NCBI GenBank assembly: GCA_035402765.1
Contig: DAONDX010000009.1
Coordinates: forward strand, 10,350-74,349
Direction: 5' to 3'
DNA from: Candidatus Omnitrophota bacterium
Lineage (GTDB): Bacteria; Omnitrophota; Gorgyraeia; Gygaellales; Profunditerraquicolaceae
Length of the DNA stretch: 64,000 nucleotides
The position numbers and the translations under genes were made by a program. The notes beneath the pieces were generated by a model, which had not been told where the DNA came from, did no database searches, and was given only the letters and a program-made list of their open reading frames with translations. Positions 1 through 64,000 of the stretch are shown here, one piece after another (position 1 is the stretch's first letter; every line of letters begins with the position of its first letter).

Positions 1-123
1 GCCGGCGTGTTATTCTTTAGCTGGAATCGCCAGTCACGTATGATTAAAGATGAACTTTTAGGAGCTAAAAATTCCGCCTTTCCTGAGTCCGGATCCGGGC
101 CTGATGAAGAAGATAAACCTTAA
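1..123 (+). CDS. 3' end of an unidentified CDS (C-terminus ...PESGSGPDEEDKP*), truncated by the window edge
   Basis: An open frame runs from the window start to TAA at 121-123. The tail is hydrophilic and does not look like an ATP synthase a-subunit C-terminus. Confidence 0.3.
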   Translation, partial: AGVLFFSWNRQSRMIKDELLGAKNSAFPESGSGPDEEDKP

Positions 124-138
124 GGAAGGTTAATCTTA

Positions 139-372
139 ATGCTGTTGAATGTTTCAATCTTAAACTTAAGTAAAGTCCTTTTTGAGGGGCAAGCCGGAAG
201 AGTTATTTTGCCCGGGGAAGAAGGTGTATTTGAAATACTCCCGTTCCATAAACGTATTATGAGTCGTTTGATTACGGGAGCGGTAATTGTGGATCAGCAA
301 AGTATTCCGATAAGAAGGGGAGTAGTTAAAGCGGATCAGAATACGGTAACGATTATTCTGGAAGAAAAATGA
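139..372 (+). CDS. atpC: F-type ATP synthase epsilon subunit, N-terminal beta-sandwich domain only (77 aa)
   Basis: The translation matches the epsilon N-domain pattern (VxxP...FxG...LPGxxGxFxILPxHxxxxxxLxxGxxxV...RGxV...VTIL). The C-terminal helical hairpin is absent. It overlaps the c-subunit start by 4 nt (ATGA). Confidence 0.65.
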   Translation: MLLNVSILNLSKVLFEGQAGRVILPGEEGVFEILPFHKRIMSRLITGAVIVDQQSIPIRRGVVKADQNTVTIILEEK

Positions 373-587
373 GTAAAAATATTGCTTTAGTGATAATTTT
401 TGCTTTATGTATATTAGGGCCCTGCGCGGTTTTTGCCGCGGGCAGTTACTCCAGCATTAATGCGCTGGGCCGTAATCCGTCGTCGGCGCCTAAGATCTTT
501 ACCGCGATGATTATTGGATTAGTTTTTGCGCAAAGTTTGGCGATTGTCGCCATGTTGATCGTATTCCAGTTGTTTGGCGCCTCTTAA
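369..587 (+). CDS. atpE: F-type ATP synthase c subunit (72 aa, two TM helices). The conserved ion-binding Glu/Asp is absent: Gln sits in the aligned position.
   Basis: Two hydrophobic helices are joined by a polar loop GRNPS, which matches the c-subunit loop ARQPE. Helix 2 (IIGLVFAQSLAIVAML) aligns to FIGVALVEALPIIGVV of a Bacillus c subunit. There is no D or E in either helix. Confidence 0.7.
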   Translation: MSKNIALVIIFALCILGPCAVFAAGSYSSINALGRNPSSAPKIFTAMIIGLVFAQSLAIVAMLIVFQLFGAS

Positions 588-608
588 TACTTAAAGGAGA
601 TTAAAAAG

Positions 609-1319
609 ATGTTGATGGCTTCGTTTATTATTTTTATTTTGCTGGTTTTTGTGGTATTGGTATTTATGTTAAATAAAATTATGACGCAAAATGTTACTTC
701 GGCTACCCAGCATATTGACGAGTTGAATCAGGATTACACTAAGAAAGACGAAGATATCAACCGCCGTTGGGAAGAAGTTAAAAGGCAGGCCGAGGATATT
801 GTCCGTAAGGCTCAAGAGGAAGGTGAAAAAACCAAGATCGAATTAATTAAAGGGGCTGAAGCCGAGAAAGAGCAAATTATAAAACAAGCCCGCGTAAAAA
901 GCGAAGAGATGGTGGCACAGGCGGAGAAATCTTGCCAGGCTTTGCTTTCGGAGATCGAGGCGCGGATTGCTAAAGAGGCGATGAATAAAGCGGTGGGTTT
1001 GATCCATGATGTCCTTCCGGATAAGTTCAAACGCAACGTGCATAATGAATGGGTAGACGGATTGATCGCTAACGGTTTCAATCAGCTTAATAATATCGGT
1101 ATTCCGGATAATGTTTCGGAGGTTTTGATCTCAGCCGCATTTCCTTTAACCGCTAATCAGCGGGAGGAATTGATCAAAAAGCTTTCCAGTGTTTTGAATC
1201 GTCAGATTACCTTAAAAGAAGAGGTTGATCCAAAATTAGTTGCCGGTTTAGTGATTACGATTGCCAGCCTGGTTTTTGACGGAACCCTGAAAAACAAAAT
1301 TATGGAGAAAGCCCGCTAA
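609..1319 (+). CDS. atpF: ATP synthase b subunit fused to a delta (OSCP) C-terminal domain
   Basis: An N-terminal TM helix is followed by a long charged coiled coil, as in a b subunit. The last ~90 aa (…VDPKLVAGLVITIASLVFDGTLKNKIMEKAR) match the conserved delta C-terminal domain. An RBS AAGGAGA lies upstream and the stop abuts the atpA ATG. Confidence 0.6.
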   Translation: MLMASFIIFILLVFVVLVFMLNKIMTQNVTSATQHIDELNQDYTKKDEDINRRWEEVKRQAEDIVRKAQEEGEKTKIELIKGAEAEKEQIIKQARVKSEEMVAQAEKSCQALLSEIEARIAKEAMNKAVGLIHDVLPDKFKRNVHNEWVDGLIANGFNQLNNIGIPDNVSEVLISAAFPLTANQREELIKKLSSVLNRQITLKEEVDPKLVAGLVITIASLVFDGTLKNKIMEKAR

Positions 1320-2804
1320 ATGTCAAGCGATATAAGATCTTCGGATCCCGGAACAGTTTTTGAGATTCGTGAAGTAGGTTTTATACAGTCTGTCCGTAAG
1401 TTCATTGTTGTGGCTAAGGGGATGCCTAGCTGTATTAACGGCCAGATCGTGGAATTTGCCAGCGGCATACTGGGTTTAGTGATGGGGTTTACCGAGGATA
1501 AAGTCCAAATCCTGGTGTTGGGTGATCCCGTCGGCATCCGCGCCGGCGATGAAGTTTATAATAAGGGAAAGTCCCTTACGCTTCCGGTCGGAGATGCTTT
1601 TGTCGGCAGGGTAGTGGATGCGCTTTGCCGGCCGCTGGATGGGCAAGGCCCGGTGGCAGCCCAGGGCCAGCTTCCGGCATTTATTGTCGCTCCCGGGGTT
1701 ATGGATCGACAACCGGTAAATCAAACTTTGGAATCCGGTACTTTGATTATTGACGCGATTATCCCCTTGGCCAAAGGTCAAAGGCAGCTTTTAATCGGCG
1801 ACCGGATCACCGGGAAAACCAGCGTCGCTTTAGATGCGATAATTAATCAGAAGGGTAAGAATGTCATTTGTATTTACTGCTGCATCGGCAAGCCTTATTC
1901 CAGCCTGGTTAAAGTTTTAAATGTCCTGCGTGAAAAAGAAGCCTTAGATTATGTGATTATAGTTTCCGGGGTAGCCAGCGTTTCAACCGGAGAACAGTAT
2001 TTGGCTCCTTATACTGCCTGTACTTTGGGTGAGTATTTTATGAGCCAGGGCAAAGATGTGCTTTTAGTTGCCGATGATCTAACTAAACATGCCTGGGTCT
2101 ATAGGCAAATTTCTCTTTTGTTGGAACGGGCACCCGGCCGGGAGGCATATCCCGGGGACATTTTTTATTTACACTCTCAGATGATGGAACGTGCCGGGCT
2201 CCTGAAAAAAGACCTCGGCGGCGGTTCAATGACCTTTTTGCCGATCGTGGAAATCCTGCAGGGAGATTTAACCGGATATATTCCCACCAATTTGATTTCC
2301 ATGACCGACGGACAACTTTATTTCTCTACCGGCCTTTTTAACAAAGGGGTAAAGCCGGCGATCGATTTTGGTTTATCGGTTTCCCGTATCGGTAATAAAG
2401 CTCAATGGCCGGCGGTTAAAGGCTTAAGCAAATCTTTACGTCTTGATTATCTGCAGTATAAAGAACTTTTGCAGATGACCCAATTGCGTACTTCCGGGCT
2501 TTCCAAAGAAGCCGAAGCGCGGTTGCGTCGAGGGGAGGCGATCAGCCAGCTGATTACCCAGGATAAAAATCGTCCGGTATCTGTTGAAGAGCAGATCATT
2601 TATTTATATTCGCTGAATCATGGTTTGTTGGATAGTTTATCTACCGCTCAGATCCGCCAGTTTCGTTTGAATATTTTAGCTTATGTTCAGCAGGTCAAGC
2701 CTGAATTCTGTTTAAAAATCCGGCAGACCAAAGAACTTAGCGAAGATCTCCGGGTGATGCTGGAAGAGGCGCTCACGGCATATTTAAGAGAAGAGGTTAA
2801 ATAA
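1320..2804 (+). CDS. atpA: F-type ATP synthase alpha subunit
   Basis: Walker A GDRITGKTS, CCIGKPYSS and overall alpha-subunit architecture are present in 494 aa. Confidence 0.95.
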   Translation: MSSDIRSSDPGTVFEIREVGFIQSVRKFIVVAKGMPSCINGQIVEFASGILGLVMGFTEDKVQILVLGDPVGIRAGDEVYNKGKSLTLPVGDAFVGRVVDALCRPLDGQGPVAAQGQLPAFIVAPGVMDRQPVNQTLESGTLIIDAIIPLAKGQRQLLIGDRITGKTSVALDAIINQKGKNVICIYCCIGKPYSSLVKVLNVLREKEALDYVIIVSGVASVSTGEQYLAPYTACTLGEYFMSQGKDVLLVADDLTKHAWVYRQISLLLERAPGREAYPGDIFYLHSQMMERAGLLKKDLGGGSMTFLPIVEILQGDLTGYIPTNLISMTDGQLYFSTGLFNKGVKPAIDFGLSVSRIGNKAQWPAVKGLSKSLRLDYLQYKELLQMTQLRTSGLSKEAEARLRRGEAISQLITQDKNRPVSVEEQIIYLYSLNHGLLDSLSTAQIRQFRLNILAYVQQVKPEFCLKIRQTKELSEDLRVMLEEALTAYLREEVK

Positions 2805-2808
2805 GCTT

Positions 2809-3669
2809 ATGCAGACCATGGCGGTCATTAAAAAAGATATGGAGTTTAACCAGGGGCTTTCTTCTTTAATTGAGGTGTTGAAGAATATCGCGGTCTCCCA
2901 ATACCGTTCTTTAGAGCATAGATTCGGCGGTTTTGATAAGTTTATGAGCGCTGTGGAAAGTTATTTTGAATTTATTGATTTTAAAGCTGTCCGGCATCCA
3001 TTCCTGGCTCCGACCAATAAAACTCAAGTGGTTGTGGTAGTTACCTCCGACGGCGGTCTTTTGGGCGGTTTAAATATGCAGGTAGTCTCCCGGGCTTTAG
3101 CGGAACTGGCGAGTAATCCCGGCCAATTAGTGGTGATCGGTGAGCGGGGTAAAATGTATGCGCGGGAAAGCGGAGTTCCCTTTGTAGCTTACCCTGGGAT
3201 CAACGACGATGACCGGTTGAACCAGGCTTTTCAGCTAAGGGATTATTTGTTCAGGAACGCCCTGAGGGGAAAGTTCGGATTATTGAAAGTAGTGTACCCT
3301 CACCCGGTATCTTTTACGGTTCAGCGGGTTGAGACAGTAACTTTTTTTCCTTTTTTACCGGAATTTTTAGCCGCTAAACCTCAGGGTCCCGAGAAACTTG
3401 CGATTTTGCAAAATGTGATCTTTGAATCAAAAATCAGCGATATTGTGGAGTATCTGGTTTATTTATGGATGGGCCAGCGGCTTTATGATATTTTTGGCTT
3501 AAGCCGCCTGTCAGAGTTTGCCGCCCGTTACGTCCATCTTGAAGACAGTCTGCGGCGGCTTAAAGAGATGGACGCAAAGCTAAAGCTGCAGTATTTCCGT
3601 GTCCGGCATGAAATTATCGATCAAAGCATGCGGGAATTGTTTAGCGCCAGGCAGTTGTTTAATGCTTAA
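2809..3669 (+). CDS. atpG: F-type ATP synthase gamma subunit
   Basis: At 286 aa it sits between alpha and beta, with the N- and C-terminal helices typical of gamma. Confidence 0.85.
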   Translation: MQTMAVIKKDMEFNQGLSSLIEVLKNIAVSQYRSLEHRFGGFDKFMSAVESYFEFIDFKAVRHPFLAPTNKTQVVVVVTSDGGLLGGLNMQVVSRALAELASNPGQLVVIGERGKMYARESGVPFVAYPGINDDDRLNQAFQLRDYLFRNALRGKFGLLKVVYPHPVSFTVQRVETVTFFPFLPEFLAAKPQGPEKLAILQNVIFESKISDIVEYLVYLWMGQRLYDIFGLSRLSEFAARYVHLEDSLRRLKEMDAKLKLQYFRVRHEIIDQSMRELFSARQLFNA

Positions 3670-3705
3670 TGACCAGATCTGAGATTTTTTATGGGAAGAT
3701 AAACT

Positions 3706-5103
3706 ATGAATAATAAAGCTAAAGGTAAGATTACCGCGGTGCAGGGCCCGGTGGTCGACGTAAAATTTAATTCGGCCGATGATGTGCCGAATGTTTACGC
3801 GATGTTACTTACCCATACTATCGAAGGCAGCGAAGTTTTTTTGGAGGTTGCCGAACATTTACCGGGTAATGTCGCCCGGTGTATTTCGATTAATTCTACG
3901 ACAAATATTCAACGTTATGCCGAAGCTATTTTTTACGGTTCTTCCATTCAAATTCCGGCCGGGGACGGGCTTTACGGTCGCTTGATTAATGTCGTAGGTC
4001 AGCCGATTGACCAGGGAGGGCCGGTTGAACATCAGGAAAAAAGCTCGATCCGTAAAACCGATATGGGCAGCCGGGTCCGGGTCAGTAAAAATAAGGATGA
4101 GCGCCGCAGTTACGAAGTTATGGAAACCGGGATCAAGATTATCGATTTGCTGGCTCCGCTGGTTAAAGGAAGCAAAACCGGTATTTTAGGAGGCGCCGGG
4201 TTAGGCAAAAGCGTGCTGACCCTGGAGATTATCCAGCATATCGTCAAGCGTTATCAGGGGTCTTGCGTTTTTGTCGGTATCGGAGAACGTATCCGCGAAG
4301 GGAACGAATTGTATTATGAATTAAAGAATCATGATGTTCTATCTAAAACAATGATGGTATTCGGCCAGATGAACGAGCCGCCGGGGGCGCGTTTTGCTGT
4401 GGCAATGACCGGGATCACGATGGCTGAAGCGGTGCAGAAAAAGAACCAGGATGTTTTGATGTTTTGTGATAATATTTTTCGTTTTGTCCAGGCCGGTAGC
4501 GAAATCTCAACCCTTCTGGGGCGGGTGCCTTCAGAAACCGGGTATCAGCCTACTTTGCTTTCTGAAGTTAGCGAATTTCATGAACGGATCCGTACGACTA
4601 AGGATGCCGGAGGGTCAATTACTTCTATCGAGGCCGTTTATGTCCCGGCTGATGATTTAACGGACCCTGCAGTTGTGGCGATTTTTAGTTTTTTGGATTC
4701 AGTATTAGTTTTGTCCCGCGAACGGATCCAGCTGGGTTTGTACCCGGCGATTGATCCGCTTTTATCCAGTTCTTCCAATCTGGATATCGATATCGTCGGA
4801 AAACGCCATTTTGAGGTTGCCCAAGGGGTAATCAGGATGTTCCAGCGTTACGAAGAATTGCGGCGCATTGTCCTGGTAGTCGGGATCGACGAACTTTCAT
4901 CCAGCGACCGGATTATCTATGAACGGGCCCGGAAAATGCAAAATTTTCTTACGCAACCGTTTTCCGTTGCGGAAGCTTATACCGGCAAAAAAGGGGTTTA
5001 TGTAACGATTGAACAAACTCTGGAAGGCTGTGAAAAGATTATGTCCGGCAAAATGGATAGCCAGCCGGAGCAGGGATTTTATTTGATCGGGGCTTTACCC
5101 TAA
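3706..5103 (+). CDS. atpD: F-type ATP synthase beta subunit
   Basis: P-loop GGAGLGKSVL, catalytic GIGERIREG and DELSSSD (the DELSEED equivalent) are present. A ~30-aa insertion follows the N-terminal barrel. Confidence 0.95.
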   Translation: MNNKAKGKITAVQGPVVDVKFNSADDVPNVYAMLLTHTIEGSEVFLEVAEHLPGNVARCISINSTTNIQRYAEAIFYGSSIQIPAGDGLYGRLINVVGQPIDQGGPVEHQEKSSIRKTDMGSRVRVSKNKDERRSYEVMETGIKIIDLLAPLVKGSKTGILGGAGLGKSVLTLEIIQHIVKRYQGSCVFVGIGERIREGNELYYELKNHDVLSKTMMVFGQMNEPPGARFAVAMTGITMAEAVQKKNQDVLMFCDNIFRFVQAGSEISTLLGRVPSETGYQPTLLSEVSEFHERIRTTKDAGGSITSIEAVYVPADDLTDPAVVAIFSFLDSVLVLSRERIQLGLYPAIDPLLSSSSNLDIDIVGKRHFEVAQGVIRMFQRYEELRRIVLVVGIDELSSSDRIIYERARKMQNFLTQPFSVAEAYTGKKGVYVTIEQTLEGCEKIMSGKMDSQPEQGFYLIGALP

Positions 5104-5156
5104 ACCTTCGGAAAATAAACTAAATTCACCTAATGACCTGTTATTTAAAATAAAAT

Positions 5157-7316
5157 ATGCCTAAAAAAATTGATTTACAATTAGCGGAAATTTTAGTTGA
5201 AAAAAAACTGATCACCCGTGAAAATGTCGCAGAGCTTCTGCTGGAAGCTGACCGCCTAAAACAGGACCTGCGGCAGGTTTTAGTAAAACATAGTTTGTTC
5301 TCTGAACAAGCCGTCCTGGATTTATTAGCGGAAAAATTAAAACTTACCTGTGTTAATCTTAAGGAGTTATCAATTGACAGATTAATTATTAACAAGGTTC
5401 CTTTAAAAATAGCTTCTTATTATAAATTCATTCCGTTATTCTTAAAAGGCAGGACTTTAACCATCGCTGTAGCTTATCCCCTGGATATTATGACGCTGGA
5501 TGAAATCAGGACTCAGTTAGGTTTAGACATTGAAACGGCTTTGGCTTGTGCCGCCGATGTGGCGGATGATTTAAAAAAATATTATGGTTTAGCCGCTGAT
5601 ACTTTGGAAAAAATAAATTCACAGCAGGTTTCAACTTCGGCTAATGACCAGCAGAGCAGAAACCAGGAGGGGGTAGAGGATATTGAGAAACAGGCTACCG
5701 ATGCCTCGGTAATTAAATTAGTTAATCAAATAATTTTAGAGGCCTGGCGGAAACGGGCCACGGATATTCATATTGAGCCTTACCGGCAAGGCCTGGCGCT
5801 GCGTTATCGGATTGATGGCCTGCTTTATGATGCCAATATTCCCGGTGAAATAAAAAATTTTATGAATGCGATTATTTCCCGGATTAAAATCATGTCTAAC
5901 CTGAACATTGTTGAACGCCGGCTTCCCCAGGATGGCCGGGCAATTGTCAGAGTTCAGGATCAGGTTTTGGATTTGCGGATTTCGACTATTCCCACTCCTT
6001 TCGGCGAAAGTTTGGTTATCAGGATTCTGCCTACCCAGATGCTTTTTAGCTTGGAGAAATTAGGTTTATCCAAGAATGAGCTGCAGATTTTCGAAGGTTT
6101 GGTACAGAAACCGCACGGTATAATTTTTGTTACCGGTCCGACGGGGAGCGGTAAGACCACTACGCTTTACGCCTGTTTGAGCAGGATTAACACTAAGGAC
6201 CGCAAGATCATCACGATCGAGGATCCTATCGAGTATGAGATGAGCGGGATTACTCAGATCCAGGTCCAGCCGGAGATCGGTTTGGATTTTGCCCGCGGGC
6301 TGCGCAGTATCTTAAGGCATGATCCGGACGTGATCATGGTGGGAGAAGTCAGGGATTTTGAAACAGCCGAAACCGCTATCCGGGTGGCTTTGACCGGACA
6401 TTTAGTATTTTCTTCCGTGCACACTAATGATGCGGCTAGCGGCATTGCCCGCTTACAGGATATCGGAGTTGAGCCGTATTTAATTGCTTCCAGTGTTGAG
6501 GCTTTTATTGCGCAACGGTTAATCCGGGTTATCTGTCCGGAATGCCGGTTTGAAGATAAGCAGGCGCCTTTAGAGTTAAGAGAATTAATCGCCCGTGATC
6601 TGGGAATAAAATTAGAAGAAGTTAAAATCTTCCGGGGTAAAGGATGCCCTCATTGTAATTCTACGGGTTATTTTGGCCGCACAGCAATCTATGAAATTTT
6701 AATTGTGGATGAACTGACCAAAGAAATGATTCTCAAGAAAGCTTCTTCCGACCAGATCAAGCGGTTGGCTGTATCTAAAGGGATGCGTACTTTAAGGCAG
6801 GACGGTTGGAGAAAAACCATTGCCGGGGTCACTACTTTTGAGGAGGTGATCCGGGTAACTTCCGCCGAAGAGGAGGTTAGTATTAAAAAAGATACCTCAA
6901 CCGCTGAAAGCAGCTATCCTTATCAAGAGGCCAATCCTGAGCCGGGGACATTAAGCCGGCGGGTTTACCGGCGGCTGGATAAACAGGTGAATGTGAGCTA
7001 TAAGGTCTTTGAAGTAGAGAATGAATTAATTAAACGCAAAGATGCTGTTGAAGAGGCAACGGCCAGTAAAAATATTTCTGCCGGAGGCCTGCTCTTTGTA
7101 GCGAAGGATAAATTAATTATCGGTTCAATACTTGAGCTAAAGATCCAATTACCTAATAGCGATGAGCTGATTGAATGTCTAGCCAGAGTGGTCAGAGTGG
7201 AAGAGCTGATTGAACAAAGAGAATATGATGTTGCCGTCTGTTTCCTGGATTTAACCGGCGCCGAACGGATAAGATTAGATAAGTTTGTAGGGCAGAAACC
7301 GGAGGGCAGGTTATAA
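5157..7316 (+). CDS. pilB: Type II secretion / type IV pilus assembly ATPase (GspE/PilB family) with a C-terminal PilZ domain
   Basis: It has a GspE N-terminal domain, Walker A GPTGSGKTTT, and the tetracysteine CPEC...CPHC motif. The C-terminal ~135 aa carry PilZ motifs RRVYRRLD (RxxxR) and NISAGG (D/NxSxGG). Confidence 0.9.
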   Translation: MPKKIDLQLAEILVEKKLITRENVAELLLEADRLKQDLRQVLVKHSLFSEQAVLDLLAEKLKLTCVNLKELSIDRLIINKVPLKIASYYKFIPLFLKGRTLTIAVAYPLDIMTLDEIRTQLGLDIETALACAADVADDLKKYYGLAADTLEKINSQQVSTSANDQQSRNQEGVEDIEKQATDASVIKLVNQIILEAWRKRATDIHIEPYRQGLALRYRIDGLLYDANIPGEIKNFMNAIISRIKIMSNLNIVERRLPQDGRAIVRVQDQVLDLRISTIPTPFGESLVIRILPTQMLFSLEKLGLSKNELQIFEGLVQKPHGIIFVTGPTGSGKTTTLYACLSRINTKDRKIITIEDPIEYEMSGITQIQVQPEIGLDFARGLRSILRHDPDVIMVGEVRDFETAETAIRVALTGHLVFSSVHTNDAASGIARLQDIGVEPYLIASSVEAFIAQRLIRVICPECRFEDKQAPLELRELIARDLGIKLEEVKIFRGKGCPHCNSTGYFGRTAIYEILIVDELTKEMILKKASSDQIKRLAVSKGMRTLRQDGWRKTIAGVTTFEEVIRVTSAEEEVSIKKDTSTAESSYPYQEANPEPGTLSRRVYRRLDKQVNVSYKVFEVENELIKRKDAVEEATASKNISAGGLLFVAKDKLIIGSILELKIQLPNSDELIECLARVVRVEELIEQREYDVAVCFLDLTGAERIRLDKFVGQKPEGRL

Positions 7317-7318
7317 TC

Positions 7319-8539
7319 ATGGCTAATTATAATTATCGCGCTAAAAAAGGACTGCAAGAGATAATTAACGGTACGATCGAAGCGGTTTCTGAAAAAGAGG
7401 CAATTGAAAAAATCAGTGCGCTGGGTTATCTTCCTATCTCTCTGGAAGAAGCTAAAAATCAGCAGAAATTTTCTCCTGCTCCTGTAGCGTATAAAACGCA
7501 CGGCAGGATCAAGGGCAGGCAAATTACTACTTTTTCCCGGCAGCTTTCCAGCCTTTTAAAATCCGGAGTCCCCATACTGTCGGCGATAAACATTATTAGA
7601 GAACAGTCGGAAAACGTGAATTTAAAAGCCGTCCTTTATGATATTTACAATGTAATTAAGAACGGGGGAACATTTTCTTCGGCTTTGGAGGTTTATCCGA
7701 AATATTTTCCCGTTTTATATATTGCCATGGTGCGTACGGGGGAAAATAGCGGAGCTTTAGCCGCTTCGCTTTTGAGGATCGCCGATTACCGGGCTAAACA
7801 AGAAGAACTGATTTCACGTTTCCGGATGGCGATGGCCTATCCCATATTGATGGCCCTGGTGGGGATAGCTACGGTAGTATTTATGCTTACTTATGTAATG
7901 CCCAGATTAATGGGGATATTCTCTAGTCTAGGGCAGAATTTACCGTTGCCTACCCAAATTCTGTTAGCCCTGAGCAAGGGGTTGCGCCAATGGTGGCCTT
8001 GGATGATTTTAATTATCTTGGCCGCAGTTGTTTTGATCAAGCAGCAGTTAAATACTAAAATGGGCAGGTTAACCTGGAGCGTTTGTAAACTGCGTATTCC
8101 TATATTCGGAAATTTCGCGCTCAAAGCCGATCTGGCTTGTTTTAGCCGGACTTTGGAATTACTGCTTAAAAGCGGCCTGCCGATTTTAAGCGCTTTACAG
8201 ATATCCGTGCAGGTATTGAATAATGAAGTGATCAAAGAAAAATTGATGAAGAGTTACCGGGATCTAGAGCAGGGTGGATCTTTGGGACGGAGTTTGAAAG
8301 ATTCTAAATTGCTTCCCTTGTTTATGGTGAATTTGATCAGCATCGGAGAAGAATCCGGGAATCTGGCTTCTTCTTTGGGGGAAGTCGCCGATTCCTATGA
8401 ACGCGATACCGATGAAATGATCAAGGTGATGAGCAGTTTACTTGAGCCGCTAATGATTTTAGCAATGGGTTTAATCGTCGGTTTTATTGTGATCGCGATG
8501 CTTTTGCCGATCTTCGAAATTAACCTGATGTCTAAATAA
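7319..8539 (+). CDS. pilC: Type II secretion / type IV pilus inner-membrane platform protein (GspF/PilC family)
   Basis: It is 406 aa with duplicated GspF domains and three TM segments. It lies immediately downstream of the ATPase. Confidence 0.9.
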   Translation: MANYNYRAKKGLQEIINGTIEAVSEKEAIEKISALGYLPISLEEAKNQQKFSPAPVAYKTHGRIKGRQITTFSRQLSSLLKSGVPILSAINIIREQSENVNLKAVLYDIYNVIKNGGTFSSALEVYPKYFPVLYIAMVRTGENSGALAASLLRIADYRAKQEELISRFRMAMAYPILMALVGIATVVFMLTYVMPRLMGIFSSLGQNLPLPTQILLALSKGLRQWWPWMILIILAAVVLIKQQLNTKMGRLTWSVCKLRIPIFGNFALKADLACFSRTLELLLKSGLPILSALQISVQVLNNEVIKEKLMKSYRDLEQGGSLGRSLKDSKLLPLFMVNLISIGEESGNLASSLGEVADSYERDTDEMIKVMSSLLEPLMILAMGLIVGFIVIAMLLPIFEINLMSK

Positions 8540-8543
8540 CTTA

Positions 8544-9404
8544 ATGTATAATAGAAAATTAAAATTATTTTTATTTATTTTTTTAGGAATTTTCAGCTTA
8601 ACTGCCGGTTATGCCGATGATTGGAAGGAGAAAAAAAGCGAACATTTTATCGTGTATTTCGAGCAGGATGATGCTTTTGCCCAGTCAGCATTAGACGGCG
8701 CGGAAAAAAATTACCGCAATATCGCTAATGATCTAGGATATGCGCGTTATTCCGAATTTTGGACTTGGGACAAAAGAGTAAAGATCTATATCTATCCGGA
8801 TCATGACGCTTTTTTAAGAGCTACCGGCCAGCCAAGTTGGTCAGAAGGCATGGCGGATTATACCAATAAACAAATAATCAGTTATGTCTGGGGTAAAGGT
8901 TTTATCGAATCTCTCCTTCCGCATGAAATAGCGCATTTGGTTTTCAGGGATTTTGTGGGTTTTAAAGGCGAAATCCCCCTGTGGCTGGATGAAGGGGTGG
9001 CCCAATGGGAGGAGGAAGCTAAAAGAAAAGAAATCAAGAATTTGATCCAGCGTTATTTTCAACAGGATAATTTGTTGTTGGTTAGCGATATCATGAAATT
9101 GAATATTTCGAATTTAAAAGATAAAACCGGGGTGTTGATCAGGGCGACCAAGACCAAAGACGGCAAAGATGGGGTGTTGTTTTTAAGCTCAAACAATCTA
9201 ATCGAAATTTATTATATGGAATCGGTTTCTCTGATCGGCTACTTGATCGAAAAGTTCGGTTCCGCTGCTTTTTCCGGATTTTGCCGTGAATTGCGCGACG
9301 GTAAAAGCGTAGAGGATGCTTTGAAAATATCCTATCCTTTATACATACACAATATTCAGGAATTTGAGGATGGATGGAGAGAATATCTGAAGGCAGGCAA
9401 TTAA
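8544..9404 (+). CDS. Secreted peptidase-MA-like protein (HExxH) of unknown function
   Basis: A signal peptide is present and HEIAHLV is followed by a downstream LDEG, consistent with a gluzincin-like fold. It is embedded between pilC and the pseudopilin genes. Confidence 0.45.
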   Translation: MYNRKLKLFLFIFLGIFSLTAGYADDWKEKKSEHFIVYFEQDDAFAQSALDGAEKNYRNIANDLGYARYSEFWTWDKRVKIYIYPDHDAFLRATGQPSWSEGMADYTNKQIISYVWGKGFIESLLPHEIAHLVFRDFVGFKGEIPLWLDEGVAQWEEEAKRKEIKNLIQRYFQQDNLLLVSDIMKLNISNLKDKTGVLIRATKTKDGKDGVLFLSSNNLIEIYYMESVSLIGYLIEKFGSAAFSGFCRELRDGKSVEDALKISYPLYIHNIQEFEDGWREYLKAGN

Positions 9405-9428
9405 TCAGAGGCTATCAGGAGGAAGACT

Positions 9429-9863
9429 ATGAACAAATTGTATAAGTTTCAAGCGGCAGTGAAAAATCCCGGGGGGTTTACCCTGATCGAATTGATGCTG
9501 GTGGTGGTAATTATCGGAGCGTTAGTGGCGATGGTTACGCCCAGACTTGCCGGTAGAGGGGAACAGGCCAGAGCGGCAGCCGCCAACGCAGATATCAATG
9601 CTAATATTGCTACGGGCCTGAAGCTTTATGAATTGGACAACGGTAATTTCCCGAGTACTTCAGAGGGGTTGAATGCTTTATTGGTTAAACCTGATTCCGC
9701 CCGGAATTGGAACGGCCCATATTTAGAAAAAAAACCCGTTGATCCCTGGGGTAAAGAGTATGAATATAAATCTCCCGGAGAGCATCGTAAAAGCGATTAC
9801 GATCTCTATTCTTTAGGCAAAGACGGAACGGAAAGTGCCGATGATGTCAATAACTGGGAATGA
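9429..9863 (+). CDS. gspG: Major pseudopilin, GspG-like, with a prepilin cleavage/methylation motif
   Basis: GGFTLIELMLVVVIIG is a class III signal peptide. The body matches GspG (NADINANIATGLKLYELDNGNFPS...DPWGKEYEY...DYDLYSLGKDG). Confidence 0.85.
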   Translation: MNKLYKFQAAVKNPGGFTLIELMLVVVIIGALVAMVTPRLAGRGEQARAAAANADINANIATGLKLYELDNGNFPSTSEGLNALLVKPDSARNWNGPYLEKKPVDPWGKEYEYKSPGEHRKSDYDLYSLGKDGTESADDVNNWE

Positions 9864-9882
9864 GGGGTCTTGCAATTTAAAG

Positions 9883-10293
9883 ATGCCGGCCGGTAAAATA
9901 TCCAATCAAAGATCTAAAAAAAAAGGTTTTACTCTTCTGGAAGTAATGATCGCTACTGCCGTTCTGGCGTTGGGGGCGACATTAATTTACCAGTCTTTTT
10001 TTATCGCCGTTAATTCTTTTAATTACTACTCCACGCTTTTGAAAGTATCTCCCTGGATGAATGAAACGATCTGGCAGGCTCAGAATCGCCTCCGACATCT
10101 GGGTTCGGGCGCGACGCTGTCTTCCGGCGGGCTGCTGAATATTAATAATAAAGATCTAAATTGGAGTTTATCCTATAATTCCCTGGATCAAACGGATAGT
10201 TTTTACCGGGTTAATTTAACGGTGGTTTGGCCGCAGGGAACCCGGCAGGTGAAATTATCAAGGTCTGCATATGCGATTTATACGAAAAAATAA
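9883..10293 (+). CDS. Minor pseudopilin (prepilin-type N-terminal domain)
   Basis: KKGFTLLEVMIATAVLALG is a prepilin motif. The start is placed at the ATG at 9883; the ORF-track start at 9835 would overlap gspG. Confidence 0.6.
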   Translation: MPAGKISNQRSKKKGFTLLEVMIATAVLALGATLIYQSFFIAVNSFNYYSTLLKVSPWMNETIWQAQNRLRHLGSGATLSSGGLLNINNKDLNWSLSYNSLDQTDSFYRVNLTVVWPQGTRQVKLSRSAYAIYTKK

Positions 10294-10855
10294 ATTAGGT
10301 TTTAGCCTGGTGGAGTTGTTGGTGGTTACCGGGATGCTCGGGGTAATTTCTTTAGCCATATTTGCGACTTTTAACAATGGGTTTAAGATCTGGAAAAGGA
10401 TCAATCAGCCATTGGCGGATGAGGATTTGGGATTTCTCTTCGATAAACTGGCAGTGGATTTGAACAATTGCCTAAAGTCTAACAGCATTTCTTTTTCCGG
10501 TAGTGAAAATAATTTAAGTGTTCCTACCCTGGTGGATAGCCCGGATCTGGCGGCCAGGACCGTGGGGGCGGTTGTTTATTCCTACGATCAGCCAGCCGGT
10601 TTATTGATCCGGCAGCCTAATGATTTCAGCCAGCTTTATCGCCACCATGAGGATAGCGGAGTTGTCCTGCTTAAAAATATCAGGTCCTTAAAATTCGAGT
10701 ATTATTATTATGATAAACTAAAGTCAGAGTATATTTGGAAAGAAGAATGGTCACAGGCGGGCTTGCCGCTAGCGGTAAGGGTGAGTTTAAATTTAAGGGA
10801 TGCATCTGAAAATGATAAAATTATCCGGACGTTTAATATTCCTATCGGAGGCTAA
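10271..10855 (+). CDS. Minor pseudopilin (prepilin-type N-terminal domain)
   Basis: The prepilin motif KLGFSLVELLVVTGMLGVISLAIFA is present. Confidence 0.6.
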   Translation: MRFIRKNKLGFSLVELLVVTGMLGVISLAIFATFNNGFKIWKRINQPLADEDLGFLFDKLAVDLNNCLKSNSISFSGSENNLSVPTLVDSPDLAARTVGAVVYSYDQPAGLLIRQPNDFSQLYRHHEDSGVVLLKNIRSLKFEYYYYDKLKSEYIWKEEWSQAGLPLAVRVSLNLRDASENDKIIRTFNIPIGG

Positions 10856-11849
10856 AAGCCGAGGCAGCATCCTGATCGTTGCTTTGTGGTCGCTTTGTCT
10901 ACTGTCGGCATTTGCGGTTATTTTGAATTATCAGGTGCGGCAGGAGCTGGCTTTAGCCATTCGCCTTGATCAGCGGGACCGGCTGCGCCTGATTGCCGAA
11001 GCCGGAGTCGATCAGGCAATTATGGAATTAAAAAGCAACCCGGAAAAAATGTATTATTGCTTAGCCGATAGCTGGAGCAATAATCCGGCCGCTTTTAAAA
11101 ATATTCAAGTGGGCAGCGGAGAGTTTAGCCTGACCCATAGCTATCCGGAAAAAAAATCCGGTCTGATGCAGACCGGTTACGGCTGTGTCGATGAAGAAAG
11201 TAAAATTAATATTAATAAGGCTGAGTCCGGAGTATTGGAACGCCTTTTTAGAATTGTTTTAGCTTGTGATGAAATCCAGGCCCAGGAGTTGGCAGCTAGT
11301 ATACTGGATTGGAGAGATGAGGACAGCGCGCTCTCTATTCCGACGGGCAGCGCGGAAGATGATTATTATACTAACCTGCCTTTTCCTTATGCCGCGAAAA
11401 ATTCAGCATTTGAGGTATTGGAAGAATTACTTTTAGTTAAAGGATTTAGTGATAATGTTTTTGAAAAAATAAAAGACTATGTTACTATCTATGGAGAAGG
11501 CAGAGTCAATATTAACACCGCAAATGAAGTTGTGCTTTTTGCTTTAGGGCTGGATGAGAAGATCGTGGATAGGATCGCAGCTTATCGCGCCGGAGAAGAT
11601 GAATTGATCGGCACGCTGGATGATAATGTTTTCGCAGCCGCTTCGGACATTGTGCCGACCTTGAGTCAAATTTATCAGTTCAGTCCTTCCGAGCTGGAGC
11701 GGTTTAATCTGGTGGCTAATTTGTTTTTAGGAGTTAGCTCCAGCAATTTTTTAATTAAGGCTACGGCTAGTTTGACGGAAAAGAATTCACAAACCGTCTT
11801 TTGTGTAGTCAAGCGTGACGGTAAGATTCTTTACTGGCGGGAAGATTAA
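10800..11849 (+). CDS. gspK: GspK-like minor pseudopilin
   Basis: An N-terminal RGSILIVALWSL matches the GspK signature (GxALLxVLW). The C-terminal ININTANEVVLFALGLDEKIVDRIAAYR is the helix-hairpin-helix region typical of GspK. The true start is probably an internal Met near 10812. Confidence 0.65.
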   Translation: MHLKMIKLSGRLIFLSEAKSRGSILIVALWSLCLLSAFAVILNYQVRQELALAIRLDQRDRLRLIAEAGVDQAIMELKSNPEKMYYCLADSWSNNPAAFKNIQVGSGEFSLTHSYPEKKSGLMQTGYGCVDEESKININKAESGVLERLFRIVLACDEIQAQELAASILDWRDEDSALSIPTGSAEDDYYTNLPFPYAAKNSAFEVLEELLLVKGFSDNVFEKIKDYVTIYGEGRVNINTANEVVLFALGLDEKIVDRIAAYRAGEDELIGTLDDNVFAAASDIVPTLSQIYQFSPSELERFNLVANLFLGVSSSNFLIKATASLTEKNSQTVFCVVKRDGKILYWRED

Positions 11850-11853
11850 ATAA

Positions 11854-13332
11854 ATGTTTAAATTTAATATGGATAATTTAAAACTTTTGTCCGGATTAAC
11901 TAACCAGGAATTGGTGGGGGTTAATTTTAACGGGAACAGCTTAAAAATCTCCCATATTAAAATTTCGCCCAATCGTAAAGAAGTAGTTAATCTGCTGAAT
12001 TTAGACATTACCGCTCTTAACGATATAGATATCGCTAAGGCGATCCAGGTTGCCATCGGCGCACTCCGGGGCAGAAAAGTTGAGATCGTGGATGTGGTTC
12101 CGACACAGCTGGTGATCACGAAAAATATCGAAATTCCCTCCATTGACAAGAAAGAGATTAAGGAAATTCTTAATCTGCAGGCCGGCCGGCATACCCCCTA
12201 TTCAAGAGAGGAAATCATTGTTGATTATGTCGAGATCGGCACCTATAAACATAGCTATACTAAGGTGCTGTTGGTGATTGTTGCCCGCTCCGTGGTCAAA
12301 CGGCATTATGAAATATTGGACCGGGCGGGTTTTAAGTTAAAAAAGGCTCTTTTGGCTTCTGAAGGGATGGCACTGGCAATTTCTAAAACCTTAAGGCTAG
12401 AGACAGATAATGCGCCGGTTAATATACTGCACGTTGATGAAAATTTTACGGATTTTAGTATTGTCCTTAAGAATAAGGTTATATTTATTCGTTCTATTCC
12501 TATCGGGACTTCTCAATTAAAGAATGAAAAAGAAGTTTATCAGATTAAATTTGTAGATGAACTGAAAAGGTCTCTGGAGGCTTATTTAGGCGGAGACATT
12601 GAAATAAGTCCGCATATGTTAATTCTAACCGGCGCGGAAGAAGAACTCAAAGAGATTGAAAGCCTGCTGAATAACACGCTGCATTTACCGGTAAAAACTA
12701 TGCCGTATGCTAATATCTTTGGTATTTCAGAATTGGCCCGCGGAGCAATGGCTAAATTCCGGCAGCTGTCTTTTTTTGATGTGATCGCGCCGATTTTAAA
12801 TTGCGGAGAGATGAAAATTGACCTTATCCCGGAAGAAGCCAGGGTGCGCCGGTCCATTGAAGAGAGAGGCAAGGATTTGATTAAAACCGGGATTTTTATT
12901 TTATCCATTTTGATTGTCACTTTTTTTATTCTGACCAGCAAAATTTATTTTAAGGGCGCGCAACTGAATAAATTGGAAAGCAGGTATGCGACAATTAATC
13001 AGGAAGCGAAGAAATTAGAAAAAGATCTTTTAAAGGTCGGTTTGGTAAAAAATTACCTGACCAACCGCGGGTATTCTTTAGAGATACTTACGGAATTGCA
13101 TTCTTTGGTTTCTGAAGATATAGAGTTAAGCGAAATCCGCTATGATGGGGATAAATTTTCGGTAAAAGGCACGGCCAATGCCATGTCTTCAGTTTTTTCT
13201 TTTGTTGATCTTATGGAAAAATCAAAATATTTCAAAGAAGTTAAAACCCGCTATACTACTAAGCGCAAAGATGGTTTAAGAGACTTGACGGATTTTGAAA
13301 TTGTGGCGCAGACCGAAAGGCCGCAAGAATGA
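11854..13332 (+). CDS. PilM-like actin-fold assembly protein fused to a PilN-like TM and periplasmic segment (GspL-equivalent)
   Basis: A ~340-aa cytoplasmic PilM-like domain is followed by a single TM (IFILSILIVTFFIL) and a ~130-aa periplasmic coiled-coil tail. Confidence 0.65.
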   Translation: MFKFNMDNLKLLSGLTNQELVGVNFNGNSLKISHIKISPNRKEVVNLLNLDITALNDIDIAKAIQVAIGALRGRKVEIVDVVPTQLVITKNIEIPSIDKKEIKEILNLQAGRHTPYSREEIIVDYVEIGTYKHSYTKVLLVIVARSVVKRHYEILDRAGFKLKKALLASEGMALAISKTLRLETDNAPVNILHVDENFTDFSIVLKNKVIFIRSIPIGTSQLKNEKEVYQIKFVDELKRSLEAYLGGDIEISPHMLILTGAEEELKEIESLLNNTLHLPVKTMPYANIFGISELARGAMAKFRQLSFFDVIAPILNCGEMKIDLIPEEARVRRSIEERGKDLIKTGIFILSILIVTFFILTSKIYFKGAQLNKLESRYATINQEAKKLEKDLLKVGLVKNYLTNRGYSLEILTELHSLVSEDIELSEIRYDGDKFSVKGTANAMSSVFSFVDLMEKSKYFKEVKTRYTTKRKDGLRDLTDFEIVAQTERPQE

Positions 13333-13898
13333 TAAAACTGCCGAATCTTAAGGCGCTCCAGGTGTTCCTGGGGCGTTTATCAAAAAAAGATAAAATAATT
13401 TTTTATATTGCCGTTTTTGTTGTTTCTTTGATGGTCTTGGACCGGGCGATCATCTCGCCGGTATTTAATAAGATCAGGTCCTTGAATAAAGAAGTTAAAG
13501 ATGAGCAGGCGACGATTAAGAAAAATTTACGTATCCTGGCCCAGAAGGACAGGATATTATCGGAAGGTGCCAAATACAGTTCTTTTCTGGGCGATGCCCA
13601 ACTTAGCGATGATGAACAGATAACTTTGGTTTTAAAGGAAATTGAAAGTTTAGCCAGCAAGAGTTCGGTATATCTGGTGGATATGAAACCTTCCGGGACA
13701 AAAGAATCAGGTTCTTCAAAAAGGATCATGATCAACTTGAATTGTGAAGCCCAGATGGAGCAGCTGGTTGATTTTATGTATAATTTAGAAAATTCGAATA
13801 TTTTGCTTTCTATCGAGAAATATCAACTGACTCCTAAAACTAAAGAATCCAGTGTAGCAAAATGCAGTATTTCGGTTTACAAGGTAGTTGCGTTATAA
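13329..13898 (+). CDS. GspM/PilO-like bitopic assembly protein
   Basis: It has an N-terminal TM, a coiled coil and a C-terminal alpha/beta domain. It lies directly after the GspL-like gene in a translationally coupled operon. Confidence 0.5.
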   Translation: MIKLPNLKALQVFLGRLSKKDKIIFYIAVFVVSLMVLDRAIISPVFNKIRSLNKEVKDEQATIKKNLRILAQKDRILSEGAKYSSFLGDAQLSDDEQITLVLKEIESLASKSSVYLVDMKPSGTKESGSSKRIMINLNCEAQMEQLVDFMYNLENSNILLSIEKYQLTPKTKESSVAKCSISVYKVVAL

Positions 13899-14067
13899 TG
13901 TTTAAGTAAATAAAAAATTAATTTTTAACCGCGGTTTTGGATGATGAGCCGGTTTGGCAGAACGGCCGGGGCGAAGCGCGTAGATTCATATCGCGCGATC
14001 CGCTGGATAGTTATCTCCGGCGCTGTTAAGTACTGCGCCGGTATCCGCTAGGTAGCGGAGAAAGGGG

Positions 14068-14544
14068 ATGGAAATGAAAAAAACATTTTTTTTAGTTTTA
14101 GCTTTAGTGTTGGCCTGGAATTTTTCCGCGCAGGCTTTGGAGACCACCTTGATTGATACCCGCAATGAGATTCTAAAAACATCGGAGGAGCTAAAAACAT
14201 ATTTTACTACCACCCGGGATCCGGTTTTATTGAACAGCCTGTGGGATTCTTCAATTATGGCGGTTTCGCAGCTGGATGCCTATTTTTCTATGTTGGGGAT
14301 ATTTAATACGATAAAAAAAGAAAATTTAGACCAAGCTGCGTTTACTTACCTGATTAAATGGTTGAACCAATTAAAAGACTCCACTGCCTCAAATATAAAA
14401 AGCTTGAGTTCCATCAAGAAGACTACTGATGCCCGCAGTAAAGCTTACGTATTAAAATTAAAGGATATATTTAGTAACCTGGAATCGCGTATTGATAAAG
14501 AACTCCAAAGCGTTACGAAGTATTCGGAATCAATTAAGCAATAA
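14068..14544 (+). CDS. Small secreted hypothetical protein
   Basis: A signal peptide MEMKKTFFLVLALVLAWNFSAQA is followed by a helical, low-complexity body. An RBS GGAGAAAGGGG lies upstream. Confidence 0.4.
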   Translation: MEMKKTFFLVLALVLAWNFSAQALETTLIDTRNEILKTSEELKTYFTTTRDPVLLNSLWDSSIMAVSQLDAYFSMLGIFNTIKKENLDQAAFTYLIKWLNQLKDSTASNIKSLSSIKKTTDARSKAYVLKLKDIFSNLESRIDKELQSVTKYSESIKQ

Positions 14545-14698
14545 TCGGCTGCAGGTTTTAATGTTTTAGCTTGGTAAATGGCTCCAGACAGCTTAAGCTG
14601 ACAGAGCGCCATCGATCAAGTGGCCGGCTTTTTTAGTTATAGCTATCGAAGATTTACCGGGCTTAAAGGGTAGAAGGCCTTAATTAAGGAGAGAAACG

Positions 14699-15541
14699 AT
14701 GCGTAAATTCATCTTGCTATTTCAATGTCAAGACCGCAAAGGGATTGTGGCCAAAATTTCTGATTTTATTCTCAAGGTAGGCGGTAATATTATTACCGCT
14801 GATCAATACAGTACAGACCCGGAAGGCGGGTATTTTTTTATACGGATAGAGTTTGTTTTGGACAGCCAACAGGCTAACTTGCAAAGCCTGGCTTCAGCTT
14901 TTAGCCCGCTAGCCGATGAGTTCGGTGCTAGTTGGAATATCTATGACCGTTCTGAAGTCCTGCGTATGGGTATTTTTGTGTCTGAACCGGATCATTGTTT
15001 AGCGGATGTTTTATATTTATGGAACGCGGGTGAATTAAATGTAAAAATCCCGTTTGTTTTAAGTAATTGCGAAAAACACCGCAAGTTAGTAACTGGATAC
15101 AACCTGCCTTTTTATTATGTGCCGGCCAATAAAGACAATCGCCGCGAGGAAGAGCTATTGGCTTATGCTTCTGATGCGACAGATTTTTTAGTGCTGGCCC
15201 GTTATATGCTGGTGCTTTCGCCGGATTTCCTGCGCAAATATAATAAAGATATAATTAATATTCACCATGGGTTTCTGCCTTCTTTTAAAGGAGTGGATCC
15301 TTACGCCCAGGCACTTAAAAAAGGAGTTAAGGTGATCGGTTCTACCGTCCATTTTGTGAATAATCAACTTGATGAAGGTCCGATCATTGCCCAAGAAGTT
15401 GAGTATATATCACACAAGGATAATCTTGTTGATCTGGTCCGTAAAGGAAAGCAGACGGAAAGAAAGGCCTTGGTGCATGCTTTATCCAGCTACATCGATT
15501 ACCGGATAATTAAACACGAAAATAAAACTATAGTTTTTTAG
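14699..15541 (+). CDS. purU: Formyltetrahydrofolate deformylase
   Basis: An N-terminal ACT domain is followed by a formyltransferase domain. Confidence 0.85.
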   Translation: MRKFILLFQCQDRKGIVAKISDFILKVGGNIITADQYSTDPEGGYFFIRIEFVLDSQQANLQSLASAFSPLADEFGASWNIYDRSEVLRMGIFVSEPDHCLADVLYLWNAGELNVKIPFVLSNCEKHRKLVTGYNLPFYYVPANKDNRREEELLAYASDATDFLVLARYMLVLSPDFLRKYNKDIINIHHGFLPSFKGVDPYAQALKKGVKVIGSTVHFVNNQLDEGPIIAQEVEYISHKDNLVDLVRKGKQTERKALVHALSSYIDYRIIKHENKTIVF

Positions 15542-15569
15542 GCGTTTACAAATATAATCAGGCTGGGAT

Positions 15570-16406
15570 TCAGATGTTTTTTAATTTTTGAATGACCTCT
15601 TGGATGCTGGATTCCGGAGTAGAGGCCCCCGCAGTAATCCCCACGTTTTTGGCATTTTTTAGCCAGGTCTTCTTAATTTCTTGCGCGGAGTTTACCCAAT
15701 AACTATTTTTGTTCAGAGATTTTGAGATTTCGTAAATTCTTTTGGTATTGGCGCTGGTTTTTGAGCCGATGATAATCATCACAGAGTTTTTTTTCGGCAT
15801 AATTTTGACTTCATTCTGCTTGATTCTGGTAGGATTACAGATGGTGTTATGGAAGTCGATTTTGGGAATATATTTACGCAAGATTTCCAGGATCGCCAGG
15901 GCATTATCCAGGTTTTGAGTGGACTGAATAATTATTCCGGCTTTTTTAATCTTTTTGATTTTAGCTAAGGGAATGCTTTGCAGCTTATCGATTACCAGGG
16001 CTTTAGTTTTAAGCTGCCCGATGATCCCCCGGACTTCATCATGCTGTTTGTCCCCGATTATAATTATTTGATCGCCATTATTTTCTAAACTGCGGGCGAT
16101 TCCGTGGATTTCTTTTACCATCGGGCAGGTTGCATCAATAACCTGCCAGCCCAGGTTTTTAGCTTGCTGTAAAGTATGCTTTGATGAGCCGTGCGCGCGG
16201 ATGAGCAATGTCTTGCCTGCTCCCGAAGTAAGACGGCGGATTTTTTTAATTCCGGCATTGCGGATTGATTCTACCACCTTTTCATTGTGCACAATATCTC
16301 CGAGCATGAATACTAATTTCCTGGTTTTAGCGGTTTCTAAAGCTTTAGTGATCGCTTTTCTTACTCCAAAACAGAAACCCGCGGATTTAGCTAAGTTAAT
16401 TTTCAT
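15570..16406 (-). CDS. ispH: 4-hydroxy-3-methylbut-2-enyl diphosphate reductase
   Basis: FCFGVRKAI, DATCPMV and CNPT motifs mark the three Cys ligands of LytB. Confidence 0.9.
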   Translation of the reverse strand: MKINLAKSAGFCFGVRKAITKALETAKTRKLVFMLGDIVHNEKVVESIRNAGIKKIRRLTSGAGKTLLIRAHGSSKHTLQQAKNLGWQVIDATCPMVKEIHGIARSLENNGDQIIIIGDKQHDEVRGIIGQLKTKALVIDKLQSIPLAKIKKIKKAGIIIQSTQNLDNALAILEILRKYIPKIDFHNTICNPTRIKQNEVKIMPKKNSVMIIIGSKTSANTKRIYEISKSLNKNSYWVNSAQEIKKTWLKNAKNVGITAGASTPESSIQEVIQKLKNI

Positions 16407-16459
16407 CGGTTTTTTAAGCTATATTGTTAATTGATAATTTTCGTTGGCAAGCTGCGGAA

Positions 16460-17500
16460 TCAGACTTTCAGGATCTTCCGGGAAAAATCATCCAGCGCCT
16501 GTTTATATCTTTGGTCCATGCCTAAACTATTAATTTGAATTAAGGCCTGTCGGTGCAAGTCTTGAATTTGATTCTGGGCGTAAACTATGGCTCCGCTAGC
16601 CTTAATAATCTTGCGCATTTTAAGCAGTTGTGATTTTTGAGTAATCTTATTTTCCATAATTCTTTTGATTATCTGTCGGTTTTGGGAACTGGTGTGGTGA
16701 TAGGCATACCAGATCAACAATGTCCTTTTGGCTTCCTGAATATCGGTAAGATTGGATTTGCCGGTATCCTTAACTTCGCCGAAAGTTCCGATGATATCAT
16801 CTTTGATCTGAAAGGCTCTGCCCAGAAGTAAACCGTAGTCATTTAGTCTTTTGATCTGCCAGCCGTTTGCTCCCGCTAAAATCGCGCCCATGGTCAGAGG
16901 GGAAGAGAAGGTGTAATTAGCCGTCTTATAATCATAAATTTTATAAATATCCCGGCGGGTGACTTTTTCGATCGGTTTGGTTCCCAGCAATAATTCAATG
17001 AATTCTCCGCTGCCGGTATACAGAGCGGCTAAAAACAGTTTTCGCAGTGCCGCTTCCTTGCGGGCCGGAGCTTCTTTAATTGCCAGAAAGGCGTCCAGAG
17101 CCATTGCGTACATTACGTCGCCGACAACGATCGCCAGATCTTCTCCGTTAAATTTAATTTTTTTATTTTTGCCCAAGGTATTTTTCAGTAAGGTATGCAT
17201 GGAAGGTTTGCCGCGGCGCTGGTCGCTCTTATCGATAATATCGTCGTGGACAAGCATAAAATCGTGGAGCAATTCCAGAGATAGGGCGCTGCGGTAAAGC
17301 CCGGAGGGCATTTTTTTAGAAAATCCCAGGTAACCGATACAAAATAATATCGGCCGGACCCTTTTGCCATCGCGGCAGATAAACTCTTTAATATTTTTAA
17401 AAAGAATAGGAGAGAGTTTATTAAGTGCGTATAGTTTATTGATTGAACCGGTATAGGCTATGAGCTCTTTTTCAAGTTTCTTTTTTATTTTCAAAAACAT
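16460..17500 (-). CDS. Polyprenyl diphosphate synthase (IspA/IspB/GGPPS family)
   Basis: Both aspartate-rich motifs are present: LVHDDIIDKSDQRRG and FQIKDDIIG. Confidence 0.85.
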   Translation of the reverse strand: MFLKIKKKLEKELIAYTGSINKLYALNKLSPILFKNIKEFICRDGKRVRPILFCIGYLGFSKKMPSGLYRSALSLELLHDFMLVHDDIIDKSDQRRGKPSMHTLLKNTLGKNKKIKFNGEDLAIVVGDVMYAMALDAFLAIKEAPARKEAALRKLFLAALYTGSGEFIELLLGTKPIEKVTRRDIYKIYDYKTANYTFSSPLTMGAILAGANGWQIKRLNDYGLLLGRAFQIKDDIIGTFGEVKDTGKSNLTDIQEAKRTLLIWYAYHHTSSQNRQIIKRIMENKITQKSQLLKMRKIIKASGAIVYAQNQIQDLHRQALIQINSLGMDQRYKQALDDFSRKILKV

Positions 17501-17555
17501 AATTTATGTTAACATATAAAGAGTAATTATGCAATTATTTTGGCGGGGTTAGAAA

Positions 17556-18686
17556 ATGAAAAAAATCGTAATTATCGGCGCTGGTTTTGCCGGTTTAAGC
17601 GCTGCCCGAAGATTATCCCGTTGCGGTTTACCCGTAGAAATTACTCTCTTTGACAAAAAGGGCGAGTTTAATTTTTTGCCGCTTTTGCCGAACTGCCTGG
17701 GATGTTTGATTAATCCGGATTTTTTGGTTAATCAGGTTGCCGGTTTCTGCCGTAAACTTAAGATCAAATTTAATCAAGAGGAGATTGTTTCAGTTGATTT
17801 AGCAGCCAGGGAAGTTAAAAGTGGCAAGGCTTCTTATGATTATGATTATTTAGTTATTGCCAGCGGCAGCCAAACGAACTTTTTTGCCAATTCCGCTGCC
17901 CAGGCTTACGGATATTCATTAAATAGCGTGGCGGATATCCAGAGTATTCTTGCGCGCTTGAGGGAAAACAATTTTGAAAATTTGGTTATTTGCGGTGCCG
18001 GGTTCACCGGGATTGAAGCAGCGGCTAATTTGTGGCTATACCTAAAAAAGAAAAGATTATCTAAAAAGATCATTATTGTTGAACGTGCCCCGGATATTTT
18101 ATCAGCTTTGCCCGGCTGGATAAGGGAGTATGTTTCGGAAAATTTAAAGGATTTGGGTATCGAGGTGTTGACCAATTCCATGATCGAAAATATCCAGGCG
18201 GATAAGCTGGAGATTTCCGGAGGAAAAATATTCCAACAGGCAATGTTGATCTGGGTGCCCGGAGTAAGAACCGCAGATTTTATTCAAAAACTAAAGATTG
18301 CCAAGAATCCTCAGGGCAGAATTATAGTAGATGAATATTTAGGCGCCGGAAGTAATTGTTTTTGCGCCGGTGACGCTGCGGCTTTTGGCAAAAACAGCAT
18401 TTTTTTAAGAATGGCTGTTCAGTTTGCGATTACCCAGGGCCATCAGGCGGCCGGGAATATAATTCGGAGCCTAAAGAATCTTCCGCTTAAAAAATACTGT
18501 CCCCAAGATCTAGGCTATATTATTCCGATGGTTAATAATCGATCCTGCGGCCAGGTTTTAGGTTGGAATGTTTCAGGGTTCCTGGCGACATTTTTGCATT
18601 TTACCATGTGTATTTTTCGTTCGCTGGGCTGGAAGAATCGTCGAGGGTTAATGAGCGATCTTTTGAAAGGAGGCGGAAAATGTTAG
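17556..18686 (+). CDS. FAD/NAD(P)-binding oxidoreductase, type II NADH:quinone oxidoreductase (NDH-2)-like
   Basis: An N-terminal Rossmann motif IVIIGAGFAGLSAA is followed by a second GAGFTGIE motif. Confidence 0.7.
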   Translation: MKKIVIIGAGFAGLSAARRLSRCGLPVEITLFDKKGEFNFLPLLPNCLGCLINPDFLVNQVAGFCRKLKIKFNQEEIVSVDLAAREVKSGKASYDYDYLVIASGSQTNFFANSAAQAYGYSLNSVADIQSILARLRENNFENLVICGAGFTGIEAAANLWLYLKKKRLSKKIIIVERAPDILSALPGWIREYVSENLKDLGIEVLTNSMIENIQADKLEISGGKIFQQAMLIWVPGVRTADFIQKLKIAKNPQGRIIVDEYLGAGSNCFCAGDAAAFGKNSIFLRMAVQFAITQGHQAAGNIIRSLKNLPLKKYCPQDLGYIIPMVNNRSCGQVLGWNVSGFLATFLHFTMCIFRSLGWKNRRGLMSDLLKGGGKC

Positions 18687-19075
18687 ATTGGGGAATTTTG
18701 GTCTTGAGGCTGGGGATTGGCGTTATGTTTTCAGCGCATGGCTTGCAAAAAGTCTTTGGTTTTTTTGGCGGCCCGGGGATCAATGGTTTTTCGCAAATGC
18801 TTTCCAGTTTAGGGTTTGTCCCGGCTGCGCCTTGGGCTTATCTTGCCGCTTATACCGAATTATTCGGAGGTATATTTTTGATTTTGGGGTTGTTTACCCG
18901 CTCTAGCGCTGCCTTGCTTTTTGTACTTATTGCTACTGCTGCCGTGAAAGTACATCTTGGCAAAGGGTTCTTTTTATCTAACGGCGGTTTTGAATATACT
19001 TTTGTTATCGCAACTGCCTGTATCGCGCTTATGCTATGCGGTTCCGGAAAATTCAGCATTTTTAAACTGATGTAA
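18680..19075 (+). CDS. DoxX-family membrane protein
   Basis: It has four TM helices and a DoxX-like sequence. The start is the ATG at 18680 after RBS AAGGAGGCGG; the 18563 upstream extension overlaps the previous gene and is rejected. Confidence 0.65.
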   Translation: MLDWGILVLRLGIGVMFSAHGLQKVFGFFGGPGINGFSQMLSSLGFVPAAPWAYLAAYTELFGGIFLILGLFTRSSAALLFVLIATAAVKVHLGKGFFLSNGGFEYTFVIATACIALMLCGSGKFSIFKLM

Positions 19076-19173
19076 GCTGCTGGATAAAAATATTCAGTTG
19101 CTTGAAGAAAATAAAGTGCTATATTCTTGGTGTTTATCTTTTTTAAGGTTGAATCTCAACAAGCGATGAAAAT

Positions 19174-20346
19174 TTGATGAAGAAAAAAAAGTGTAATCTG
19201 GCTGTTTTGTTATTAATTTTACTTTTACCGGTAAAGATCTTTGCGGGTGAGGATGTACAGCCGCCTAAACTGGTTATTTTTTATTCGCCTAGTTGCCATG
19301 AGTGTCTGAGGGTTAAGCAAGAGGTGATGCCAAAGATTGAAAAAGAATTCCAAGGAAAGATTATTTTCCAGTATAGTGATGTCAGCCAGATAGAGAATTA
19401 TAAGATACTGGTAGGTTTATTACAAGATTATTCCTCCCGGCTTAAATACCAGGTCCCGCTTTTTTATCTGGAAGGTAAGTTTTTAACCAGCGAAGGGGAA
19501 GTTGAGAATAACCTGCGTAGTTTTATTTCCGCCGGATTAAATAGAAAGTCCCCGCCAGGATCAAAGCCGGTAGATTTAGTGGCTTACTTCAAAAGTTTTG
19601 TCCCGGCGGCAGTTATCTTTGCCGGGCTTAGCGACGGGATCAATCCTTGCGCTTTTACCGTTATTGTATTTTTTATTTCTTTTTTGGCTTTACAGGGCTA
19701 CCGTAAAAAAGAACTGATTTTAATCGGTTTAACATTTATTCTTGGGGTATTCCTGACTTATCTTGGCCTGGGGCTGGGAATTTTTAATTTCTTTTACCGT
19801 TCTTCAGGATTTTGGATAATTACGCAATTATTAAATATCATGATCGGAATCTTAAGCATTGTCCTGGGGATTTTCGCGGTTTATGATTTTATTGAATTTA
19901 AGAAAACCGGCTCGACCGCAGGGCTGCTCCTGCAGCTGCCTAAGCCCATAAAAGAACGCATTCATATCCTGGTAGGTTTCTTTTACCGCAAAAGCCATCA
20001 GGAGAAGCAGGAAAAATCCAAGCCGGTTTTAGCCAAGCTTATTTTGAGCGCCCTGATTACCGGATTTTTAGTTTCACTCCTGGAAGCGGTTTGCACAGGC
20101 CAGGTATATCTGCCGACGATATCCTTTGTTCTGAAATCTACTTCGTTAAAACTGGAGGCCCTGGGATATCTTTTGTTATATAATATTATGTTTATTATTC
20201 CGCTGGTTGTAATCTTGATTTTGGCCCTGCTGGGTATTACCAGCGGGCAGTTTTCCGGCTTTTTAAAGAAGTACCTGGGATTGATTAAAATTTTAATGGC
20301 GGTTTTGTTCTTTAGTTTAGGGATATTCCTGCTTTGGAGGGCTTAA
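19174..20346 (+). CDS. Thioredoxin-fold domain (CHEC) fused to a DsbD/CcdA-like transmembrane thiol-disulfide transporter
   Basis: After a signal peptide, SPSCHEC carries a CxxC motif. The multi-TM region has Cys in GINPCAF and AVCTGQVYLP, as in the DsbD_2/CcdA family. Confidence 0.7.
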   Translation: MMKKKKCNLAVLLLILLLPVKIFAGEDVQPPKLVIFYSPSCHECLRVKQEVMPKIEKEFQGKIIFQYSDVSQIENYKILVGLLQDYSSRLKYQVPLFYLEGKFLTSEGEVENNLRSFISAGLNRKSPPGSKPVDLVAYFKSFVPAAVIFAGLSDGINPCAFTVIVFFISFLALQGYRKKELILIGLTFILGVFLTYLGLGLGIFNFFYRSSGFWIITQLLNIMIGILSIVLGIFAVYDFIEFKKTGSTAGLLLQLPKPIKERIHILVGFFYRKSHQEKQEKSKPVLAKLILSALITGFLVSLLEAVCTGQVYLPTISFVLKSTSLKLEALGYLLLYNIMFIIPLVVILILALLGITSGQFSGFLKKYLGLIKILMAVLFFSLGIFLLWRA

Positions 20347-20720
20347 TGCGTAAAGGAATAATATTATTTTTATTAGTTTTTTTTATGTTGCCGCCGGTTT
20401 TTGCCCAAGAAGCGCAAGTCGATCCTAATCAGTGGGATTTCGGTAAGGTTAAAGCCGGGGTAGTTTTGAGGCATGATTTTATCCTTAAAAACCAGACCAA
20501 TGATATCCTAGAAATAGTTAATATTCATACTTCTTGCGGGTGCACTGTTTCGCAATCGGCTAAGAAATCTCTCTTACCGCAAGAAAGTACGCCGATCAAC
20601 GTAAGTTTTGATTCCAAGGGGTACTCGGGTCAGGTTTCGCAGTTTGTATACGTGCATACGGACAATCTTGATTTTGGCATTATTAAATTTACAATTAAAG
20701 CCGAAGTGGTAAAGGATTAA
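20346..20720 (+). CDS. DUF1573 domain secreted protein
   Basis: It has a signal peptide and the DUF1573 hallmark HTSCGCT. The ATG overlaps the upstream stop (TAATG). Confidence 0.65.
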   Translation: MRKGIILFLLVFFMLPPVFAQEAQVDPNQWDFGKVKAGVVLRHDFILKNQTNDILEIVNIHTSCGCTVSQSAKKSLLPQESTPINVSFDSKGYSGQVSQFVYVHTDNLDFGIIKFTIKAEVVKD

Positions 20721-20754
20721 GCTGCCGGAAGTCTTCGGCCTTAGAAGCTATAGC

Positions 20755-20830
20755 AAAATTCTCTAAAATTTTGGCATATGCGGCGGGATAAATTCGCAGA
20801 CGGTCTATACTTACGCGGCTATCGCTCTGT
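20755..20830 (+). promoter_or_regulatory. Conserved upstream element (copy 1) upstream of htpX
   Basis: The same three conserved blocks (10, 12 and 9 nt) appear with 21- and 20-nt spacers. Confidence 0.5.
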
Positions 20831-20864
20831 AAGTTGTTTGCTCATTTAAAAAAGGAGTAGTCAA

Positions 20865-21827
20865 ATGTGGTCATTGCAGTTAAGAATGTGGTTGTTGGTA
20901 TCCCTGCTTTTTGGGATTATTTATGCTTTAGTGGTGGTTGTGGGCAGAAGTGTTTTACACACGGGAGGTTTTAGTTTTTATTTAATTATCTCGTTGGTTA
21001 TGATGCTGATTCAATATATGCTGGGTCCTAAAATTGTTGAATGGAGCATGCGGGTAAAATATATCAAAAGGGAAGAAAATCCGCGCTTATTTCAGATGGT
21101 TGAGAGTTTAAGCCAGCGCGCCAATATCCCGATGCCCAGAATCGGAATCGCTCAAATTGAGATTCCTAACGCTTTTGCCTTTGGCCGCGGCATCAAAGAC
21201 GGCCGGGTTTGCCTGACCAGCGGAATTATGAATTTGCTCGACGAAGAGGAATTAAAAGCCGTGCTGGGGCATGAATTAAGCCATTTAAAGAACCACGATG
21301 TGCTTACGATCACTTTGCTTTCGGTCATCCCGATGGTGATGTACCGGATTGCCTGGCAGTTTTTATTCTATGGCCGTCGGCGCGATGAGCGGGGAGGTAA
21401 CACAATCTTAATCGGTATAGCAGCGTTTCTCTTTTATTTCATAACCAATCTTTTAGTGCTCTATGCTTCGCGGATCCGGGAATATTTTGCTGATCGGGGC
21501 TCTGTGCTTTTGGGAAATCAACCCAAGGCTTTAGCCTCCAGTCTTTATAAGCTGGCCTACGGAGCGGCGAGAATGAATAAAGAAGAGTTAAAACAAACCG
21601 AAGGCCTAAAAGCCTTCTTTATCAATGATCCGTCTCAAGGGCGTAAGGAAGTGCTGGAATTGGCGCAATTAGATATGGATAAAAGCGGCACCATTGATTC
21701 TTCAGAGCTGGAGCTGCTTAGAGGATCAAAAATTCGTTTAAATTTAGGGGACAAGATGATGGAGATTTTAAGCACTCACCCGAATATGCTTAAACGGATA
21801 AAGAAGCTTTCAGAATATAAGGTTTAA
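20865..21827 (+). CDS. htpX: M48 zinc metalloprotease HtpX
   Basis: Four TM helices are present with HELSHLKNHD (HExxH). Confidence 0.85.
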   Translation: MWSLQLRMWLLVSLLFGIIYALVVVVGRSVLHTGGFSFYLIISLVMMLIQYMLGPKIVEWSMRVKYIKREENPRLFQMVESLSQRANIPMPRIGIAQIEIPNAFAFGRGIKDGRVCLTSGIMNLLDEEELKAVLGHELSHLKNHDVLTITLLSVIPMVMYRIAWQFLFYGRRRDERGGNTILIGIAAFLFYFITNLLVLYASRIREYFADRGSVLLGNQPKALASSLYKLAYGAARMNKEELKQTEGLKAFFINDPSQGRKEVLELAQLDMDKSGTIDSSELELLRGSKIRLNLGDKMMEILSTHPNMLKRIKKLSEYKV

Positions 21828-21854
21828 TAAGTAAAAGAAAGTTAACAAAAGATG

Positions 21855-21894
21855 GGGAGGTTGATTTTATGAATCTTCCCTTTTTTGTTTTTTA
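21855..21894 (+). terminator. Rho-independent terminator after htpX
   Basis: Stem GGGAGG/CTTCCC (with one GU pair) is followed by TTTTTTGTTTTTTATT. Confidence 0.5.
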
Positions 21895-22019
21895 TTAAAA
21901 GCTAAATTTTATAGATTAAAGGTGCCTTGGGTATTTTCGCGGCGGCTTTAAGGCCGGAAAATATCCAAGCGCCGGCCGATTTTCCTAAAGAAATCCAACT
22001 TTCTCCGTCCTGTTTTCTT

Positions 22020-22048
22020 TTGACATAACCCCAAATATACTATATAAT
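22020..22048 (+). promoter_or_regulatory. Consensus sigma70-type promoter for lysS (TTGACA-N17-TATAAT)
   Basis: Perfect -35 and -10 hexamers with 17-nt spacing lie 10 nt upstream of the lysS ATG region. Confidence 0.6.
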
Positions 22049-22057
22049 TACTAAACT

Positions 22058-23512
22058 ATGGATATTAACGAGATAATACAACAGCGAATAGCTAAATTAG
22101 AGGCGTTGGAGGGTAAAAACGTGCTAGTTTATCCTGCTAATGTGCCTGAGCACATCAGGATTAAAGAGGCCTTAAGCAGCTTTGAAGAAGGCAAAAAAGT
22201 CACTCTCTGCGGTAGGATTATGGCTAACCGGGGGCACGGTAAAATAAGCTTCATGGATTTTAGAGATGCCACCGGTAAGATCCAGCTTTATATTAAGCGG
22301 GATATCATCGGAGAGGAAAAAGCGGCATTGCTTGATCAGTTGGATATTGCCGATATTTTGAGTGTTAGCGGTGAACTGTTTAAGACGCATACCGGAGAAT
22401 TTACGGTGAAAGTTCAGGATTTTACCGTTTTAGCTAAGGCTTTACGGCCCTTGCCTGAAAAATGGCATGGTTTAAAGGACGTAGAATTGCGTTACCGGCA
22501 GCGTTATTTAGACTTACTTACTAATGAAGAGGTCAAAAAAGTTTTTTTATTGCGCTCCAAGATCATCCAGTCTATCCGCAGTTTTCTGGATACCCGGGGT
22601 TTCTTAGAAGTAGAAACTCCGATGATGCATGATATAGCCGGGGGGGCTGCCGGACGGCCTTTTAAGACTTTTCATAATGAATATAGTATGGATTTATATT
22701 TAAGGATCGCTCCGGAGTTGTTCTTAAAACGTCTTTTGGTCGGCGGTCTTGACCGGGTCTATGAGATTAACCGCTCTTTCCGTAATGAAGGCGTCTCCAC
22801 GCGGCATAATCCGGAATTTACTATGCTGGAAGTTTACCAAGCTTACGCCGATTATGAAGATATGGTTAATTTGACCCAGGATTTAATTTGCCATGTTGCC
22901 GGCGAAGTTTTAGGCACCCAAGAATTGCTTTATCAGGGTAAGACGATCGACCTGAAAACTCCCTGGAAGAGACAATCTTTTGCCGGGTTGGTTAAGGAGA
23001 AATTTGGTATCGAGCCGCAGGATGACCCGGCGGTGATGTTGACTAAATTACAGGCGCATGGGTTAGCTAAGGATCAAAACCGCTTGAGCCGTTCTCAGAT
23101 TAATAAGATTGTGGAAGATGCCCTGGAACAGGATCTCTGGGTTAATCCGACGTTCATCACGGATTATTTTACCAGCCTGTGTCCTTTAGCCAAAACCAGA
23201 AAAGATAATCCTTTAATTTCTGAGCGGTTTGAACTTTATCTGGCCGGTATGGAGATCGCCAACGCTTATTCTGAGTTAAATGATCCTCAGGAACAGCGCC
23301 GGCGTTTTGAAGAAGAAGTTAAGGGCCTCAACTCTGAAGAAAATAAAAACGTAGATGAAGATTACCTCCTGGCTTTAGAGCACGGTATGCCTCCGGCCGG
23401 AGGGTTAGGCATCGGTATTGACCGTTTGGTAATGTTAATTTGTGATCAACCGTCAATCCGGGATGTAATTCTATTTCCTCTTTTGCGTACGCAAGAAGAA
23501 GAAAAAACCTGA
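22058..23512 (+). CDS. lysS: Lysyl-tRNA synthetase (class II)
   Basis: An N-terminal OB-fold anticodon-binding domain is followed by class II motifs 1-3. Confidence 0.95.
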   Translation: MDINEIIQQRIAKLEALEGKNVLVYPANVPEHIRIKEALSSFEEGKKVTLCGRIMANRGHGKISFMDFRDATGKIQLYIKRDIIGEEKAALLDQLDIADILSVSGELFKTHTGEFTVKVQDFTVLAKALRPLPEKWHGLKDVELRYRQRYLDLLTNEEVKKVFLLRSKIIQSIRSFLDTRGFLEVETPMMHDIAGGAAGRPFKTFHNEYSMDLYLRIAPELFLKRLLVGGLDRVYEINRSFRNEGVSTRHNPEFTMLEVYQAYADYEDMVNLTQDLICHVAGEVLGTQELLYQGKTIDLKTPWKRQSFAGLVKEKFGIEPQDDPAVMLTKLQAHGLAKDQNRLSRSQINKIVEDALEQDLWVNPTFITDYFTSLCPLAKTRKDNPLISERFELYLAGMEIANAYSELNDPQEQRRRFEEEVKGLNSEENKNVDEDYLLALEHGMPPAGGLGIGIDRLVMLICDQPSIRDVILFPLLRTQEEEKT

Positions 23513-23513
23513 C

Positions 23514-24725
23514 ATGTTTTCAGAATTATGGCTTAGCCAGAGATATCTGCGCGCCGGGAAAAAAGAGAAGATTATCTCGATTACCGCGTTGATTTCCATA
23601 ATCGGAATCGCGATCGGAGTGATGGTGCTGATCGTGGTAATTTCAGTCATGAGTGGATTTGACCGGTTCCTCGAGGAGAAAATGGTGGGCACGAATGCTC
23701 ATCTAGCGCTGGAGTTTTACAGCGGGACAAGAAATTCATCCGAAGTAATCGCTAAATTAAAAACTTTTCCTTACGTTAAAGGCGTTTCGCCTTTTATTGA
23801 CGGCCAGGCTTTGGTGAAGGCGGGTAAGTCTTTTTTTGGGGTGGCGGTTCGCGGGATTGACCCCCAGTCGCAAGCAGAGACATCCAAATTTAATGAATAT
23901 TTAAAAACCGGCAGCTACGCGCTAGCAGGTAATCAAGCGGCTTTAGGCAGCGAGCTGGCTTTACGCCTGGGGATGGGGGTGGGGGATACTTTGAGTTTGA
24001 TCTCCCCGGTAACTTTAGATAAAACTGATTTCTATATTCAGGGAATTTTTAATAGCGGGATGTACCTTTACGATTCCAGTTTAGTGTTAACCAGCATTAA
24101 AGGAGCGCAGGATTTTTATAAAATGTCCGGAATGATAAGCGGGATTGCTGTTTCTGTCCCGGATGTTTATAAAGTTGATAATATCAAAGAAGATATCTAC
24201 CGGGACTTAACCGGTTTTGGCCCTTACCAGGTGCGTACCTGGATCGATGCGAATAAAAATTTTATTGAAGCTTTGAAACTTGAGAAAATCGTCATGTTTA
24301 TCGTGGTGACGATGACTACGGTTGTGGCGGCATTCGGCATTGTGAGTACTTTAATTATGTCGGTGATGAGCCGGGTTAAGGACATCGGCATCTTGCGCTC
24401 GGTAGGCGCCAGAACTAAGAGCATTCTGCAAATTTTTATTTTTCAAGGTATGGCGATCGGGGTTACCGGTATTCTGGCGGGGCTTTTGGCTGGAATTTCC
24501 CTGGCGCTTTCATTAGATAAAGTAGTGGAGATCATATCTAAAATTATCGGCAGGAGCCTGATCCCCAAAGATATTTATTATTTCGACCGGATTCCGGTTA
24601 ATATTAACGTCAGCGATGTAAGCGTGATCATAATTTCCGCCTTACTGATAACTTTAGGGGCGAGTATTTATCCGGCATATTACGCCAGCCGGATAATCCC
24701 CAGCGAGGCGGTCAGGCATGAATGA
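23514..24725 (+). CDS. lolE: Lipoprotein-releasing ABC transporter permease (LolC/LolE, FtsX family)
   Basis: It has an N-terminal TM, a large periplasmic MacB-like domain and three C-terminal TM helices. Confidence 0.8.
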   Translation: MFSELWLSQRYLRAGKKEKIISITALISIIGIAIGVMVLIVVISVMSGFDRFLEEKMVGTNAHLALEFYSGTRNSSEVIAKLKTFPYVKGVSPFIDGQALVKAGKSFFGVAVRGIDPQSQAETSKFNEYLKTGSYALAGNQAALGSELALRLGMGVGDTLSLISPVTLDKTDFYIQGIFNSGMYLYDSSLVLTSIKGAQDFYKMSGMISGIAVSVPDVYKVDNIKEDIYRDLTGFGPYQVRTWIDANKNFIEALKLEKIVMFIVVTMTTVVAAFGIVSTLIMSVMSRVKDIGILRSVGARTKSILQIFIFQGMAIGVTGILAGLLAGISLALSLDKVVEIISKIIGRSLIPKDIYYFDRIPVNINVSDVSVIIISALLITLGASIYPAYYASRIIPSEAVRHE

Positions 24726-25398
24726 AGAGATAATCAAAGTTAATTCAATTTGTAAAAGTTACCGGGATAATGCAAATGATCTGGAAGTGCTCAAAGATAT
24801 AAATTTTACGGTTTCCGCAGGCGAGTTTTTAGTAATCCAGGGGCCCAGCGGGGCCGGGAAGTCGACACTTTTACATATTCTGGGCGGGTTGGATAGCCCT
24901 ACCCGGGGCAAGGTTTATTTCCGGGGTATGGATATTTATGCGATAGACGAAAATAGGCGTTCTGTTTTTCGCAATAAAGAAGTCGGTTTTGTTTTTCAAT
25001 TTTTTCACCTTTTGCCGGAATTAAACGCTCTGGAGAATGTTTTGCTCCCGGGAATTTTAAAATCCTGGTGGGAAAGAAAAAAATTTTTAGGCAGCGCGCT
25101 TGAGCTTTTGGAGGAATTAGGGCTGTCCGCCAGGCTTAAACACCGGCCAGGGGCTTTGTCCGGAGGTGAGCAGCAGAGAGTAGCTCTTGCCCGGGCGTTA
25201 ATTAATCATCCGAAGCTTTTACTTTGCGATGAACCTACGGGTAATTTAGATTCGGAAAACGGAAAAAATATTTTAAGGCTTCTATCCCGGCTTAATCAGA
25301 GCCAGAAGATCACGATTGTTATGGTCACTCATGATCCGGATATCGCTTGCGGCGCCGGAAGGGTCATGCATTTAAAAGACGGGGTTATTTTAAATTAA
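24718..25398 (+). CDS. lolD: Lipoprotein-releasing ABC transporter ATP-binding protein
   Basis: Walker A GPSGAGKST, signature LSGGEQQR and Walker B LLLCDEPT are present. Confidence 0.85.
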   Translation: MNEEIIKVNSICKSYRDNANDLEVLKDINFTVSAGEFLVIQGPSGAGKSTLLHILGGLDSPTRGKVYFRGMDIYAIDENRRSVFRNKEVGFVFQFFHLLPELNALENVLLPGILKSWWERKKFLGSALELLEELGLSARLKHRPGALSGGEQQRVALARALINHPKLLLCDEPTGNLDSENGKNILRLLSRLNQSQKITIVMVTHDPDIACGAGRVMHLKDGVILN

Positions 25399-25415
25399 TT
25401 TTAAAATGCTTTAGG

Positions 25416-25442
25416 TCCTGCTTCGCCTTCGGCTACGCAGGA
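25416..25442 (+). terminator. Hairpin after lolD (possible terminator)
   Basis: Stem TCCTGC/GCAGGA encloses a GC-rich loop and is followed by TTTCG. Confidence 0.3.
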
Positions 25443-25483
25443 TTTCGCTAGATAAAAACTTTAAGTGCTCAAGGAGGAAAAAA

Positions 25484-26353
25484 ATGAAAATTTACATCAA
25501 TGGAAAATTTTATGATAAAGAAAATGCTAAAGTTTCCGTGTTTGACCACGGACTGCTTTACGGTGACGGAGTTTTTGAGGGCATCCGTTCTTATAATTGC
25601 CGTGTGTTTAAATTAAGCGAGCATATTGACCGGCTCCTTGAGTCTGCTCAGAGTATTATGTTAAAGATCCCTTTGAGCAAAGAGCAGTTAATCAAGGCGG
25701 TCGTGGATACGCTTAAGGCTAACAAATTGGAAAATGCTTATATCCGCCTGGTGGTTTCCCGCGGCGTAGGTGATCTGGGCCTTGATCCGCGTAAATGTAA
25801 TCAGGGGCCGACAATCATTGTGATTGCCGATAAAATTGCTTTGTATCCGGAAAAACTTTATCGTGAGGGTTTGGCAATTGTTACCGTGCCGACGGTGCGT
25901 AATCTGCCGGAGGCGCTCAATCCTCAGATCAAGTCTTTGAATTATTTAAATAATATCATGGCTAAGATGGAAGCCGCCAACGCCGGTTGCGATGAAGCAA
26001 TCATGCTGGATTCTTTAGGGTATGTGGCGGAGTGTACCGGAGATAATATCTTTGTGGTAAAAAACGGCCAGCTTTATACCCCTCCGCAGTGCATGGGGAC
26101 TTTACGCGGGATTACCCGGGATGCTATTTTGGAAATTGCCCATCAGAATAAGATCCCGGCGCATGAGCATGTGATTACGCGCCACGAGGTTTATATTTCC
26201 GACGAATGTTTCCTTACCGGAACCGCCGCCGAGCTTATTCCCGTGGTTAAAGTTGACGGGCGGATTATCGGTTCAGGTAAACCGGGTAAGCTGACCTATG
26301 CTCTGATGAAGAAATTTAAAGAACTGACCGTTAAGGATGGAGTTAAATATTAA
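25484..26353 (+). CDS. ilvE: Class IV aminotransferase (branched-chain amino acid / D-amino acid aminotransferase family)
   Basis: The fold-type IV PLP aminotransferase is recognised from FDHGLLYGDGVFEGIRSY. Confidence 0.8.
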   Translation: MKIYINGKFYDKENAKVSVFDHGLLYGDGVFEGIRSYNCRVFKLSEHIDRLLESAQSIMLKIPLSKEQLIKAVVDTLKANKLENAYIRLVVSRGVGDLGLDPRKCNQGPTIIVIADKIALYPEKLYREGLAIVTVPTVRNLPEALNPQIKSLNYLNNIMAKMEAANAGCDEAIMLDSLGYVAECTGDNIFVVKNGQLYTPPQCMGTLRGITRDAILEIAHQNKIPAHEHVITRHEVYISDECFLTGTAAELIPVVKVDGRIIGSGKPGKLTYALMKKFKELTVKDGVKY

Positions 26354-26354
26354 G

Positions 26355-26870
26355 ATGTTATGTGATATCTGCGGTAAAAATCCGGCCACCGTGCATTTGA
26401 CCGAAATTATTGATGAGCAAATGAATGAGCTGCATCTGTGCGAAGATTGCGCCAGGAATAAGAGCGCGGCGATGGAGCAGCAGTTTGGCTTAAGTGATTT
26501 GCTGGCGGGGATGGCGGATTTTGAGAAGCCTTCCAGCAAAGAGGAAGAGGTGGTTACTGTTAAGTGCCCTAGTTGCGGTTTAACCTATGCTGACTTTAAG
26601 AAAATCGGGCGTCTGGGTTGCGGTGATTGCTACAATACTTTTCGTAAATACCTGGCTCCTTTGTTAAAACGTATACACGGTTCCAACCAGCATATTGGCA
26701 AGAACCCGGCCAAAATTAAAACTTCCGCCAGGGTTTATAAAAAGAAATCCGGTTTACCGGAATTAAAGAATCAGCTGCAAAAGGCGATTTCCGAAGAAGC
26801 TTTTGAAGAAGCAGCGCGTCTGCGCGACCAGATCAAAGAGTTGGAAGCTAAACAGGAAAAAGAAAGCTAA
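26355..26870 (+). CDS. mcsA: McsA-like protein (zinc-finger and UVR motif activator of McsB)
   Basis: Tandem CxxC zinc-ribbon motifs (CDICG...CEDC; CPSCG...CGDC) are followed by a C-terminal UVR motif FEEAARLRDQIKELE. Confidence 0.75.
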   Translation: MLCDICGKNPATVHLTEIIDEQMNELHLCEDCARNKSAAMEQQFGLSDLLAGMADFEKPSSKEEEVVTVKCPSCGLTYADFKKIGRLGCGDCYNTFRKYLAPLLKRIHGSNQHIGKNPAKIKTSARVYKKKSGLPELKNQLQKAISEEAFEEAARLRDQIKELEAKQEKES

Positions 26871-26874
26871 TCAG

Positions 26875-27927
26875 ATGCAGATTAACGATTTAATTAATCA
26901 TACCAGTGAATGGTTAAAGGGCACCGGGCCGAATTCGGACGTGGTGATCTCCAGCAGAATACGTCTGGCCAGGAACCTGAATAAATTTCCTTTTCCGCAT
27001 TGGGCATCCAAGCCGCAGTTAAACGCGGTGTTGGATAAAACCAGCCAGGCGATGGAAAAAGTAGACGCGCTTAAGAGCTCCACGCTTTTTGTTTTGGCCA
27101 GTTTAGACAGTATTGATAAACAGCTGCTCGTTGAAAGGCATCTGATGTCGATTGAGCATACGCAAAAGACAGAACAAAAAGCGGTGCTGATTAATGATGA
27201 AGAAAATATTTCCGTGATGATCAACGAAGAAGACCATCTGCGTATTCAGCTGATGCAGTCGGGTTTTAATCTTTTCGAGGCCTGGGAGATTATTAACGGT
27301 ATTGATGATGCTTTAGCCAAGCTTTTGGATTATGCGTATTTGGATGATTTCGGTTATCTTACCGCCTGCCCGACCAATACCGGTACGGGTATGCGCGGCT
27401 CAGTGATGTTACATTTGCCGGCATTAGTAATGAGCCGGCAGATCGAGCGGGTGTTAGCGGCGATTGCCAAATTGAGTTTTACTACCCGCGGGCTTTATGG
27501 CGAAGGCACGCAAGCCAGCGGTAATTTTTTTCAGATCTCTAACCAGGTTTCTTTAGGCCATAGCGAGAATGAGATTATTGAGAATATTAACGGTTTGATC
27601 CGTCAGATTATCGAGCAGGAGACGCAGGCCAGGGAGATTATGCTGGCTAAAAGCAAAGAGATCCTGGAGGATAGAGTCGGCCGTTCACTGGGCATTTTAA
27701 AAAGCGCCCGCATCATCACCAGCCAGGAGACGATTGAATTATTATCAATGGTCAGGCTAGGAAGCGATTTGGGCATGATTAAAGATATTGACCGGCGCAC
27801 GATCAATGAACTTTTTATTATTACGCAACCGGCACATTTGCAGAAGCTGGAGAATGTCAAGCTTTCCAGCGACCAGAGGGATTTAAAAAGGGCGGAATTA
27901 ATAAGGAAGAAGCTAAATTTATTATAA
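26875..27927 (+). CDS. mcsB: Protein-arginine kinase McsB (ATP:guanido phosphotransferase family)
   Basis: The phosphagen-kinase catalytic domain pattern is present (CPTNTGTGMRGSVMLHLP). It immediately follows mcsA. Confidence 0.85.
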   Translation: MQINDLINHTSEWLKGTGPNSDVVISSRIRLARNLNKFPFPHWASKPQLNAVLDKTSQAMEKVDALKSSTLFVLASLDSIDKQLLVERHLMSIEHTQKTEQKAVLINDEENISVMINEEDHLRIQLMQSGFNLFEAWEIINGIDDALAKLLDYAYLDDFGYLTACPTNTGTGMRGSVMLHLPALVMSRQIERVLAAIAKLSFTTRGLYGEGTQASGNFFQISNQVSLGHSENEIIENINGLIRQIIEQETQAREIMLAKSKEILEDRVGRSLGILKSARIITSQETIELLSMVRLGSDLGMIKDIDRRTINELFIITQPAHLQKLENVKLSSDQRDLKRAELIRKKLNLL

Positions 27928-27950
27928 TGATCCTGTACCTAGGCACTCGA

Positions 27951-28030
27951 AAAATTCTCTGGAATTTTATCGTAGGTTCAGGATAAATTCGCGGAGGCTC
28001 CGGTTTGCCGGAGCTATCGCTGGCATCATC
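27951..28030 (+). promoter_or_regulatory. Conserved upstream element (copy 2) in the mcsB-clpC intergenic region
   Basis: Three blocks AAAATTCTCT / GGATAAATTCGC / GCTATCGCT occur with the same spacing as at 20755-20830, upstream of htpX. Confidence 0.5.
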
Positions 28031-28071
28031 ATTTGATGTTGCAAGCGATCCGCTCATTTAGGAGATCAACC

Positions 28072-30492
28072 ATGTTTAATCGTTTTACGGAAAGAGCAAG
28101 AAAAGTAATCATTTTAGCTAAGGAAGAGGCCCGGCGTTTTAATCACGATTACATCGGTACTGAGCATATCCTTTTGGGATTAATCCGCGAAGGGGAAGGA
28201 GTAGCGGCGGCGGTATTGCAAAAGCTGGAGGTTTCACTTGAAAATATCCGCCTGGAGATTGAAAAGCTGGTCCAACCCGGTCCGACTACTCAAATTATCG
28301 GGGATATTCCTTTTACTCCGCGGGCTAAAAAAGCTTTAGAGCTTGCCGCCGAAGAAGCCCGTTCTTTGGGGCATAATTATATCGGTACGGAACATCTTTT
28401 ACTGGGTTTAATCCGGGAAGGCGAGGGGATCGCTTCGCAGGTTTTATTAAATTTAGGCATGGATTTAAATTCTGTGCGAAATGAAGTGATGAGCCTTTTG
28501 GGTTCGGCTTTACCGGGGATGAGCCCGCAAGGGGCCTCCGCATCAAAATCTAAGACTCCGGCCCTGGATGCTTTCGGGCGGGATCTTACGGCTTTGGCCC
28601 GTGAAAATAAATTGGATCCGGTAATTGACCGTTCGCAGGAAATTGAACGGGTCGTTCAGATCTTAAGCCGCCGGACTAAAAATAACCCGGTACTGTTAGG
28701 TGAAGCGGGGGTAGGAAAAACTGCGATCGTGGAAGGTTTGGCGCAGCTAATTATCCTGGGGAATATCCCGGAGGTTTTAAGAGGCAAGCGGATTGTAGTT
28801 TTGGACCTGGCTTTAATGGTCGCCGGTACTAAATACCGCGGACAGTTTGAGGAAAGAATTAAAGCGATTATGGAGGAGATTAAACGTTCCCAGGATGTAA
28901 TTATCTTTATCGATGAATTGCATACCTTAGTGGGGGCAGGCGCGGCCGAAGGGGCGATCGATGCTTCTAATATTATGAAGCCGGCGCTTTCCCGCGGAGA
29001 GATGCAATGTATCGGGGCCACGACCATCAATGAATACCGTAAATACATCGAGAAGGACGCGGCTTTAGAGCGCCGTTTTCAGACGATTATGGTCGAACCG
29101 CCGACGGTAGAGCAGACGGTTGAGATCTTAAAAGGCCTGCGCGATAAATACGAAGCGCACCACCGGGTTACTTTTAAGGATGAAGCTCTGGAGGCTGCCG
29201 CGGTATTGAGTGATCGTTATATTACAGGAAGGTTTATGCCCGATAAAGCGATCGACCTGATTGATGAAGCCGGATCCCGCGCGCGTTTAAATGTTTTGAT
29301 TGTTCCGGACAATATTAAGAGGATCGAAGCTAATGTCGAATCATTAAGAAAAGAAAAAGAAGCTTATATTAAAAGCCAGGATTTTGAAAAAGCGGCTTCC
29401 CTGCGGGATCAGGAACGTTCCTCCCGCCAGGAGTTGGAACGGTTAAATAAAGAATGGAGCCAGGCTAAAGATAAAATGCGCCCGGAGGTAACCGCCGAGG
29501 ATATTGCCAAAATTTTAGCGCAATGGACCGGGATTCCCGTTTTCAGATTAGAGGAAAAAGAAAGCGAGAAGCTGCTTAAGATCGAAGAGGAACTGCATAA
29601 GCGCGTGGTGGGCCAAAATGAAGCAATCGAAGCCATTGCTCACGCGGTGAGGCGTTCACGGGCCGGGATTAAAGATCCTAAGCGGCCGATAGGTTCATTT
29701 ATCTTCCTAGGTCCTACCGGGGTTGGTAAAACTCTCCTGGCCCGCGCTTTAGCGGAATTTATGTTCGGCGATCAGGATGCGTTGCTGCAGTTGGATATGT
29801 CGGAATATATGGAAAAATTTAATGTTTCACGTTTGATCGGTGCCCCTCCGGGGTATGTAGGATACGAAGAGGGCGGACAGCTTACAGAACGTGTACGCCG
29901 CAGGCCTTATGCGGTTATACTTTTGGATGAGATTGAAAAAGCTCACCCGGATGTTTTTAGTTTGTTGCTTCAGGTTTTTGAAGAAGGCCGCCTTACCGAC
30001 AGTTTCGGCCGGAAGGTAAACTTTAAAAATACGATTATTATTATGACTTCGAATGTCGGTGCTGAACTTATCCGTAAGACCGGCTCGCTGGGTTTTAAGT
30101 CGCAAAAAGAAGAGGGCACTTACCAGGATATGAAAGAGAAACTCCTGGAATCTGTTAAACATGCTTTTAAGCCTGAATTTTTAAACCGTATCGATGATAT
30201 TATTGTTTTTAGGCAGTTGATCCGCGAGGATCTGACTAAGATCATCGATATTGAAATCGGTTATGTTATTCAGCGCCTAAAGGAACAAAAAATAAGTTTG
30301 GAGGTCAGTCAGGAGGCCAAAGATCTTTTAATTGAAAAAGGATTTGATCCGGTATTTGGCGCCCGGCCTTTAAAAAGAACGATTCAAAGGTACCTGGAAG
30401 ATTCCCTGGCTAATGAGATTATTTCCAAGAAATTTAAGGAGGGCTCTTTGATTAAAGTAACGCGTAAAAATGAAGAGCTTATTTTTGAATAA
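28072..30492 (+). CDS. clpC: ATP-dependent Clp protease ATP-binding subunit ClpC
   Basis: Duplicated Clp_N repeats, two AAA+ modules (GEAGVGKTAIVEGLA; GPTGVGKTLLARALA) and a UVR linker are present. Confidence 0.95.
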   Translation: MFNRFTERARKVIILAKEEARRFNHDYIGTEHILLGLIREGEGVAAAVLQKLEVSLENIRLEIEKLVQPGPTTQIIGDIPFTPRAKKALELAAEEARSLGHNYIGTEHLLLGLIREGEGIASQVLLNLGMDLNSVRNEVMSLLGSALPGMSPQGASASKSKTPALDAFGRDLTALARENKLDPVIDRSQEIERVVQILSRRTKNNPVLLGEAGVGKTAIVEGLAQLIILGNIPEVLRGKRIVVLDLALMVAGTKYRGQFEERIKAIMEEIKRSQDVIIFIDELHTLVGAGAAEGAIDASNIMKPALSRGEMQCIGATTINEYRKYIEKDAALERRFQTIMVEPPTVEQTVEILKGLRDKYEAHHRVTFKDEALEAAAVLSDRYITGRFMPDKAIDLIDEAGSRARLNVLIVPDNIKRIEANVESLRKEKEAYIKSQDFEKAASLRDQERSSRQELERLNKEWSQAKDKMRPEVTAEDIAKILAQWTGIPVFRLEEKESEKLLKIEEELHKRVVGQNEAIEAIAHAVRRSRAGIKDPKRPIGSFIFLGPTGVGKTLLARALAEFMFGDQDALLQLDMSEYMEKFNVSRLIGAPPGYVGYEEGGQLTERVRRRPYAVILLDEIEKAHPDVFSLLLQVFEEGRLTDSFGRKVNFKNTIIIMTSNVGAELIRKTGSLGFKSQKEEGTYQDMKEKLLESVKHAFKPEFLNRIDDIIVFRQLIREDLTKIIDIEIGYVIQRLKEQKISLEVSQEAKDLLIEKGFDPVFGARPLKRTIQRYLEDSLANEIISKKFKEGSLIKVTRKNEELIFE

Positions 30493-31277
30493 TGTTTAAT
30501 CTATTTTTCATGGATTTGGGGCGTAAAGTACTTTCTTTTATGTACTTCTTAGGCGGTTTAGCCAGCTTAACCGGCCAGACGGCGTATCAGACTTTTAAAC
30601 CTCCGTATAAATATGACCATATCATTGAGCAGTCTAAAAAAGCCGGTTATGACAGCCTGCCGATTGTTTCGGTTGTCGCTTTGTTTATCGGTTTTATTTT
30701 CGCTTTGCAGTTCGGTTATTTTATGCAACGCATCGGTTCGGAGATGTATATTGCCAGTCTAGTGGCTTTGGCGATTGTGCGGGAACTGGGCCCGGTAATT
30801 ACGGCTTTGATTGTTGCCGGAAGAGTCGGCGCGGCCAACACCGCAGAACTGGGGTCAATGCAGGTCACCGAGCAAATCGACGCTTTGGAAACTTTAGCGA
30901 CTAACCCGGTAAAATATTTAGTAGTGCCGCGTTTTGTAGCGTTAGGGTTCATGCTTCCTTTGTTGACTTTATATGCCAATCTTGTCGGGATCGCGGGCAG
31001 CTATCTTATCTGTGTTTTTAAATTAGGAATTACCAGCAGCATGTATCGGAATATGACTTTTTCCGCCCTGCTGCATAAAGATCTATTTACCGGATTATTT
31101 AAGGCCTGGATTTTCGGGATGGTAATCGCCCTGGTCAGTTGTTATGAAGGCTTTAACGTTGAAGGCGGAGCGGTGGGGGTAGGCCGGGCGACTACCCGTT
31201 CGGTAGTTTTTAGCTTTTTGATGATTTTGGCCGCGGATTGTATTATTACCGCGCTATTTTATTTTATCTTTCCTTAA
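30492..31277 (+). CDS. mlaE: Mla ABC transporter permease
   Basis: The sequence is MlaE-like with multiple TM helices, and the ATG overlaps the clpC stop. Confidence 0.8.
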   Translation: MFNLFFMDLGRKVLSFMYFLGGLASLTGQTAYQTFKPPYKYDHIIEQSKKAGYDSLPIVSVVALFIGFIFALQFGYFMQRIGSEMYIASLVALAIVRELGPVITALIVAGRVGAANTAELGSMQVTEQIDALETLATNPVKYLVVPRFVALGFMLPLLTLYANLVGIAGSYLICVFKLGITSSMYRNMTFSALLHKDLFTGLFKAWIFGMVIALVSCYEGFNVEGGAVGVGRATTRSVVFSFLMILAADCIITALFYFIFP

Positions 31278-31279
31278 AA

Positions 31280-32041
31280 ATGATCGAAATACAGAATTTA
31301 AGTAAAAAGTTTAATAACAATCTGGTTCTGGATGGATTAAGCCTGGATGTTGCCACCGGTCAAACCTGTGTAATTATCGGCAGATCCGGTTGCGGTAAAT
31401 CCGTTTTACTTAAGACTATCGTAGGATTATTGAAACCGGATGCGGGCCGGGTTTTAGTTGAAGGTAAAGAAGTGGGTAAGCTACAGGAACTGGAGCTGGT
31501 GGCTTTACGTTCAAAAATCAGCATGGTTTTTCAGGGCGGGGCGCTTTTTGATTCAATGGATGTGACGGAAAATGTCGGGTTTTCGCTGCTGGAGCATACG
31601 CACTTAAACCGTAAAGAAATTTTAGGCCGGGTAGAGGAATCTTTGTCTTTGGTTGGTTTAGGCGGTATCGGTAATCTTATGCCCTCAGAGTTAAGCGGGG
31701 GGATGAAGAAGCGCGTGGCTTTGGCCAGGGCAATCTGTATCCGCCCGGAAATTATTCTTTATGATGAGCCGACCACCGGAGTTGATCCGATCACCGGTGA
31801 TAGTATTAATGAATTGATCCGTTCCTTGCATGATAAATTGCAGGTTACTTCAGTAGTCGTTACTCACGATATGAAAAGCGCTTATCATATTGCCGATAAG
31901 ATTGCGATGATGTATAAAGGAAAAATAATTTTAGAAGGCGCTCCTGATGAGATTCAGAAGACTCAGGATCCGGTGGTACACCAGTTTATTAACGGGCTTT
32001 CTAAGGGTCCGATTACTGAAATTGTCGATACTTTTAAATAA
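31280..32041 (+). CDS. mlaF: Mla ABC transporter ATP-binding protein
   Basis: Walker A GRSGCGKS and signature LSGGMKKR are present. Confidence 0.85.
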   Translation: MIEIQNLSKKFNNNLVLDGLSLDVATGQTCVIIGRSGCGKSVLLKTIVGLLKPDAGRVLVEGKEVGKLQELELVALRSKISMVFQGGALFDSMDVTENVGFSLLEHTHLNRKEILGRVEESLSLVGLGGIGNLMPSELSGGMKKRVALARAICIRPEIILYDEPTTGVDPITGDSINELIRSLHDKLQVTSVVVTHDMKSAYHIADKIAMMYKGKIILEGAPDEIQKTQDPVVHQFINGLSKGPITEIVDTFK

Positions 32042-32053
32042 GCGGAGGTTTAA

Positions 32054-32668
32054 ATGATTTTTGGTAAAACTAAATTAGAGCTTAAGGTAGGCACTTTTGT
32101 TTTTATCGGTCTTATCGTTTTAGTTATTTTTGTGTTATCCATCGGCGGATTTAAAACCTGGAGTTCGGGTTATAAGGTTAATTTGATTTTTAATTTTGCC
32201 AACGGGGTGAGGATCGGAGCGCCTGTGCGTTTTGCCGGTGTGGATGTGGGGGTAGTCAAAAACATCAATCTGCAGTTTAACCCGGATAAAGACCATTCGG
32301 ATGTGCGTCTGGAAGTTTGGATCAGGGATACGGTTAAGATCCCGGTTGATTCTACGGTCTGGATAAATACTTTGGGGTTGTTGGGGGAGAAATACGTAGA
32401 GGTGATGCCGGGTAAAGATTCCGCTCATATCCTTAAGGCGAATCAGGATTTAGCCGGGATTGATCCTGTGCCTACACATGAGTTATTTAGTAAAGCCGAA
32501 GCGATTATGGGGAATTTAGATAACGGAATCGCTAAAATCGTAAATAAAGAAGGCACGCTAGGCCGGCTGCTTTATGATGAAAAAATTTATAATGAATTAG
32601 AAGCCTTAGTTACGGATGTGCGTAAAAATCCCTGGAAGTTATTAATTAAGACTAAAGAAAAAAAATAA
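32054..32668 (+). CDS. mlaD: MlaD (MCE-domain periplasmic protein)
   Basis: An N-terminal TM is followed by an MCE domain. Confidence 0.8.
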   Translation: MIFGKTKLELKVGTFVFIGLIVLVIFVLSIGGFKTWSSGYKVNLIFNFANGVRIGAPVRFAGVDVGVVKNINLQFNPDKDHSDVRLEVWIRDTVKIPVDSTVWINTLGLLGEKYVEVMPGKDSAHILKANQDLAGIDPVPTHELFSKAEAIMGNLDNGIAKIVNKEGTLGRLLYDEKIYNELEALVTDVRKNPWKLLIKTKEKK

Positions 32669-32672
32669 TTAA

Positions 32673-32712
32673 CCCCGCACCTTCTTTTAATTAAACATCA
32701 GAAGGCGCAGGG
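32673..32712. repeat. Intergenic hairpin element, copy 1 (stem CCCCGCACCTTCT / AGAAGGCGCAGGG)
   Basis: An imperfect (11/13) copy of the stem shared with copies 2 and 3 encloses an AT-rich 15-nt loop and is followed by TTT. Confidence 0.6.
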
Positions 32713-32741
32713 TTTAGAATTAATGAATAGAGAGAAGGCGC

Positions 32742-34142
32742 ATGGTGAAGACTAAAACCATTTTTAGCTGTTCGGCTTGCGGTTATCAATCGCCTAAATG
32801 GCTGGGGCGGTGCCCGGATTGTAACAACTGGAATACTTTCAGTGAAGAAGACTATGCTCCGGTTTCTTCAAACAGCAAAGAGCGGGTGAGTTTATATAAA
32901 GACGGACCGGTGCTTTTGAAAGATGTGGTGGCCAGGGATGAAGACAGGCTAAAGACTAATATTGTTGAGCTGGACCGGGTTTTAGGCGGAGGGATTGTCC
33001 GCGGATCCGTAATTTTGATCGGCGGAGATCCCGGGGTAGGAAAATCTACTATCTCTCTGCAGGTTTCCAATCACCTGACTAAGCAGGGGATCGGAGTGCT
33101 TTATGTCAGCGGTGAAGAATCGGTAGCCCAGACTAAGTTACGCGCAAAACGTTTAGGTGAATCCGGAACCGATAACCTGTATATCGTCAATCAAACAGAT
33201 CTTTCTTTAATCATTGAATATATAAAAAAATTAAAACCTCAGGTTGTGGTGATTGATTCTATCCAGGTGGTTTTTGATCCAATGATCAGTTCCTCTCCGG
33301 GCAGCGTAAGCCAGGTCAGGGAATGCGCCGCCAGCCTTACGCAATTAGCTAAAACTACCGGAACTTCAATTTTTATTATCGGCCATGTAACCAAAGAAGG
33401 CACGCTGGCTGGCCCGCGCGTTTTAGAGCATATCGTAGACACCGTGCTTTATTTTGAAGGCGACCGTTTTGCGATCTACAGAATATTGCGCGCGGTAAAG
33501 AACCGGTTTGGCTCGACTAATGAGATCGGGGTATTTGAAATGGCTCCGGAGGGGTTACTGGAAGTAAAAAATCCTTCCGAGATCTTTCTTTCTGAGCGGC
33601 CGTCTAATGTTTCCGGCACTATTGTTACTTCCATCCTGGAAGGTTCCCGGCCTTTATTGGTTGAGATCCAATCTTTAGTTTCCAGAAGCAGTTTTGGTTA
33701 TGCGCGCCGCCGCGCGCAAGGTTTTGATTTTAACCGGTTATCTTTATTGGTTGCGGTTCTGGAAAAACGCATGGGTTTGGCTTTGGAGGCTGAAGATATA
33801 TTTATTAATGTTACCGGCGGGATTAAGATTGAAGATCCGGCGGCGGATCTGGCGGTCTGCGCGGTGATTGCTTCCAGTTTTCGCGATCAGGAAGTGCTGC
33901 CTAAAGCGGTAGTTTTGGGAGAAGTAGGATTAAGCGGAGAAATCAGAAGCATTTCGCAGGTGCTTACGCGGATCAATGAAGCCGAGAAGTTGGGCTTCCA
34001 GCATTGTATTCTGCCCAAAAACAGCATTAAGAACCTTAAATTAAAAAAATCGGATATGGAGATTATCGCCGTTTCGACTTTAAAAGAAGCCTTAGATATT
34101 ATTCTAAAATCATCAATCAAGCAGCAAGGCATTTCTGGTTAA
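32742..34142 (+). CDS. radA: DNA repair protein RadA/Sms
   Basis: An N-terminal zinc ribbon CSACGY...CPDC, a RecA-like Walker A GDPGVGKST, KNRFG and a C-terminal Lon-like domain are present. Confidence 0.9.
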   Translation: MVKTKTIFSCSACGYQSPKWLGRCPDCNNWNTFSEEDYAPVSSNSKERVSLYKDGPVLLKDVVARDEDRLKTNIVELDRVLGGGIVRGSVILIGGDPGVGKSTISLQVSNHLTKQGIGVLYVSGEESVAQTKLRAKRLGESGTDNLYIVNQTDLSLIIEYIKKLKPQVVVIDSIQVVFDPMISSSPGSVSQVRECAASLTQLAKTTGTSIFIIGHVTKEGTLAGPRVLEHIVDTVLYFEGDRFAIYRILRAVKNRFGSTNEIGVFEMAPEGLLEVKNPSEIFLSERPSNVSGTIVTSILEGSRPLLVEIQSLVSRSSFGYARRRAQGFDFNRLSLLVAVLEKRMGLALEAEDIFINVTGGIKIEDPAADLAVCAVIASSFRDQEVLPKAVVLGEVGLSGEIRSISQVLTRINEAEKLGFQHCILPKNSIKNLKLKKSDMEIIAVSTLKEALDIILKSSIKQQGISG

Positions 34143-34168
34143 GAAGTTACCTGGCGTTTATGGTTAAG

Positions 34169-34299
34169 CCGCGTTAAGTTGAATTGCGTGGGTGTCTGTT
34201 GGGTAACGGAGAATAGCGCTGGTGTCCCTTAATATGGGCGCGTGGATATGCCATTGCACCCGACGCTAGTTGGAATTGCGTCGGTGTTGTGTACGTACA
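34169..34299 (+). promoter_or_regulatory. Leader with two copies of a hairpin motif (loop TTRGTTGRAATT) and a 12-bp palindrome GTGTACGTACAC upstream of yacL
   Basis: The hairpins are CCGCG-ttaagttgaatt-GCGTGG at 34169-34191 and CGACGC-tagttggaatt-GCGTCG at 34261-34283, each followed by GTGT. The palindrome at 34288-34299 abuts the RBS. Confidence 0.4.
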
Positions 34300-34314
34300 C
34301 AAGGAGGCAAACAG

Positions 34315-35295
34315 ATGAATTTATTATTAGCACGGCTTTTGTTTATTTTTGGCAGCATGTTTATCGGCTATCAGGCAACGGTAGTCGGAGGTAACGGTCT
34401 GGCGGGTATAATGATCGGTGCGTTGGCAGCGATGATAATGATTTTTATTGAAGTAGGCTTGCGTAAAGTTTCAGTCAGCGGTTTATCCAGCGCGGTATTC
34501 GGCTTAATTTTAGGTTTGATCATGGCTAAGTTAGTCGGAGATGCTTTTAGCCTGGCTCCAGTGGATGCCGGTACGCTTTCCCGGATCCGGGTGGGATTAA
34601 CTTTGATCTTTTGTTATTTGGGCATGGTAATGGCTTTGCGCGGAAAAGATGAATTTAATATTATTATTCCTTATGTGCGCTTGCGCCGGCAGGATCAATC
34701 GCAGGATGTCATTCTCCTGGATACCAGCGTAATTATTGACGGAAGGATCGTGGATATCTGTAAAACGCGTTTTTTAGGCGGAAAAGTAGTTATCCCTAAA
34801 TTTGTGCTTAGAGAATTGCAGCAGATCGCGGATTCTACCGATCCGATCAAACGGCAACGCGGCAGACGGGGTTTGGAGATTTTGAATACTATTCAAAACG
34901 AACCGGGGATGGATATTGCTATTCATGAACAGGATTTCACGGAGACCTCAGAAGTAGATGCGAAATTAGTTTTGTTAGCTAAGTTGCTGGAAGCTAAAAT
35001 CCTGACCGTAGATTTTAATTTAAATCGCGTAGCCAGCATTCAGGGGATTAAAGTATTGAATATTAATGAGTTGGCCAATGCCCTTAAACCGGTGGTTTTC
35101 CCCGGGGAAGAGATGAATATCAAGTTGATTAAAGAAGGCAAGGAGCATAACCAGGCGGTAGGCTATCTGGATGACGGTACGATGGTGGTAGTGGAAGATG
35201 CCCGGCGTTTAATCGGCCAGGATGTTAAGGTAGCGGTCACTTCAGTTTTGCAAACCCAGGCCGGCCGGATGATCTTTACCAAAGTTGAAAAATAA
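34315..35295 (+). CDS. yacL: Membrane-anchored PIN and TRAM domain protein (YacL family)
   Basis: N-terminal TM helices are followed by a PIN domain ([14 protein letters not shown]) and a C-terminal TRAM-like beta-barrel. The start is at 34315 after RBS AAGGAGG. Confidence 0.75.
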
Positions 35296-35981
35296 TGCTT
35301 AGCGCGATTATTGTGGCTGCCGGAAGCGGCAGGCGATTAAAATCTGTCGTCTCCAAACCTTTGGTTAAAATCGGTAAATTGCCGGTAATTAATTATTCTT
35401 TGAGTGTTTTAGACAAACATCCGGCGATTAGCGAGATTATCGTGGTAGTCAATGCTCAGAACCGCCCGGCGATCAAACGCCTGCTTAATAATTGCTCTTT
35501 TAAAAAAGTTAAGCCTTTGGTGCTCGGTGGGAAGCGGCGGCAGGATTCAGTCTATCGGGGGTTAAAAGCGGTCAGCGTAAACAGCGCTTGGGTGTTGATC
35601 CATGATGCCGCCCGGCCGTTCATCGATAAGGCAATGATATCTTCAGTCGTTTCGGCGGCTAAAAAAACCGGCTCAGCCGTTGTGGCTGTGCAACCAAAAG
35701 CAACGATAAAATTATCGCAAAAGAATAATATCGTTCAGAAAACTTTAGACCGGGAAAAACTTTGGGAAATTCAGACTCCGCAGGTTTTCAAAAAAGAATT
35801 AATTTGGCGGGCCTATGAAAAGTATGCCGGTAGCTGTGTTACTGATGATGCGGCTTTGATCGAAAAATTGGGCAGGCCAGTTGAGCTGGTCAGGGGTAAG
35901 TATGAAAATATCAAGATTACTACGGCTGAAGATCTGCTGTTGGCCGGATTAATTGCTGAAAGGTTAAAAAATGCGGTATAA
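35295..35981 (+). CDS. ispD: 2-C-methyl-D-erythritol 4-phosphate cytidylyltransferase
   Basis: IIVAAGSGRRL and the IspD fold are present. Confidence 0.85.
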   Translation: MLSAIIVAAGSGRRLKSVVSKPLVKIGKLPVINYSLSVLDKHPAISEIIVVVNAQNRPAIKRLLNNCSFKKVKPLVLGGKRRQDSVYRGLKAVSVNSAWVLIHDAARPFIDKAMISSVVSAAKKTGSAVVAVQPKATIKLSQKNNIVQKTLDREKLWEIQTPQVFKKELIWRAYEKYAGSCVTDDAALIEKLGRPVELVRGKYENIKITTAEDLLLAGLIAERLKNAV

Positions 35982-36453
35982 AATTGGTATAGGTTATGAT
36001 ATCCACCGCCTGGTTGAAGGAAGAAAGCTGCTTTTAGGGGCAGTGGAGATTCCTTATTCTAAAGGCCTGCTGGGGCATTCCGACGGGGATGCGCTCATCC
36101 ATGCGCTTTGCGATGCGATATTAGGCGCTTTAGCTTTCGGTGATATCGGCGAACATTTCCCGGATACGGATCCTAAATATAAAGATATTGCCAGCAGCCA
36201 GCTGTTAACCATGGTTAAGGAATTTTTAGATGATAGCGGATATAAAATCAATAACCTGGATGTAATTATTATTGCCCAGGAGCCCAAATTGCTGCTTTAT
36301 AAAAAACAAATGCGGGAAAATATCTGTGAACTTTTAGGGATCCGGCGGGATCTTTTAAATATCAAAGCCAAGACTAATGAAGGGTTAGGGGAGCTGGGCC
36401 GTTGCGAAGCAATTGCCTGCTATGTTACAGCGTCATTAATTAAGGGAGAGTGA
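35971..36453 (+). CDS. ispF: 2-C-methyl-D-erythritol 2,4-cyclodiphosphate synthase
   Basis: [10 protein letters not shown] and [10 protein letters not shown] match the IspF metal site. Confidence 0.9.
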
Positions 36454-36454
36454 G

Positions 36455-37135
36455 ATGGCTTATCTTATCTGCATTTTTATTATATTATTAACGATATTTC
36501 TAATTAAGCTGATACTTATTTCCGTATTCTTTTATGCGGATATCCGGGCGGCGCAGAAAAGAGATCCGGCAGCCAAGAGTTTTCTGGAGGTAATTTTACT
36601 TTACCCTGGCTTGCACGCTTTAATTTATTATCGTATTGCGCATGCTTTCTATAGCATAAGGTTATTTTTTTTAGCGCGCCTGTTATCTCAAATTGCCAGG
36701 TTTTCTACCGGTATCGAGATCCATCCGGGAGCTCGAATCGGCAAGCGTTTTTTTATCGATCATGGGCTAGGGGTGGTGATCGGAGAGACGACGATTATTG
36801 GAAATGATGTTTTGCTTTATCAGGGCTCGACTTTAGGCGGTACCGGGATCGTCGGTGGTAAGCGCCATCCGACGATCGGTAATAATGTGGTGATCGGCGC
36901 CGGAGCCAAAGTTTTAGGCAATATTGTAATCGGAGATAATTCCTATATCGGAGCAAACGCGGTAGTGGTCAAAGATGTACCGCCGAATTCCACAGTGGTC
37001 GGTATTCCCGGTAGAATTACTAAACAGGATGGCAAAAAAATGGACACCGACCTGGACCATGCGCGGATACTGGACCCGATTATGCAGACGATTGAAGAAC
37101 TGCAGGATAGAATTAAGAATTTAGAGAAAAATTAA
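36455..37135 (+). CDS. cysE: Serine O-acetyltransferase
   Basis: A left-handed beta-helix with hexapeptide repeats and the SAT N-terminal region are present. Confidence 0.8.
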
Positions 37136-37150
37136 TCAGCGGTAAGTTGT

Positions 37151-37184
37151 AAGCCGTAAGCTTTAAGCTTAAAACTTACGGCTT
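37151..37184 (+). promoter_or_regulatory. Strong hairpin between cysE and cysS (10-bp stem AAGCCGTAAG/CTTACGGCTT)
   Basis: A perfect 10-bp stem encloses a 14-nt loop containing AAGCTT. No T-tract follows. Confidence 0.4.
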
Positions 37185-37222
37185 ATCGCTTATAGCTAAC
37201 TTAGATTTCGGATTTAACCATC

Positions 37223-38662
37223 ATGCCTATCTTTATATATAATTCCCTCAAAAGAGAAAAAGAAGAATTTATTCCTCTGGACCCTAAAGGCAAAGAGGTT
37301 AAAATGTATGTCTGCGGCCCGACGGTTTATGATGCGCCGCATATCGGCCACGCCCGCAGCGCTTACATATTTGATGTAGTCAGAAGGTATTTAGAATACC
37401 GGGACTATAAAGTTAAGTTTGTCAGAAATGTGACGGATGTTGATGATAAAATTATTGATAAAGCGAAAAAAGAATATGCGGGAGAAGATCTGAATTCTGC
37501 CGTGAGCAAAGTTTCTGCCAAATATCTTGATCTCTACCATGAAGATATGAAAAGCTTAGGCATTCTTGATCCGGATGTTGAGCCTAAGGCTACCGAATAT
37601 GTATGCCCGGATAAACCTTTAATGCAGAAATTTATCCAGCAATTGATTGATAAGGGCTGCGCCTATGTTTCCGAAGGCGATGTGTATTTTGATATCAAAA
37701 AAGCCAAAGGCTATGGCAAGTTGTCTAACCAGGCGATAGAAAAAATGGAATCCGGAGCAAGGATCGCGCTCGGTGAAAAAAAGAAAGATCCGCTGGATTT
37801 CGCGTTATGGAAATCCGCTAAGCCCGGAGAGCCGGCTTGGGATAGCCCTTGGGGGCTTGGCCGTCCGGGCTGGCATATAGAGTGTTCGGTAATGAGTTCG
37901 GATATTTTAGGGGATGAATTTGATATTCACGGGGGAGGAATTGACCTTATTTTCCCGCACCATGAAAATGAAATCGCTCAGTCTGAGGGCGCCGGTAAAA
38001 AATTTGCCCATTACTGGATACATCACGGTTTACTGACCATTAATGGCCAGAAGATGTCCAAGTCTTTAGGGAATTTTATAACGGTAAAAGATTTTATTAA
38101 TAAACACAAATATTCTGATTTATTGAAACTGTTATTTCTTTCTACGCATTATTCCCACCCCGTAGATTATACAGAGGAAAAGGTCGAAGAAGCCAAAAGC
38201 GCCTACGCCGGGATTATAAACTTAATGCATAGGTTAGATAAGGAATACGGCTCTCGACAGAAGATTAGCGGAGGCGGCAGCGGAGCCATCCAGCAGTTTA
38301 AAATAAGATTTGATGAATACATGGATGATGATTTTAATACTCCCCGGGCTCTTTCTGTGCTTTTTGAAATGGTAAAACTTTGTAATATAGAGTTTGATAG
38401 TAAGGATGTCCATAAGGCAGAAAAATTAAATTACGCATTTTCAGTAATTAAAGAAATGGCAGAAATTTTAGGCTTGGATTTTATTATTGATGTCCCTAAA
38501 GAAATTTCTGATGATGACATAGAGTTTAAGATTTCCGCAAGGAAGGTTTTAAAGGGAGAAAAGAAATTTACTGAGGCTGATCAGGTTAGAAAAGAATTAG
38601 AGTCCAAAGGTATAATTCTAGAAGATACTAAAGATGGCACAACTTGGCGAAGAAAATTATGA
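37223..38662 (+). CDS. cysS: Cysteinyl-tRNA synthetase
   Basis: HIGHARS and KMSKS class I motifs are present. Confidence 0.95.
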   Translation: MPIFIYNSLKREKEEFIPLDPKGKEVKMYVCGPTVYDAPHIGHARSAYIFDVVRRYLEYRDYKVKFVRNVTDVDDKIIDKAKKEYAGEDLNSAVSKVSAKYLDLYHEDMKSLGILDPDVEPKATEYVCPDKPLMQKFIQQLIDKGCAYVSEGDVYFDIKKAKGYGKLSNQAIEKMESGARIALGEKKKDPLDFALWKSAKPGEPAWDSPWGLGRPGWHIECSVMSSDILGDEFDIHGGGIDLIFPHHENEIAQSEGAGKKFAHYWIHHGLLTINGQKMSKSLGNFITVKDFINKHKYSDLLKLLFLSTHYSHPVDYTEEKVEEAKSAYAGIINLMHRLDKEYGSRQKISGGGSGAIQQFKIRFDEYMDDDFNTPRALSVLFEMVKLCNIEFDSKDVHKAEKLNYAFSVIKEMAEILGLDFIIDVPKEISDDDIEFKISARKVLKGEKKFTEADQVRKELESKGIILEDTKDGTTWRRKL

Positions 38663-39267
38663 AAGGCAAATTCATCACATTTGAAGGCTCCGAGGGCTGC
38701 GGCAAAAGCACGCAGTCTGAGATGCTGTTTACTTATCTTAAAAGTAAAGGGCATAAGGTGATTTATTTGCGTGAGCCCGGCGGGGTAAAGTTAAGTGAAA
38801 ATATCAGGACAATCCTGCTGGATCCTAAAAATAAGATATCGGCTCCGGCTGAAACTTTACTTTATATGGCTGCCCGGGCCCAGGTTGTTGATGAGATAAT
38901 TAAGCCGGCCCTGGAAGAGGGTAAGACAGTGGTTTGCGACCGGTTTCTCGATTCAACTGTCGCTTACCAGGGGTTTGGGTTGGGTGTAGATATAAAGTTA
39001 ATTAAAGTTATCGGTGATTTTGCTACTCAAAGTATACAACCGGATTTGACTATTTTTTTAGACTTACCGCTTGAAAAGGGGCTAGAGTGCCGTAATAATT
39101 GCCCGGACCGCATTGAACAGCGTAGTTTAAGTTACCATGAAAAGGTCCGCCAGGGGTATCTGACGCTGGCCGAACAAGAGCCGGGCAGGATTAAAGTCGT
39201 AAAAGTTTTAGCGGATAAACTGGATACACAGAATAAAATCCGGGAGATCGTTCTCAATGCGTTTTAA
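38659..39267 (+). CDS. tmk: Thymidylate kinase
   Basis: P-loop FEGSEGCGKST is present. The ATG overlaps the cysS stop (ATGA). Confidence 0.85.
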   Translation: MKGKFITFEGSEGCGKSTQSEMLFTYLKSKGHKVIYLREPGGVKLSENIRTILLDPKNKISAPAETLLYMAARAQVVDEIIKPALEEGKTVVCDRFLDSTVAYQGFGLGVDIKLIKVIGDFATQSIQPDLTIFLDLPLEKGLECRNNCPDRIEQRSLSYHEKVRQGYLTLAEQEPGRIKVVKVLADKLDTQNKIREIVLNAF

Positions 39268-40216
39268 TGAAGTTTTAGGACATGACCGCGCGTTAAGCAT
39301 TGTTAAAGCGCATTTAGCTAATAACCGTTTTTCCGGAGCATATATCTTCAGCGGCCCGGAAGGGATCGGAAAGAAGATGGTGGCTAAAATTATCGCGCAA
39401 TATCTTAATTGCACCGGCCAAGGCGATTGGCCGTGTGAAAATTGCGGTTCATGTTTAAAGATCCAGAAAGAGCAGCATCCTGATCTGCATATAATTCAAA
39501 ATGAACAGTCCCAGATTAAAATCGAGGATATCCGCCAGATCCTAAGGCAGGCAAATTTTCGCCCGTATGAAGGCAGGGCTAAAGTTTTTATTATCGATAA
39601 TGCGCATAAATTAAATATTGAAGCGGCTAATTCTTTACTTAAAGTGTTAGAAGAGCCGCCTAAAGATGTGCTGATTATTTTAATTACCCATAAGCCTCAA
39701 AATATCATTAAAACCGTGCTTTCCCGCTGTAAGGTCATAAAATTTCCGCCTTTGGTCAGGTCTGAGTTAGAAGAAATTTTAGTAAAGCAATACGCTTTAG
39801 ATAGGACTTCGGCGCATTTTTTGGCTTATTACGCAGAAGGCCGTTTAGGTTTGGCTTTAAAATTAAAGGATACTCCTTTGTTGCAGGAAAAGAATAAGCT
39901 CTTCGATGCTTTTATCCTTTCGGCAAAACCTTTGGATCGGAGTATCATGAGCCAGAATAAAGAACAATTGCAGGTAAGCTTGAATATTCTGGCTTCCTGG
40001 TTTCGGGATATCTATTTATTGAAATGCGGAGCAAGCGAAAAAGAGACAATTCATTTAGACCGGCATAGCGATTTACTAAAGCTAATACCCAAGTTTTCTT
40101 TTAAGCAGCTGGATGATATTATGCTGGCGCTTTCAGAAAGCTCTTTGTATCTGGAAAAGAATATTAACAGTAAATTGCTTTTGCATAATTTGGGGGCGCA
40201 ACTATGGAAGGTATGA
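39257..40216 (+). CDS. holB: DNA polymerase III delta-prime subunit
   Basis: It is AAA+ clamp-loader-like (GPEGIGKKMVA) with a zinc module CTGQGDWPCENCGSC. Confidence 0.8.
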   Translation: MRFNEVLGHDRALSIVKAHLANNRFSGAYIFSGPEGIGKKMVAKIIAQYLNCTGQGDWPCENCGSCLKIQKEQHPDLHIIQNEQSQIKIEDIRQILRQANFRPYEGRAKVFIIDNAHKLNIEAANSLLKVLEEPPKDVLIILITHKPQNIIKTVLSRCKVIKFPPLVRSELEEILVKQYALDRTSAHFLAYYAEGRLGLALKLKDTPLLQEKNKLFDAFILSAKPLDRSIMSQNKEQLQVSLNILASWFRDIYLLKCGASEKETIHLDRHSDLLKLIPKFSFKQLDDIMLALSESSLYLEKNINSKLLLHNLGAQLWKV

Positions 40217-41010
40217 TCCTGGTTCAACTTAATAATTCCGGTATTGTTCAATTTTATCAGGCGGGTAATTTAAACTTAAAAGTCGGCGATTATGTGATTG
40301 TTGAACATGACCGAGGCCTGGATTGCGGCTGCGTAATCCCTAATTGTAAAGCGCATTGCGGGCATGAAGATATGCCTAAAGAGCTGCCTAAAAAAATAAT
40401 CCGCCTGGCCAAGGAAAGCGACCTTAAGCAGGTTGCGGATAATGCTATTCGCGCCAAAGAAGCGTTTAACGCCTGTGAAAAGAAGATCTTTGAGCACAAG
40501 CTGGATATGAAATTGGTAAAAGCGGAGTATTCTTTCGACCGCTCCAAGATCCTGTTTTATTTTACTTCTGACGGCCGGGTGGATTTCCGTGACCTGGTTA
40601 AAGATTTAGCTAAAGTATTTAAAGCTCGCATTGAATTAAGGCAGATCGGAGTCAGGGATGAAGCCCGGCTTTTCGGCGGGTACGGTTCCTGCGGACGTGA
40701 GCTTTGCTGTAAAAAATTCTTAAAAGATTTTGAGCCGGTAACCATCAAGATGGCTAAAGAAGAGGGGCTGCCGCTTAATCCTCCTAAAATTTCCGGATTA
40801 TGCGGCAGGTTAATGTGTTGTTTATCTTATGAATATGAAACTTATAAGCTGCTTTCTAAAGGATTGCCGCGCGAGGGTGAACATTTAAGTACCCCTGAAG
40901 GCAAGGGTAAAGTAATGAATGTAAATGTTTTTAAACGCCTGGTCGGCGTGCAGCTGGATGAAGGCGGTTATATCGAGGTAAGCTATAAGGAAAAAGAACA
41001 TGTCAAATAA
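40204..41010 (+). CDS. ricT: PSP1 C-terminal domain protein (RicT/YaaT family)
   Basis: A PSP1 domain with conserved Cys clusters (CGRELCC...CGRLMCC) is present. It follows holB, as in Bacillus. Confidence 0.75.
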   Translation: MEGMILVQLNNSGIVQFYQAGNLNLKVGDYVIVEHDRGLDCGCVIPNCKAHCGHEDMPKELPKKIIRLAKESDLKQVADNAIRAKEAFNACEKKIFEHKLDMKLVKAEYSFDRSKILFYFTSDGRVDFRDLVKDLAKVFKARIELRQIGVRDEARLFGGYGSCGRELCCKKFLKDFEPVTIKMAKEEGLPLNPPKISGLCGRLMCCLSYEYETYKLLSKGLPREGEHLSTPEGKGKVMNVNVFKRLVGVQLDEGGYIEVSYKEKEHVK

Positions 41011-42499
41011 ATTCTATATTACGACGCCTATTTATTATGTGAATGCTTCTCCGCATATCGGGCATTCTTATACCACTATCGCCGCGGATGTTTTAACCAG
41101 GTTTAAACGCCGGGTTTTGGGTAAAGAAAATGTCCGGTTCCTGACCGGTACCGATGAACACGGCCAAAAGATCCAGAAAGCCGCCGATGCCGCCAAACTT
41201 TCGGCCCAAAGTTTTGTCGATCAAACAAGCCAGCAGTTCAGGGACCTTTGGAAATCGCTGGATGTTTCTTATGACGATTTTATCCGTACGACACAGCCGC
41301 GGCATGTTAAAGTCGTGCAGAAGTGTTTGGAGATCATTTTTAAAAAGGGCGATATTTATGAAGGTAAATATGAAGGATTATATTGCACTCCTTGTGAAAC
41401 ATTCTGGCTTGAAGCCCAGGCTGTAGGAGGCTTGTGCCCGGATTGCCATCGGCCGGTGGAGCGGATTGTGGAAACCAACTACTTTTTTAAATTGACCAAA
41501 TACCAGGATTGGCTTTTAGGCTATCTTAGGGAGAACCCGGATTTTATTAAGCCCGGCAGCCGCTACGAAGAAACTCTGCGCTTTCTGGAGTTAAATAAAT
41601 TAAATGATTTATGTATTTCCCGGCCTAAAGAAAGGCTTAGTTGGGGGATACCTTTACCTTTTGCTCCGGAGCATGTGACCTATGTTTGGTTTGACGCTTT
41701 AGTCAATTATATTAGCGCAGTCGGTGAATTCGATGCCCGGGATAATTATGTTTCTAAATGGTGGCCGGCTGAATTACATTTGATGGCCAAGGATATTTTA
41801 AGGCAGCATACAGTGTATTGGCCGATAATGCTGCACGCTTTAAATATCGAGCTTCCTAAGAGAGTGTTTGCGCATGGCTGGTGGATGTTGAATGAAGATA
41901 AGATGTCTAAATCCAGGGGTAACGTGGTTAATCCGCTTGAGATGGTGGAAAAATACGGTTTGGATGCCTATCGATATTTTCTTCTGCGGGAGGTTCCTTT
42001 CGGCCTGGACGGTAACTTTTCGGAAGAAGGGATCATTAAACGTTATAACAGCGATTTAGCCAATGACCTGGGGAATTTAGTTTATCGTACCCTGACAATG
42101 GTAGAGAAATATTTTGACGGAAATATTCCTGATCTAAAATTAAACGGCAGTACCAAATCGGTTGCAGAAATTTTAGCAAAGATAGAGCATTTGCCAGTGC
42201 GGGTTTTTTCGGCCCTGGATGAACAAAATTTTAGTTTGGCGCTGGAATCAATTTGGGAATTAATCGGCATGGCCAATAAGCATGTTGAAGAAACTAAACC
42301 TTGGAATTTAGCTAAAGAAAATAAGCAGGAAGACTTAAAAGAATTTATCCGCCTGTTAGTTGATGTGATCCGGGCAGTAGCCGATAAACTGGAAATTTTT
42401 ATTCCCCAGACCGCTGCATCGATCCAGGAGCAGTTTGTTGGAGATAAGGTTAAAAAAGGTAACCCGTTATTTCCGCGCATCGAAACTAAAAAGAAGTAG
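41000..42499 (+). CDS. metG: Methionyl-tRNA synthetase (short form, no C-terminal tRNA-binding domain)
   Basis: HIGHSYT and KMSKS are present, with a zinc knuckle CTPCE...CPDCH. Confidence 0.95.
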   Translation: MSNKFYITTPIYYVNASPHIGHSYTTIAADVLTRFKRRVLGKENVRFLTGTDEHGQKIQKAADAAKLSAQSFVDQTSQQFRDLWKSLDVSYDDFIRTTQPRHVKVVQKCLEIIFKKGDIYEGKYEGLYCTPCETFWLEAQAVGGLCPDCHRPVERIVETNYFFKLTKYQDWLLGYLRENPDFIKPGSRYEETLRFLELNKLNDLCISRPKERLSWGIPLPFAPEHVTYVWFDALVNYISAVGEFDARDNYVSKWWPAELHLMAKDILRQHTVYWPIMLHALNIELPKRVFAHGWWMLNEDKMSKSRGNVVNPLEMVEKYGLDAYRYFLLREVPFGLDGNFSEEGIIKRYNSDLANDLGNLVYRTLTMVEKYFDGNIPDLKLNGSTKSVAEILAKIEHLPVRVFSALDEQNFSLALESIWELIGMANKHVEETKPWNLAKENKQEDLKEFIRLLVDVIRAVADKLEIFIPQTAASIQEQFVGDKVKKGNPLFPRIETKKK

Positions 42500-42501
42500 T
42501 C

Positions 42502-43263
42502 ATGCTGATTGATACGCATTGTCATTTAGATTTTCCCGCCTTTGATCCGGACCGTGACCAGGTTATCCGGCGCGCCTTGGATACAGAAATAAAATATTTT
42601 ATTAATATTGGCGCCACCCTGGAGTCTTCGGCCGCCGCAGTAGCCCTGGCCGGCAAATACCCGGAAGTTTATGCCAGCGTCGGCGTGCATCCGCATGATG
42701 CGGATACTTTTGATCTGGCCGCGGAAGGCCTGTTAAGGCAGCTGGCCGCCGGAAAAAAAGTAGTGGCGATCGGAGAAACGGGGCTGGATTATTACCGGAA
42801 TCTCTCCAGCCGGGAAAATCAAAAGCGGGTATTTTGTAAACAGATTGATCTAGCCAAAGAGCTGGATTTACCACTAGTAATACATTCTCGGGAGGCTTTT
42901 GAAGAAACCCTGCAGATTTTAAAGCCGGCTTTACCTTTGCGGGCTGTAGTGCATTGTTTCTCCGGAGATGAGAATTTTTTAAAAGCCTGTTTGGATTACG
43001 GATTTTTTATTTCTTACACCTGTAATATTACTTATAAAAAAGCCGCATTTTTAAGAGAGATGGTTAATTTAACTCCCTTGGATAGGTTGATGCTGGAAAC
43101 TGACGCTCCTTATTTGTCTCCGGAAGGGTCGCGCGGCCAGCGCAATGAACCGGCTCAGATTGAATTATTAGCCCGGCAGGTCAGCCAAATTAAAGGGGTT
43201 AGTTTTGAGAAAATAGCGGATCAAACTACTTGTAACGCCAAAGGATTTTTTAATCTGAAATGA
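42502..43263 (+). CDS. tatD: TatD-family metal-dependent DNase
   Basis: IDTHCHLDF and conserved His/Asp/Glu metal ligands are present. Confidence 0.85.
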   Translation: MLIDTHCHLDFPAFDPDRDQVIRRALDTEIKYFINIGATLESSAAAVALAGKYPEVYASVGVHPHDADTFDLAAEGLLRQLAAGKKVVAIGETGLDYYRNLSSRENQKRVFCKQIDLAKELDLPLVIHSREAFEETLQILKPALPLRAVVHCFSGDENFLKACLDYGFFISYTCNITYKKAAFLREMVNLTPLDRLMLETDAPYLSPEGSRGQRNEPAQIELLARQVSQIKGVSFEKIADQTTCNAKGFFNLK

Positions 43264-44384
43264 GCGCAAAGATCTCAGTTGTTAAATGTAATGGTTATCA
43301 TCCGGAGTTAGTCTTGCAGGCAACCAGAAGATCGCTTGAGCTTTTGGGCGGGATTGAAGCGTTTATTAAACCCAATTCCAGCGTATTAGTTAAGCCGAAT
43401 CTTTTATTGTCAAAGAGCCCGGAGTATGGGATTACTACGCATCCGGAAGTGGTTAGGGCGGTGATCCGGATATTAAAAGAAATTGGCTGTAAAATTACCG
43501 TAGGCGATGGTCCGAGCGTCTGGGGCCAGTATATTGAAAATGCGGATGAAGTCTATGCCGCTACCGGGATAAAAGGAGTTTGCCGGGATGAAGATGTAAG
43601 GCTGGTAAATTTTGATAAACGCCGGATGCATAATAAATTCCCCCTTACCAGCTGGCTGGATGAGTGTGATTATTTAGTCAATCTGCCTAAATTTAAAACT
43701 CACGAGTTTACTTTAATAACCGGAGGGATAAAAAATCTTTTCGGTTTGGTTTCCGGTACCTTTAAAATTGAGCTGCATAAGAGTCATTTTGCGCCGGCGG
43801 ATTTTTCAAAAGTCCTGGTCGATATTTATCAGGAGGTAAGGCCGCATTTAACGATTATTGACGGGATATTAGCCATGGAAGGGGACGGGCCTTCTACCAG
43901 CGGAAAAACCCGCCAACTTAATCTCCTGCTTGCCGGTTATGATTGCGTAGCTTTGGATACAGTAATGGCCGAAATAATGGGCATTGCTCCGGGAGCGGTG
44001 CTTTCGACAAAAGAAGCGGTATTACGTAATTTAGGGGAAGGCCAGCTAAGCAATATCCGGATCGTCGGTGAAGACATTAAAAAATTAAATATCCGGCCGT
44101 TTATTTTACCGAAAAATTCAACCCTGGTAAGTAAGATCCCCGGCCCGATTAAGAAAATAATTAAAGCGTTAGTTAAATATTATCCTTATTCACTACGCCT
44201 GAAATGTACGCGTTGCGGTCATTGCGTTAAAGTTTGTCCGCAAAAATGCATCCGGCTGAAAAAACAAGGGATTAATTTCGATTATAAAAGATGTATTGCC
44301 TGCTTTTGCTGTCAGGAAGCTTGTCCGGAAGCCGCCATCGGCGTAAAGAAGAGCCTTCTGGCTAAATTAATTGAATTTATTTAA
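43260..44384 (+). CDS. DUF362 domain protein with two C-terminal 4Fe-4S ferredoxin motifs
   Basis: A DUF362-like N-terminal region is followed by CTRCGHCVKVCP and CIACFCCQEACP. Confidence 0.6.
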   Translation: MSAKISVVKCNGYHPELVLQATRRSLELLGGIEAFIKPNSSVLVKPNLLLSKSPEYGITTHPEVVRAVIRILKEIGCKITVGDGPSVWGQYIENADEVYAATGIKGVCRDEDVRLVNFDKRRMHNKFPLTSWLDECDYLVNLPKFKTHEFTLITGGIKNLFGLVSGTFKIELHKSHFAPADFSKVLVDIYQEVRPHLTIIDGILAMEGDGPSTSGKTRQLNLLLAGYDCVALDTVMAEIMGIAPGAVLSTKEAVLRNLGEGQLSNIRIVGEDIKKLNIRPFILPKNSTLVSKIPGPIKKIIKALVKYYPYSLRLKCTRCGHCVKVCPQKCIRLKKQGINFDYKRCIACFCCQEACPEAAIGVKKSLLAKLIEFI

Positions 44385-44387
44385 TTC

Positions 44388-45443
44388 ATGCGTATCCGCA
44401 CTATAGACTGGAAGAATAATAAGATCAGGATTATTGATCAATCGCAAATACCGCTGAAAGTAGTTTATCTTGATCTTAATTGTCTGAAAGATCTTTGGCA
44501 GGCGATCAAGTCCATGCGGGTGCGCGGCGCTCCGGCTTTAGGTGCCGCCGCCGGATTAGGAATGTATCTGGGGGTAAAGAGTTGTGTTTGTTCTGATTGG
44601 ACCGGATTCAGCCGGAGATTGAATACGGTAGCAAAATTCCTGGGTAGTTCCCGGCCGACTGCCAGGAATTTATTCTGGGGGATTGAAAGAATAAAAGCAA
44701 CCGCCCTGGCTAATAAAGAAAGGCCTGTCGCTAAGATCAAACAGGCTATTTTAGCCGAGGCCCTGTCGATTATGCGCCAGGATATGGCCGCTTGCCGTAA
44801 GCTCGGTGATTACGGAGCCAAGCTGCTTAAAAATAATAACCGGGTATTAACGATCTGTAATGCCGGAATATTGGCGACCATTGATTATGGCACTGCCTTG
44901 GGAGTTATTTATTCTGCCTGCGCGCAAGGCAAACAGATAAAAGTTTTTGCCTCAGAAACGCGGCCTTTATTGCAGGGTGGGCGGCTATCCTCATGGGAGT
45001 TGCATAAACAAGGTATCGATGTTACTTTAATTCCGGATAATACTGCCGCCAAACTCATGCAAGATGGCCAGATCGATATGGTGATTACCGGAGCAGACCG
45101 GATTGCTGCTAATGGTGATACCGCCAATAAGATCGGTACTTTAAATCTGGCAGTTTTGGCTAAATACCACAAGGTGCCTTTTTATGTTGCTGCGCCTAAA
45201 ACTACCTTTGATTTGGCGCTTCAAGATAAAACCGGAATCAAGATCGAAATGCGCAAAGCCCAGGAGGTAAGCAGTATTCTTTTCAGAAGAAAAGTCGCTC
45301 CGCAAGGAGCCAAAATACTTAATCCGGCTTTTGATGTAACCGCGCACCAGTTGATTAGCGGCATAATTACGGATGAGGGGATTATCCGGCCGCCGTATTT
45401 ACAAAATATCAGGAAAATTTTAAAGGAAAATAAATGCAAATAA
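44388..45443 (+). CDS. mtnA: S-methyl-5-thioribose-1-phosphate isomerase (eIF-2B alpha/beta/delta family)
   Basis: MtnA/e2b2-like sequence is recognised from CNAGILATIDYGTALG and TGADRIAANGDTANKIGT. Confidence 0.75.
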   Translation: MRIRTIDWKNNKIRIIDQSQIPLKVVYLDLNCLKDLWQAIKSMRVRGAPALGAAAGLGMYLGVKSCVCSDWTGFSRRLNTVAKFLGSSRPTARNLFWGIERIKATALANKERPVAKIKQAILAEALSIMRQDMAACRKLGDYGAKLLKNNNRVLTICNAGILATIDYGTALGVIYSACAQGKQIKVFASETRPLLQGGRLSSWELHKQGIDVTLIPDNTAAKLMQDGQIDMVITGADRIAANGDTANKIGTLNLAVLAKYHKVPFYVAAPKTTFDLALQDKTGIKIEMRKAQEVSSILFRRKVAPQGAKILNPAFDVTAHQLISGIITDEGIIRPPYLQNIRKILKENKCK

Positions 45444-46330
45444 AAGATATCGGCGAATTTGGATTAATTAAAAGATTTCAGAAAATGATTAAAGTTAATT
45501 CTTCGGTCATTGAGGGCAGCGGTGATGATTGCGCGGTTTTAAAATACAACCGGAGCAGTTATCAATTATTTACCTGCGACATGATCGTAGAGGGGGTAGA
45601 TTTTTATAAAACCGCCGATTTTAGATTAGTGGGGAGGAAGGCTTTAGCGGTATCGATTAGCGATATTGCTGCCTGCGGCGGAATCCCAAAACATGCGGTA
45701 GTATCCTTAGGCCTGCCTAAACATACTCCGGTTAGCCGGGTAGATCTTTTAGCTAAAGGCCTATTCGGCCTGGCGAATAAATTTAATATTAATATTGTCG
45801 GAGGAGATATTTCGGTTTCGGATAAATTGATTATTGATGTGAGTATGCTGGGAGAGGTGGCTTGTGATAAACTTTGTTTACGCCGGGGGGCTAAGCCCGG
45901 TGATATCCTGATGGTGACTGGAGAATTCGGCGGATCAATTAAAGGCAAGCATCTGAAATTTACGCCGCGTTTAAAAGAAGCGCAATTTTTAGTGAATCAT
46001 TTTAAGATTAATGCCATGATTGATGTTTCCGACGGCTTGCTCCAGGATCTCGGGCATATTTTAAAACAGAGTTCGGTGGGGGCGGTTTTATATGAGACCC
46101 TTCTTCCTTTAAGTAAGCAGGCTCAAGGCACGGATGAGGCGCTTTGTTCGGGGGAAGAGTTTGAGCTGCTTTTTTGCGCTTCCCGTGATCAGGCGGGTAA
46201 AATTATCAAGAACGCGAAATACCGTTTTAAGGTCATCGGGGAAATTATGCCGGAAGCATTCGGTCTAAGATTAATTAACTATAAAAATAAATATTCTAAG
46301 CTTAAGCTGAAAGGTTATCGCCATTTTTGA
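45434..46330 (+). CDS. thiL: Thiamine-monophosphate kinase
   Basis: The AIR-synthase-related fold is present with GDDCAVL and GGDIS. Confidence 0.8.
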   Translation: MQIKDIGEFGLIKRFQKMIKVNSSVIEGSGDDCAVLKYNRSSYQLFTCDMIVEGVDFYKTADFRLVGRKALAVSISDIAACGGIPKHAVVSLGLPKHTPVSRVDLLAKGLFGLANKFNINIVGGDISVSDKLIIDVSMLGEVACDKLCLRRGAKPGDILMVTGEFGGSIKGKHLKFTPRLKEAQFLVNHFKINAMIDVSDGLLQDLGHILKQSSVGAVLYETLLPLSKQAQGTDEALCSGEEFELLFCASRDQAGKIIKNAKYRFKVIGEIMPEAFGLRLINYKNKYSKLKLKGYRHF

Positions 46331-46797
46331 TGGAAAAATTGTCTATATCGGTTAATCAAACATTAAGATTAGGTAAACGGATCGCCGCTAATCTTTCCGG
46401 CGGAGAGATTATCCTTTTATCCGGACAGTTGGGAGCGGGAAAGACGATTTTAGCCAAAGGAATCGCTCAAGGGTTAGGGATCAATAAGGATGATGTGGTC
46501 AGTCCGACCTTTGTTTTATTGAGGCTTTATCCAGGGAAGCTTCTCTTACAGCATTTTGATTTTTACCGTATTAAAAGCCCGCAAGATATTTTTGCTTTAG
46601 GTTATCAGGAATATTTGTATTCTGATGCCGTAACGGTTATCGAGTGGCCCGAACGTTTAAAATTCCTCTTGCCAAAGGAATTTTTAAAGATTAAGCTAGT
46701 GCTTAAAGCTAAAGATCAAAGATATTTTAAATTCACGGCTAAAGGCCCCAGGTATAAAGAATTGCTAAAAAAGATTCAGGCCTCTTGTATTTTCTAA
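46327..46797 (+). CDS. tsaE: tRNA threonylcarbamoyladenosine biosynthesis ATPase TsaE
   Basis: P-loop GQLGAGKT is present. Confidence 0.85.
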   Translation: MMEKLSISVNQTLRLGKRIAANLSGGEIILLSGQLGAGKTILAKGIAQGLGINKDDVVSPTFVLLRLYPGKLLLQHFDFYRIKSPQDIFALGYQEYLYSDAVTVIEWPERLKFLLPKEFLKIKLVLKAKDQRYFKFTAKGPRYKELLKKIQASCIF

Positions 46798-46856
46798 ATA
46801 GTTATTGTTTAAAAAGAAGAAGGGAATGGTTATAAATAAAAGAAGGCAGGGATGAA

Positions 46857-46926
46857 CCCCGCACCTTCTAGTTATCCAATATGAAAGTCGCATGGTTTTA
46901 TGATTAAATAGAAAGAAGGTGCGGGG
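46857..46926. repeat. Intergenic hairpin element, copy 2 (perfect 13-bp stem CCCCGCACCTTCT / AGAAGGTGCGGGG with a 44-nt AT-rich loop)
   Basis: The 3' arm contains the tsaB RBS (GAAGGTG) and ends at the GTG start codon. Confidence 0.65.
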
Positions 46927-47600
46927 TGAAGATACTCGGAATTGATACTACTACTAAACTTCTTTGTCTGGGGTTGTATATAGACGGTAAGTTCTATGAA
47001 TACAGCCTGCAGGCCGGCCGCAGCCTTTCCAAATTATTGGTTCCTACGATTCAGCGGGTAATCGGCGCTTTAGATCTAAAAATATCGGATATTGATTATT
47101 TTGCCTGTGGTTTAGGGCCGGGTTCTTTTACCGGGATGCGTATCGGTTTGGCTACGATAAAAGGATTAAGCGTGGTCGCCAACCAGCCGGTGCTTGGGAT
47201 TCCGACATTGGATATCCTGGCCAGAAATGCTGATGTTTTCGACCGCCCGATCATTACCGCGCTGGATGCCCGGCGGGGCCTGATCTATTGCAGTTGTTAT
47301 AAATATGAAAAAGGTATTTTAAAACGCAAGAGTGATTATTTACTCTTGCGTCCGGATGAATTGGCCAAGAAGTTTCCGGCTAAAGCTGTGATTTTGGGGG
47401 ATGCTGCGGCTTTATATAAGGATCAGCTATTGTCGCGTATGAAAGGCGCCATAGTTTTGGACAAAGATTATTGGAGCCTCCGGGCGTATCATCTTATAGA
47501 TTTAGCGCAAGCCAAGCTCCGGGCCAGGCAGTTTTCTTCCGCTTTAACGATCAAACCGATTTATTTATACCCAAAAGAATGCCAAATCAAAAAGAAATAG
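46926..47600 (+). CDS. tsaB: tRNA threonylcarbamoyladenosine biosynthesis protein TsaB
   Basis: It has a YeaZ-like actin fold (ILGIDTTT) and a GTG start. Confidence 0.8.
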   Translation: MKILGIDTTTKLLCLGLYIDGKFYEYSLQAGRSLSKLLVPTIQRVIGALDLKISDIDYFACGLGPGSFTGMRIGLATIKGLSVVANQPVLGIPTLDILARNADVFDRPIITALDARRGLIYCSCYKYEKGILKRKSDYLLLRPDELAKKFPAKAVILGDAAALYKDQLLSRMKGAIVLDKDYWSLRAYHLIDLAQAKLRARQFSSALTIKPIYLYPKECQIKKK

Positions 47601-48703
47601 GTTACCGGCCCACCTGGGCAGAGGTTAACCTGAATAATCTGGAGTATAATTTTAAAAAGGTTAAATCTTTGCTGTCGCCTCAAACTAAAGTATTGGTTAC
47701 GGTCAAGGCTGATGCTTACGGGCATGGTTTGATTCCGGTAGCCTCCAGATTAGTTGCCAGCGGCCTGGATTATTTAGGCGTAGCTTCTATTGATGAAGGA
47801 ATAAAATTAAGAAAAGCCGGCATCAGCACGCCGATTTTAATTTTGGGGGTGATTTTGAAGGAAGCTATCCGGCCGCTTTTTACTTACCGGCTGACTCCGA
47901 CTGTTTGTGACTATAAAATGGCGTTTGCGCTTAATCGTTTCGCCGCGGCTTTTAAGCAAAGGATGCCGGTGCATATTAAAGTAGACACCGGAATGGGCAG
48001 GATCGGGGTTTTACCCGGCGAAGCTTTCAAACTGGTAACTGATATTTATAAGCTAAAGCATATCGAAATCCAGGGCATCTTTACGCATTTTCCTCTGGCG
48101 GATGTTGACCAAAATTTCACTTCCAAACAAATTAATTTATTCAATAAATTGGTCGGCAGTTTAAAAGAGCAGGGTATACATATTCCTTTGGTGCATGCTG
48201 CCAATAGTATTGGATTAATCCGTCATGCCAATAGCCATTTTACTATGGTGCGGCCCGGTTTAGTAATCTACGGGTTATATCCGAAAAAGAATTTAGGCCT
48301 GAATTTAAAACCGGTGTTAAGCCTTAAAACCCGTATCGTTTTTATTAAACAGGTAGGAGGGGCAGTTGGGATAAGTTACGGATTAACTTATCGCACTAAG
48401 CGCCCAACGCGCATTGTAACTTTACCGATTGGCTACGGCGATGGCTATCCGCGTAATCTTTCTAATCTTGCCTGGCTTTTAATCGGCGGCAGGCGTTTTA
48501 AGATCAGCGGTAGGATTTGTATGGATCAAATTATGGTCGATGTCGGAAATTTCCGGCCCCAGGTCGCCGATGAGGTTATTTTGATCGGGAAACAAGGTAA
48601 ACAAAAAGTTACTGCCGAAGAGCTCGCTAAGTTATCCGGGACAATCTCTTACGAGATTGTTTGTGGATTAGGAAGCAGGATCCCGCGTGTATATAAGCCT
48701 TAA
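47579..48703 (+). CDS. alr: Alanine racemase
   Basis: The PLP-binding motif VKADAYGHG is present with YRPTWAEVNL at the N-terminus. The start is at the internal ATG at 47579 (a 22-nt overlap with tsaB). Confidence 0.85.
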   Translation: MPNQKEIGYRPTWAEVNLNNLEYNFKKVKSLLSPQTKVLVTVKADAYGHGLIPVASRLVASGLDYLGVASIDEGIKLRKAGISTPILILGVILKEAIRPLFTYRLTPTVCDYKMAFALNRFAAAFKQRMPVHIKVDTGMGRIGVLPGEAFKLVTDIYKLKHIEIQGIFTHFPLADVDQNFTSKQINLFNKLVGSLKEQGIHIPLVHAANSIGLIRHANSHFTMVRPGLVIYGLYPKKNLGLNLKPVLSLKTRIVFIKQVGGAVGISYGLTYRTKRPTRIVTLPIGYGDGYPRNLSNLAWLLIGGRRFKISGRICMDQIMVDVGNFRPQVADEVILIGKQGKQKVTAEELAKLSGTISYEIVCGLGSRIPRVYKP

Positions 48704-48776
48704 TCCCGCACCTTCTTCTTATTAAATAACTTTAGAGATAAAATTTTTAGAAACGGAATATACAGAAGGTGCGGGA
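48704..48776. repeat. Intergenic hairpin element, copy 3 (perfect 13-bp stem TCCCGCACCTTCT / AGAAGGTGCGGGA with a 47-nt AT-rich loop) between the convergent alr and lptG stops
   Basis: It exactly fills the gap between the two stop codons and probably acts as a bidirectional terminator. Confidence 0.65.
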
Positions 48777-49877
48777 TTAAGGTAATCGCGCGATAAGATA
48801 GAGGCTGCCGGTTAGAATAATAATATGGCTTAGTGAAGCGGCTAGAATAGGGGCCAGCAATCCGGATTTTCCGATGGCCAGGCAAATAGCATCCAGGACA
48901 TAATAGAGGAACCCTACCATAATCGATACTCCGATCGCCGACATGCCGGTAGCGCGTTTGCGCATGAGTAAAGAAAAAGGGATGCCCAGGAGTATGATAA
49001 TGATGCTGGTGAATGGCGAAATAAAACGCTGGTAAAGATCTACTTTTAAATTCCGGATTACGGTAGTTGCCCCGCTTTTTGAAAGTATCCAGATATAATC
49101 CTGCATTTGGCGGATATTCATCTGTTCCGGCTTTTGCCTTAAGGAAGAAAGATTCTCGGGGGTTTCCGGGATACTCATAATTTCTTCTTCAAGATAATTC
49201 GGCTCATCGATTACCTGCCCGTTGTTGTCAAATTGATAGGTAATGCTTTGATAGAATTTCCATAATCCATCCTGATAAACTCCTTTGGTGGCGATAACCT
49301 TTTTAGTCAAATTCTGATTTTCATCCTGCTCCAGGATAGTGATCCCCTCCATGGTTTTGGTGGCCGGGGAAAACTTGCTGATAAAAAACAGCCGGTTTCT
49401 TAAACCGTAGAGGGTAAGATTGGTGATTGATTCGTTTTTCTTGGATTTATTTTTGTTTGTGCCTTCCTCGATCTGAATCTTAATCTTTTGATTTTCCGCG
49501 GAGGCTACGGGAACGAACCGGTCGCTTACCCAGAATACCGCTAGGCTTATCAGGAAGCCGAAAATCAAAGCATTGCGTGCGATTTCAAATATGCTTAAGC
49601 CGCTGGAACGCATGGCAATTATTTCATTGTTATGATTAAGTTTTCCGAAGGTGTAAACCGTGCTTAACAGGCAGGCAAAAGGAGAGACTTGCACAAACAT
49701 GATCGGAAGATAGGTAATGTAGTAACGCACCAGGAGCGTAAAAGTTGCCTGGTGCTTTAATATTTCATCTAAATTAGAAAGCAGGTCGATGACAACATAC
49801 AGAAATAGAAAGACAAAAATACAGGAAATAAATATAGAAATAACTGATTTTAAAATGTAGCGGTCTAAGATGCGCAT
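48777..49877 (-). CDS. lptG: LPS export ABC transporter permease LptG
   Basis: It is LptF/LptG family, with six TM helices and a periplasmic beta-jellyroll. Confidence 0.8.
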   Translation of the reverse strand: MRILDRYILKSVISIFISCIFVFLFLYVVIDLLSNLDEILKHQATFTLLVRYYITYLPIMFVQVSPFACLLSTVYTFGKLNHNNEIIAMRSSGLSIFEIARNALIFGFLISLAVFWVSDRFVPVASAENQKIKIQIEEGTNKNKSKKNESITNLTLYGLRNRLFFISKFSPATKTMEGITILEQDENQNLTKKVIATKGVYQDGLWKFYQSITYQFDNNGQVIDEPNYLEEEIMSIPETPENLSSLRQKPEQMNIRQMQDYIWILSKSGATTVIRNLKVDLYQRFISPFTSIIIILLGIPFSLLMRKRATGMSAIGVSIMVGFLYYVLDAICLAIGKSGLLAPILAASLSHIIILTGSLYLIARLP

Positions 49878-50998
49878 AGTTTATAGGTTAAATATGTTCC
49901 GATACCGGCAAAGAGAATATTCGGCAGCCAGAGGGCAAAAGCAGCCGGCAAGACCCCTTCCATGGCCAGCGCGGTTAAGCCGATGTACATAGGATAATAA
50001 CAGACAATGATCAATACGGCAATTCCGATATTAATGGTTTTTTCGCGGCGCCGGGTAATAATTCCCAGGGAGGACCCCAGCAGCATGAAGACAAAACAAG
50101 AGAAGGCCAAAGCCAGTTTTTCATGAATTTTAGTAATGATGGGGGCCGGGCTAATGCCTTCGGATTTAAGTTTAAGCGCCTCTTTTTTCAATTCATGGAT
50201 GGTCATCTCTTTATATTTTTTCTCAACTACCTTATCCTGCATTTGAGCGATATCCAGGTTCATGAAATAAGTCCGGAAATTAAGCTTATAAAAGTTGGTA
50301 GGATTCTCCGGATCCGGTTCATCGCTGGTTCCGTCAATAAGTTTTAATTTTATGGCATTTTGCCCGGGGATCGTGATGAATTCTCCGGCTTTGGCCACAA
50401 TTGTGCGCGTTGGCCGCTCTTCCCCCTGAGGTTCATAGATGCGGATGTTATTCAACCGGTTCTTTTTTTGATCGACATGGTAAATAAAGAGGATGTATTT
50501 TTTAAAGGAATCGATAAATACTCCTTCTTCAAAGGCAGCGGTAGGATTTTTAATACCCATTTCTTGTAAAGTCTTACGGTAAGCAAAATGTGAATAAGAA
50601 GCTGCCTGGTCATTAAATACCGCTAAGGCCAGGCTTAAGGCCAGGCCGATTACTAATAAAGGCAAGATTAATTTAAATAAATTTATACCGCTGGCGCGTA
50701 TAGCGATTATCTCGTTATCTCCGCTTAATCTGCCCAGGGCCAGTAATATAGCTACCAATATTGATATCGGCAGGGTATAGGTAACAATATAGGGGGTAAG
50801 ATAAATAAAGATCTGGATTACGCTAAATATATCTACGCCTTTATTGATAACCAGATCCGCAATGCGCTTTAAATTGCCGATCAATACCATCACAAAGGTT
50901 AATAACCCCAGGCATAATAGCAGCGGCCCGAGGAATTCTTTTAAGATGTAATTACGCAGGATTTTCACCCTGTACCTTCTTTCCGGTTTGTTTATCAA
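49865..50998 (-). CDS. lptF: LPS export ABC transporter permease LptF
   Basis: It is LptF/LptG family and is adjacent to, and overlapping, lptG. Confidence 0.8.
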   Translation of the reverse strand: MINKPERRYRVKILRNYILKEFLGPLLLCLGLLTFVMVLIGNLKRIADLVINKGVDIFSVIQIFIYLTPYIVTYTLPISILVAILLALGRLSGDNEIIAIRASGINLFKLILPLLVIGLALSLALAVFNDQAASYSHFAYRKTLQEMGIKNPTAAFEEGVFIDSFKKYILFIYHVDQKKNRLNNIRIYEPQGEERPTRTIVAKAGEFITIPGQNAIKLKLIDGTSDEPDPENPTNFYKLNFRTYFMNLDIAQMQDKVVEKKYKEMTIHELKKEALKLKSEGISPAPIITKIHEKLALAFSCFVFMLLGSSLGIITRRREKTINIGIAVLIIVCYYPMYIGLTALAMEGVLPAAFALWLPNILFAGIGTYLTYKLCAS

Positions 50999-51044
50999 TC
51001 CGTACAGCTTGCCGGTCTTAATATAAACTGCACGGGTTGATAGG

Positions 51045-51770
51045 TTAACTAGCTAAAGTCAAAAGGATCACTTTGTGCGCCCCTGCTTCTTTTAAACATT
51101 TGGCTGCCTCATTTGCGGTAGCCCCGGTAGTGAGAACATCATCAACCAGTAATAAATCCGCCCCCTGAATTAATTCCGGACTGGAGACGATAAAACTTTT
51201 TTCCAGGTTCAGGCAGCGCTGCGGGAAATTTAAATTCGTCTGCGTTTTGGTAGGCTTAACCCTGAGCAGTACATTGGTTAAGACTGTTTTATCAAATTCG
51301 CCGGCGATTTGGCGGCTTAAAATTTCCGCCTGGTTAAATTCTCTTTCCCGTTTTCGGCTTTTGTGCAGCGGTACCGGAAGAATAAAATCCAGGTATTTGA
51401 CGGGAATCTGATAATCCCGGATAAAGGCGTTTATTAATTTACCTAAAAACTCACCCAAATAATCTTTACCCGAATATTTAAATTCCCGGATCAGTGTTTT
51501 TACGGATCCGGTATATACGCAGGGGCTGAAAGCCCGGTCAAAATAAAAATTTAAATTTGCGCAAGCCGGACAAATATTTTTTTCAATCGCTTCGCTAGTT
51601 AAGTGTCTGCCGCAGTTTGCGCAAAAAGGGGGAGGATTTTTCTCGATTTTATCCTGACATCCGGAACAGATTAATTGCTGTTGGTCAGGAGACTGAATTC
51701 GATTCTTGCAAATTAAGCAGAAATTAGGATAAATTAAATCCCGCAATCCTTTAAATAACCCCCGCAGCAT
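51045..51770 (-). CDS. comFC: ComF-family protein (double zinc ribbon plus phosphoribosyltransferase domain)
   Basis: N-terminal CxxC x4 (CLICKN...CSGC...CANCG...CPAC) is followed by a C-terminal PRTase motif LLVDDVLTTGAT. Confidence 0.75.
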   Translation of the reverse strand: MLRGLFKGLRDLIYPNFCLICKNRIQSPDQQQLICSGCQDKIEKNPPPFCANCGRHLTSEAIEKNICPACANLNFYFDRAFSPCVYTGSVKTLIREFKYSGKDYLGEFLGKLINAFIRDYQIPVKYLDFILPVPLHKSRKREREFNQAEILSRQIAGEFDKTVLTNVLLRVKPTKTQTNLNFPQRCLNLEKSFIVSSPELIQGADLLLVDDVLTTGATANEAAKCLKEAGAHKVILLTLAS

Positions 51771-51823
51771 AAAGATATGATATCAATGAAAATTAGGTTT
51801 GTCAAAGTAATTGGACGCATTCG

Positions 51824-51872
51824 GCGACAAGTATTCCAGGCTTGTCGCTTCAGTATCAATACGAATTGATAC
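51824..51872. promoter_or_regulatory. Two adjacent perfect palindromes in the comF/pyrE divergent region
   Basis: GCGACAAG-tattccagg-CTTGTCGC lies at 51824-51848 and GTATCAAT-acga-ATTGATAC at 51853-51872. A TTGACA-N17-TAGAAT promoter-like sequence follows at 51880-51908. Confidence 0.35.
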
Positions 51873-51906
51873 GAAGGTGTTGACAGCCCGCTTTATCGAT
51901 AGTAGA

Positions 51907-52476
51907 ATGAAAACCATGGAAAAACTGACTACCGCGGAATTGAAAGAAAAATTGTTTAATTTACTCAATGAAGTGGCTTTAAAAAGAGGCAAATTCGTGC
52001 TTTCCTCCGGCAAGGAGAGTAATTATTATTTGGATGGACGTTTAATTACTCTGAGTCCGCAAGGTGCTTATTTAGTGTCCAGTATAATTTTGGATATGAT
52101 TAAAGATGAAGCTTTGGATGCTATCGGCGGACCAACCTTAGGGGCGGATCCTATTACCGGAGCCCTGGCAGCATTAAGTTATATCAATGGGCAGCCGGTT
52201 AAAACTTTTATTGTGCGTAAGCAGGCTAAAGAGCATGGGACCCAGCAGCAGGTGGAGGGGCCGGAGCTTAAAAGGGGCAGCCGGGTAATTTTGATTGATG
52301 ATGTCGCCACCAGCGGTAAAGCGATCCTGGAAGCTAAACAAGCTTTGGATAAAATCGGGGTAATTGCCGATCGGGCGATTGTAATTGTCGACCGTAATCA
52401 GGGCGCCGTAACTAATTTAGCTAAAGTTGGCATAAAACTGCAATCAATCTTTAAGATCGCGGACTTCGGTTTATAG
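51907..52476 (+). CDS. pyrE: Orotate phosphoribosyltransferase
   Basis: The PRPP-binding motif VILIDDVATSGKA is present. The start is at ATG 51907 or 51916; the ORF-track start at 51811 is rejected. Confidence 0.85.
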   Translation: MKTMEKLTTAELKEKLFNLLNEVALKRGKFVLSSGKESNYYLDGRLITLSPQGAYLVSSIILDMIKDEALDAIGGPTLGADPITGALAALSYINGQPVKTFIVRKQAKEHGTQQQVEGPELKRGSRVILIDDVATSGKAILEAKQALDKIGVIADRAIVIVDRNQGAVTNLAKVGIKLQSIFKIADFGL

Positions 52477-52485
52477 AATATTATC

Positions 52486-53730
52486 GTGGAAAAAATAAGA
52501 ATTGTAGTCGTAGGCGGCGGGCCAAGCGGTATGATGGCGGCGATCCGGGCAGCAACTCTTGGCCGGGAAGTTATCCTGCTGGAAAAAAAGAATGCCCTCG
52601 GCAATAAACTCCTCTTGAGCGGCAAAGGCCGCTGTAATCTTACCAATACGCAAGATCTCTCCAATTTTCTTAAGCGTTTCTCTAATAACGGCGATTTTTT
52701 AAGGGATGCTTTTAAAAAATTCTTTAATCAAGAATTGATCTCTTTCTTTGAAGAGCGGGGTTTAAAGCTTAAGGTTGAACGTCAACTGCGGGTATTCCCC
52801 CAAAGTGACAGATCATCCAGCATCCTGGAGGTATTAGAAAAAGAAATGATTAAGTTGGGGGTGCGGGTAATTTGTCGCAGTAAAGCGGTAGAGTTGATTA
52901 TCTCCGCCGGCCGGGTCAGCGGGGTACGCTTGGAGAATGGCCAGGATATTCTGGGCGAACGGATTATTTTGGCTTCCGGGGGAGCAAGCTACAGTTTTAC
53001 CGGTTCGGATGCTTCAGGCATCAATATTGTTAAAAGATTAGGCCATACTATTGTGCCTTTGCGGGCGGGTTTAATTCCGCTGGATGTTAAGCAGGGCTAT
53101 ATTAAAAAATTGGAAGGGTTAACTTTACGCAACATTGAACTTAAATTCTCAGACGGAAAAAAGGAAATTATTTCTGAGATCGGGGAGATGGTTTTTACCT
53201 CTACCGGGATTTCCGGACCGTTGGTGATTACTTTGAGCGGCAAAGTTATCGATTTATTGTCTCCGGAGAAGTCAGTTTTTGTAGATATCGATTTGAAGCC
53301 CGCTTTATCGATGCAGCAGTTGGATGCCCGGCTGTTGCGGGAATTTAAATTAAATTCAAAAAAAGGCATCAAAAATATGCTCAAGGAATTATTACCCTTG
53401 CGTTTAATTATGATTTTTATTACTGTTGCCGGAATCGATCCGCTGAAAAAATGCAGCCAGATCACCCAGGAAGAAAGAGAGAAGATCGTTTCTTTGCTTA
53501 AAGGTTTCCGCCTGGAGATCTCCGGGCCGCGTCCGCTGGAAGAGGGAATGGTTACCCGCGGAGGGGTAAGTCTGAAACAAATAGATCCGCGTACGATGCA
53601 GTCGCGCCTGATCAAAGGTTTGTATCTTTGCGGAGAAATGATCGATGTGGATGCCGATACCGGAGGATTTAACCTTCAGGCAGCTTTTTCGACCGGTTAT
53701 CTTGCCGGAGAAAGCGCCGCGTTAAGTTAG
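52486..53730 (+). CDS. HI0933-family FAD-dependent flavoprotein (BaiN/aminoacetone oxidase-like)
   Basis: VVVGGGPSGMMAA with GKGRCNLTN identifies the HI0933 family. Confidence 0.7.
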   Translation: MEKIRIVVVGGGPSGMMAAIRAATLGREVILLEKKNALGNKLLLSGKGRCNLTNTQDLSNFLKRFSNNGDFLRDAFKKFFNQELISFFEERGLKLKVERQLRVFPQSDRSSSILEVLEKEMIKLGVRVICRSKAVELIISAGRVSGVRLENGQDILGERIILASGGASYSFTGSDASGINIVKRLGHTIVPLRAGLIPLDVKQGYIKKLEGLTLRNIELKFSDGKKEIISEIGEMVFTSTGISGPLVITLSGKVIDLLSPEKSVFVDIDLKPALSMQQLDARLLREFKLNSKKGIKNMLKELLPLRLIMIFITVAGIDPLKKCSQITQEEREKIVSLLKGFRLEISGPRPLEEGMVTRGGVSLKQIDPRTMQSRLIKGLYLCGEMIDVDADTGGFNLQAAFSTGYLAGESAALS

Positions 53731-53796
53731 CGGTTATTAAGTTTTGATTTGCCCGGCCTGCCGCCGGGAATGCCGCCTGCAAATAAATCATGCCTT

Positions 53797-55164
53797 ATGG
53801 AAAAGATATATTTAGCCTCCAAATCTAAAGCCAGAAAAAAACTATTAGAAAAATTTGGCCTGAAATTTAAAGTCTTGCCGGCGACAGTTAAGGAAAAAAG
53901 CCGGCGGGGTAATTTATCTTATTCTCAACTTGTCCAGAATAATGCCCGGCAGAAAGCCGAAGCGGCAGCCGCCAGGGTTGCCGGGGGAATTATCATTGCC
54001 GCAGATACGATTTGCGTGCAGGACGGTAAAATATTCGGTAAACCGAAAGACCTGCCGGGTGCCCGCCGGATGCTTAAAAAATTATCCAGTAAACCGCAAT
54101 GGCTTTATACCGGCTTGGCAGTGATCCATAAAACCCCGGGTAAACAGAGACGGATTTTGGGTTGTGAAAAAACAAAAGTTTACATGGATAAGTTAAGCGG
54201 CAAGCAGATTGACCGTTATTTTAAACAGGTCTCTCCTTTAGATAAAGCGGGGAGCTTTGACATCCAAGGTCAAGGGGCATTTTTTATTAAAAGAATTGAG
54301 GGATGCTTCTATAATGTCGTTGGCCTGCCCTTAAGAAAACTTTATTTAATGCTTGAAAAGCTTGATCTTAAGCTGTTCTCGCTTTTTCTAACTAGCGCCT
54401 GCTTATTATCTACCGTTATTCTATCCGGATGTTCCACTGAGTATAATTTAGTTACTAAACAGGAAGAAAAATATTATTACAGTACCGATAAAGAAGTGCA
54501 GATGGGCCAGTCGATTAACCGGCGGGTAGAGAAGGAATTAGTATTTTCCGGTGACCCTTTGCAGCAAAAACGCGTAGAAGAGGTGGGTAAAAAAATAGCC
54601 GCCGTCAGCGACAGGAAAGAGATTGATTATTATTTCCGGGTGCTTGATGATGAACAGATTAATGCCGTCTCTTTGCCCGGAGGTTATGTTTATGTGAATA
54701 GCGGGCTGCTGGATAAGGTGGATAATGATAACGAATTGGCTTGTATTCTGGCGCACGAAGTCGGCCATATTGTTGCCAGGCATAGCATCAAAAAACTTCA
54801 AGCTATGCAAAGTTATTCTATTTTAAGAGTGCTGGTGGCGGTTGCTCCCGCCGGGTCGGCTGAAGTGGGAAGCGCTGCGGATGCCGCTTTTACCCAATTT
54901 CTGCTTGGTTATAGCCGCGAAGATGAGTTATTGGCAGATCAATTGGGGGCCCGTTATGCTAAATTAGCCGGTTATGATCCGCATGGCATGATCGTTTTTT
55001 TGACTAAATTACAGGATATTAACCGGCGAATGCCGGTTAGGGAGCAGTCATATTATAAAACTCATCCCTATGTTCCCGACCGGATCAGGGTGGTTAAACA
55101 GGAATTGGGGGAGCAGATTGATTTCGGAGATTATATCAACATTGAACAAGAAACTCATCAATAA
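53797..55164 (+). CDS. maf: Maf-like nucleoside-triphosphate pyrophosphatase in the same open frame as an M48 lipoprotein metallopeptidase (apparent fusion or lost stop)
   Basis: A Maf domain (IYLASKSKARKKLL...FDIQGQGAFFIKRIEGCFYNVVGLP) runs without a stop into a segment that begins at the internal ATG 54349. That segment has a lipoprotein signal peptide (MLEKLDLKLFSLFLTSACLLSTVILSGC) and HEVGH. Confidence 0.55.
   Translation: MEKIYLASKSKARKKLLEKFGLKFKVLPATVKEKSRRGNLSYSQLVQNNARQKAEAAAARVAGGIIIAADTICVQDGKIFGKPKDLPGARRMLKKLSSKPQWLYTGLAVIHKTPGKQRRILGCEKTKVYMDKLSGKQIDRYFKQVSPLDKAGSFDIQGQGAFFIKRIEGCFYNVVGLPLRKLYLMLEKLDLKLFSLFLTSACLLSTVILSGCSTEYNLVTKQEEKYYYSTDKEVQMGQSINRRVEKELVFSGDPLQQKRVEEVGKKIAAVSDRKEIDYYFRVLDDEQINAVSLPGGYVYVNSGLLDKVDNDNELACILAHEVGHIVARHSIKKLQAMQSYSILRVLVAVAPAGSAEVGSAADAAFTQFLLGYSREDELLADQLGARYAKLAGYDPHGMIVFLTKLQDINRRMPVREQSYYKTHPYVPDRIRVVKQELGEQIDFGDYINIEQETHQ
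54349..55164 (+). CDS. M48-family lipoprotein zinc metallopeptidase (BepA/YfgC-like) as a possibly independent translation unit within the Maf reading frame
   Basis: Lipobox ILSGC, HEVGHIVARH and downstream EDELLAD (third ligand region) are present. Confidence 0.5.
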   Translation: MLEKLDLKLFSLFLTSACLLSTVILSGCSTEYNLVTKQEEKYYYSTDKEVQMGQSINRRVEKELVFSGDPLQQKRVEEVGKKIAAVSDRKEIDYYFRVLDDEQINAVSLPGGYVYVNSGLLDKVDNDNELACILAHEVGHIVARHSIKKLQAMQSYSILRVLVAVAPAGSAEVGSAADAAFTQFLLGYSREDELLADQLGARYAKLAGYDPHGMIVFLTKLQDINRRMPVREQSYYKTHPYVPDRIRVVKQELGEQIDFGDYINIEQETHQ

Positions 55165-56278
55165 GATAATCTGTTGTTCGGCGGTGATTTTATTAACTTT
55201 TTCTGCCCTTCAAGCTGCGGAAATTCCGCGTAAGGAAAATATGAAAAATAATCCGGCTAAAAATTTAAGTCAAGCTAATTTGGAGAACCCCTTCGGAGTT
55301 TTAGAATTTCTGCATTGGAGCCACTCCTGGAATAATTATAAATATCCCGGTGACCGTGATCTGAAAAAAGCTATTTCTTTAATGCAAAGTGCCGGAGTAG
55401 GCTGGATACGGTTAGATTTTTTATGGGAGGATATTGAGCCGCAGGAGGGCAGGTTTGATTTTGCCAAATATGATAATTTGGTCAAATTGCTTACCGATCG
55501 AGGCATTAATATTTTAGGCATATTGCATTATAGTACCAATTGGGCTTCTTCCTGCGGGGAATGGAACTGCCCTCCTAAAAATAATAAAATATTTGTTAAT
55601 TATGCCGCTCAAGTTATTCAGCGTTATAAGGGTCAGGTTAGCTATTGGGAGGTTTGGAATGAACCGGATTCAGCGATCTATTGGAAACAGCAGGATTGTC
55701 TGAAATCCTATTGTGAGTTATTAAAAGAAGTTTATGTCGCGGCTAAAAAAATCGATCCGGAATGTAAAATTCTAAACGGGGGGATTGCTAACGGATTGGC
55801 CAGTATTAACCATCTGTATGACAATGGGGCTAAAGATTATTTTGATATATTGAACTTGCATTTTTTCGAAAGTCCGCTGCATGGTAAGAATGCTATAAAG
55901 GCGGTGGCTAGTTACCCTAAGCTGGCTTATAAAATAATGGTACGTAACGGGGATGCCCGCAAGAAAATTTGGATTACTGAAATTGGCTGCCCGGGGGTTA
56001 GAGCGGGATTAAAAACTAATAATTGGTGGCTGGGCCAGAATCCTAATGAGCAGCAGCAGGCGGTATGGGTAAAGGAAGTTTATGCTGAATTATTAAAAAA
56101 TCCGCAGGTGGCCAAGATTTTTTGGGCTTTTTTCCGCGATACCAAAAAACATTGGGATAACGGAGTCGATTATTTCGGTTTGGTGCGCTGGGATTACACG
56201 CCTAAGCCTTCTTTTAAAGCCTACAAAAAGTATTTTGGGCAGTGGAAAAGTACGAAAGGAGTTCCATCGGATTCTTGA
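55070..56278 (+). CDS. Clan GH-A glycoside hydrolase (GH5/GH39-like), probably secreted
   Basis: YWEVWNEPD carries the NEP acid/base motif and KIWITEIGC the TE nucleophile motif. A signal-like segment KKLINKIICCSAVILLTFSALQAAE is present. The 5' end overlaps the previous gene by 95 nt, so the start is uncertain. Confidence 0.6.
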   Translation: MFPTGSGWLNRNWGSRLISEIISTLNKKLINKIICCSAVILLTFSALQAAEIPRKENMKNNPAKNLSQANLENPFGVLEFLHWSHSWNNYKYPGDRDLKKAISLMQSAGVGWIRLDFLWEDIEPQEGRFDFAKYDNLVKLLTDRGINILGILHYSTNWASSCGEWNCPPKNNKIFVNYAAQVIQRYKGQVSYWEVWNEPDSAIYWKQQDCLKSYCELLKEVYVAAKKIDPECKILNGGIANGLASINHLYDNGAKDYFDILNLHFFESPLHGKNAIKAVASYPKLAYKIMVRNGDARKKIWITEIGCPGVRAGLKTNNWWLGQNPNEQQQAVWVKEVYAELLKNPQVAKIFWAFFRDTKKHWDNGVDYFGLVRWDYTPKPSFKAYKKYFGQWKSTKGVPSDS

Positions 56279-56417
56279 GTGGGACTTTCCTCAGGACATA
56301 TATGCGGGAGGAGCCCCATCGGATTCTTGAGTGGGACTTTCCTCGGGAGATATATGCGGGAGGAGCCCCATCGGATTCTTAAGTGGGACTTTCCTCGGGA
56401 GATATGTGCGGGAGGAG
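56260..56417. repeat. Three tandem copies of a 52-nt unit abutting the tRNA-Leu 3' end, each carrying the tRNA's 3'-terminal 11 nt
   Basis: The unit is ccccatcggattcttgagtgggactttcctcgggagatatatgcgggaggag, with 2-4 substitutions between copies. The first copy overlaps the GH gene stop and the last merges into the tRNA. Confidence 0.8.
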
Positions 56418-56487
56418 GGAGTTGAACCCTCAAGGGTTTCCCCACACGCTTCTGAGACGTGCGCGTATGCCATTCCGCCACTCCCGC
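56407..56487 (-). tRNA. tRNA-Leu (anticodon CAG), class II with a long variable arm; CCA is not encoded
   Basis: The manually folded cloverleaf has acceptor GCGGGAG/CTCCCGC, D-stem GCG/CGC, anticodon stem CACGT/GCGTG with loop CUCAGAA, a 13-nt variable arm and T-stem GAGGG/CCCTC with loop TTCAACT. Confidence 0.85.
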
Positions 56488-56500
56488 GAAAATCCTCATA

Positions 56501-56529
56501 AGTATATCTTAGCCTTCCTCTTCTGTCAA
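56501..56529 (-). promoter_or_regulatory. Sigma70-type promoter for tRNA-Leu (TTGACA-N17-TATACT on the minus strand)
   Basis: The -10 element ends ~13 nt upstream of the tRNA 5' end. Confidence 0.5.
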
Positions 56530-56616
56530 TTAGTTATCGGGAACTAGCAGATATCGCCTGCTCGAAGGAGGGAACCTTATTTTTCGGGCAGCTTGTTTTA
56601 AATAAATTGCGGCAAG

Positions 56617-56645
56617 GTTTCTTTGCTGTTATAATACTATTTTAA
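56617..56645 (+). promoter_or_regulatory. Sigma70-type promoter (TTGCGG-N17-TATAAT) upstream of the AEC transporter gene
   Basis: The hexamers are spaced 17 nt apart and lie ~35 nt upstream of the ATG. Confidence 0.45.
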
Positions 56646-56679
56646 TAAAACTGGTGTTTTTAAACAAGCGGGGAGGATA

Positions 56680-57636
56680 ATGTTCCTAGAACAATTCAAA
56701 ATTACAGGCCTGGCAATGGTCCAGATATTTATTTTAGGCGCGCTGGGTTATATTTTAGTTAGGAAAAATATACTTTCCCATGGAGGCTTGGAGGCCTTAA
56801 GCCGCCTGGTTATCCAGATAATTTTTCCGGCTTTGGTTTTTGCTCAGATGCTCAAAGGTTTTACTTTCAGCCTGTATCCTGATTGGTGGATTTTTCCTCT
56901 GGTCAGCCTGGTGATTACCCTGGCGGGTCTGGTTGTCGGTTGGCTGCTGCTTAAAATTTCGGGGTTAAAAAACCATAAACTGCAGTTTTTGAGTTTAGTG
57001 GCCTTTCAGAATTCCGGGTATCTTCCTTTAGCCATGGCCGCGGCAATCTTTACGGGCCAGCAGGCCAGTGACATATTTATTTTTATCTTTTTGTTTTTGT
57101 TAGGTTTTGATTTAGTGGCCTGGTCATTAGGTATTTATATGCTTACTTATGAAAAACACATTAAATTCCGGCTGCGCAGCTTGTTTAGTCCGCCGGTAAT
57201 TGCGAATTTAACCAGTTTAATTTTAATTGCTTTGGGGTTAAATAAATTTATTCCTGAGGTTGTATTTAAACCTTTAACCATGGTGGGCAACTGTACGCTT
57301 CCTTTGGCAATGTTAGTGGTCGGAGGCAATGTGGCTTTAGTCGAGCTTAAGCATATTGATAAAAAAACCACGTTGATATTATTATTGGGAAAATTAATTA
57401 TTCTCCCGGCGCTGGGTATAGCACTGGTGTTAAAATTTGGCTTACCGTATTTATTGGGTTTTTTGATCGTAATGCAGCTGGCGATGCCTTCGGCAACTTC
57501 TTTATCCGTAATTATCCGGCGTTTTAACAAGCATGACGCTTTGATCAGCCAGGGGATATTTTTCAGCCATGTTATCGGATTGTTTACCATACCCTTATTT
57601 TTAAGTTTATATTTATACTTGGTTATGCTAAAATGA
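56680..57636 (+). CDS. AEC-family (auxin efflux carrier / malate permease-like) membrane transporter
   Basis: It has ~10 TM helices and AEC-family sequence features. Confidence 0.7.
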   Translation: MFLEQFKITGLAMVQIFILGALGYILVRKNILSHGGLEALSRLVIQIIFPALVFAQMLKGFTFSLYPDWWIFPLVSLVITLAGLVVGWLLLKISGLKNHKLQFLSLVAFQNSGYLPLAMAAAIFTGQQASDIFIFIFLFLLGFDLVAWSLGIYMLTYEKHIKFRLRSLFSPPVIANLTSLILIALGLNKFIPEVVFKPLTMVGNCTLPLAMLVVGGNVALVELKHIDKKTTLILLLGKLIILPALGIALVLKFGLPYLLGFLIVMQLAMPSATSLSVIIRRFNKHDALISQGIFFSHVIGLFTIPLFLSLYLYLVMLK

Positions 57637-58088
57637 GCAATATTATTGCCACTAACCGTAAGGCTTACCGGGACTATGAGGTGTTGGAGTCTTTAGAGTG
57701 CGGTATTGAATTAAAAGGCTCCGAAGTGAAGTCTTTACGCGCAGCCAGAATTAATTTGAATGATAGTTTTGCCCGTTTTGAGGAGCGGGAGATCTTTTTA
57801 TATAACGCGCATATCAGCCAATACGCGCAAGCCAGCTATCTAAATGTTAATTCGGACAGGATCCGGAAACTGCTTTTACACAAGAATCAGATTGAAAGAA
57901 TCAACGGTAAACTTACCCAAAAAGGTCTGACCTTAATTCCATTAAAAATTTATTTTAATGAACGGGGTTTCGCGAAAATAGAGCTTGGGCTTTGTAAAGG
58001 TAAAAAACTTTATGATAAGCGGGAAGATATTAAGCGCAGGGAAACGGATAAACAGCTGCGCCGGGTGATCAAGAATCGAAGAGGCTAA
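57633..58088 (+). CDS. smpB: SsrA-binding protein
   Basis: It matches the SmpB family (NRKAYRDYEV...GIELKGSEVKSLR) and is followed directly by tmRNA. Confidence 0.9.
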   Translation: MSNIIATNRKAYRDYEVLESLECGIELKGSEVKSLRAARINLNDSFARFEEREIFLYNAHISQYAQASYLNVNSDRIRKLLLHKNQIERINGKLTQKGLTLIPLKIYFNERGFAKIELGLCKGKKLYDKREDIKRRETDKQLRRVIKNRRG

Positions 58089-58122
58089 AGGAAGTTTTCC
58101 GGGCATTGTTATTTGATAATTT

Positions 58123-58520
58123 GGGGGTGAAAGGGTTCGACTTAAGATATGTCGGATAAAAGCAGCATGCCGCGGATGTAAGGTTAGCCGCGTTAACAAT
58201 CCTTGCACAATATAAACGCAAACACGACAGTGTTCAACCGCCTAGCACCAATGGCAACATTGATGCCAGCGGGCGTACCAGCCTTAGCGTTTAATTAAAC
58301 GCTAAGCCCCTGACTGTCCTGCCTACGGGATAGATTAGGGCTCAAGTAGGATAGTTCCGGCGGTTAGCCTTCCAAACCGGAGCGAAATCGAAAAGGCTGC
58401 CGTTTGCAAATCCTGCCGGGTAGGAGTTGCAAAACTAAGTGTTAAATTACCGGGCTAAGCATGTAGCGGCTTCTATGCGATTACTTAAGGACGGCGGTCC
58501 AATTCCGCCCACCTCCACCA
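58123..58520 (+). ncRNA. ssrA: tmRNA (transfer-messenger RNA, SsrA)
   Basis: The 5' GGGGGTGAAAGGGTTCGAC pairs with the 3' GGCGGTCCAATTCCGCCCACCTCCACCA (T-arm and acceptor, with encoded CCA). A candidate resume codon GCA at 58218 (tag starts AN...) lies before the stop in the AGCGTTTAATTAAACGCT hairpin. The position directly after smpB supports the call. Confidence 0.8.
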
Positions 58521-58541
58521 AAATTTTATGAATTTTTCACA

Positions 58542-59624
58542 ATGATTAAAAAATTAAATATACTATTCTTCTTAACGATACTTTTCTTTTCCGGATGCGT
58601 GACTGTTCCTACGGGTGAGAATATTGCGTCTTATTCCATTGACGGGGTAACTTATTATCCTCTGGTTACTTTATGCGATTTACGTTCGGTCTCGATGCAG
58701 TATGATCCGATTTTGCGTACCGCTTATTTAAGCAAGGATGCTCAGCACGTAAGTTTACGGATTGGCGATGCTTTGGTCTTGGTTAATGATAATGCCCTGC
58801 ATTTGAATTCTCCGGTGGATGTTTACCAGGGCGCAATTGCGGTACCCCGTCAATTTAAGGAGCAGGTTTTTGACTTGTTGTTTAGAAAAACTACCTTTGT
58901 GCATCGTCGTCCGGGAGCGGGGAAAATAAAATTAAAAAAGGTCGTCATTGATCCCGGACATGGAGGCAATGACCCCGGAGCCTTGAGTAGAAGCGGGCTC
59001 AGAGAAAAGAATGTAAACTTAGATATTGCAAAAAAATTAAGCGCTCTTTTGAGGGCCGAAGGGGTGCAAACTGTGCTTACCCGTTCAACGGATAAGTTTA
59101 TCCCGCTTTCTTCGCGGGTGAGTATTGCCAACCGTTCCGGAGCGGATTTGTTTATCAGTATTCATTCTAATGCCGCCCGTTCGCGTTCTTTATCGGGATT
59201 TGAAGTTTATTATGTCGCTCCCAGCGTGAGCGATTCTAAGCGCGCTGCTTTTACCGCGCGCAGTACCTCTTTGAATCTAAAAGATACTGTTTTTTCCAGT
59301 GATACCCAGGATTTAAAAGCGATTATCTGGGATATGATCTATACTAATAGCCGGGCAGAGTCAATTGAACTGGCGCGTTCTTTATGTAGAATCATGGATT
59401 CTAATATTGACGCTAATATTCTGGGAGTAAAGAATGCCCGTTTTCAGGTATTAAAGGGGATTACTATGCCGGGGATATTAGTAGAGGTGGGTTTTCTCTC
59501 TAATGCAAATGAAGAAAGACTGTTAAGAACCGATGCCTATCGGGAAAAATTAGCGGTAGGCATATTAGAAGGGATCAGGGATTATTCGCAGGATATGGCT
59601 TTAGTGGAGATGACCTCAAGATAG
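58542..59624 (+). CDS. amiC: N-acetylmuramoyl-L-alanine amidase (Amidase_3 family) lipoprotein
   Basis: A lipoprotein signal FFSGC is followed by an N-terminal AMIN-like domain and a catalytic domain VVIDPGHGGNDPGA. Confidence 0.8.
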   Translation: MIKKLNILFFLTILFFSGCVTVPTGENIASYSIDGVTYYPLVTLCDLRSVSMQYDPILRTAYLSKDAQHVSLRIGDALVLVNDNALHLNSPVDVYQGAIAVPRQFKEQVFDLLFRKTTFVHRRPGAGKIKLKKVVIDPGHGGNDPGALSRSGLREKNVNLDIAKKLSALLRAEGVQTVLTRSTDKFIPLSSRVSIANRSGADLFISIHSNAARSRSLSGFEVYYVAPSVSDSKRAAFTARSTSLNLKDTVFSSDTQDLKAIIWDMIYTNSRAESIELARSLCRIMDSNIDANILGVKNARFQVLKGITMPGILVEVGFLSNANEERLLRTDAYREKLAVGILEGIRDYSQDMALVEMTSR

Positions 59625-59687
59625 CCCGGTTTAATGCCGTGCGTTTTTAAGCTTAAGGCTTAATGTATAAGAAAGAGAGTATATAGC

Positions 59688-60479
59688 ATGAGCGCGATTG
59701 GAGTTTTTGATTCTGGTGTAGGCGGGCTTACCGTAGCCAGGGAAATAATCCGTCAGCTTCCTGATGAGAATATAATTTATTTTGGTGATACTGCCCGGGT
59801 TCCTTACGGCATTAAATCTCCTCAAACCGTGGTGCGTTTGTCTATCGAAAATATTCTATTTTTATTAAAACATGATGTTAAACTGATTTGCGTGGCTTGT
59901 AATACTGCTTCCAGTTTTGCTCTTCCGGTCATTAAAAATAATTTTCGTGTGCCGGTTATCGGTGTGATTACTCCCGGAGCCAGAGAGGCAGTTTATGCCT
60001 CGCAAAATAAACGGATTGGAGTAATCGGAACTAAAGGTACGATTAAGAGCCGTACCTATGAAATAGAAATTAAGCAGCTTGATCCTAAAGTTAAGGTTAC
60101 GGCGGTAGCTTGCCCATTATTTGTTCCTTTTGTCGAAGAAGGCTGGCTCTCTGGAGAAGTAGTCCTGAGCGTAGCCAGAAAATATTTAGCCCCGCTGCGC
60201 CGGGCCGGGGTGGACACGGTAATTTTGGGCTGTACGCATTATCCTTTACTCAAGCCGGTAATTCAGGAGATCCTGGGGAAAAAAGTTACGTTAATTGATT
60301 CGGCCAAACAGGTAGCTTTTGAAATTAAAAAGATCTTAGTGAGTGAAGATCTGCTTAACCGCGGTAAAGGCGGCCGGCATAAATTTTATGTCAGCGATAA
60401 TCCGGAATGGTTTAGTTCGCTGGCGCAGAGATTCATGGGCAAAAAATTAATGCAAGTGAGAAAGGTGGACAATGTATAG
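59688..60479 (+). CDS. murI: Glutamate racemase
   Basis: VFDSGVGGLTV and CNTAS with GCTHYP mark the two catalytic Cys. Confidence 0.9.
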   Translation: MSAIGVFDSGVGGLTVAREIIRQLPDENIIYFGDTARVPYGIKSPQTVVRLSIENILFLLKHDVKLICVACNTASSFALPVIKNNFRVPVIGVITPGAREAVYASQNKRIGVIGTKGTIKSRTYEIEIKQLDPKVKVTAVACPLFVPFVEEGWLSGEVVLSVARKYLAPLRRAGVDTVILGCTHYPLLKPVIQEILGKKVTLIDSAKQVAFEIKKILVSEDLLNRGKGGRHKFYVSDNPEWFSSLAQRFMGKKLMQVRKVDNV

Positions 60480-60828
60480 TTTAAAAGTGCAAGGTACTTT
60501 CAGTTCTGCGCATAATCTCAGGGGATATAAAGGCAAATGTGAGGATTTGCATGGCCACAATTGGCTAGTGGAAATCATTGTTAAATCCGCAGAGCTTGAT
60601 GATATCGGTATGGTTTTAGATTTTAAACTCCTCAAGAAGAAACTCAACGCCTGTTTAGAGGAAATGGATCATCAATACCTCAATAAGTTAGATTATTTTA
60701 AAAAGATTAATCCGACATCCGAGAATATCGCTAAATATATCTATAAACAACTTAAAACCCGAATTCCTTTACTGAGCTGCGTGACGGTTTGGGAAAATAG
60801 TTCAAGCAGCGCTAATTATGAAGAATAA
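60472..60828 (+). CDS. queD: 6-carboxy-5,6,7,8-tetrahydropterin synthase
   Basis: The PTPS fold is present with the zinc motif CEDLHGHNW. Confidence 0.85.
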   Translation: MYSLKVQGTFSSAHNLRGYKGKCEDLHGHNWLVEIIVKSAELDDIGMVLDFKLLKKKLNACLEEMDHQYLNKLDYFKKINPTSENIAKYIYKQLKTRIPLLSCVTVWENSSSSANYEE

Positions 60829-61477
60829 AGTTTCTAAAAGGGCGGTCGTGCTTTTGTCGGGGGGTTTGGATTCGGCTACGGCGTTATATTCTGCCAAAGC
60901 TTGCGGGTTTGACTGCCAGGTTTTAATTTTTGACTACGGTCAAAGACATAAACAAGAAATAACCCGGGCGGTGAAGATCGCCCGAGCCTGCGGTTGCTTT
61001 TACAAAATTCTTAAGATTAATTTTCCCTGGAAGGGGTCGGCGCTTTTAGATAAAAAAATTAAAGTGCCTGAAGAAATCTCTTCCGGAATCCCGGCGACCT
61101 ATGTGCCGGGGCGTAATATTATATTTTTAAGTTTTGCTTTATCCATGGCTGAAGCAACCGGCGCCGGAGCGATCTTTATCGGTGCGCATGCTCAAGACTA
61201 CTCGGGTTATCCTGATTGCCGGCCGGATTTTTTTAAGGCTTTTATCAAAATGGCCGCAAAAGGGATCGCCGCGAAACATAAAATCCGGATTCTTGCTCCT
61301 TTATTAAGAAAGAGCAAAGCTCAGATTATCAAATTAGGTGCTAAACTGGGTGTGCCTTTTAATTTAACCTGGTCATGTTACCGCGCCGGGAGGAAGCCTT
61401 GCGGAAAATGCGATAGCTGTTATTACCGGGCTAAAGGCTTTAAAGAGGCCGGTTTAGCCGATCCATTAACCAGTTAA
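60818..61477 (+). CDS. queC: 7-cyano-7-deazaguanine synthase
   Basis: PP-loop VVLLSGGLDS is present with a C-terminal Cys cluster CGKCDSC. Confidence 0.9.
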   Translation: MKNKVSKRAVVLLSGGLDSATALYSAKACGFDCQVLIFDYGQRHKQEITRAVKIARACGCFYKILKINFPWKGSALLDKKIKVPEEISSGIPATYVPGRNIIFLSFALSMAEATGAGAIFIGAHAQDYSGYPDCRPDFFKAFIKMAAKGIAAKHKIRILAPLLRKSKAQIIKLGAKLGVPFNLTWSCYRAGRKPCGKCDSCYYRAKGFKEAGLADPLTS

Positions 61478-61557
61478 TGGATCGATATATCTTCTTTGTA
61501 TTTAGAAATTAAGCAGATGCAATGGTCAGGGTAAATTAATTAAGGAGAAAGTGCAGA

Positions 61558-62229
61558 GTGAAAGCCAGGATCAACGAAATATTTGATAGCGTACAGGGAG
61601 AAGGGCTTTATTTGGGAGAGAAACAGATTTTTGTGCGTTTCTTTAACTGTAATCTTAGCTGCGCTTACTGCGATACTAAAATGGACCGGTTTACAGAATA
61701 TGATCCCGGTGAGCTTTTTGAAGAAATCAAGCTTTACCGTGATAAGTACCATTCGATTTCTTTCACCGGCGGCGAGCCGCTTTTATACGCAGATTTTCTA
61801 AAAGAAATCCTTAAGCTTACTTCGGCTTGTGGCCACAAACATTATCTGGAAACTAATGGCACGCTATTTTCTGAATTGGAACAGCTGATTGACCGGATCG
61901 ATATTATTGCGATGGATCTAAAGTTTCCCAGTTCAAGCGGGATGGGTAATCTCTGGAATTTGCACAGGAAGTTTTTAAAAATTGCCGCCAAAAAAGAAGT
62001 GTTCCTTAAGGCGATCATTTGTCAGTCAACCTATGAAGAGGATTTACGGGAAGGGCTGGCGATAATTAAAGAGATCAGTCCGGCCAGTGTTTTGGTTTTG
62101 CAGCCGAACAGTTATGAGAATCAGACTGTCTTACATGAAAAATTATTAAATTTTAAAGAGATTGCTAACCGGCAAGGGGTGATGACTTGTGTTATCCCCC
62201 AGATCCACAAAATAATGGGGTTACGATGA
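61558..62229 (+). CDS. queE: 7-carboxy-7-deazaguanine synthase (radical SAM)
   Basis: CNLSCAYCDT is present. It has a GTG start after RBS AAGGAGAAAG. Confidence 0.85.
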   Translation: MKARINEIFDSVQGEGLYLGEKQIFVRFFNCNLSCAYCDTKMDRFTEYDPGELFEEIKLYRDKYHSISFTGGEPLLYADFLKEILKLTSACGHKHYLETNGTLFSELEQLIDRIDIIAMDLKFPSSSGMGNLWNLHRKFLKIAAKKEVFLKAIICQSTYEEDLREGLAIIKEISPASVLVLQPNSYENQTVLHEKLLNFKEIANRQGVMTCVIPQIHKIMGLR

Positions 62230-62621
62230 AAAATAAATCTGATTATGAAGGTTTGCAAAATAATGTCCGGAAATTAAAGACTCCGGAAATCGAGGTCTGG
62301 CGGAATCAGTATGCGGATAAGCTTTATATGATTAATCTGGACATCCCGGAGTTTACTTGTATTTGCCCCAAGACCGGTTTACCGGATTTCGCGGTTATCC
62401 GCATCGAGTATTCTCCGAACAAATTCTGTGTCGAATTGAAATCTTTTAAACTTTATACCATAGCTTTCCGCAACATTGGTATTTTTCATGAGCACTTGAT
62501 TAACAAAATGCTTGAGGATTTTGTAAGTTCCGTCAAACCGCGCTGGGTAAAGATTAGCGGGATTTTTAATCCCCGCGGAGGAATTACGACTACGGTATCT
62601 GCGGAATATAAAACCAGATGA
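62226..62621 (+). CDS. queF: NADPH-dependent 7-cyano-7-deazaguanine reductase (unimodular YkvM type)
   Basis: The catalytic Cys lies in ICPKTGLPDF and the QueF motif E(S/L)K(S/A)hK(L/Y) matches ELKSFKLY. Confidence 0.85.
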   Translation: MKNKSDYEGLQNNVRKLKTPEIEVWRNQYADKLYMINLDIPEFTCICPKTGLPDFAVIRIEYSPNKFCVELKSFKLYTIAFRNIGIFHEHLINKMLEDFVSSVKPRWVKISGIFNPRGGITTTVSAEYKTR

Positions 62622-63439
62622 GACAATTAAAAGCCAAAGCGATAACCCAAGCGATTGTCGAATTAGTAAAACGTGCTAATTTCTTTCTGCGTAAAGATGT
62701 CCTGTTTGCCCTGCGCCAGGCGAATTTGCGTGAAAAAAACAGGCGGGCAAAAACTATTCTCAAGGCGATATTGGATAATGCTGCTTATGCGCGAAAAGAA
62801 AATCTGGCGATCTGCCAGGATACAGGCATGCCGGTAGTTTTTGTGCAGGTCGGTCAGGATTTAAAGATATCCGGAAATCTGAAAGCGGCGATTAATCAAG
62901 GTATCGCAGCCGGGTATAAGAAATATGCTTTAAGAAATTCTATCGTTAGCGATCCTTTGCAAAGAGGGAAGCCCGGATTTTCTCCCTGTGTTATACACGC
63001 TGATATTGTTTCGGGCAATAAAATAAAATTAACTTTATTACCCAAAGGTTTTGGCTGTGAGAATAAATCGCTCCTTAAAATGTTTAAGCCGACCGCCAGC
63101 TTAGCTGAGATTAAGCAATTTATTATTGAGGCAGTCAAGAGCGCCGGGCCGGATGCCTGTCCACCGTATATCATCGGAGTAGGTATTGGAGGTACGGCGG
63201 ATTATGCAGCGCAGATGTCTAAAAAAGCTTTACTGATTAAATTGTCAGCCAAACACTCAAAGCTGGAGAAAGATTTATTAAAACAAATTAATCAAACCGG
63301 TCTGGGGCCTATGGGATTGGGTGGCAAGACTACGGCTTTAGCGGTGAATATTCTGACTTACCCTACGCATATCGCCGGGTTACCGGTTAGCGTAAATATC
63401 AGCTGTCATGCTTTAAGGAGCGCGGAAATAGTTTTATGA
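62618..63439 (+). CDS. Fe-S hydro-lyase alpha subunit (class I fumarate hydratase / L(+)-tartrate dehydratase family)
   Basis: CQDTGMPVVFV is present, as in the FumA N-terminal / TtdA family. Confidence 0.8.
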   Translation: MRQLKAKAITQAIVELVKRANFFLRKDVLFALRQANLREKNRRAKTILKAILDNAAYARKENLAICQDTGMPVVFVQVGQDLKISGNLKAAINQGIAAGYKKYALRNSIVSDPLQRGKPGFSPCVIHADIVSGNKIKLTLLPKGFGCENKSLLKMFKPTASLAEIKQFIIEAVKSAGPDACPPYIIGVGIGGTADYAAQMSKKALLIKLSAKHSKLEKDLLKQINQTGLGPMGLGGKTTALAVNILTYPTHIAGLPVSVNISCHALRSAEIVL

Positions 63440-63972
63440 AAATAATAAATACGCCGTTAGATTTTAATAAAATCAAGTTTTTAAAAGCCGGGCAGGAGGT
63501 ACTGTTAAGCGGAACGATTTATACTGCCCGGGATCAAGCGCATAAAAAGTTAGTTCAGGGGATCCAGGCGCGCCAAACCCTGCCTTTTAATCTGGTTGAT
63601 GCGGTTATTTACTATTGCGGTCCTACGCAAACTCCCCGCGGTAAGGTCATCGGTTCTTGCGGCCCGACGACCAGCTCACGCATGGATACTTTTACAGGTT
63701 CTATGCTGGCTAAGGGTTTAAGGGGGATGATCGGTAAAGGCAGCCGTTCTGTTGAAGTCAGGAACGCAATTAAGAAGCATAAGGGGATTTATTTTGTCAC
63801 GTATGCCGGATGCGGCGCTTTATTAAGTAAATATGTTAAGTGCGCTCAACAGATTGCTTATGGTGAATTGGGGCCGGAGGCGGTTTTTAAATTGGAAGTT
63901 GAGAACTTTCCTTTGATCGTAGCGATTGATTATTCAGGAAACGATATTTATAAAGGGACAAGCGCCCTATAG
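63436..63972 (+). CDS. Fe-S hydro-lyase beta subunit (class I fumarate hydratase / tartrate dehydratase family)
   Basis: It matches the FumA C-terminal / TtdB family and overlaps the alpha-subunit stop. Confidence 0.8.
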   Translation: MKIINTPLDFNKIKFLKAGQEVLLSGTIYTARDQAHKKLVQGIQARQTLPFNLVDAVIYYCGPTQTPRGKVIGSCGPTTSSRMDTFTGSMLAKGLRGMIGKGSRSVEVRNAIKKHKGIYFVTYAGCGALLSKYVKCAQQIAYGELGPEAVFKLEVENFPLIVAIDYSGNDIYKGTSAL

Positions 63973-64000
63973 TTTTTATCTAGCGAAGCCCTCCGTAGCC

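Follow-up and report, generated by a model that had tools for sequence, protein, structure and literature searches.

The F-type ATPase operon studied here probably encodes an ATP-hydrolysing, non-ion-translocating derivative of the F-type enzyme, which would serve an envelope machine and would not be the ATP synthase of the cell. The window, meaning the whole 64-kb stretch of DNA that was analysed, had been read before from its letters alone, and that sequence-only reading had suggested, as one of three explanations, a second, non-canonical rotary ATPase, for example an ATP-hydrolysing complex. Our comparison with related loci supported this suggestion.

Organization of the locus

The gene order epsilon, c, b/delta, alpha, gamma, beta with tight coupling, as proposed before, agreed with both the ORF calls and the Pfam matches (Table 1). 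The ORFs for epsilon and c overlap by 4 nt, the ATG of alpha abuts the stop codon of b/delta, and all six ATPase genes are intact in the window. The same order was fixed over 80 loci and extended in both directions: giant ORF or its module, epsilon, c, b/delta, alpha, gamma, beta, GspE, GspF and peptidase. The gaps between the genes were 0–53 nt, with GspE starting 53 nt past beta. No terminator-like sites were found between the genes, and the promoter and terminator scans gave results at or near chance, with no operon boundary within the cluster. Judged by their sequences, the downstream genes are a type II secretion/type IV pilus-like cluster. This cluster and the giant ORF or anchor module upstream are the decisive context, which the sequence-only reading could not see.

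Seymour et al. (2023) described a "symbiotic" (sF-ATP), non-respiratory F-type ATPase of Omnitrophota that is co-located with T4aP genes, and in their phylogeny it was separate from the respiratory Omnitrophota F-ATPases (PMC10066038). By sequence, the window belongs to the published "symbiotic" F-ATPase/T4aP locus class: the homologs and loci are from Omnitrophota, and the ATPase operon lies within 10 kb of T4P/T2SS-like genes. The paper did not tie the ATPase operon to the 3' end of a giant ORF. Its main text and supplements were not found to mention subunit c, subunit a or the carboxylate, and hence neither the degenerate c site nor the lack of a at the locus; the locus class itself is already published (PMC10066038). 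V/A-type ATPases are reported for most Gorgyraeia (10.64898/2026.06.07.730766); K02108, K02110 and atpB gave no match in the main text and supplement of that study.

The partial ORF upstream of epsilon had been described as hydrophilic and as not encoding subunit a. This ORF proved to be the C-terminal end of a giant one, which exceeds 3250 aa in L001. Of the 40 residues visible in the window, the first ones, AGVLFFSW, still belong to a transmembrane helix, so that the description as hydrophilic did not hold, while the lack of resemblance to subunit a did. The C-terminal module of the giant ORF spans roughly 250 aa and consists of a beta-sandwich, a 3-helix bundle, one transmembrane helix and a short cytoplasmic tail with the AFPE motif. 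In related loci this module was either fused to the giant ORF or encoded by a separate ORF of 262–310 aa directly 5' of epsilon. A fold search with the module resulted in generic helical-bundle matches only.

Table 1. Genes of the ATPase operon and the adjoining cluster, with positions in the window
Feature	Position	Strand	Remarks
Giant ORF, last 40 codons	1..123	+	End of conserved C-terminal module; AFPE motif in short cytoplasmic tail
Epsilon, 77 aa	139..372	+	Pfam ATP-synt_DE_N; beta-sandwich N-domain only, without C-terminal inhibitory helices
c subunit, 72 aa, helical hairpin	369..587	+	Pfam ATP-synt_C
b/delta fusion, 236 aa	609..1319	+	Pfam ATP-synt_B+OSCP
Alpha, 494 aa	1320..2804	+	Pfam alpha; N-terminal delta-binding helix truncated
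Gamma, 286 aa	2809..3669	+	Pfam gamma; full length, highly divergent
Beta, 465 aa	3706..5103	+	Pfam beta
GspE/PilB-type secretion ATPase	5157..7316	+	MshEN N-domain, C-terminal PilZ domain; directly after beta in related loci too
GspF/PilC platform protein	7319..8539	+	Kept in related loci
Peptidase_MA_2-like protein	8544..9404	+	Follows GspF, conserved
Four pseudopilin genes	9429..11849	+	GspG-like, N_methyl, GspJ-like, GspK-like
GspG-like pseudopilin	9429-9863	+	
N_methyl pseudopilin	9835-10293	+	
GspJ-like pseudopilin	10271-10855	+	
GspK-like pseudopilin	10800-11849	+	
PilM-PilN fusion (GspL-like)	11854-13332	+	
GspM/PilO-like protein	13329-13898	+	Last gene of cluster

The ion-binding position of the c subunit and the search for subunit a

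In canonical F-type ATP synthases, the coupling of ions to rotation centres on the carboxylate of c and on the a subunit, and to our knowledge no other residue of c is conserved as strongly as this carboxylate. The c protein of the window had been noted for helices without D or E; in fact the entire protein is free of both. We aligned it by MAFFT to c-subunit sequences of E. coli, Bacillus PS3 and I. tartaricus; the start of the E. coli sequence used is identical to that of atpE from NC_000913.3. Gln55 (CAA, 531-533) fell into the column of D61/E56/E65. The proposed replacement of the conserved helix-2 carboxylate by Gln was thus borne out, apart from its assignment to codon 54, which was off by one.

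The match of the protein to PF00137 reached 28.3 bits at a cut-off of 24 bits. Its AlphaFold (AF2) model is a helical hairpin (H3-35 and H37-70, pLDDT 88.9) with Q55 in the middle of helix 2. When this model was compared to the PDB by Foldseek, the top 25 listed matches were all F-type c-ring subunits, with TM-scores up to 0.82, and two V/A-type proteolipid chains followed at ranks 26 and 43. As modelled, the protein has the F-type c-subunit fold, a hairpin with a polar R-N/Q-P loop, and its assembly into a ring is presumed.

Across 80 species-level Omnitrophota genomes, column 55 contained E in 38, Q in 35 and V in 3 cases, and G, A, S and F in one case each (7 residue types, entropy 1.53 bits). 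Homologs with the same E-to-Q substitution, for which a search in related genomes had been proposed, thus exist, and among 120 close homologs E (64) and Q (56) were about equally frequent. Both codons were used for Gln (CAA and CAG) and also for Glu. The identical c protein was present on 10 contigs from at least five samples, and Gln is therefore not a read error, as had been considered for this codon. Invariant over the 80 species were P18, V21, I30, G34-R35-N36-P37-S38 and Q67; at the helix ends, N4 and F66-Q67 are invariant residues. The equivalent of the GRNPS loop contacts gamma and epsilon in known F-ATPases, and both helix ends, N- and C-terminal, are periplasmic in the canonical F-type topology of c.

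An alpha+beta NJ tree, in which the 55 locus-derived sequences were monophyletic relative to E. coli, required at least about 12 changes of state at column 55, an approximate number as the tree is rough; E was found on the deepest branches. Since E and Q switch among close relatives, the two residues appear to be functionally equivalent. No compensating D or E was present in the membrane spans of the 42 non-Glu c sequences, so that a relocation of the carboxylate within the c helices was rejected (0/42), and position 55 showed weak covariation with other positions of c. Because V, G, A, S and F also occur at the column and no acidic residue in the spans compensates for them, we excluded a lineage-specific ion-binding solution, which the sequence-only reading had offered as one explanation. 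Outside this family, the canonical c subunits recovered by the profile used for these sequences had E at the column, save single hairpins of two multi-hairpin fusion proteins.

We searched for subunit a by phmmer with E. coli AtpB and by a crude hydropathy screen, both covering the 10-kb flanks of the loci and the 64-kb window. No a subunit was found in the window, where the Pfam-matched polytopic ORFs were all of other families, and no homolog was detected within 10 kb of the operon in any of the 80 related loci. The earlier statement that no a subunit precedes c thus holds over a much wider region. Besides GspF, no conserved polytopic protein was found within 10 kb in the 80 loci. One ORF of 390 aa with 9 transmembrane helices in the window had no Pfam match. 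The upstream ORF was rejected as a disguised or fused a subunit, as its conserved C-terminal module has a single transmembrane helix, matched no Pfam family and was not similar to AtpB of E. coli. Extra ORFs between epsilon, c and b in four loci (L034, L066, L074, L082) were also rejected, being short and, by inspection, without multiple hydrophobic spans. Judged by eye, some of these resemble mobile-element or toxin-antitoxin proteins.

The F1 head and stalk in comparison to known enzymes

The P-loops of alpha and beta and the catalytic Glu of the GER motif had been described as intact. Alignment to the E. coli proteins confirmed this for Walker A (GDRITGKT) and the Arg finger of alpha, and for Walker A (GGAGLGKS), the catalytic GER Glu and the Walker B Asp of beta. 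The Walker A Lys, the catalytic Glu-Arg and the Walker B Asp of beta and the Arg finger of alpha were kept in 55/55 species. Other parts are reduced. The DELSEED motif of beta is DELSSSD in the window and DELSxxD as the pattern of the family. The b/delta fusion starts with a transmembrane helix, continues with a b-like coiled coil, and retains nothing of delta but the C-terminal domain (OSCP positions 100-166, delta residues about 103-168); the N-domain of delta is absent, and alpha is without the matching N-terminal helix. The reduced parts, which include the C-domain of epsilon, are those linked to regulation and stator attachment. In one related assembly each, gamma (L003) or alpha (L007) was split.

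Alpha (537/572 bits) and beta (566 bits) passed the NCBIfam atpA/atpD equivalog cut-offs, while gamma, epsilon, c and b/delta were far under theirs. Canonical bacterial F1 is also the closest solved structure (2qe7, 462 and 483 bits), the Walker A Lys, the catalytic Glu and the Arg finger of alpha3beta3 are present, the c fold matches F-type c-rings, and the order c-b(delta)-alpha-gamma-beta is canonical. In contrast to canonical F1Fo, the locus is without the a subunit, without an obligatory carboxylate in c and without the delta N-domain, and epsilon is truncated and shifted to the front of the operon.

The N-ATPase (atpDCQRBEFAG) shares the lack of a separate delta, the long b and the nature of a second, accessory F-type enzyme, and the best NCBIfam match of b/delta was alt_F1F0_F0_B. 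Nevertheless, membership was rejected, since all five alt_F1F0 models (TIGR03305/03324/03323/03322/03321) stayed far under their cut-offs (beta 489 vs 752, alpha 521 vs 750.5, gamma 31.9 vs 282, c 14.7 vs 131, b 51 vs 225). The window also lacks AtpQ, AtpR and a, and its gene order is different. A T3SS or flagellar export ATPase (FliI/SctN) was rejected as well, with 161-174 bits for alpha and 176-196 bits for beta at cut-offs of 380-620.

The closest analogue in the mode of working is probably found in the F1-like X0 ATPases of Mycoplasma, of which Type 3 acts with MIB-MIP (PMC12994834, PMC3369863) and Type 2, the G1-ATPase, is part of the gliding motor of M. mobile (PMC11864180). These enzymes likewise have an F1-derived alpha/beta/gamma/epsilon head in non-chemiosmotic use, an alpha without the N-terminal delta-binding helix, and a partner with a signal peptide and a C-terminal transmembrane anchor, and they are encoded beside large surface proteins with which they work. 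The Mycoplasma clusters as described contain neither c nor b/delta, which are both present in the window; in their place, the Type 3 cluster encodes a 12-TM protein along with further subunits that are unrelated. A specific kinship was not supported. Alpha and beta stayed far below the cut-offs of the Type 2/3 NCBIfam models (396 vs 600, 420 vs 850, 288 vs 520, 404 vs 570), and G1-beta of M. mobile was the weakest PDB match of beta (338 bits), compared to 407-483 bits for all canonical F1 betas in the PDB. The label "type 2/3" used by Seymour et al. (2023) is thus unsupported by the membership tests on the window.

Possible function and alternative explanations

The enzyme appears to be of F1Fo origin and to have kept an alpha3beta3-gamma-epsilon head that is competent for catalysis. 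Its c-type hairpin presumably assembles into a ring, and its b/delta stalk is shortened. Since there is no a subunit at the locus and the ion-binding carboxylate of c is dispensable, rotation would not be coupled to H+ or Na+ flow, and ATP hydrolysis would be the likely working direction. The gamma-epsilon-c assembly may act as a membrane-embedded rotor or anchor, which performs mechanical or regulatory work on the co-transcribed machine. The likely load would be the T2SS/T4P-like apparatus together with the giant surface protein, which its C-terminal module would anchor in the inner membrane. The lineages that keep Glu, about half of the species, may have a residual ion-related role.

In one specific form of this mechanism, which we consider tentative, the complex would be a membrane-spanning rotary shaft driven by ATP: F1 would spin the c-ring, freed from ion coupling, and the ring would engage the anchor module or the pseudopilus platform. 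The helix ends of c (N4, F66-Q67) could be the contact to the anchor module of the giant protein or to the adjacent platform. In this way, cytoplasmic ATP hydrolysis would drive the movement, tensioning or extrusion of a giant adhesin or enzyme fibre outside the cell of a diderm bacterium.

It is unlikely that the c-like protein and b/delta are mere membrane tethers without a working rotating ring, the F1-like head being a non-rotary or self-contained ATPase, by analogy to the FliI/FliJ export ATPases perhaps a regulator or a chaperone/unfoldase for the export of the giant protein. Homology between F1-type and T3SS export ATPases would fit this reading, and FliI/SctN models match alpha and beta with E values of 1e-50 or better. 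The reduced stator parts and the dispensable carboxylate would also fit. However, the invariant GRNPS loop, the full-length gamma and the N-domain of epsilon argue for an intact rotor assembly, and the invariant helix ends of c suggest a specific partner and not a passive tether.

Less probable still is that the enzyme works chemiosmotically, as an F-type ATP synthase or an ion pump, with Glu or an unconventional site for ion binding and with its a subunit encoded elsewhere. The scores of alpha and beta for atpA/atpD and the Glu at the canonical position in 38/80 species are in line with such an enzyme, as is the scope of our search for a, which covered the surroundings of the loci (10 kb) and the 64-kb window. 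Against it, V, G, A, S or F in acid-free spans are not compatible with canonical carboxylate-dependent binding of H+ or Na+, and the switching between E and Q implies that both serve equally. Moreover, a was never part of the operon in 80 species while the secretion genes were always joined to it, the delta N-domain and the epsilon C-domain are absent, and the published phylogeny sets the enzyme apart from respiratory Omnitrophota F-ATPases (PMC10066038). Errors in sequencing or assembly, or a pseudo-operon in decay, were refuted as explanations: one G-to-C change suffices to make CAA from GAA, and the split genes of L003 and L007 could hint at decay, but the identical c protein recurs in independent assemblies, Gln is encoded by both codons in 35 species, the six genes of the window are intact, and the catalytic residues are kept throughout.

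Throughout the phylum Omnitrophota, the c hairpin, its gamma/epsilon-contact loop and F1 are strongly constrained while the carboxylate drifts between E, Q, V, G, A, S and F. This gives sequence-level evidence for the published guess of a non-respiratory ATPase, describes a state between true F1Fo and the Mycoplasma F1-like X0 motors, and suggests two candidate partners, the T2SS/T4P-like cluster and the anchor module at the end of the giant protein. If the rotary shaft proves true, an F-ATPase would have been converted to a motor of the surface machinery a second time, independently of Mycoplasma, and the enzyme would be an evolutionary intermediate in which c and b/delta are still present. 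The energy metabolism of Omnitrophota is misstated by pathway calls in which this alpha and beta count as "ATP synthase" or the divergent gamma is missed.

The ATPase operon and its c subunit

As shown in the table, six tightly packed ORFs of the window match the subunit models of ATP synthase; ORF calls and transmembrane (TM) counts are crude. The epsilon and c genes share 4 nt, and the start of alpha abuts the stop of b/delta.

Genes of the ATPase operon and of the adjoining downstream cluster in the window
Feature	Position	Strand	Remarks
epsilon, beta-sandwich domain only	139-372	+	77 aa; Pfam/NCBIfam match
c subunit	369-587	+	72 aa; Pfam/NCBIfam match
ATP-synt_B plus C-terminal part of OSCP/delta	609-1319	+	236 aa; Pfam/NCBIfam match
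alpha	1320-2804	+	494 aa; Pfam/NCBIfam match
gamma	2809-3669	+	286 aa; Pfam/NCBIfam match
beta	3706-5103	+	465 aa; Pfam/NCBIfam match
GspE-type ATPase with MshEN and PilZ domains	first gene after beta
GspF	after GspE-type ATPase
Peptidase_MA_2-like protein	after GspF
GspG, N_methyl pseudopilin, GspJ-like and GspK-like pseudopilins	after Peptidase_MA_2-like protein
PilM-PilN fusion, then GspM-like protein	after pseudopilins

The sequence-only reading had claimed that c lacks the carboxylate at the ion-binding column. This observation is correct, because Gln55 (CAA, 531-533) aligns on D61, E56 and E65 of c from E. coli, Bacillus PS3 and I. tartaricus, and because the modelled protein matches c-ring protomers. 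The AlphaFold model, for which 121 sequences were used, shows a helical hairpin (H3-35, H37-70; pLDDT 88.9); among PDB structures it is most similar to F-type c-ring protomers (TM-score up to 0.82). The whole protein of 72 aa contains no Asp or Glu. The substituted codon had been counted as 54 and is in fact codon 55. A sequencing error had been considered as a cause of the Gln, and this is excluded by exact copies of the protein on 10 contigs from at least 5 samples (ENA, Logan, JGI), with the same neighbours in all of them. A database search gave 391 c homologs. The 120 listed have 75-96% identity, many of them bearing the name Candidatus Omnitrophica or Omnitrophota; 64 of these 120 have Glu at column 55 and 56 have Gln.

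Beta and alpha of the window have 47.6% and 39.4% identity to the E. coli subunits, and Walker A, the catalytic Glu-Arg of the GER motif, the Walker B Asp and the Arg finger of alpha are intact in comparison to E. coli. The F1 catalytic residues were kept in 55/55 family members, regardless of the state of c. The F1 head is thus predicted to be competent. Among solved structures, alpha (462 bits) and beta (483 bits) come closest to ordinary bacterial F1 (2qe7). Gamma has full length and is very divergent, scoring 41 bits with its best PDB counterpart and 81 bits with TIGR01146, for which the cut-off is 194. Other parts are reduced: epsilon is without the C-terminal helices, the DELSEED motif of beta is changed to DELSxxD, and the delta part of the b/delta fusion comprises only the C-terminal domain (about residues 103-168 of E. 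coli). The N-terminal helix of alpha, which is the usual docking site of delta, is shortened. Gamma is found as two ORFs in L003 (6466-7325), a metagenome contig otherwise identical to the window, and alpha is split in L007 (6839-8323), the closest GTDB genome; both are probably assembly frameshifts.

The carboxylate column across the family

With the c alignment as query, a scan of GTDB at one genome per species gave 80 loci. Glu was still present at column 55 in half of the species (38/80), while 35 had Gln, three Val, and one each Gly, Ala, Ser and Phe. The Gln codons were CAG (26) and CAA (9), the Glu codons GAG (21) and GAA (17). None of the 42 non-Glu c proteins had an Asp or Glu in either membrane span. 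P18, V21, I30, G34-R35-N36-P37-S38 and Q67 were invariant in 80/80 proteins, with N4 and F66 almost invariant as well. Column 55, with seven residue types and an entropy of 1.53 bits, resembles an unconstrained lipid-facing position. Lys or Asp was not seen at this column.

On a neighbour-joining tree of concatenated alpha and beta (54 species plus the window, with E. coli as outgroup), Glu is found on the deepest branches and several E/Q contrasts separate close relatives. Fitch parsimony required 13 changes at column 55, outgroup included. Although the tree is rough, the carboxylate was clearly lost several times independently, and it is dispensable across the family. The constraint at column 55 appears to be 'uncharged'; this would fit a permanently protonated Glu, since nothing would ever deprotonate it there.

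A c profile search of 1.84 billion representatives recovered only 28 clusters at E <= 1e-10. A non-acidic column 55 was confined to this family, with the exception of single hairpins of two multi-hairpin fusion proteins, and all canonical c subunits recovered had Glu at the column. The matches also included very long proteins with many concatenated c-like hairpins and Glu at the carboxylate column (P0131, P0154, P0161, P0151). The profile matched 15 stretches in a protein of 1139 aa, 10 in one of 968 aa and 8 in one of 631 aa, and these long proteins resemble proteolipid rotors fused into giant chains. Two further proteins of 138-140 aa, P0125 and P0134, consist of two tandem family-like hairpins, each with Glu and the loop ARNP; they are relatives of the Omnitrophota family in which c is duplicated.

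Neighbouring genes and the search for an a subunit

The first 123 nt of the window are the 3' end of a giant ORF, which in locus L001 exceeds 3250 aa and is still open at the contig end; its last ~3250 residues there gave only weak Ig-like matches. A giant ORF on the same strand, open at the 10-kb limit, lies upstream in nearly all 80 loci, with a gap to epsilon of 0-30 nt in many and of as much as ~230 nt elsewhere. In ~19 loci, the final ~270 aa are encoded on their own, as an ORF that starts with a signal or TM segment. A database search with this membrane-anchor module gave 65 homologs, every one of them hypothetical and devoid of Pfam domains; its invariant TM and juxtamembrane residues are W214, F218, F233-T234-W235 and Q238.

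The secretion/pilus cluster begins 53 nt past beta, and a scan of the window revealed no terminator-like sites in its intergenic gaps. Essentially every locus of sufficient length had the order epsilon-c-b/delta-alpha-gamma-beta-GspE-GspF(-peptidase), the exception being a rearranged deep subfamily (L083, L084, L086). The operon is obligatorily linked to the giant-protein anchor module and the pseudopilus system.

Most species have a small GspE-like ORF (phmmer) of ~150-165 aa between beta and the full-length GspE, e.g., 14847-15314 in L010; it is missing in the window (5104-5156) and in its closest relatives. In some cases one MAG contains the full locus twice (giant ORF/module, ATPase, GspE/F): L013 and L016 in isolate STD1_64, and L029 and L082 in isolate NC_groundwater_961. 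The two copies in one of these genomes belong to very different subfamilies. The records of many genomes with this Omnitrophota-type locus bear labels of Planctomycetales/Planctomycetia, Margulisiibacteriota, Eisenbacteria or Deltaproteobacteria (L012, L019, L021, L024, L026, others, P0324 and P0069), which probably stem from mislabelled MAGs and not from a wider distribution.

The remainder of the window comprises housekeeping genes. In the ORF at 53749-55164, Maf-like and Peptidase_M48 domains are fused; a glycoside-hydrolase-like ORF with weak matches to several GH families comes next (55070-56278). The GC skew is uniformly and strongly positive across 1-64000 (0.03 to 0.2 per 2-kb bin) and nearly every gene is on the + strand; this suggests that a single, strongly co-oriented replichore contains the window.

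No a subunit was found among the polytopic ORFs of the window, as all Pfam matches were to others (LptF/G, FtsX, Mem_trans, DoxX, M48 peptidase, GspF). One 9-TM ORF (19174-20346, 390 aa) was unmatched in Pfam; located outside the cluster, it does not accompany the operon in other species. E. coli AtpB gave a best E of 0.9 (phmmer) against the 80 loci with 10 kb per side, and no recurrent polytopic protein other than GspF was present there; this search, reaching over the 64-kb window and 10 kb around each locus, has limited sensitivity. Extra ORFs between epsilon, c and b were rejected by eye as a subunits, being short and without multiple hydrophobic spans. In a few species, short unrelated ORFs inserted into the operon leave its order otherwise intact (L066 1540-3002, L074 9471-10004, L082 3218-3508, L034 8332-8691); by eye, some resemble mobile-element, nucleotidyltransferase/toxin-antitoxin, transposase-like or GIY-YIG-like proteins.

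Relation to known ATPases and proposed working

Seymour et al. 2023 (PMC10066038) described 'symbiotic' F-type ATPase clusters adjoining those of type-4a pili in every Omnitrophota class; these occur in 56/111 Velamenicoccia species and lie within 10 kb in 57/66 contigs. The window operon is a member of this class. Searching the main text and available supplements of this paper, we found nothing about the c and a subunits, the c-ring or the carboxylate. West-Roberts et al. (10.1101/2023.11.21.568195) tied giant genes to T2SS-like loci and did not mention the ATPase. A 2026 preprint (10.64898/2026.06.07.730766) found alpha/beta in 125/176 complete genomes and gamma in only 30, concluded that F1Fo is incomplete, and reported V/A-type ATPases in 70-99% of most Gorgyraeia. 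Its 'missing' gamma is probably explained by the divergent gamma seen here.

The nearest analogue in likely function is the F1-like X0 ATPase of Mycoplasma. Type 2 powers gliding (PMC11864180). MIB-MIP function depends on Type 3, whose alpha is missing the N-terminal helix and whose partner protein carries a signal peptide as well as TM helices at the C-terminus (PMC12994834). Unlike the window operon, both types lack c and b/delta. Membership in the F1-like X0 group is contradicted by scores below the NCBIfam cut-offs and by M. mobile G1-beta being the weakest PDB match to the window beta. By the NCBIfam cut-offs the operon is likewise no N-ATPase, and it is set apart from canonical F1Fo by the carboxylate, the a subunit, and the delta and epsilon domains. 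As far as we found, an architecture without a but with a kept, ion-blind c is undescribed in the literature; it seems to stand between F1Fo and F1-like X0 as an intermediate.

Assembly, rotation and partners of the complex are putative. The enzyme would run in the ATPase direction, with gamma-epsilon-c as the rotor or at least as a membrane-embedded base; a coupling-ion site is not needed. The N- and C-terminal helix ends of c are periplasmic in the canonical F-type topology; the loop of the hairpin is cytoplasmic in F-type c and invariant (GRNPS) in the family. A contact between the c-ring and the anchor module is an attractive guess, because the helix ends of c and the TM/juxtamembrane residues of the module are both invariant. 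We consider it rather doubtful that torque is passed specifically to the giant protein or the pilus. The energy of gamma-epsilon-c may go to an envelope machine and not to an ion gradient, and the ATPase is probably a non-chemiosmotic accessory enzyme serving a giant-protein/pseudopilus machine.

Follow-up and report, generated by a model that had tools for sequence, protein, structure and literature searches.

c-di-GMP is known to control pilus and type II secretion motors in two ways, either through an N-terminal MshEN site or through separate PilZ/FimX partners. For motors of the MshE/PilB type such control is established (PMC5013675, PMC11656802). The MshE/PilB/PA14_29490-type motors include V. 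cholerae MshE, M. xanthus PilB, C. perfringens PilB2 and T. thermophilus PilF, in which the motor polypeptide itself senses c-di-GMP. In the PilB-PilZ-FimX system of Xanthomonas and Pseudomonas, the PilZ is a protein of its own that lacks the c-di-GMP motifs; it is FimX that reads the ligand, through its EAL domain. Canonical PilZ domains are also found in cellulose synthase BcsA, where the PilZ is C-terminal and in cis, and in YcgR and MotI. The output module of these proteins is a glycosyltransferase or the flagellar stator/rotor.

The window, a stretch of 64 kb, is part of a Candidatus Omnitrophota metagenome-assembled genome (MAG). It carries a gspE/pilB-PilZ fusion gene at 5157..7316 on the + strand, the strand of all features given below. 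The ORF is uninterrupted and encodes 719 residues plus a stop codon, in which Pfam recognises T2SSE, MshEN and PilZ. The protein is 100% identical to one from a Candidatus Omnitrophota MAG. We found no GspE/PilB-PilZ fusion described in the literature.

With the MshE/PilB/PA14_29490-type motors the fusion protein shares the ATPase family, the N1 fold, an expected control of filament assembly and, as a prediction, c-di-GMP sensing by the motor chain. It differs in carrying a C-terminal PilZ beta-barrel with the RxxxR and D/NxSxxG motifs instead of an N-terminal pair of 24-residue helical motifs. With the Xanthomonas/Pseudomonas system it shares a PilZ fold associated with a PilB-type motor and a predicted coupling of c-di-GMP input to pilus assembly. 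However, the PilZ of the fusion is in cis and C-terminal, keeps both motifs and is no orthologue of PA2960/XAC1133. BcsA, YcgR and MotI resemble it in having a canonical PilZ after or beside the output module, with RxxxR on the interdomain linker, whereas the output module of the fusion is a hexameric secretion/pilus ATPase.

The T2SSE ATPase core occupies aa 179–566 (5691..6854; PF00437, 434 bits). Its Walker A sequence GPTGSGKTTT lies at aa 327–336 (nt 6135–6164), and the tetracysteine zinc site comprises Cys460, 463, 497 and 500. The residues of both sites are invariant in an alignment of 118 homologues, so the ATPase looks catalytically intact. The nearest solved structures are Geobacter PilB, Myxococcus PilB and Vibrio GspE. 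The protein scores 594.8 with the GspE equivalog TIGR02533 (cut-off 630.25) and 563.7 with the PilB equivalog TIGR02538 (cut-off 675.65), and since both cut-offs are missed, it can be filed only as GspE/PilB-type and as neither equivalog. The T2SSE profile, the Walker A and zinc sites and an N1 domain of the T2SSE_N/MshEN fold all place it in that broader type, and the complete ATPase of the preliminary description is thereby borne out.

The canonical PilZ domain covers aa 602–713 (6960..7295), as delimited by Pfam, a profile match to MotI, the structure model and Foldseek. In the whole protein PF07238 matches aa 632–711; the score is 40.2 bits, and the gathering cut-off is 22.5. When the last 135 residues alone are searched, the score is 44.3 bits (E = 2.4e-11, same cut-off), and five distant homologues also score above the cut-off. 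The two PilZ signatures claimed earlier for this tail can be read directly. RRVYRRLD is at aa 601–608 (nt 6957–6980), with R602 and R606 forming the RxxxR motif (nt 6960–6974), and NISAGG is at aa 639–644 (nt 7071–7088). In PilZ domains RxxxR sits on an N-terminal loop and D/NxSxxG follows 20–35 residues later; the spacing here is 33 residues in 115 of the 118 homologues. The profile match is significant and far beyond chance, and the appendage is a PilZ and not some other GspE extension.

Comparison with solved structures gave the same assignment. A 64-sequence profile of the tail matched the PilZ of MotI/YpfA from B. subtilis (5vx6), which binds c-di-GMP, at E = 7e-8 and with both motifs aligned. 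The profile was needed for this result; searched as a single sequence against PDB sequences, the tail had an insignificant best match (E = 0.45). The AlphaFold model of the tail (pLDDT 84.9, pTM 0.76) is a six-stranded beta-barrel with a C-terminal helix at tail residues 107–118. In a Foldseek search of the PDB with this model, the top 44 matches are all PilZ domains, mostly in c-di-GMP complexes, with TM-scores of about 0.6–0.7 to the PilZ of MotI, Alg44, BcsA and YcgR. Entries 4p00, 9fnn, 5y6g and 5vx6 are among the fold matches.

The preliminary description was right in placing a PilZ within the last ~135 residues. The folded domain is confined to about aa 602–713, and aa 569–600 (6861..6956) form a flexible, acidic linker rich in Glu, Ser, Ala and Pro. 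The linker has a pLDDT below 50 in the full-length AlphaFold model and is the least conserved part of the protein. Its length is 32 aa in the window protein and 23–44 aa across the family (median 32). The full-length model has a pLDDT of 67.6 and a pTM of 0.43, and its linker is too weak to place the docking of the PilZ.

The N1 region (aa 1–146; 5157..5594, from Pfam and the AlphaFold secondary structure) consists of a four-helix bundle at aa 4–61 followed by an alpha/beta subdomain at aa 62–146, the latter matched by MshEN/T2SSE_N PF05157 with 51.8 bits. A MshEN receptor is expected to carry two tandem 24-residue motifs, RLGxx(L/V/I)(L/V/I)xxG(L/V/I)(L/V/I)xxxxLxxxLxxQ, or a relaxed form of them (PMC5013675). 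Not one copy of the relaxed motif is present in any of 120 homologues; among 70 GTDB loci, one has a single copy and none has two. The window protein has Q8/A10/K17/A31 and D37/R39/S46/K60 at the key motif positions, and the c-di-GMP motif model NF053729 gives it 20.7 bits, below the cut-off of 38. Judged by these motif counts, the N-terminal c-di-GMP site is degenerate in essentially all members of the fusion family. With the MshEN motifs degenerate, the PilZ seems to replace the usual N-terminal site, not to supplement it, and apparently now does what that site does in other lineages.

The fusion is no isolated case. It is present in all 120 of the closest protein clusters. One genome per GTDB species was scanned with a 14-sequence family alignment as the query, and the fusion occurs as a single ORF in at least 70, probably 78–79, of the 80 loci listed; the scan patterns (NISAGGLLF, CFLD...) are specific to this family and thus blind to independent ATPase-PilZ fusions in other phyla. 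The open ORF, the Pfam domains and the homologues with the same ORF confirm the proposed covalent joining of ATPase and PilZ. The fusion is phylum-wide in Candidatus Omnitrophota, and confinement to this phylum is no part of our claim. Sixteen listed loci are labelled Planctomycetales/Planctomycetia, Deltaproteobacteria, Patescibacteria or 'bacterium', and we rejected them as a sign of spread beyond Omnitrophota. Their gene order, atpD - gspE-PilZ - gspF - peptidase - gspG, is that of the Omnitrophota-labelled loci, with which their identities interleave; they probably do not lie outside the phylum. The exhaustive search also returned a 3205-aa protein with 10 matched stretches (P0241), which proved a false lead, being a ubiquitin-hydrolase repeat protein. 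Many of its short top matches, seemingly free PilZ proteins, are really C-terminal fragments of the fusion at contig ends.

The ligand motifs are nearly invariant. In the 118 homologues R602 is kept in 118, R606 in 117, S641 in 116 and G644 in 118. The RxxxR motif is kept in all 70 species-level genomes, and the strict motif pair in 62 of them. A Lys or Arg stands just before RxxxR in 108 of 118 homologues and in 52 of 62 loci. A few divergent members have a changed second motif (GISAGG, NIGAGG) or long insertions between the motifs. The predicted ligand-binding residues are under purifying selection, going by these alignments. Strong conservation extends beyond the two motifs to the barrel face ECLARVVR...AVCFLD.

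The neighbourhood looks like that of a type IV filament machine. Across the family the fusion gene stands, as a rule, between an F-type ATPase operon on one side and gspF, a gspG-type pseudopilin gene, gspK and a pilM/pilN fusion on the other. F-type ATPase genes for epsilon, c, b/delta, alpha, gamma and beta (139..5103; from Pfam and small ORFs) lie directly upstream of the fusion gene, with no terminator-like hairpin between 5103 and 5157. Among 83 loci, the beta subunit gene is directly upstream in all 64 that have a beta-subunit match. Directly downstream, in 79 of the 83 loci, is the gspF/pilC platform gene (7319..8539; T2SSF, two repeats). A gene for a Peptidase_MA_2 family protein lies inside the operon (8544..9404) and takes the same position in 57 of the 83 loci. 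Pfam identifies the genes that follow as a GspG-type major pseudopilin (9429–9863; T2SSG), an N_methyl protein (9835–10293; N_methyl), a GspJ-like protein (10271–10855; T2SSJ), GspK (10800–11849; T2SSK_1st), a GspL-like PilM-PilN fusion (11854–13332; PilM_2 and PilN) and a GspM-like protein (13329–13898; T2SSM_b). A complete machine would also need a secretin (GspD/PilQ), a prepilin peptidase and either GspC (T2SS) or PilT (T4aP). None was found in the scan, which took in all but a few smaller ORFs of the 64-kb window; their genes may be located in another part of the genome. The window does have LptF/G and MlaDE genes, a sign of an outer membrane.

A 2023 paper (PMC10066038) describes, for every Omnitrophota class, F-type ATPase genes immediately upstream of a pilus/T2SS-like cluster. 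The locus here is of the same type. The term 'di-GMP' occurs nowhere in that paper, and its passages on pilus, secretion and ATPase mention no PilZ on the motor. The fusion would add a regulatory input to the published locus.

The probable explanation, and the one we prefer, is that the product of the fusion gene is an assembly ATPase serving a T2SS/T4aP-like type IV filament machine, and that its C-terminal PilZ is a c-di-GMP switch acting in cis. As c-di-GMP rises, it would bind between the RxxxR that closes the linker and the barrel strand with (D/N)xSxGG. The bound form would probably be an intercalated dimer, given the Lys or Arg usually found just before RxxxR. Binding would order the linker and shift the PilZ barrel relative to the hexameric ATPase, or relative to N1 and the PilM/GspL-GspF platform, and this shift would switch filament assembly. 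Going by the precedents of MshE and PilB, high c-di-GMP would rather activate extension than inhibit it, though the preference is slight. In some PilB proteins c-di-GMP binding left the in vitro ATPase rates unchanged (PMC11656802), so the output may not be a simple catalytic activation. Components of c-di-GMP signalling are reported for Omnitrophota, as GGDEF domains and small pilZ genes (10.1101/2023.11.21.568195). The absence of GGDEF, EAL and HD-GYP genes from the 64-kb window counts against the cis switch, as do the few divergent members with a changed second motif or long insertions. In its favour, some relatives have extra signalling genes inserted beside the fusion gene, for a free PilZ paralogue, a PAS histidine kinase, a response regulator or a stand-alone MshEN protein.

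The conserved barrel face and the long linker bear also on a different mode of action. The PilZ could bind c-di-GMP yet recruit or localise the motor instead of acting allosterically, with PilM/GspL, the platform protein, the F-type ATPase or a FimX-like protein as candidate partners, or it could sequester the motor as a clutch. Many PilZ proteins work through ligand-dependent partner binding, and the closest structural matches include MotI, YcgR and MapZ. In Xanthomonas, PilZ and FimX localise PilB (PMC8389850, PMC11656802). A long flexible linker would let the PilZ reach such partners, and a face conserved beyond the ligand motifs is consistent with contact to them. With the PilZ fused in cis to the ATPase, however, an intramolecular effect is the simpler reading, and we regard recruitment as unlikely. 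It overlaps with the cis switch, the sole difference being the target of the liganded PilZ.

Retention of the ligand motifs speaks against a PilZ that only stabilises its motor. Stand-alone PilZ proteins of the PA2960/XAC1133 type bind and solubilise the N1 domain of PilB without binding c-di-GMP (PMC11656802, PMC8389850). As interacting partners commonly end up fused in evolution, the present domain could be such a structural or chaperone domain, stabilising the PilB N-terminal domain in cis with no sensing of c-di-GMP. Non-binding PilZ proteins are, however, without RxxxR and D/NxSxxG (10.1101/814665), and membership of the PA2960/XAC1133 type goes with both lost motifs and subfamily similarity. 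The fusion keeps both motifs, nearly invariant across the phylum, and the tail profile matches Xanthomonas PilZ 3dsg insignificantly (E = 0.85), against E = 7e-8 for the ligand-binding MotI. A pure chaperone role is therefore very improbable.

Although the window comes from a MAG and one related locus has a separate pilZ directly after the ATPase gene, a frameshift, misassembly or gene-calling error joining gspE to a downstream pilZ is effectively refuted, since at least 70 of the 80 listed loci have the same single ORF, as do 120 protein clusters that stem from many studies and assemblers, and the ATPase in the locus with the free pilZ keeps its own fused PilZ.

Beyond the cis switch, a broader scenario is conceivable, though we hold it only tentatively. 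The ancestral MshEN site may have been lost and swapped for the C-terminal PilZ at the base of the phylum, with the PilZ becoming the master switch of an apparatus made of the F-type ATPase and the type IV filament. Ultra-small, host-dependent Omnitrophota might use this apparatus to attach to or attack their hosts, and c-di-GMP might then gate predatory or symbiotic contact at the motor.

The fusion overturns nothing, and its parts and logic are familiar. A PilZ fused to the motor with both motifs intact would add a third, very direct route of control to the MshEN site and the separate PilZ/FimX partners. The fusion provides a natural single-chain system for studying how PilZ domains communicate with PilB-type hexamers, and its sequence can mark the conserved F-ATPase/pilus locus in Omnitrophota. 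The phylum is mostly uncultured, and its members are thought to be predators or parasites of other microbes. For these organisms the fusion offers a simple, testable handle on how they switch on their main surface machine.

The gene at 5157..7316 on the + strand is a single uninterrupted frame of 719 residues, so the fusion of a secretion ATPase with a PilZ domain stands as the preliminary description gave it. Pfam places MshEN/T2SSE_N at residues 62–146 (51.8 bits), T2SSE at residues 179–566 (434 bits) and PilZ at residues 632–711 (40.2 bits in the whole protein, cut-off 22.5). The ATPase had been called a complete GspE/PilB-type enzyme, and its two domains, the Walker A motif and four cysteines were all found. 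The Walker A sequence GPTGSGKTTT (residues 327–336) and the cysteines C460, C463, C497 and C500 are unchanged throughout 118 homologues. The assembly ATPase is apparently catalytically intact. With the equivalog models it scores under the cut-offs for both GspE and PilB, and its nearest solved structures are Geobacter and Myxococcus PilB, then Vibrio GspE. The system is therefore named a T2SS/T4aP-like type IV filament machine.

The PilZ identity of the C-terminal tail is supported by both profile and structure searches. A Pfam scan of the last 135 residues gives PilZ at 44.3 bits (E = 2.4e-11, cut-off 22.5), with both signature motifs in place, RRVYRRLD at residues 601–608 and NISAGG at residues 639–644. 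A tail profile of 64 sequences matches MotI/YpfA from B. subtilis (5vx6), a PilZ domain that binds c-di-GMP, at E = 7e-8, and the two motifs align with their counterparts there. The AlphaFold model of residues 595–719 (pLDDT 84.9, pTM 0.76) has the canonical PilZ arrangement of six strands and then a C-terminal helix (10.1101/814665). In a Foldseek search of the PDB with this model, the best 44 matches are PilZ domains without exception, mostly c-di-GMP complexes; they include MotI, Alg44, BcsA, YcgR, MrkH, MapZ, PA0012, PlzA and VCA0042. The predicted domain is confirmed, with one refinement: residues 569–600 lie outside the fold and form a flexible linker in which Glu, Ser, Ala and Pro are abundant. 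The barrel also carries two cysteines outside the general PilZ signature, C674 (nt 7176–7178, in 115/118 homologues) and C695 (nt 7239–7241, in 112/118).

The fusion protein has two candidate c-di-GMP sites, and their conservation differs. Among the 118 full-length homologues, R602 and G644 are invariant, R606, L607 and N/D639 are kept in 117 and S641 in 116, and the two motifs are 33 residues apart in 115. Lys or Arg directly precedes RxxxR in 108/118; work on PP4397 and VCA0042-L135R reportedly associates a basic residue there with c-di-GMP bound as an intercalated dimer, and both structures are among the fold matches of the tail. In the GTDB set RxxxR is found in 70/70 and the strict motif pair in 62/70, the exceptions having GISAGG, NIGAGG or insertions separating the motifs. 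Mean column identity is 0.88 in the ATPase core, 0.69 in PilZ and 0.44 in the linker, the lowest of the protein. The N-terminus has the MshEN fold, with four helices (residues 4–61) and then an alpha/beta subdomain. By the c-di-GMP motif test of Wang et al. (PMC5013675) it does not qualify, and the NCBIfam c-di-GMP motif model gives it a score of 20.7, below the cut-off of 38. A relaxed 24-residue MshEN pattern was found in 0/120 homologues, and as a single copy in only 1/70 GTDB loci. The ligand-contacting PilZ residues are under strong purifying selection phylum-wide, and the alternative N-terminal ligand site has decayed.

The proposed mechanism is that c-di-GMP would bind the RxxxR/(D/N)xSxGG site of the PilZ domain. 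The bound ligand would order the linker end and move the barrel relative to the ATPase hexamer, to its N1 domain or to platform proteins, and this repositioning would switch filament assembly. There are analogies for this: the cis PilZ of BcsA gates an enzyme, the liganded PilZ of MotI and YcgR engages a motor, and c-di-GMP promotes extension by MshE and PilB (PMC11656802). We lean towards activation as the effect on the motor. It is also plausible that the liganded PilZ serves in recruitment or as a clutch, a reading that overlaps with the switch. A ligand-independent chaperone, like the Xanthomonas PilZ, is unlikely because the c-di-GMP motifs are retained.

The remaining alternative, that the fusion is an assembly artefact, is excluded, since the fusion recurs in no fewer than 70 independent genomes. 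A Candidatus Omnitrophota MAG encodes a protein with 100% identity to that of the window. A survey of how often the fusion occurs found PF00437 with PF07238 in 120/120 best clusters, down to 64% identity, and PF05157 in all of these except one truncated cluster. In an exhaustive HMMER run the tail had 598 matches at E ≤ 0.001 among 1.84 billion representatives at 50% identity. Most of the best ones are C-terminal pieces of this fusion where contigs end. The matches include five more distant fusions of full length (46–51% identity), one of them named as Omnitrophota; the others are free PilZ proteins, GGDEF-PilZ, STAS-PilZ, CBS-PilZ and PilZ-Hsp70. A scan of one genome per GTDB species, made with family-specific patterns, gave 98 stretches that encode a relative. 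In at least 70 of the 80 loci listed, a single open frame contains both Walker A and PilZ. Eight others are cut off by the end of the contig, six with upstream ATPase sequence and two with only linker and PilZ. One is a closed 716-residue ORF that aligns full-length to the query at 62% identity without matching the Walker A pattern used, and the last encodes a PilZ protein of an unrelated kind. For sixteen loci the submitter's label is a different one (Planctomycetales/Planctomycetia, Deltaproteobacteria, Patescibacteria or plain 'bacterium'). Their gene order is that of the Omnitrophota loci and their identities are interleaved, from which we infer that they are probably loosely labelled Omnitrophota.

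In the T2SS/T4P-like operon (5157–13898) the fusion gene is followed by gspF, a Peptidase_MA_2 gene, a GspG-type pseudopilin, an N_methyl protein and a GspJ-like protein, then GspK, a PilM-PilN fusion and a GspM-like protein. On its 5′ side lie F-type ATPase genes (139–5103) for epsilon, c, b/delta, alpha, gamma and beta, an unusual subunit order. The gap from atpD is 53 nt, and no terminator-like hairpin was found in it. Among 83 related loci, the beta-subunit gene is immediately 5′ of the fusion gene in all 64 with a beta-subunit match, and gspF is 3′ in 79; the gene order is kept in members at 46–47% identity. Passages of Seymour et al. 2023 (PMC10066038) already describe an F-type ATPase co-located with a TXSScan-called T4aP cluster in every Omnitrophota class and propose a role in attachment to or motility on host cells. 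These passages make no mention of PilZ on the motor, and the term di-GMP is absent from the paper. Among the scanned ORFs of the 64-kb window, no gene for a secretin, prepilin peptidase, PilT, GGDEF, EAL or HD-GYP protein was found.

The Peptidase_MA_2 gene (8544–9404, +) keeps its position between gspF and gspG in 57/83 loci; its product may act as a substrate, as a processing enzyme or as an accessory component of the machine. PilM and PilN are joined in one GspL-like protein of 492 residues (11854–13332, +), a fusion also present in distant relatives. Two ORFs are without a Pfam match, one of 158 residues (14068–14544, +) and one of 390 residues (19174–20346, +). The former may belong to the operon, as it lies directly 3′ of the GspM-like gene and a similar-sized gene occupies its position in a relative (L084:16791–17264). 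The ORF at 53749–55164 (+) begins with a Maf domain (nucleotide pyrophosphatase family) and ends in Peptidase_M48, an unusual combination; alternatively, two neighbouring genes may have been read as one frame from an upstream TTG start.

The F-type ATPase c-subunit (369–587, +) keeps the GRNP loop. Neither of its transmembrane helices contains Asp or Glu, and FAQSLAIV occupies the usual ion-binding Glu site. The Gln is shared with a relative at 85% identity, and two distant relatives retain Glu as VFVEAISII. The counterparts in relatives are at L084:2980–3198, L001:6075–6287 and L002:6719–6934. The c-ring of this lineage may lack the usual ion translocation, and this would agree with the view in PMC10066038 of a 'non-respiratory' F-ATPase. 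Window positions 1–123 (+) are the 3′ end of a gene that begins outside the window. Its product ends in a peptide (AGVLFFSWNRQSRMIKDELL...) that matches the C-terminal end of a protein of at least 1,803 residues in a close relative, and proteins at the same place in other relatives have at least 953, 1,345 and 3,298 residues. The stretches concerned in relatives include L084:1–2750, L085:1–4441 and L002:1–3490. A gene for a very large membrane-anchored protein thus appears to precede the ATPase/pilus locus; giant genes of Omnitrophota are available for comparison (10.1101/2023.11.21.568195).

At this locus some relatives have gained extra signalling genes. In one locus type a free PilZ paralogue, a PAS histidine kinase and a response regulator separate the fusion gene from gspF, and a partial MshEN-domain ORF lies at the upstream edge. 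The paralogue is 45% identical to the tail (L086/L087:6001–6369 and flanks). In a second type the fusion gene is directly preceded by a gene for a stand-alone MshEN protein, and gspF is followed by two-component genes (L085:9534–10001 and 13383–22011). The motifs of this 155-residue MshEN protein (QLGEILISRGII...Q, FLGAILLKKRYI...Q) come nearer to the c-di-GMP consensus than do the motifs at the N-terminus of the ATPase.

Regulation of PilB/MshE/GspE-type motors by c-di-GMP is established (PMC5013675, PMC11656802), and PilZ is known in fusions with a wide variety of output domains (10.1101/814665). The components and logic are already known; the wiring differs from that of known motors, a motif-intact C-terminal PilZ in cis and a degenerate MshEN site being fixed across the phylum. 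No description of this motor-PilZ architecture was found in PilZ surveys (including 10.1101/814665), the MshEN paper (PMC5013675), the 2024 PilB regulation review (PMC11656802) or the parts consulted of Omnitrophota genomics papers (including 10.1101/2023.11.21.568195 and PMC10066038). It is undiscussed rather than hidden, since the domains show in automated annotations. The fusion protein is readily testable for specialists in c-di-GMP or pili. Tentatively, and with considerable doubt, it may represent a phylum-level receptor swap through which c-di-GMP would gate the apparatus that Omnitrophota use for host contact.

Follow-up and report, generated by a model that had tools for sequence, protein, structure and literature searches.

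Omnitrophota are a candidate phylum of tiny, possibly predatory bacteria. In every class of this phylum, pilus-type genes are found no more than 10 kb from the alpha and beta genes of an atypical F-type ATPase, and the locus has been catalogued as "T4aP" beside a "symbiotic" F-type ATPase, the T4aP label deriving from TXSScan (Seymour et al. 2023, Nat Microbiol, PMC10066038). The same study recorded the locus in V. archaeovorus, where its expression was reported, and inferred that Omnitrophota are predators or parasites; the terms PilQ, PilD, PilB, peptidase, c subunit, subunit a and proton are absent from its main text. The cluster described here, in a window of 64 kb (the whole stretch of DNA that was analysed), has the same arrangement of pilus genes and ATPase and is the same locus, known since 2023 and not new. 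In contrast to the earlier description, T2SS families are found to fit its parts best, and an embedded gluzincin peptidase and a glutamine in the ATPase c subunit are described. The best fit to T2SS families and the standing of GspG as the most conserved gene appear to be a new point, as do the fixed membership of the peptidase in the cluster and the dcw-cluster location of its sister subfamily.

The canonical T2SS (Gsp/Pul/Eps, with E. coli K-12 gspC-O as reference) has the order E-F-G-(H)-I-J-K-L-M, which the cluster follows with GspE, GspF, GspG, I/J/K-like and M-like proteins. It differs from this system in having no GspC, GspD, GspH or GspO, in carrying a PilM-PilN fusion in the place of GspL, in the additional PilZ domain of its ATPase, in a peptidase gene between F and G, and in joining an F-type ATPase operon. 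With the PilM-N-O-P-Q series of type IVa pili it shares PilM- and PilN-type domains followed by a PilO/GspM-like protein in the same order, but PilM and PilN form a single fused protein, the pilP position is taken by a secreted helical protein, and no PilQ, PilT, PilA-type pilin or PilY1 was found for the cluster. With about even confidence, it is read here as an Omnitrophota-wide type IV filament operon for a T2SS-type pseudopilus (endopilus) machine with an accessory periplasmic peptidase.

Table 1. Coordinates of the cluster and of neighbouring features in the window, with strand and basis of assignment.
Feature	Position	Strand	Basis
F-type ATPase genes, block	139-5103	+	Pfam, ORFs
ATPase epsilon	139-372	+	Pfam/ORF
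ATPase c	369-587	+	Pfam/ORF
ATPase b-delta fusion	609-1319	+	Pfam/ORF
ATPase alpha	1320-2804	+	Pfam/ORF
ATPase gamma	2809-3669	+	Pfam/ORF
ATPase beta	3706-5103	+	Pfam/ORF
Assembly ATPase	5157-7316	+	T2SSE 3.4e-130, MshEN 8e-14, PilZ 4.6e-10 (Pfam)
Platform protein, GspF/PilC type, inner membrane	7319-8539	+	T2SSF ~2.1e-58
Sec-exported gluzincin peptidase, 286 aa	8544-9404	+	Peptidase_MA_2 (PF13485) 4.7e-15
Major pseudopilin, GspG type	9429-9863	+	T2SSG 1.2e-31
Minor pseudopilin, faintly GspI-like	9835-10293	+	N_methyl 9.8e-09
Minor pseudopilin, GspJ-like	10271-10855	+	T2SSJ 2.1e-06, N_methyl
Minor pseudopilin, GspK-like	10800-11849	+	T2SSK_1st 1.5e-16, HHH_3 1e-09
PilM-PilN fusion	11854-13332	+	PilM_2 1.1e-14 (residues 27-225), PilN 1.6e-09 (residues 411-486)
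GspM/PilO-type bitopic platform protein	13329-13898	+	T2SSM_b 2e-06
Small secreted protein, conserved, last operon gene	14068-14544	+	ORF; no known family
Terminator-like hairpin then T-run, 3' of last gene	14608-14640	+	Consensus scan
lolC/E plus lolD-like genes	23514-25398		Pfam
mlaE/F/D	30492-32668		Pfam
lptF/G	48777-50998		Pfam

Families were assigned by Pfam and NCBIfam profile searches of the window ORFs, and these matches bear out the gene content and the T2SS-like character that the sequence-only reading had proposed. Ten closely spaced genes, all on the + strand, occupy 5157-14544 with their ORFs where that reading had placed them; intergenic gaps range from -56 to +24 nt, except for 169 nt ahead of the last gene. 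The major pseudopilin reaches 138.7 bits on the GspG equivalog TIGR01710, exceeding its cut-off of 88.85, and shares 44% identity with E. coli GspG (1e-26), against only 25.6 bits on a PilA model; its leader is cleaved at ...NPG↓GFTLIE. The faintly GspI-like protein, whose gene probably starts at the ATG at 9883, has the leader KKKG↓FTLLEV and a GspI score under threshold, while its position is conserved at a median identity of 42%. The GspJ-like protein scores 28.5 bits on T2SSJ against a cut-off of 28 (leader NKLG↓FSLVEL). The GspK-like protein, the putative tip cap, has the leader SRG↓SILIVAL without Glu at +5 and 95.8 bits on the GspK model, under the cut-off of 130.

The assembly ATPase comprises an MshEN N-domain, a GspE/PilB core with CxxC...CxxC, and a C-terminal PilZ domain in which RxxxR (RRVYRR) and NxSxxG (NISAGG) are read from the translation. 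The presence of MshEN and PilZ domains on a GspE-type ATPase suggests that it is probably gated by c-di-GMP. It scores 594.8 bits on the NCBIfam GspE model and 563.7 on that of PilB, both under the equivalog cut-offs, and the platform protein scores 369.6 bits on GspF compared with 271-289 on PilC models. The PilM-PilN fusion consists of an actin-like cytoplasmic domain, a single TM segment read from the translation, and a periplasmic PilN domain, a predicted topology that matches GspL. Its proposed mimicry of GspL holds for architecture only, as BLASTP found no similarity to E. coli GspL. The GspM/PilO-type protein exceeds the T2SSM_b cut-off (28.1 bits against 21.7), with GspM_XpsM at 5.6e-11, under cut-off. 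Since PilM and PilN are of T4P type and the GspE and PilB scores are close, the distinction between T2SS and T4P is a matter of degree.

The gene order atp-E-F-peptidase-G-I-J-K-MN-M-(small protein) is maintained phylum-wide and is identical, as far as contigs extend, in essentially all loci of 80 other species, a recurrence that places the arrangement far beyond chance. The cluster is a phylum-wide locus and no single-genome oddity. Two of its exported products are lineage-specific: the gluzincin, a zinc protease, and the small helical protein. The same order including the HExxH gene, sought in related genomes, recurs: in 71 of 73 loci the peptidase gene immediately precedes gspG, in 47 of 49 it is followed by K, MN and M, and in 30 of 34 it has E and F no more than 10 kb upstream. 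Insertions of histidine kinases or response regulators fall between F and the peptidase, and none parts the peptidase from G. With the window proteins as reference, median identity is highest for GspG (78% overall, 77% in the globular domain), followed by E (63%), F (59%), the peptidase (57%), MN and M (51% each) and K (48%). Greater variability is to be expected of an exposed major pilin, so the conservation of GspG suggests a hidden pseudopilus, although strong pilin conservation could stem from other causes.

The gluzincin motif noticed in the product encoded between F and G is confirmed by HExxH-x18-E and by 56.4 bits on Peptidase_MA_2, where the cut-off is 32.4. After removal of a signal peptide (...TAGYA↓DD), the mature protein has ~260 aa, and the active-site residues H127-E128-x-x-H131 and E150 are invariant across 86 sequences, which share 45 invariant residues in all. 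These begin directly past the cleavage site, indicating that there is no pro-peptide, and Pfam detected no substrate-binding accessory domain. A beta-hairpin insert of 24 residues (about 191-214) is restricted to the pseudopilus-linked clade. The structure model is confident, and its nearest folds are the catalytic domains of M9, M30 and M1. Sequence identity to the M9 collagenase peptidase domain and the M1 aminopeptidase catalytic domain, both clan MA gluzincins, is only 11-19%; activator, PKD and CBD domains and the GxMEN exopeptidase motif are missing, with Peptidase_M1 under threshold. The protein is 100% identical to one from a Candidatus Omnitrophota MAG and has 1187 homologues, with relatives in 268 species genomes. 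The nearest cluster representatives with examined context (P0121, P0126, P0127) lie in the same operon. A sister subfamily at 34-36% identity lies in the dcw cluster, flanked by murG and murC, in three of four cases (the fourth, on a short contig, has murG directly upstream), two of the four being named Omnitrophota, and this location points to the cell wall. Remoter homologues adjoin FtsH, rhomboid protease or MacAB, and the context of the family is non-uniform.

The reported lack of a secretin, GspC and prepilin peptidase stands, both in the window (Pfam scan of every ORF of at least 300 aa) and up to about 10 kb from the cluster in the 80 other Omnitrophota species, where PilP was likewise not found; a flanking secretin, which would speak against the first interpretation, was looked for there and none turned up. 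E. coli GspD, GspC, GspO and GspL queries (phmmer and tblastn) had no match when all ORFs of at least 80 aa from the window and from 82 related loci (1.17 Mb) were searched. Calling the cluster self-contained is nevertheless doubtful, because its pseudopilin leaders, of the canonical form G↓F(T/S)L(I/L)E, call for a prepilin peptidase from another locus. For genomes of the phylum, gspD (K02453), rcpA (K02280) and pilD (K02654) appear in published KO tables as genes outside the cluster, and a gspD/rcpC locus of its own is described by West-Roberts et al.

In the favoured model, the pseudopilin leaders would be cut by a PilD-type peptidase from another locus, after which ATPase and platform would assemble GspG into a short fibre that stays unexposed and bears I/J/K as its cap. 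A secretin from elsewhere would serve for any crossing of the outer membrane; GspD and RcpA genes are reported in the phylum. The gluzincin is predicted to be a catalytically competent periplasmic enzyme and a fixed accessory of the pseudopilin module, most likely cleaving a conserved envelope substrate, either a cell-wall peptide or a machine component, which would permit assembly or extension of the apparatus. Envelope-spanning machines with a dedicated cell-wall enzyme or wall-binding factor include the T6SS (TagX), flagella (FlgJ), the T4SS (VirB1) and the T2SS (GspAB), where the enzymes are lytic transglycosylases, M23 or L,D-endopeptidases. The same logic would apply here with a different family, a gluzincin; we know of no cell-wall (peptidoglycan) hydrolases among gluzincins of this fold.

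The peptidase may instead be a diffusible product of the machine. Cargo genes within T2SS loci are known, such as pulA and the zinc metalloprotease gene sslE (yghJ) of the E. coli T2SS-beta operon, which sets a precedent. SslE is a large M60-like lipoprotein encoded at the operon edge and not generally conserved with T2SS, whereas the cluster peptidase is a small protein whose gene has a fixed place between gspF and gspG throughout the phylum. A T2SS with a secretin elsewhere would then export a collagenase-like protease, perhaps with the small helical protein, against host or prey surface proteins, in keeping with the signal peptide, the intact active site, a fold nearest to secreted M9 collagenases and the M30 protease, and the predatory or parasitic habit inferred for Omnitrophota (PMC10066038). 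Such a dedicated effector is possible but rather unlikely: effectors against varied hosts usually evolve faster than their export machine, and this enzyme is as conserved as the platform protein. Its lack of a pro-peptide and of accessory domains, its attachment to gspG even in split operons and the dcw-cluster location of its sister subfamily likewise favour a periplasmic accessory factor over cargo.

A true type IVa pilus on the cell surface, serving attachment and motility on host cells, powered with the adjacent F-type ATPase, its secretin and PilT encoded elsewhere and the peptidase pilus-associated or an unrelated passenger, would agree with the TXSScan calls, co-location statistics and V. 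archaeovorus expression of Seymour et al. (PMC10066038), with the PilM and PilN domains and with the near-equal PilB score. This appears unlikely given a major subunit of GspG type whose globular domain is conserved phylum-wide, a GspK-type cap, a GspM-type protein, and a window without PilT, PilP, PilQ or PilY1. Less probable still is a secretin-independent machine whose pseudopilus never passes through the outer membrane and which acts on the envelope of its own cell together with the peptidase and possibly an ion-uncoupled F-type ATPase. The loss of the c-subunit carboxylate in 19 of 28 loci without an adjacent subunit a gene, the secretin-free surroundings of the cluster in 80 species and the dcw-linked sister subfamily would suit it, as would retention of the cluster in MAG 4484_171 (L081), namesake of a family reported without Tad (Seymour et al. 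2023, PMC10066038). Against it, at least one genome carries gspD and rcpA annotations alongside gspE/G/K and only alpha and beta ATPase KOs. Beyond this, we know of no secretin-independent pseudopilus machine confined to the periplasm. Split loci, moreover, are common among type IV filament systems.

The F-type ATPase genes end 53 nt upstream of the cluster, a proximity with which the sequence-only reading had made no connection. No terminator-like site was found between atpD and gspE by consensus scan, and the two gene sets probably share a transcript; of the 34 loci whose flank is long enough, 27 have atpD no more than 10 kb upstream of the peptidase. No subunit a gene adjoins these ATPase genes. 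In the c subunit, Gln takes the place of the ion-binding carboxylate; of 28 loci, 19 have Q and 9 have E at this site.

The outer-membrane markers lptFG, mlaDEF and lolCDE, cited as lying near the cluster, are present in the window. The last operon gene encodes a signal peptide (...SAQA↓LE) followed by ~135 residues predicted to be all-helical, with no match in Pfam, NCBIfam, PADLOC or PDB. Of the 42 loci whose flank is long enough, 31 contain a homologue by tblastn, in most cases immediately 3' of gspM, and ORFs of comparable size occupy this position in some other loci.

The pseudopilus-type cluster is part of a locus already known throughout the Omnitrophota. Seymour et al. 2023 described "type-4a pilus" gene clusters adjoining a non-respiratory F-type ATPase in every class of the phylum, with the gene sets no more than 10 kb apart in 57 of 66 contigs, and the locus is present in V. 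archaeovorus and, according to the authors, expressed (PMC10066038). In the window, which derives from an Omnitrophota MAG, pilus-type genes likewise lie less than 10 kb from F-type alpha and beta genes, with an adjacency that is conserved. A T2SS-type pseudopilus operon reliant on genes encoded elsewhere is a more fitting description of the cluster. Omnitrophota are widespread, uncultured, ultra-small bacteria, presumed to be predators or parasites, and this operon is one of a small number of traits that the phylum has retained throughout; it has been presented as a hallmark of such a lifestyle. Were the machine a T2SS-type piston and not an adhesive pilus, the published view of how the cells attach and glide would have to be revised. 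Two features of the locus look new, namely an embedded gluzincin peptidase with a sister subfamily in the dcw cluster of cell-wall synthesis genes, and a degenerate c ring encoded beside the cluster.

The cluster (window 5157-14544) consists of ten ORFs, all on the + strand, with spacings of -56 to +24 nt, except for 169 nt preceding the last one. The gene content proposed by the sequence-only reading was confirmed ORF by ORF with Pfam and NCBIfam, and the outer-membrane markers it placed near the cluster (lptFG, mlaEFD and lolCDE-like genes) were seen in the window. The best NCBIfam model for the ATPase is GspE (594.8 bits, PilB 563.7), which does not reach the GspE equivalog cut-off of 630, and both PilZ motifs, RRVYRR and NISAGG, are present. 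GspF is also the best model for the platform, but below its equivalog cut-off of 424. The major pseudopilin shares 44% identity with E. coli GspG, and the three prepilin-type proteins that follow have canonical G↓F(T/S)L(I/L)E leaders; a fourth minor pseudopilin of the GspH type was found in the cluster by neither Pfam nor NCBIfam. The PilM-PilN fusion matches no GspL model and has no sequence similarity to E. coli GspL, while its downstream neighbor scores 42.4 bits against GspM_XpsM (below 60) and 19.2 bits against PilO (below 22). The small secreted protein occupies the slot of pilP in the pilMNOPQ order and gave no match in Pfam, NCBIfam, PADLOC or a PDB sequence search. The gap before its gene (13899-14067, 169 nt) is the sole sizeable intergenic space of the operon; its G+C content is above that of the surroundings, and Rfam gave no match there.

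Table. Genes of the cluster and the adjoining ATPase set (window coordinates), and peptidase genes of the dcw-type sister subfamily (coordinates of the respective loci)
Feature	Location	Strand	Remarks
c subunit	369-587		reads ...GLVFAQSLAIV...
b-delta fusion	609-1319
ATPase, 719 aa	5157-7316	+	MshEN N-domain, GspE/PilB core, C-terminal PilZ; T2SSE 3.4e-130
GspF platform	7319-8539	+	T2SSF 2.1e-58; GspF model 369.6 bits, PilC models 271-289
Peptidase_MA_2 protein, 286 aa	8544-9404	+	Pfam PF13485, 56.4 bits vs cut-off 32.4
GspG major pseudopilin	9429-9863	+	TIGR01710 138.7 bits, above equivalog cut-off 88.85
Prepilin-type protein 1	9835-10293	+	N_methyl motif only; GspI match sub-threshold
Prepilin-type protein 2, GspJ-like	10271-10855	+	T2SSJ 28.5 bits, barely above cut-off 28
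Prepilin-type protein 3, GspK-like	10800-11849	+	T2SSK_1st 61.5 bits vs 26.2; without Glu+5
PilM_2 + TM + PilN fusion	11854-13332	+	topology as GspL
GspM/PilO-type protein	13329-13898	+	T2SSM_b 28.1 bits vs cut-off 21.7
Small secreted all-helical protein, 158 aa	14068-14544	+	matches no known family
Sister-subfamily gene, locus L085	10001-10807
Sister-subfamily gene, locus L094	6001-6810
Sister-subfamily gene, locus L095	1037-1822
Sister-subfamily gene, locus L096	6001-6885

The T2SS-like character claimed for the cluster agrees with both family models and gene order. T2SS models are the top NCBIfam matches for the ATPase, platform, major subunit, cap protein and M protein, and the order corresponds to the canonical gspE-F-G-(H)-I-J-K-L-M, except that the place of GspL is taken by the PilM-PilN fusion. 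The PilM and PilN domains are the T4P-type parts of the cluster, but fused. A PilA-type major pilin is not encoded there, since the best PilA model reaches 25.6 bits against a cut-off of 400 and the major subunit is of the GspG type. GspG is also the top of the operon in conservation, with a median identity to the window protein of 78% (77% for the globular domain alone), compared with 63% (ATPase) and 59% (platform). In type IVa systems the exposed pilin is usually the component that varies most, and we therefore infer from conservation that GspG may form a short hidden pseudopilus rather than a surface pilus.

The same reading had noted the lack of a secretin, GspC and prepilin peptidase at the cluster, and Pfam, phmmer and tblastn were all negative for them. 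Pfam was run on all window ORFs of at least 300 aa, while E. coli GspD, GspC, GspO and GspL were used as phmmer and tblastn queries on ORFs of at least 80 aa, with the window and 82 loci (1.17 Mb) as targets. No secretin or GspC gene was found in the window by Pfam, and no flanking secretin/GspC locus by phmmer or tblastn within about 10 kb of the cluster in 80 species, with the caveat that a single-sequence query might overlook a very divergent secretin. Prepilin peptidase (GspO) gave no phmmer or tblastn match in the window and related loci. As the 1.17 Mb yielded no match to GspD, GspC or GspO, the absence of a secretin beside the cluster is phylum-wide and does not stem from where the window ends. 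The searches gave no PilQ-type secretin either, and no PilP family turned up in the general Pfam scans. Besides the cluster ATPase, no T2SSE-domain ORF of at least 300 aa occurs in the window, which therefore contains no PilT. Two candidate sites were rejected: inserts of 2-8 kb found between the platform and peptidase genes contain histidine kinases and response regulators but no secretin, and the product of ORF 19174-20346, considered as a novel outer-membrane conduit, passes the inner membrane several times and carries a thioredoxin-like CxxC head.

The main text of Seymour et al. does not contain the terms PilQ, PilD, PilB or peptidase, and its supplements lack the words pilQ and secretin (PMC10066038). 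Among the first three genomes of the supplementary KO table, one has gspD (K02453) and rcpA (K02280), together with gspE, gspG, gspK and, from the ATPase KOs, alpha and beta only; pilD (K02654) is given for the other two, and pilT (K02669) for two of the three (PMC10066038). In addition, West-Roberts et al. 2023 reported a separate T2SS/Tad-like locus beside giant genes, including gspD and rcpC. Secretins and a prepilin peptidase therefore exist in the phylum away from the cluster operon. The initial observation stands and its interpretation stands in part; the label "self-contained" is doubtful for this known phylum-wide locus.

The operon architecture is conserved. The peptidase is 100% identical to a Candidatus Omnitrophota MAG protein and has 1187 homologues at E <= 1e-3, the best 120 of which are all at least 57% identical. 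Relatives occur in 268 genomes in a scan with one genome per species; the best 80 of these loci, nearly all labelled Omnitrophota, formed the synteny sample, and each count includes only loci with enough flank. When the window proteins were mapped onto them, the common order was atpA-atpG-atpD-E-F-peptidase-G-I-J-K-MN-M-(small protein), where the single letters denote gsp-type genes and MN the PilM-PilN fusion. The order including the HExxH protein thus recurs in related genomes: gspG follows the peptidase in 71 of 73 loci, and K, MN and M follow it in 47 of 49. Within 10 kb upstream of the peptidase lie E and F (30/34 loci) and atpD (27/34), and the small protein was detected in 31 of 42 loci, with similar-sized ORFs at its position in some others. 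In about ten species an insert of 2-8 kb separates the platform gene from the peptidase, which keeps its place beside gspG in all of them. The inserts carry PAS/GAF histidine kinases, response regulators and a hemerythrin (L041 2110-9908, L053 7751-9952, L056 6872-9958), suggesting lineage-specific two-component control of the pseudopilin module; that of L054 (219-9932) includes a second MshEN-type ATPase.

In the window, 53 nt separate the end of atpD from the gspE-type ATPase gene, a scan revealed no terminator-like site between them, and such a site (14608-14640) lies directly past the last gene. Together, these features make the cluster look like one long operon with the ATPase genes. The region 3' of the cluster differs between species. 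A second T2SSF gene and another prepilin-type gene lie beyond the small protein in L089 (14999-17695), and additional prepilin-like ORFs are found about 4 kb 3' of it in L042 (about 14976-15834). L086 has an IS transposase within the cluster and a 689-aa beta-helix (NosD-like) protein (17700-19769) right behind gspM, at the usual place of the small protein. In L077, a pseudopilus-type peptidase gene (9974-10846) stands alone, flanked by serS and dnaX, and no pilus gene occurs up to 10 kb away.

The gluzincin motif pointed out in the embedded protein proved to be genuine by family score and by conservation, as the PF13485 match is above threshold and all 86 homologues share the zinc ligands H127, E128, H131 and E150 (HExxH-x18-E) and 41 other residues without variation. 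The protein is a compact single-module gluzincin and putative enzyme, with a cleavable signal peptide. Conservation starts directly past the signal-peptide cleavage site, and the peptidase therefore has no pro-peptide. A PDB profile search aligned its zinc site with the M1 motif HExxH...WLNEG, and weak M1 zinc-site matches of this kind were all that the PDB sequences yielded. An AlphaFold2 model built from 17 sequences had a pLDDT of 65 in the catalytic half and was replaced by one from an 86-sequence alignment (pLDDT 89.7, pTM 0.83), in which a thermolysin-like catalytic fold is predicted. Several identities were rejected. An M1-type aminopeptidase would carry GxMEN; the matching strand reads EGMAD, with no Glu at that position, and the Peptidase_M1 score is 17.7 bits, below 27.7. 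The protein is not the missing prepilin peptidase, since its Sec signal peptide makes it periplasmic and prepilin cleavage takes place at the cytoplasmic face of the membrane. The idea of a defence system was dropped, as PADLOC matched neither the peptidase nor the small protein.

A profile search among 1.84 billion cluster representatives retrieved 219 peptidase relatives at E <= 1e-30, and 4550 when the limit was E <= 1e-3. Of those whose genomic context was examined, the closest (P0121, P0126, P0127) are encoded in the same atp-E-F-peptidase-G operon. A sister subfamily of 260-270 aa, 34-36% identical, is without the 24-residue beta-hairpin that the main pseudopilus-linked clade has. In three of the four cases with genomic context, its gene sits between murG and murC in the dcw cluster, and the fourth, which comes from a short contig, has murG immediately upstream. 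Two of these cases bear an Omnitrophota name. This dcw-type subfamily is itself widespread, with 297 clusters at E <= 1e-10, and the organism names among the matches listed are nearly all Omnitrophota. In a search for both paralogues in one genome, the locus-tag prefix of the window MAG, PL125_, did not appear among the 120 dcw-type paralogues listed. No description of the murG-murC location was found in the searched literature. Remoter homologues adjoin FtsH, a rhomboid protease or a MacAB-TolC set. The peptidase points to an uncharacterised cell-envelope peptidase family in Omnitrophota, a phylum reported to be without several usual septal hydrolase factors.

The favoured role of the peptidase is that of a periplasmic accessory enzyme, because its position is fixed, its conservation is at the level of the machine, pro-peptide and substrate-binding domains are absent, and its sister is encoded in a cell-wall cluster. 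Its substrate would then be a conserved self component, either a cell-wall peptide or a piece of the machine. The peptidase could instead be cargo of the machine, as its predicted fold resembles that of secreted proteases and T2SS loci do contain cargo genes; the accessory role is judged about twice as likely. With a murG-murC sister, a fixed metalloprotease provides a concrete, testable handle on how the machine crosses the cell wall. A more far-reaching proposal, which we consider improbable, is that the operon and the ATPase genes together specify a type IV filament machine of a new class. Its GspG endopilus would need no secretin, stay within the periplasm and have an envelope-cutting gluzincin of its own, and it would be co-expressed with an F-type rotary ATPase whose genes adjoin none for subunit a and which has lost the c-ring carboxylate in most lineages. 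Such a machine would work on the envelope of the cell itself, or at a host contact site, and not in secretion or as a surface pilus.

The ATPase set beside the cluster encodes epsilon (only 77 aa), c, a b-delta fusion, alpha, gamma and beta, and no subunit a gene adjoins it (window 139-5103). The Gln of the c subunit presumably stands at the position of the ion-binding Glu, by alignment to the I. tartaricus c subunit; of 28 loci, 19 have Q there and 9 have E. Should this alignment hold, a ring with Gln in the lineage of the window probably cannot carry H+ or Na+. Such a change fits the published "non-respiratory" label, is not mentioned in the main text of Seymour et al. (PMC10066038), and is a second testable oddity of the locus. 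The conserved neighbor upstream of epsilon encodes a large protein (at least 797 aa) that has a TM anchor at its C-terminus and matches no Pfam family (L001 3-1580, which corresponds to sequence 5' of window position 1; also L005, L009, L012, L025, L059 and L066).

Some other features of the window lie outside the operon. Rfam detected only a tmRNA and one tRNA, and no c-di-GMP riboswitch; the tag peptide encoded by the tmRNA (58123-58520) is unusually long, at 26 residues (ANTTVFNRLAPMATLMPAGVPALAFN). One ORF (53749-55164) joins a Maf-like nucleotide pyrophosphatase domain to a Peptidase_M48 domain, and a separate second M48 peptidase is encoded at 20865-21827. At 26803-30492, an McsB-type ATP:guanido phosphotransferase (protein arginine kinase) adjoins a ClpC-type AAA+ chaperone, a pair best known from Firmicutes.
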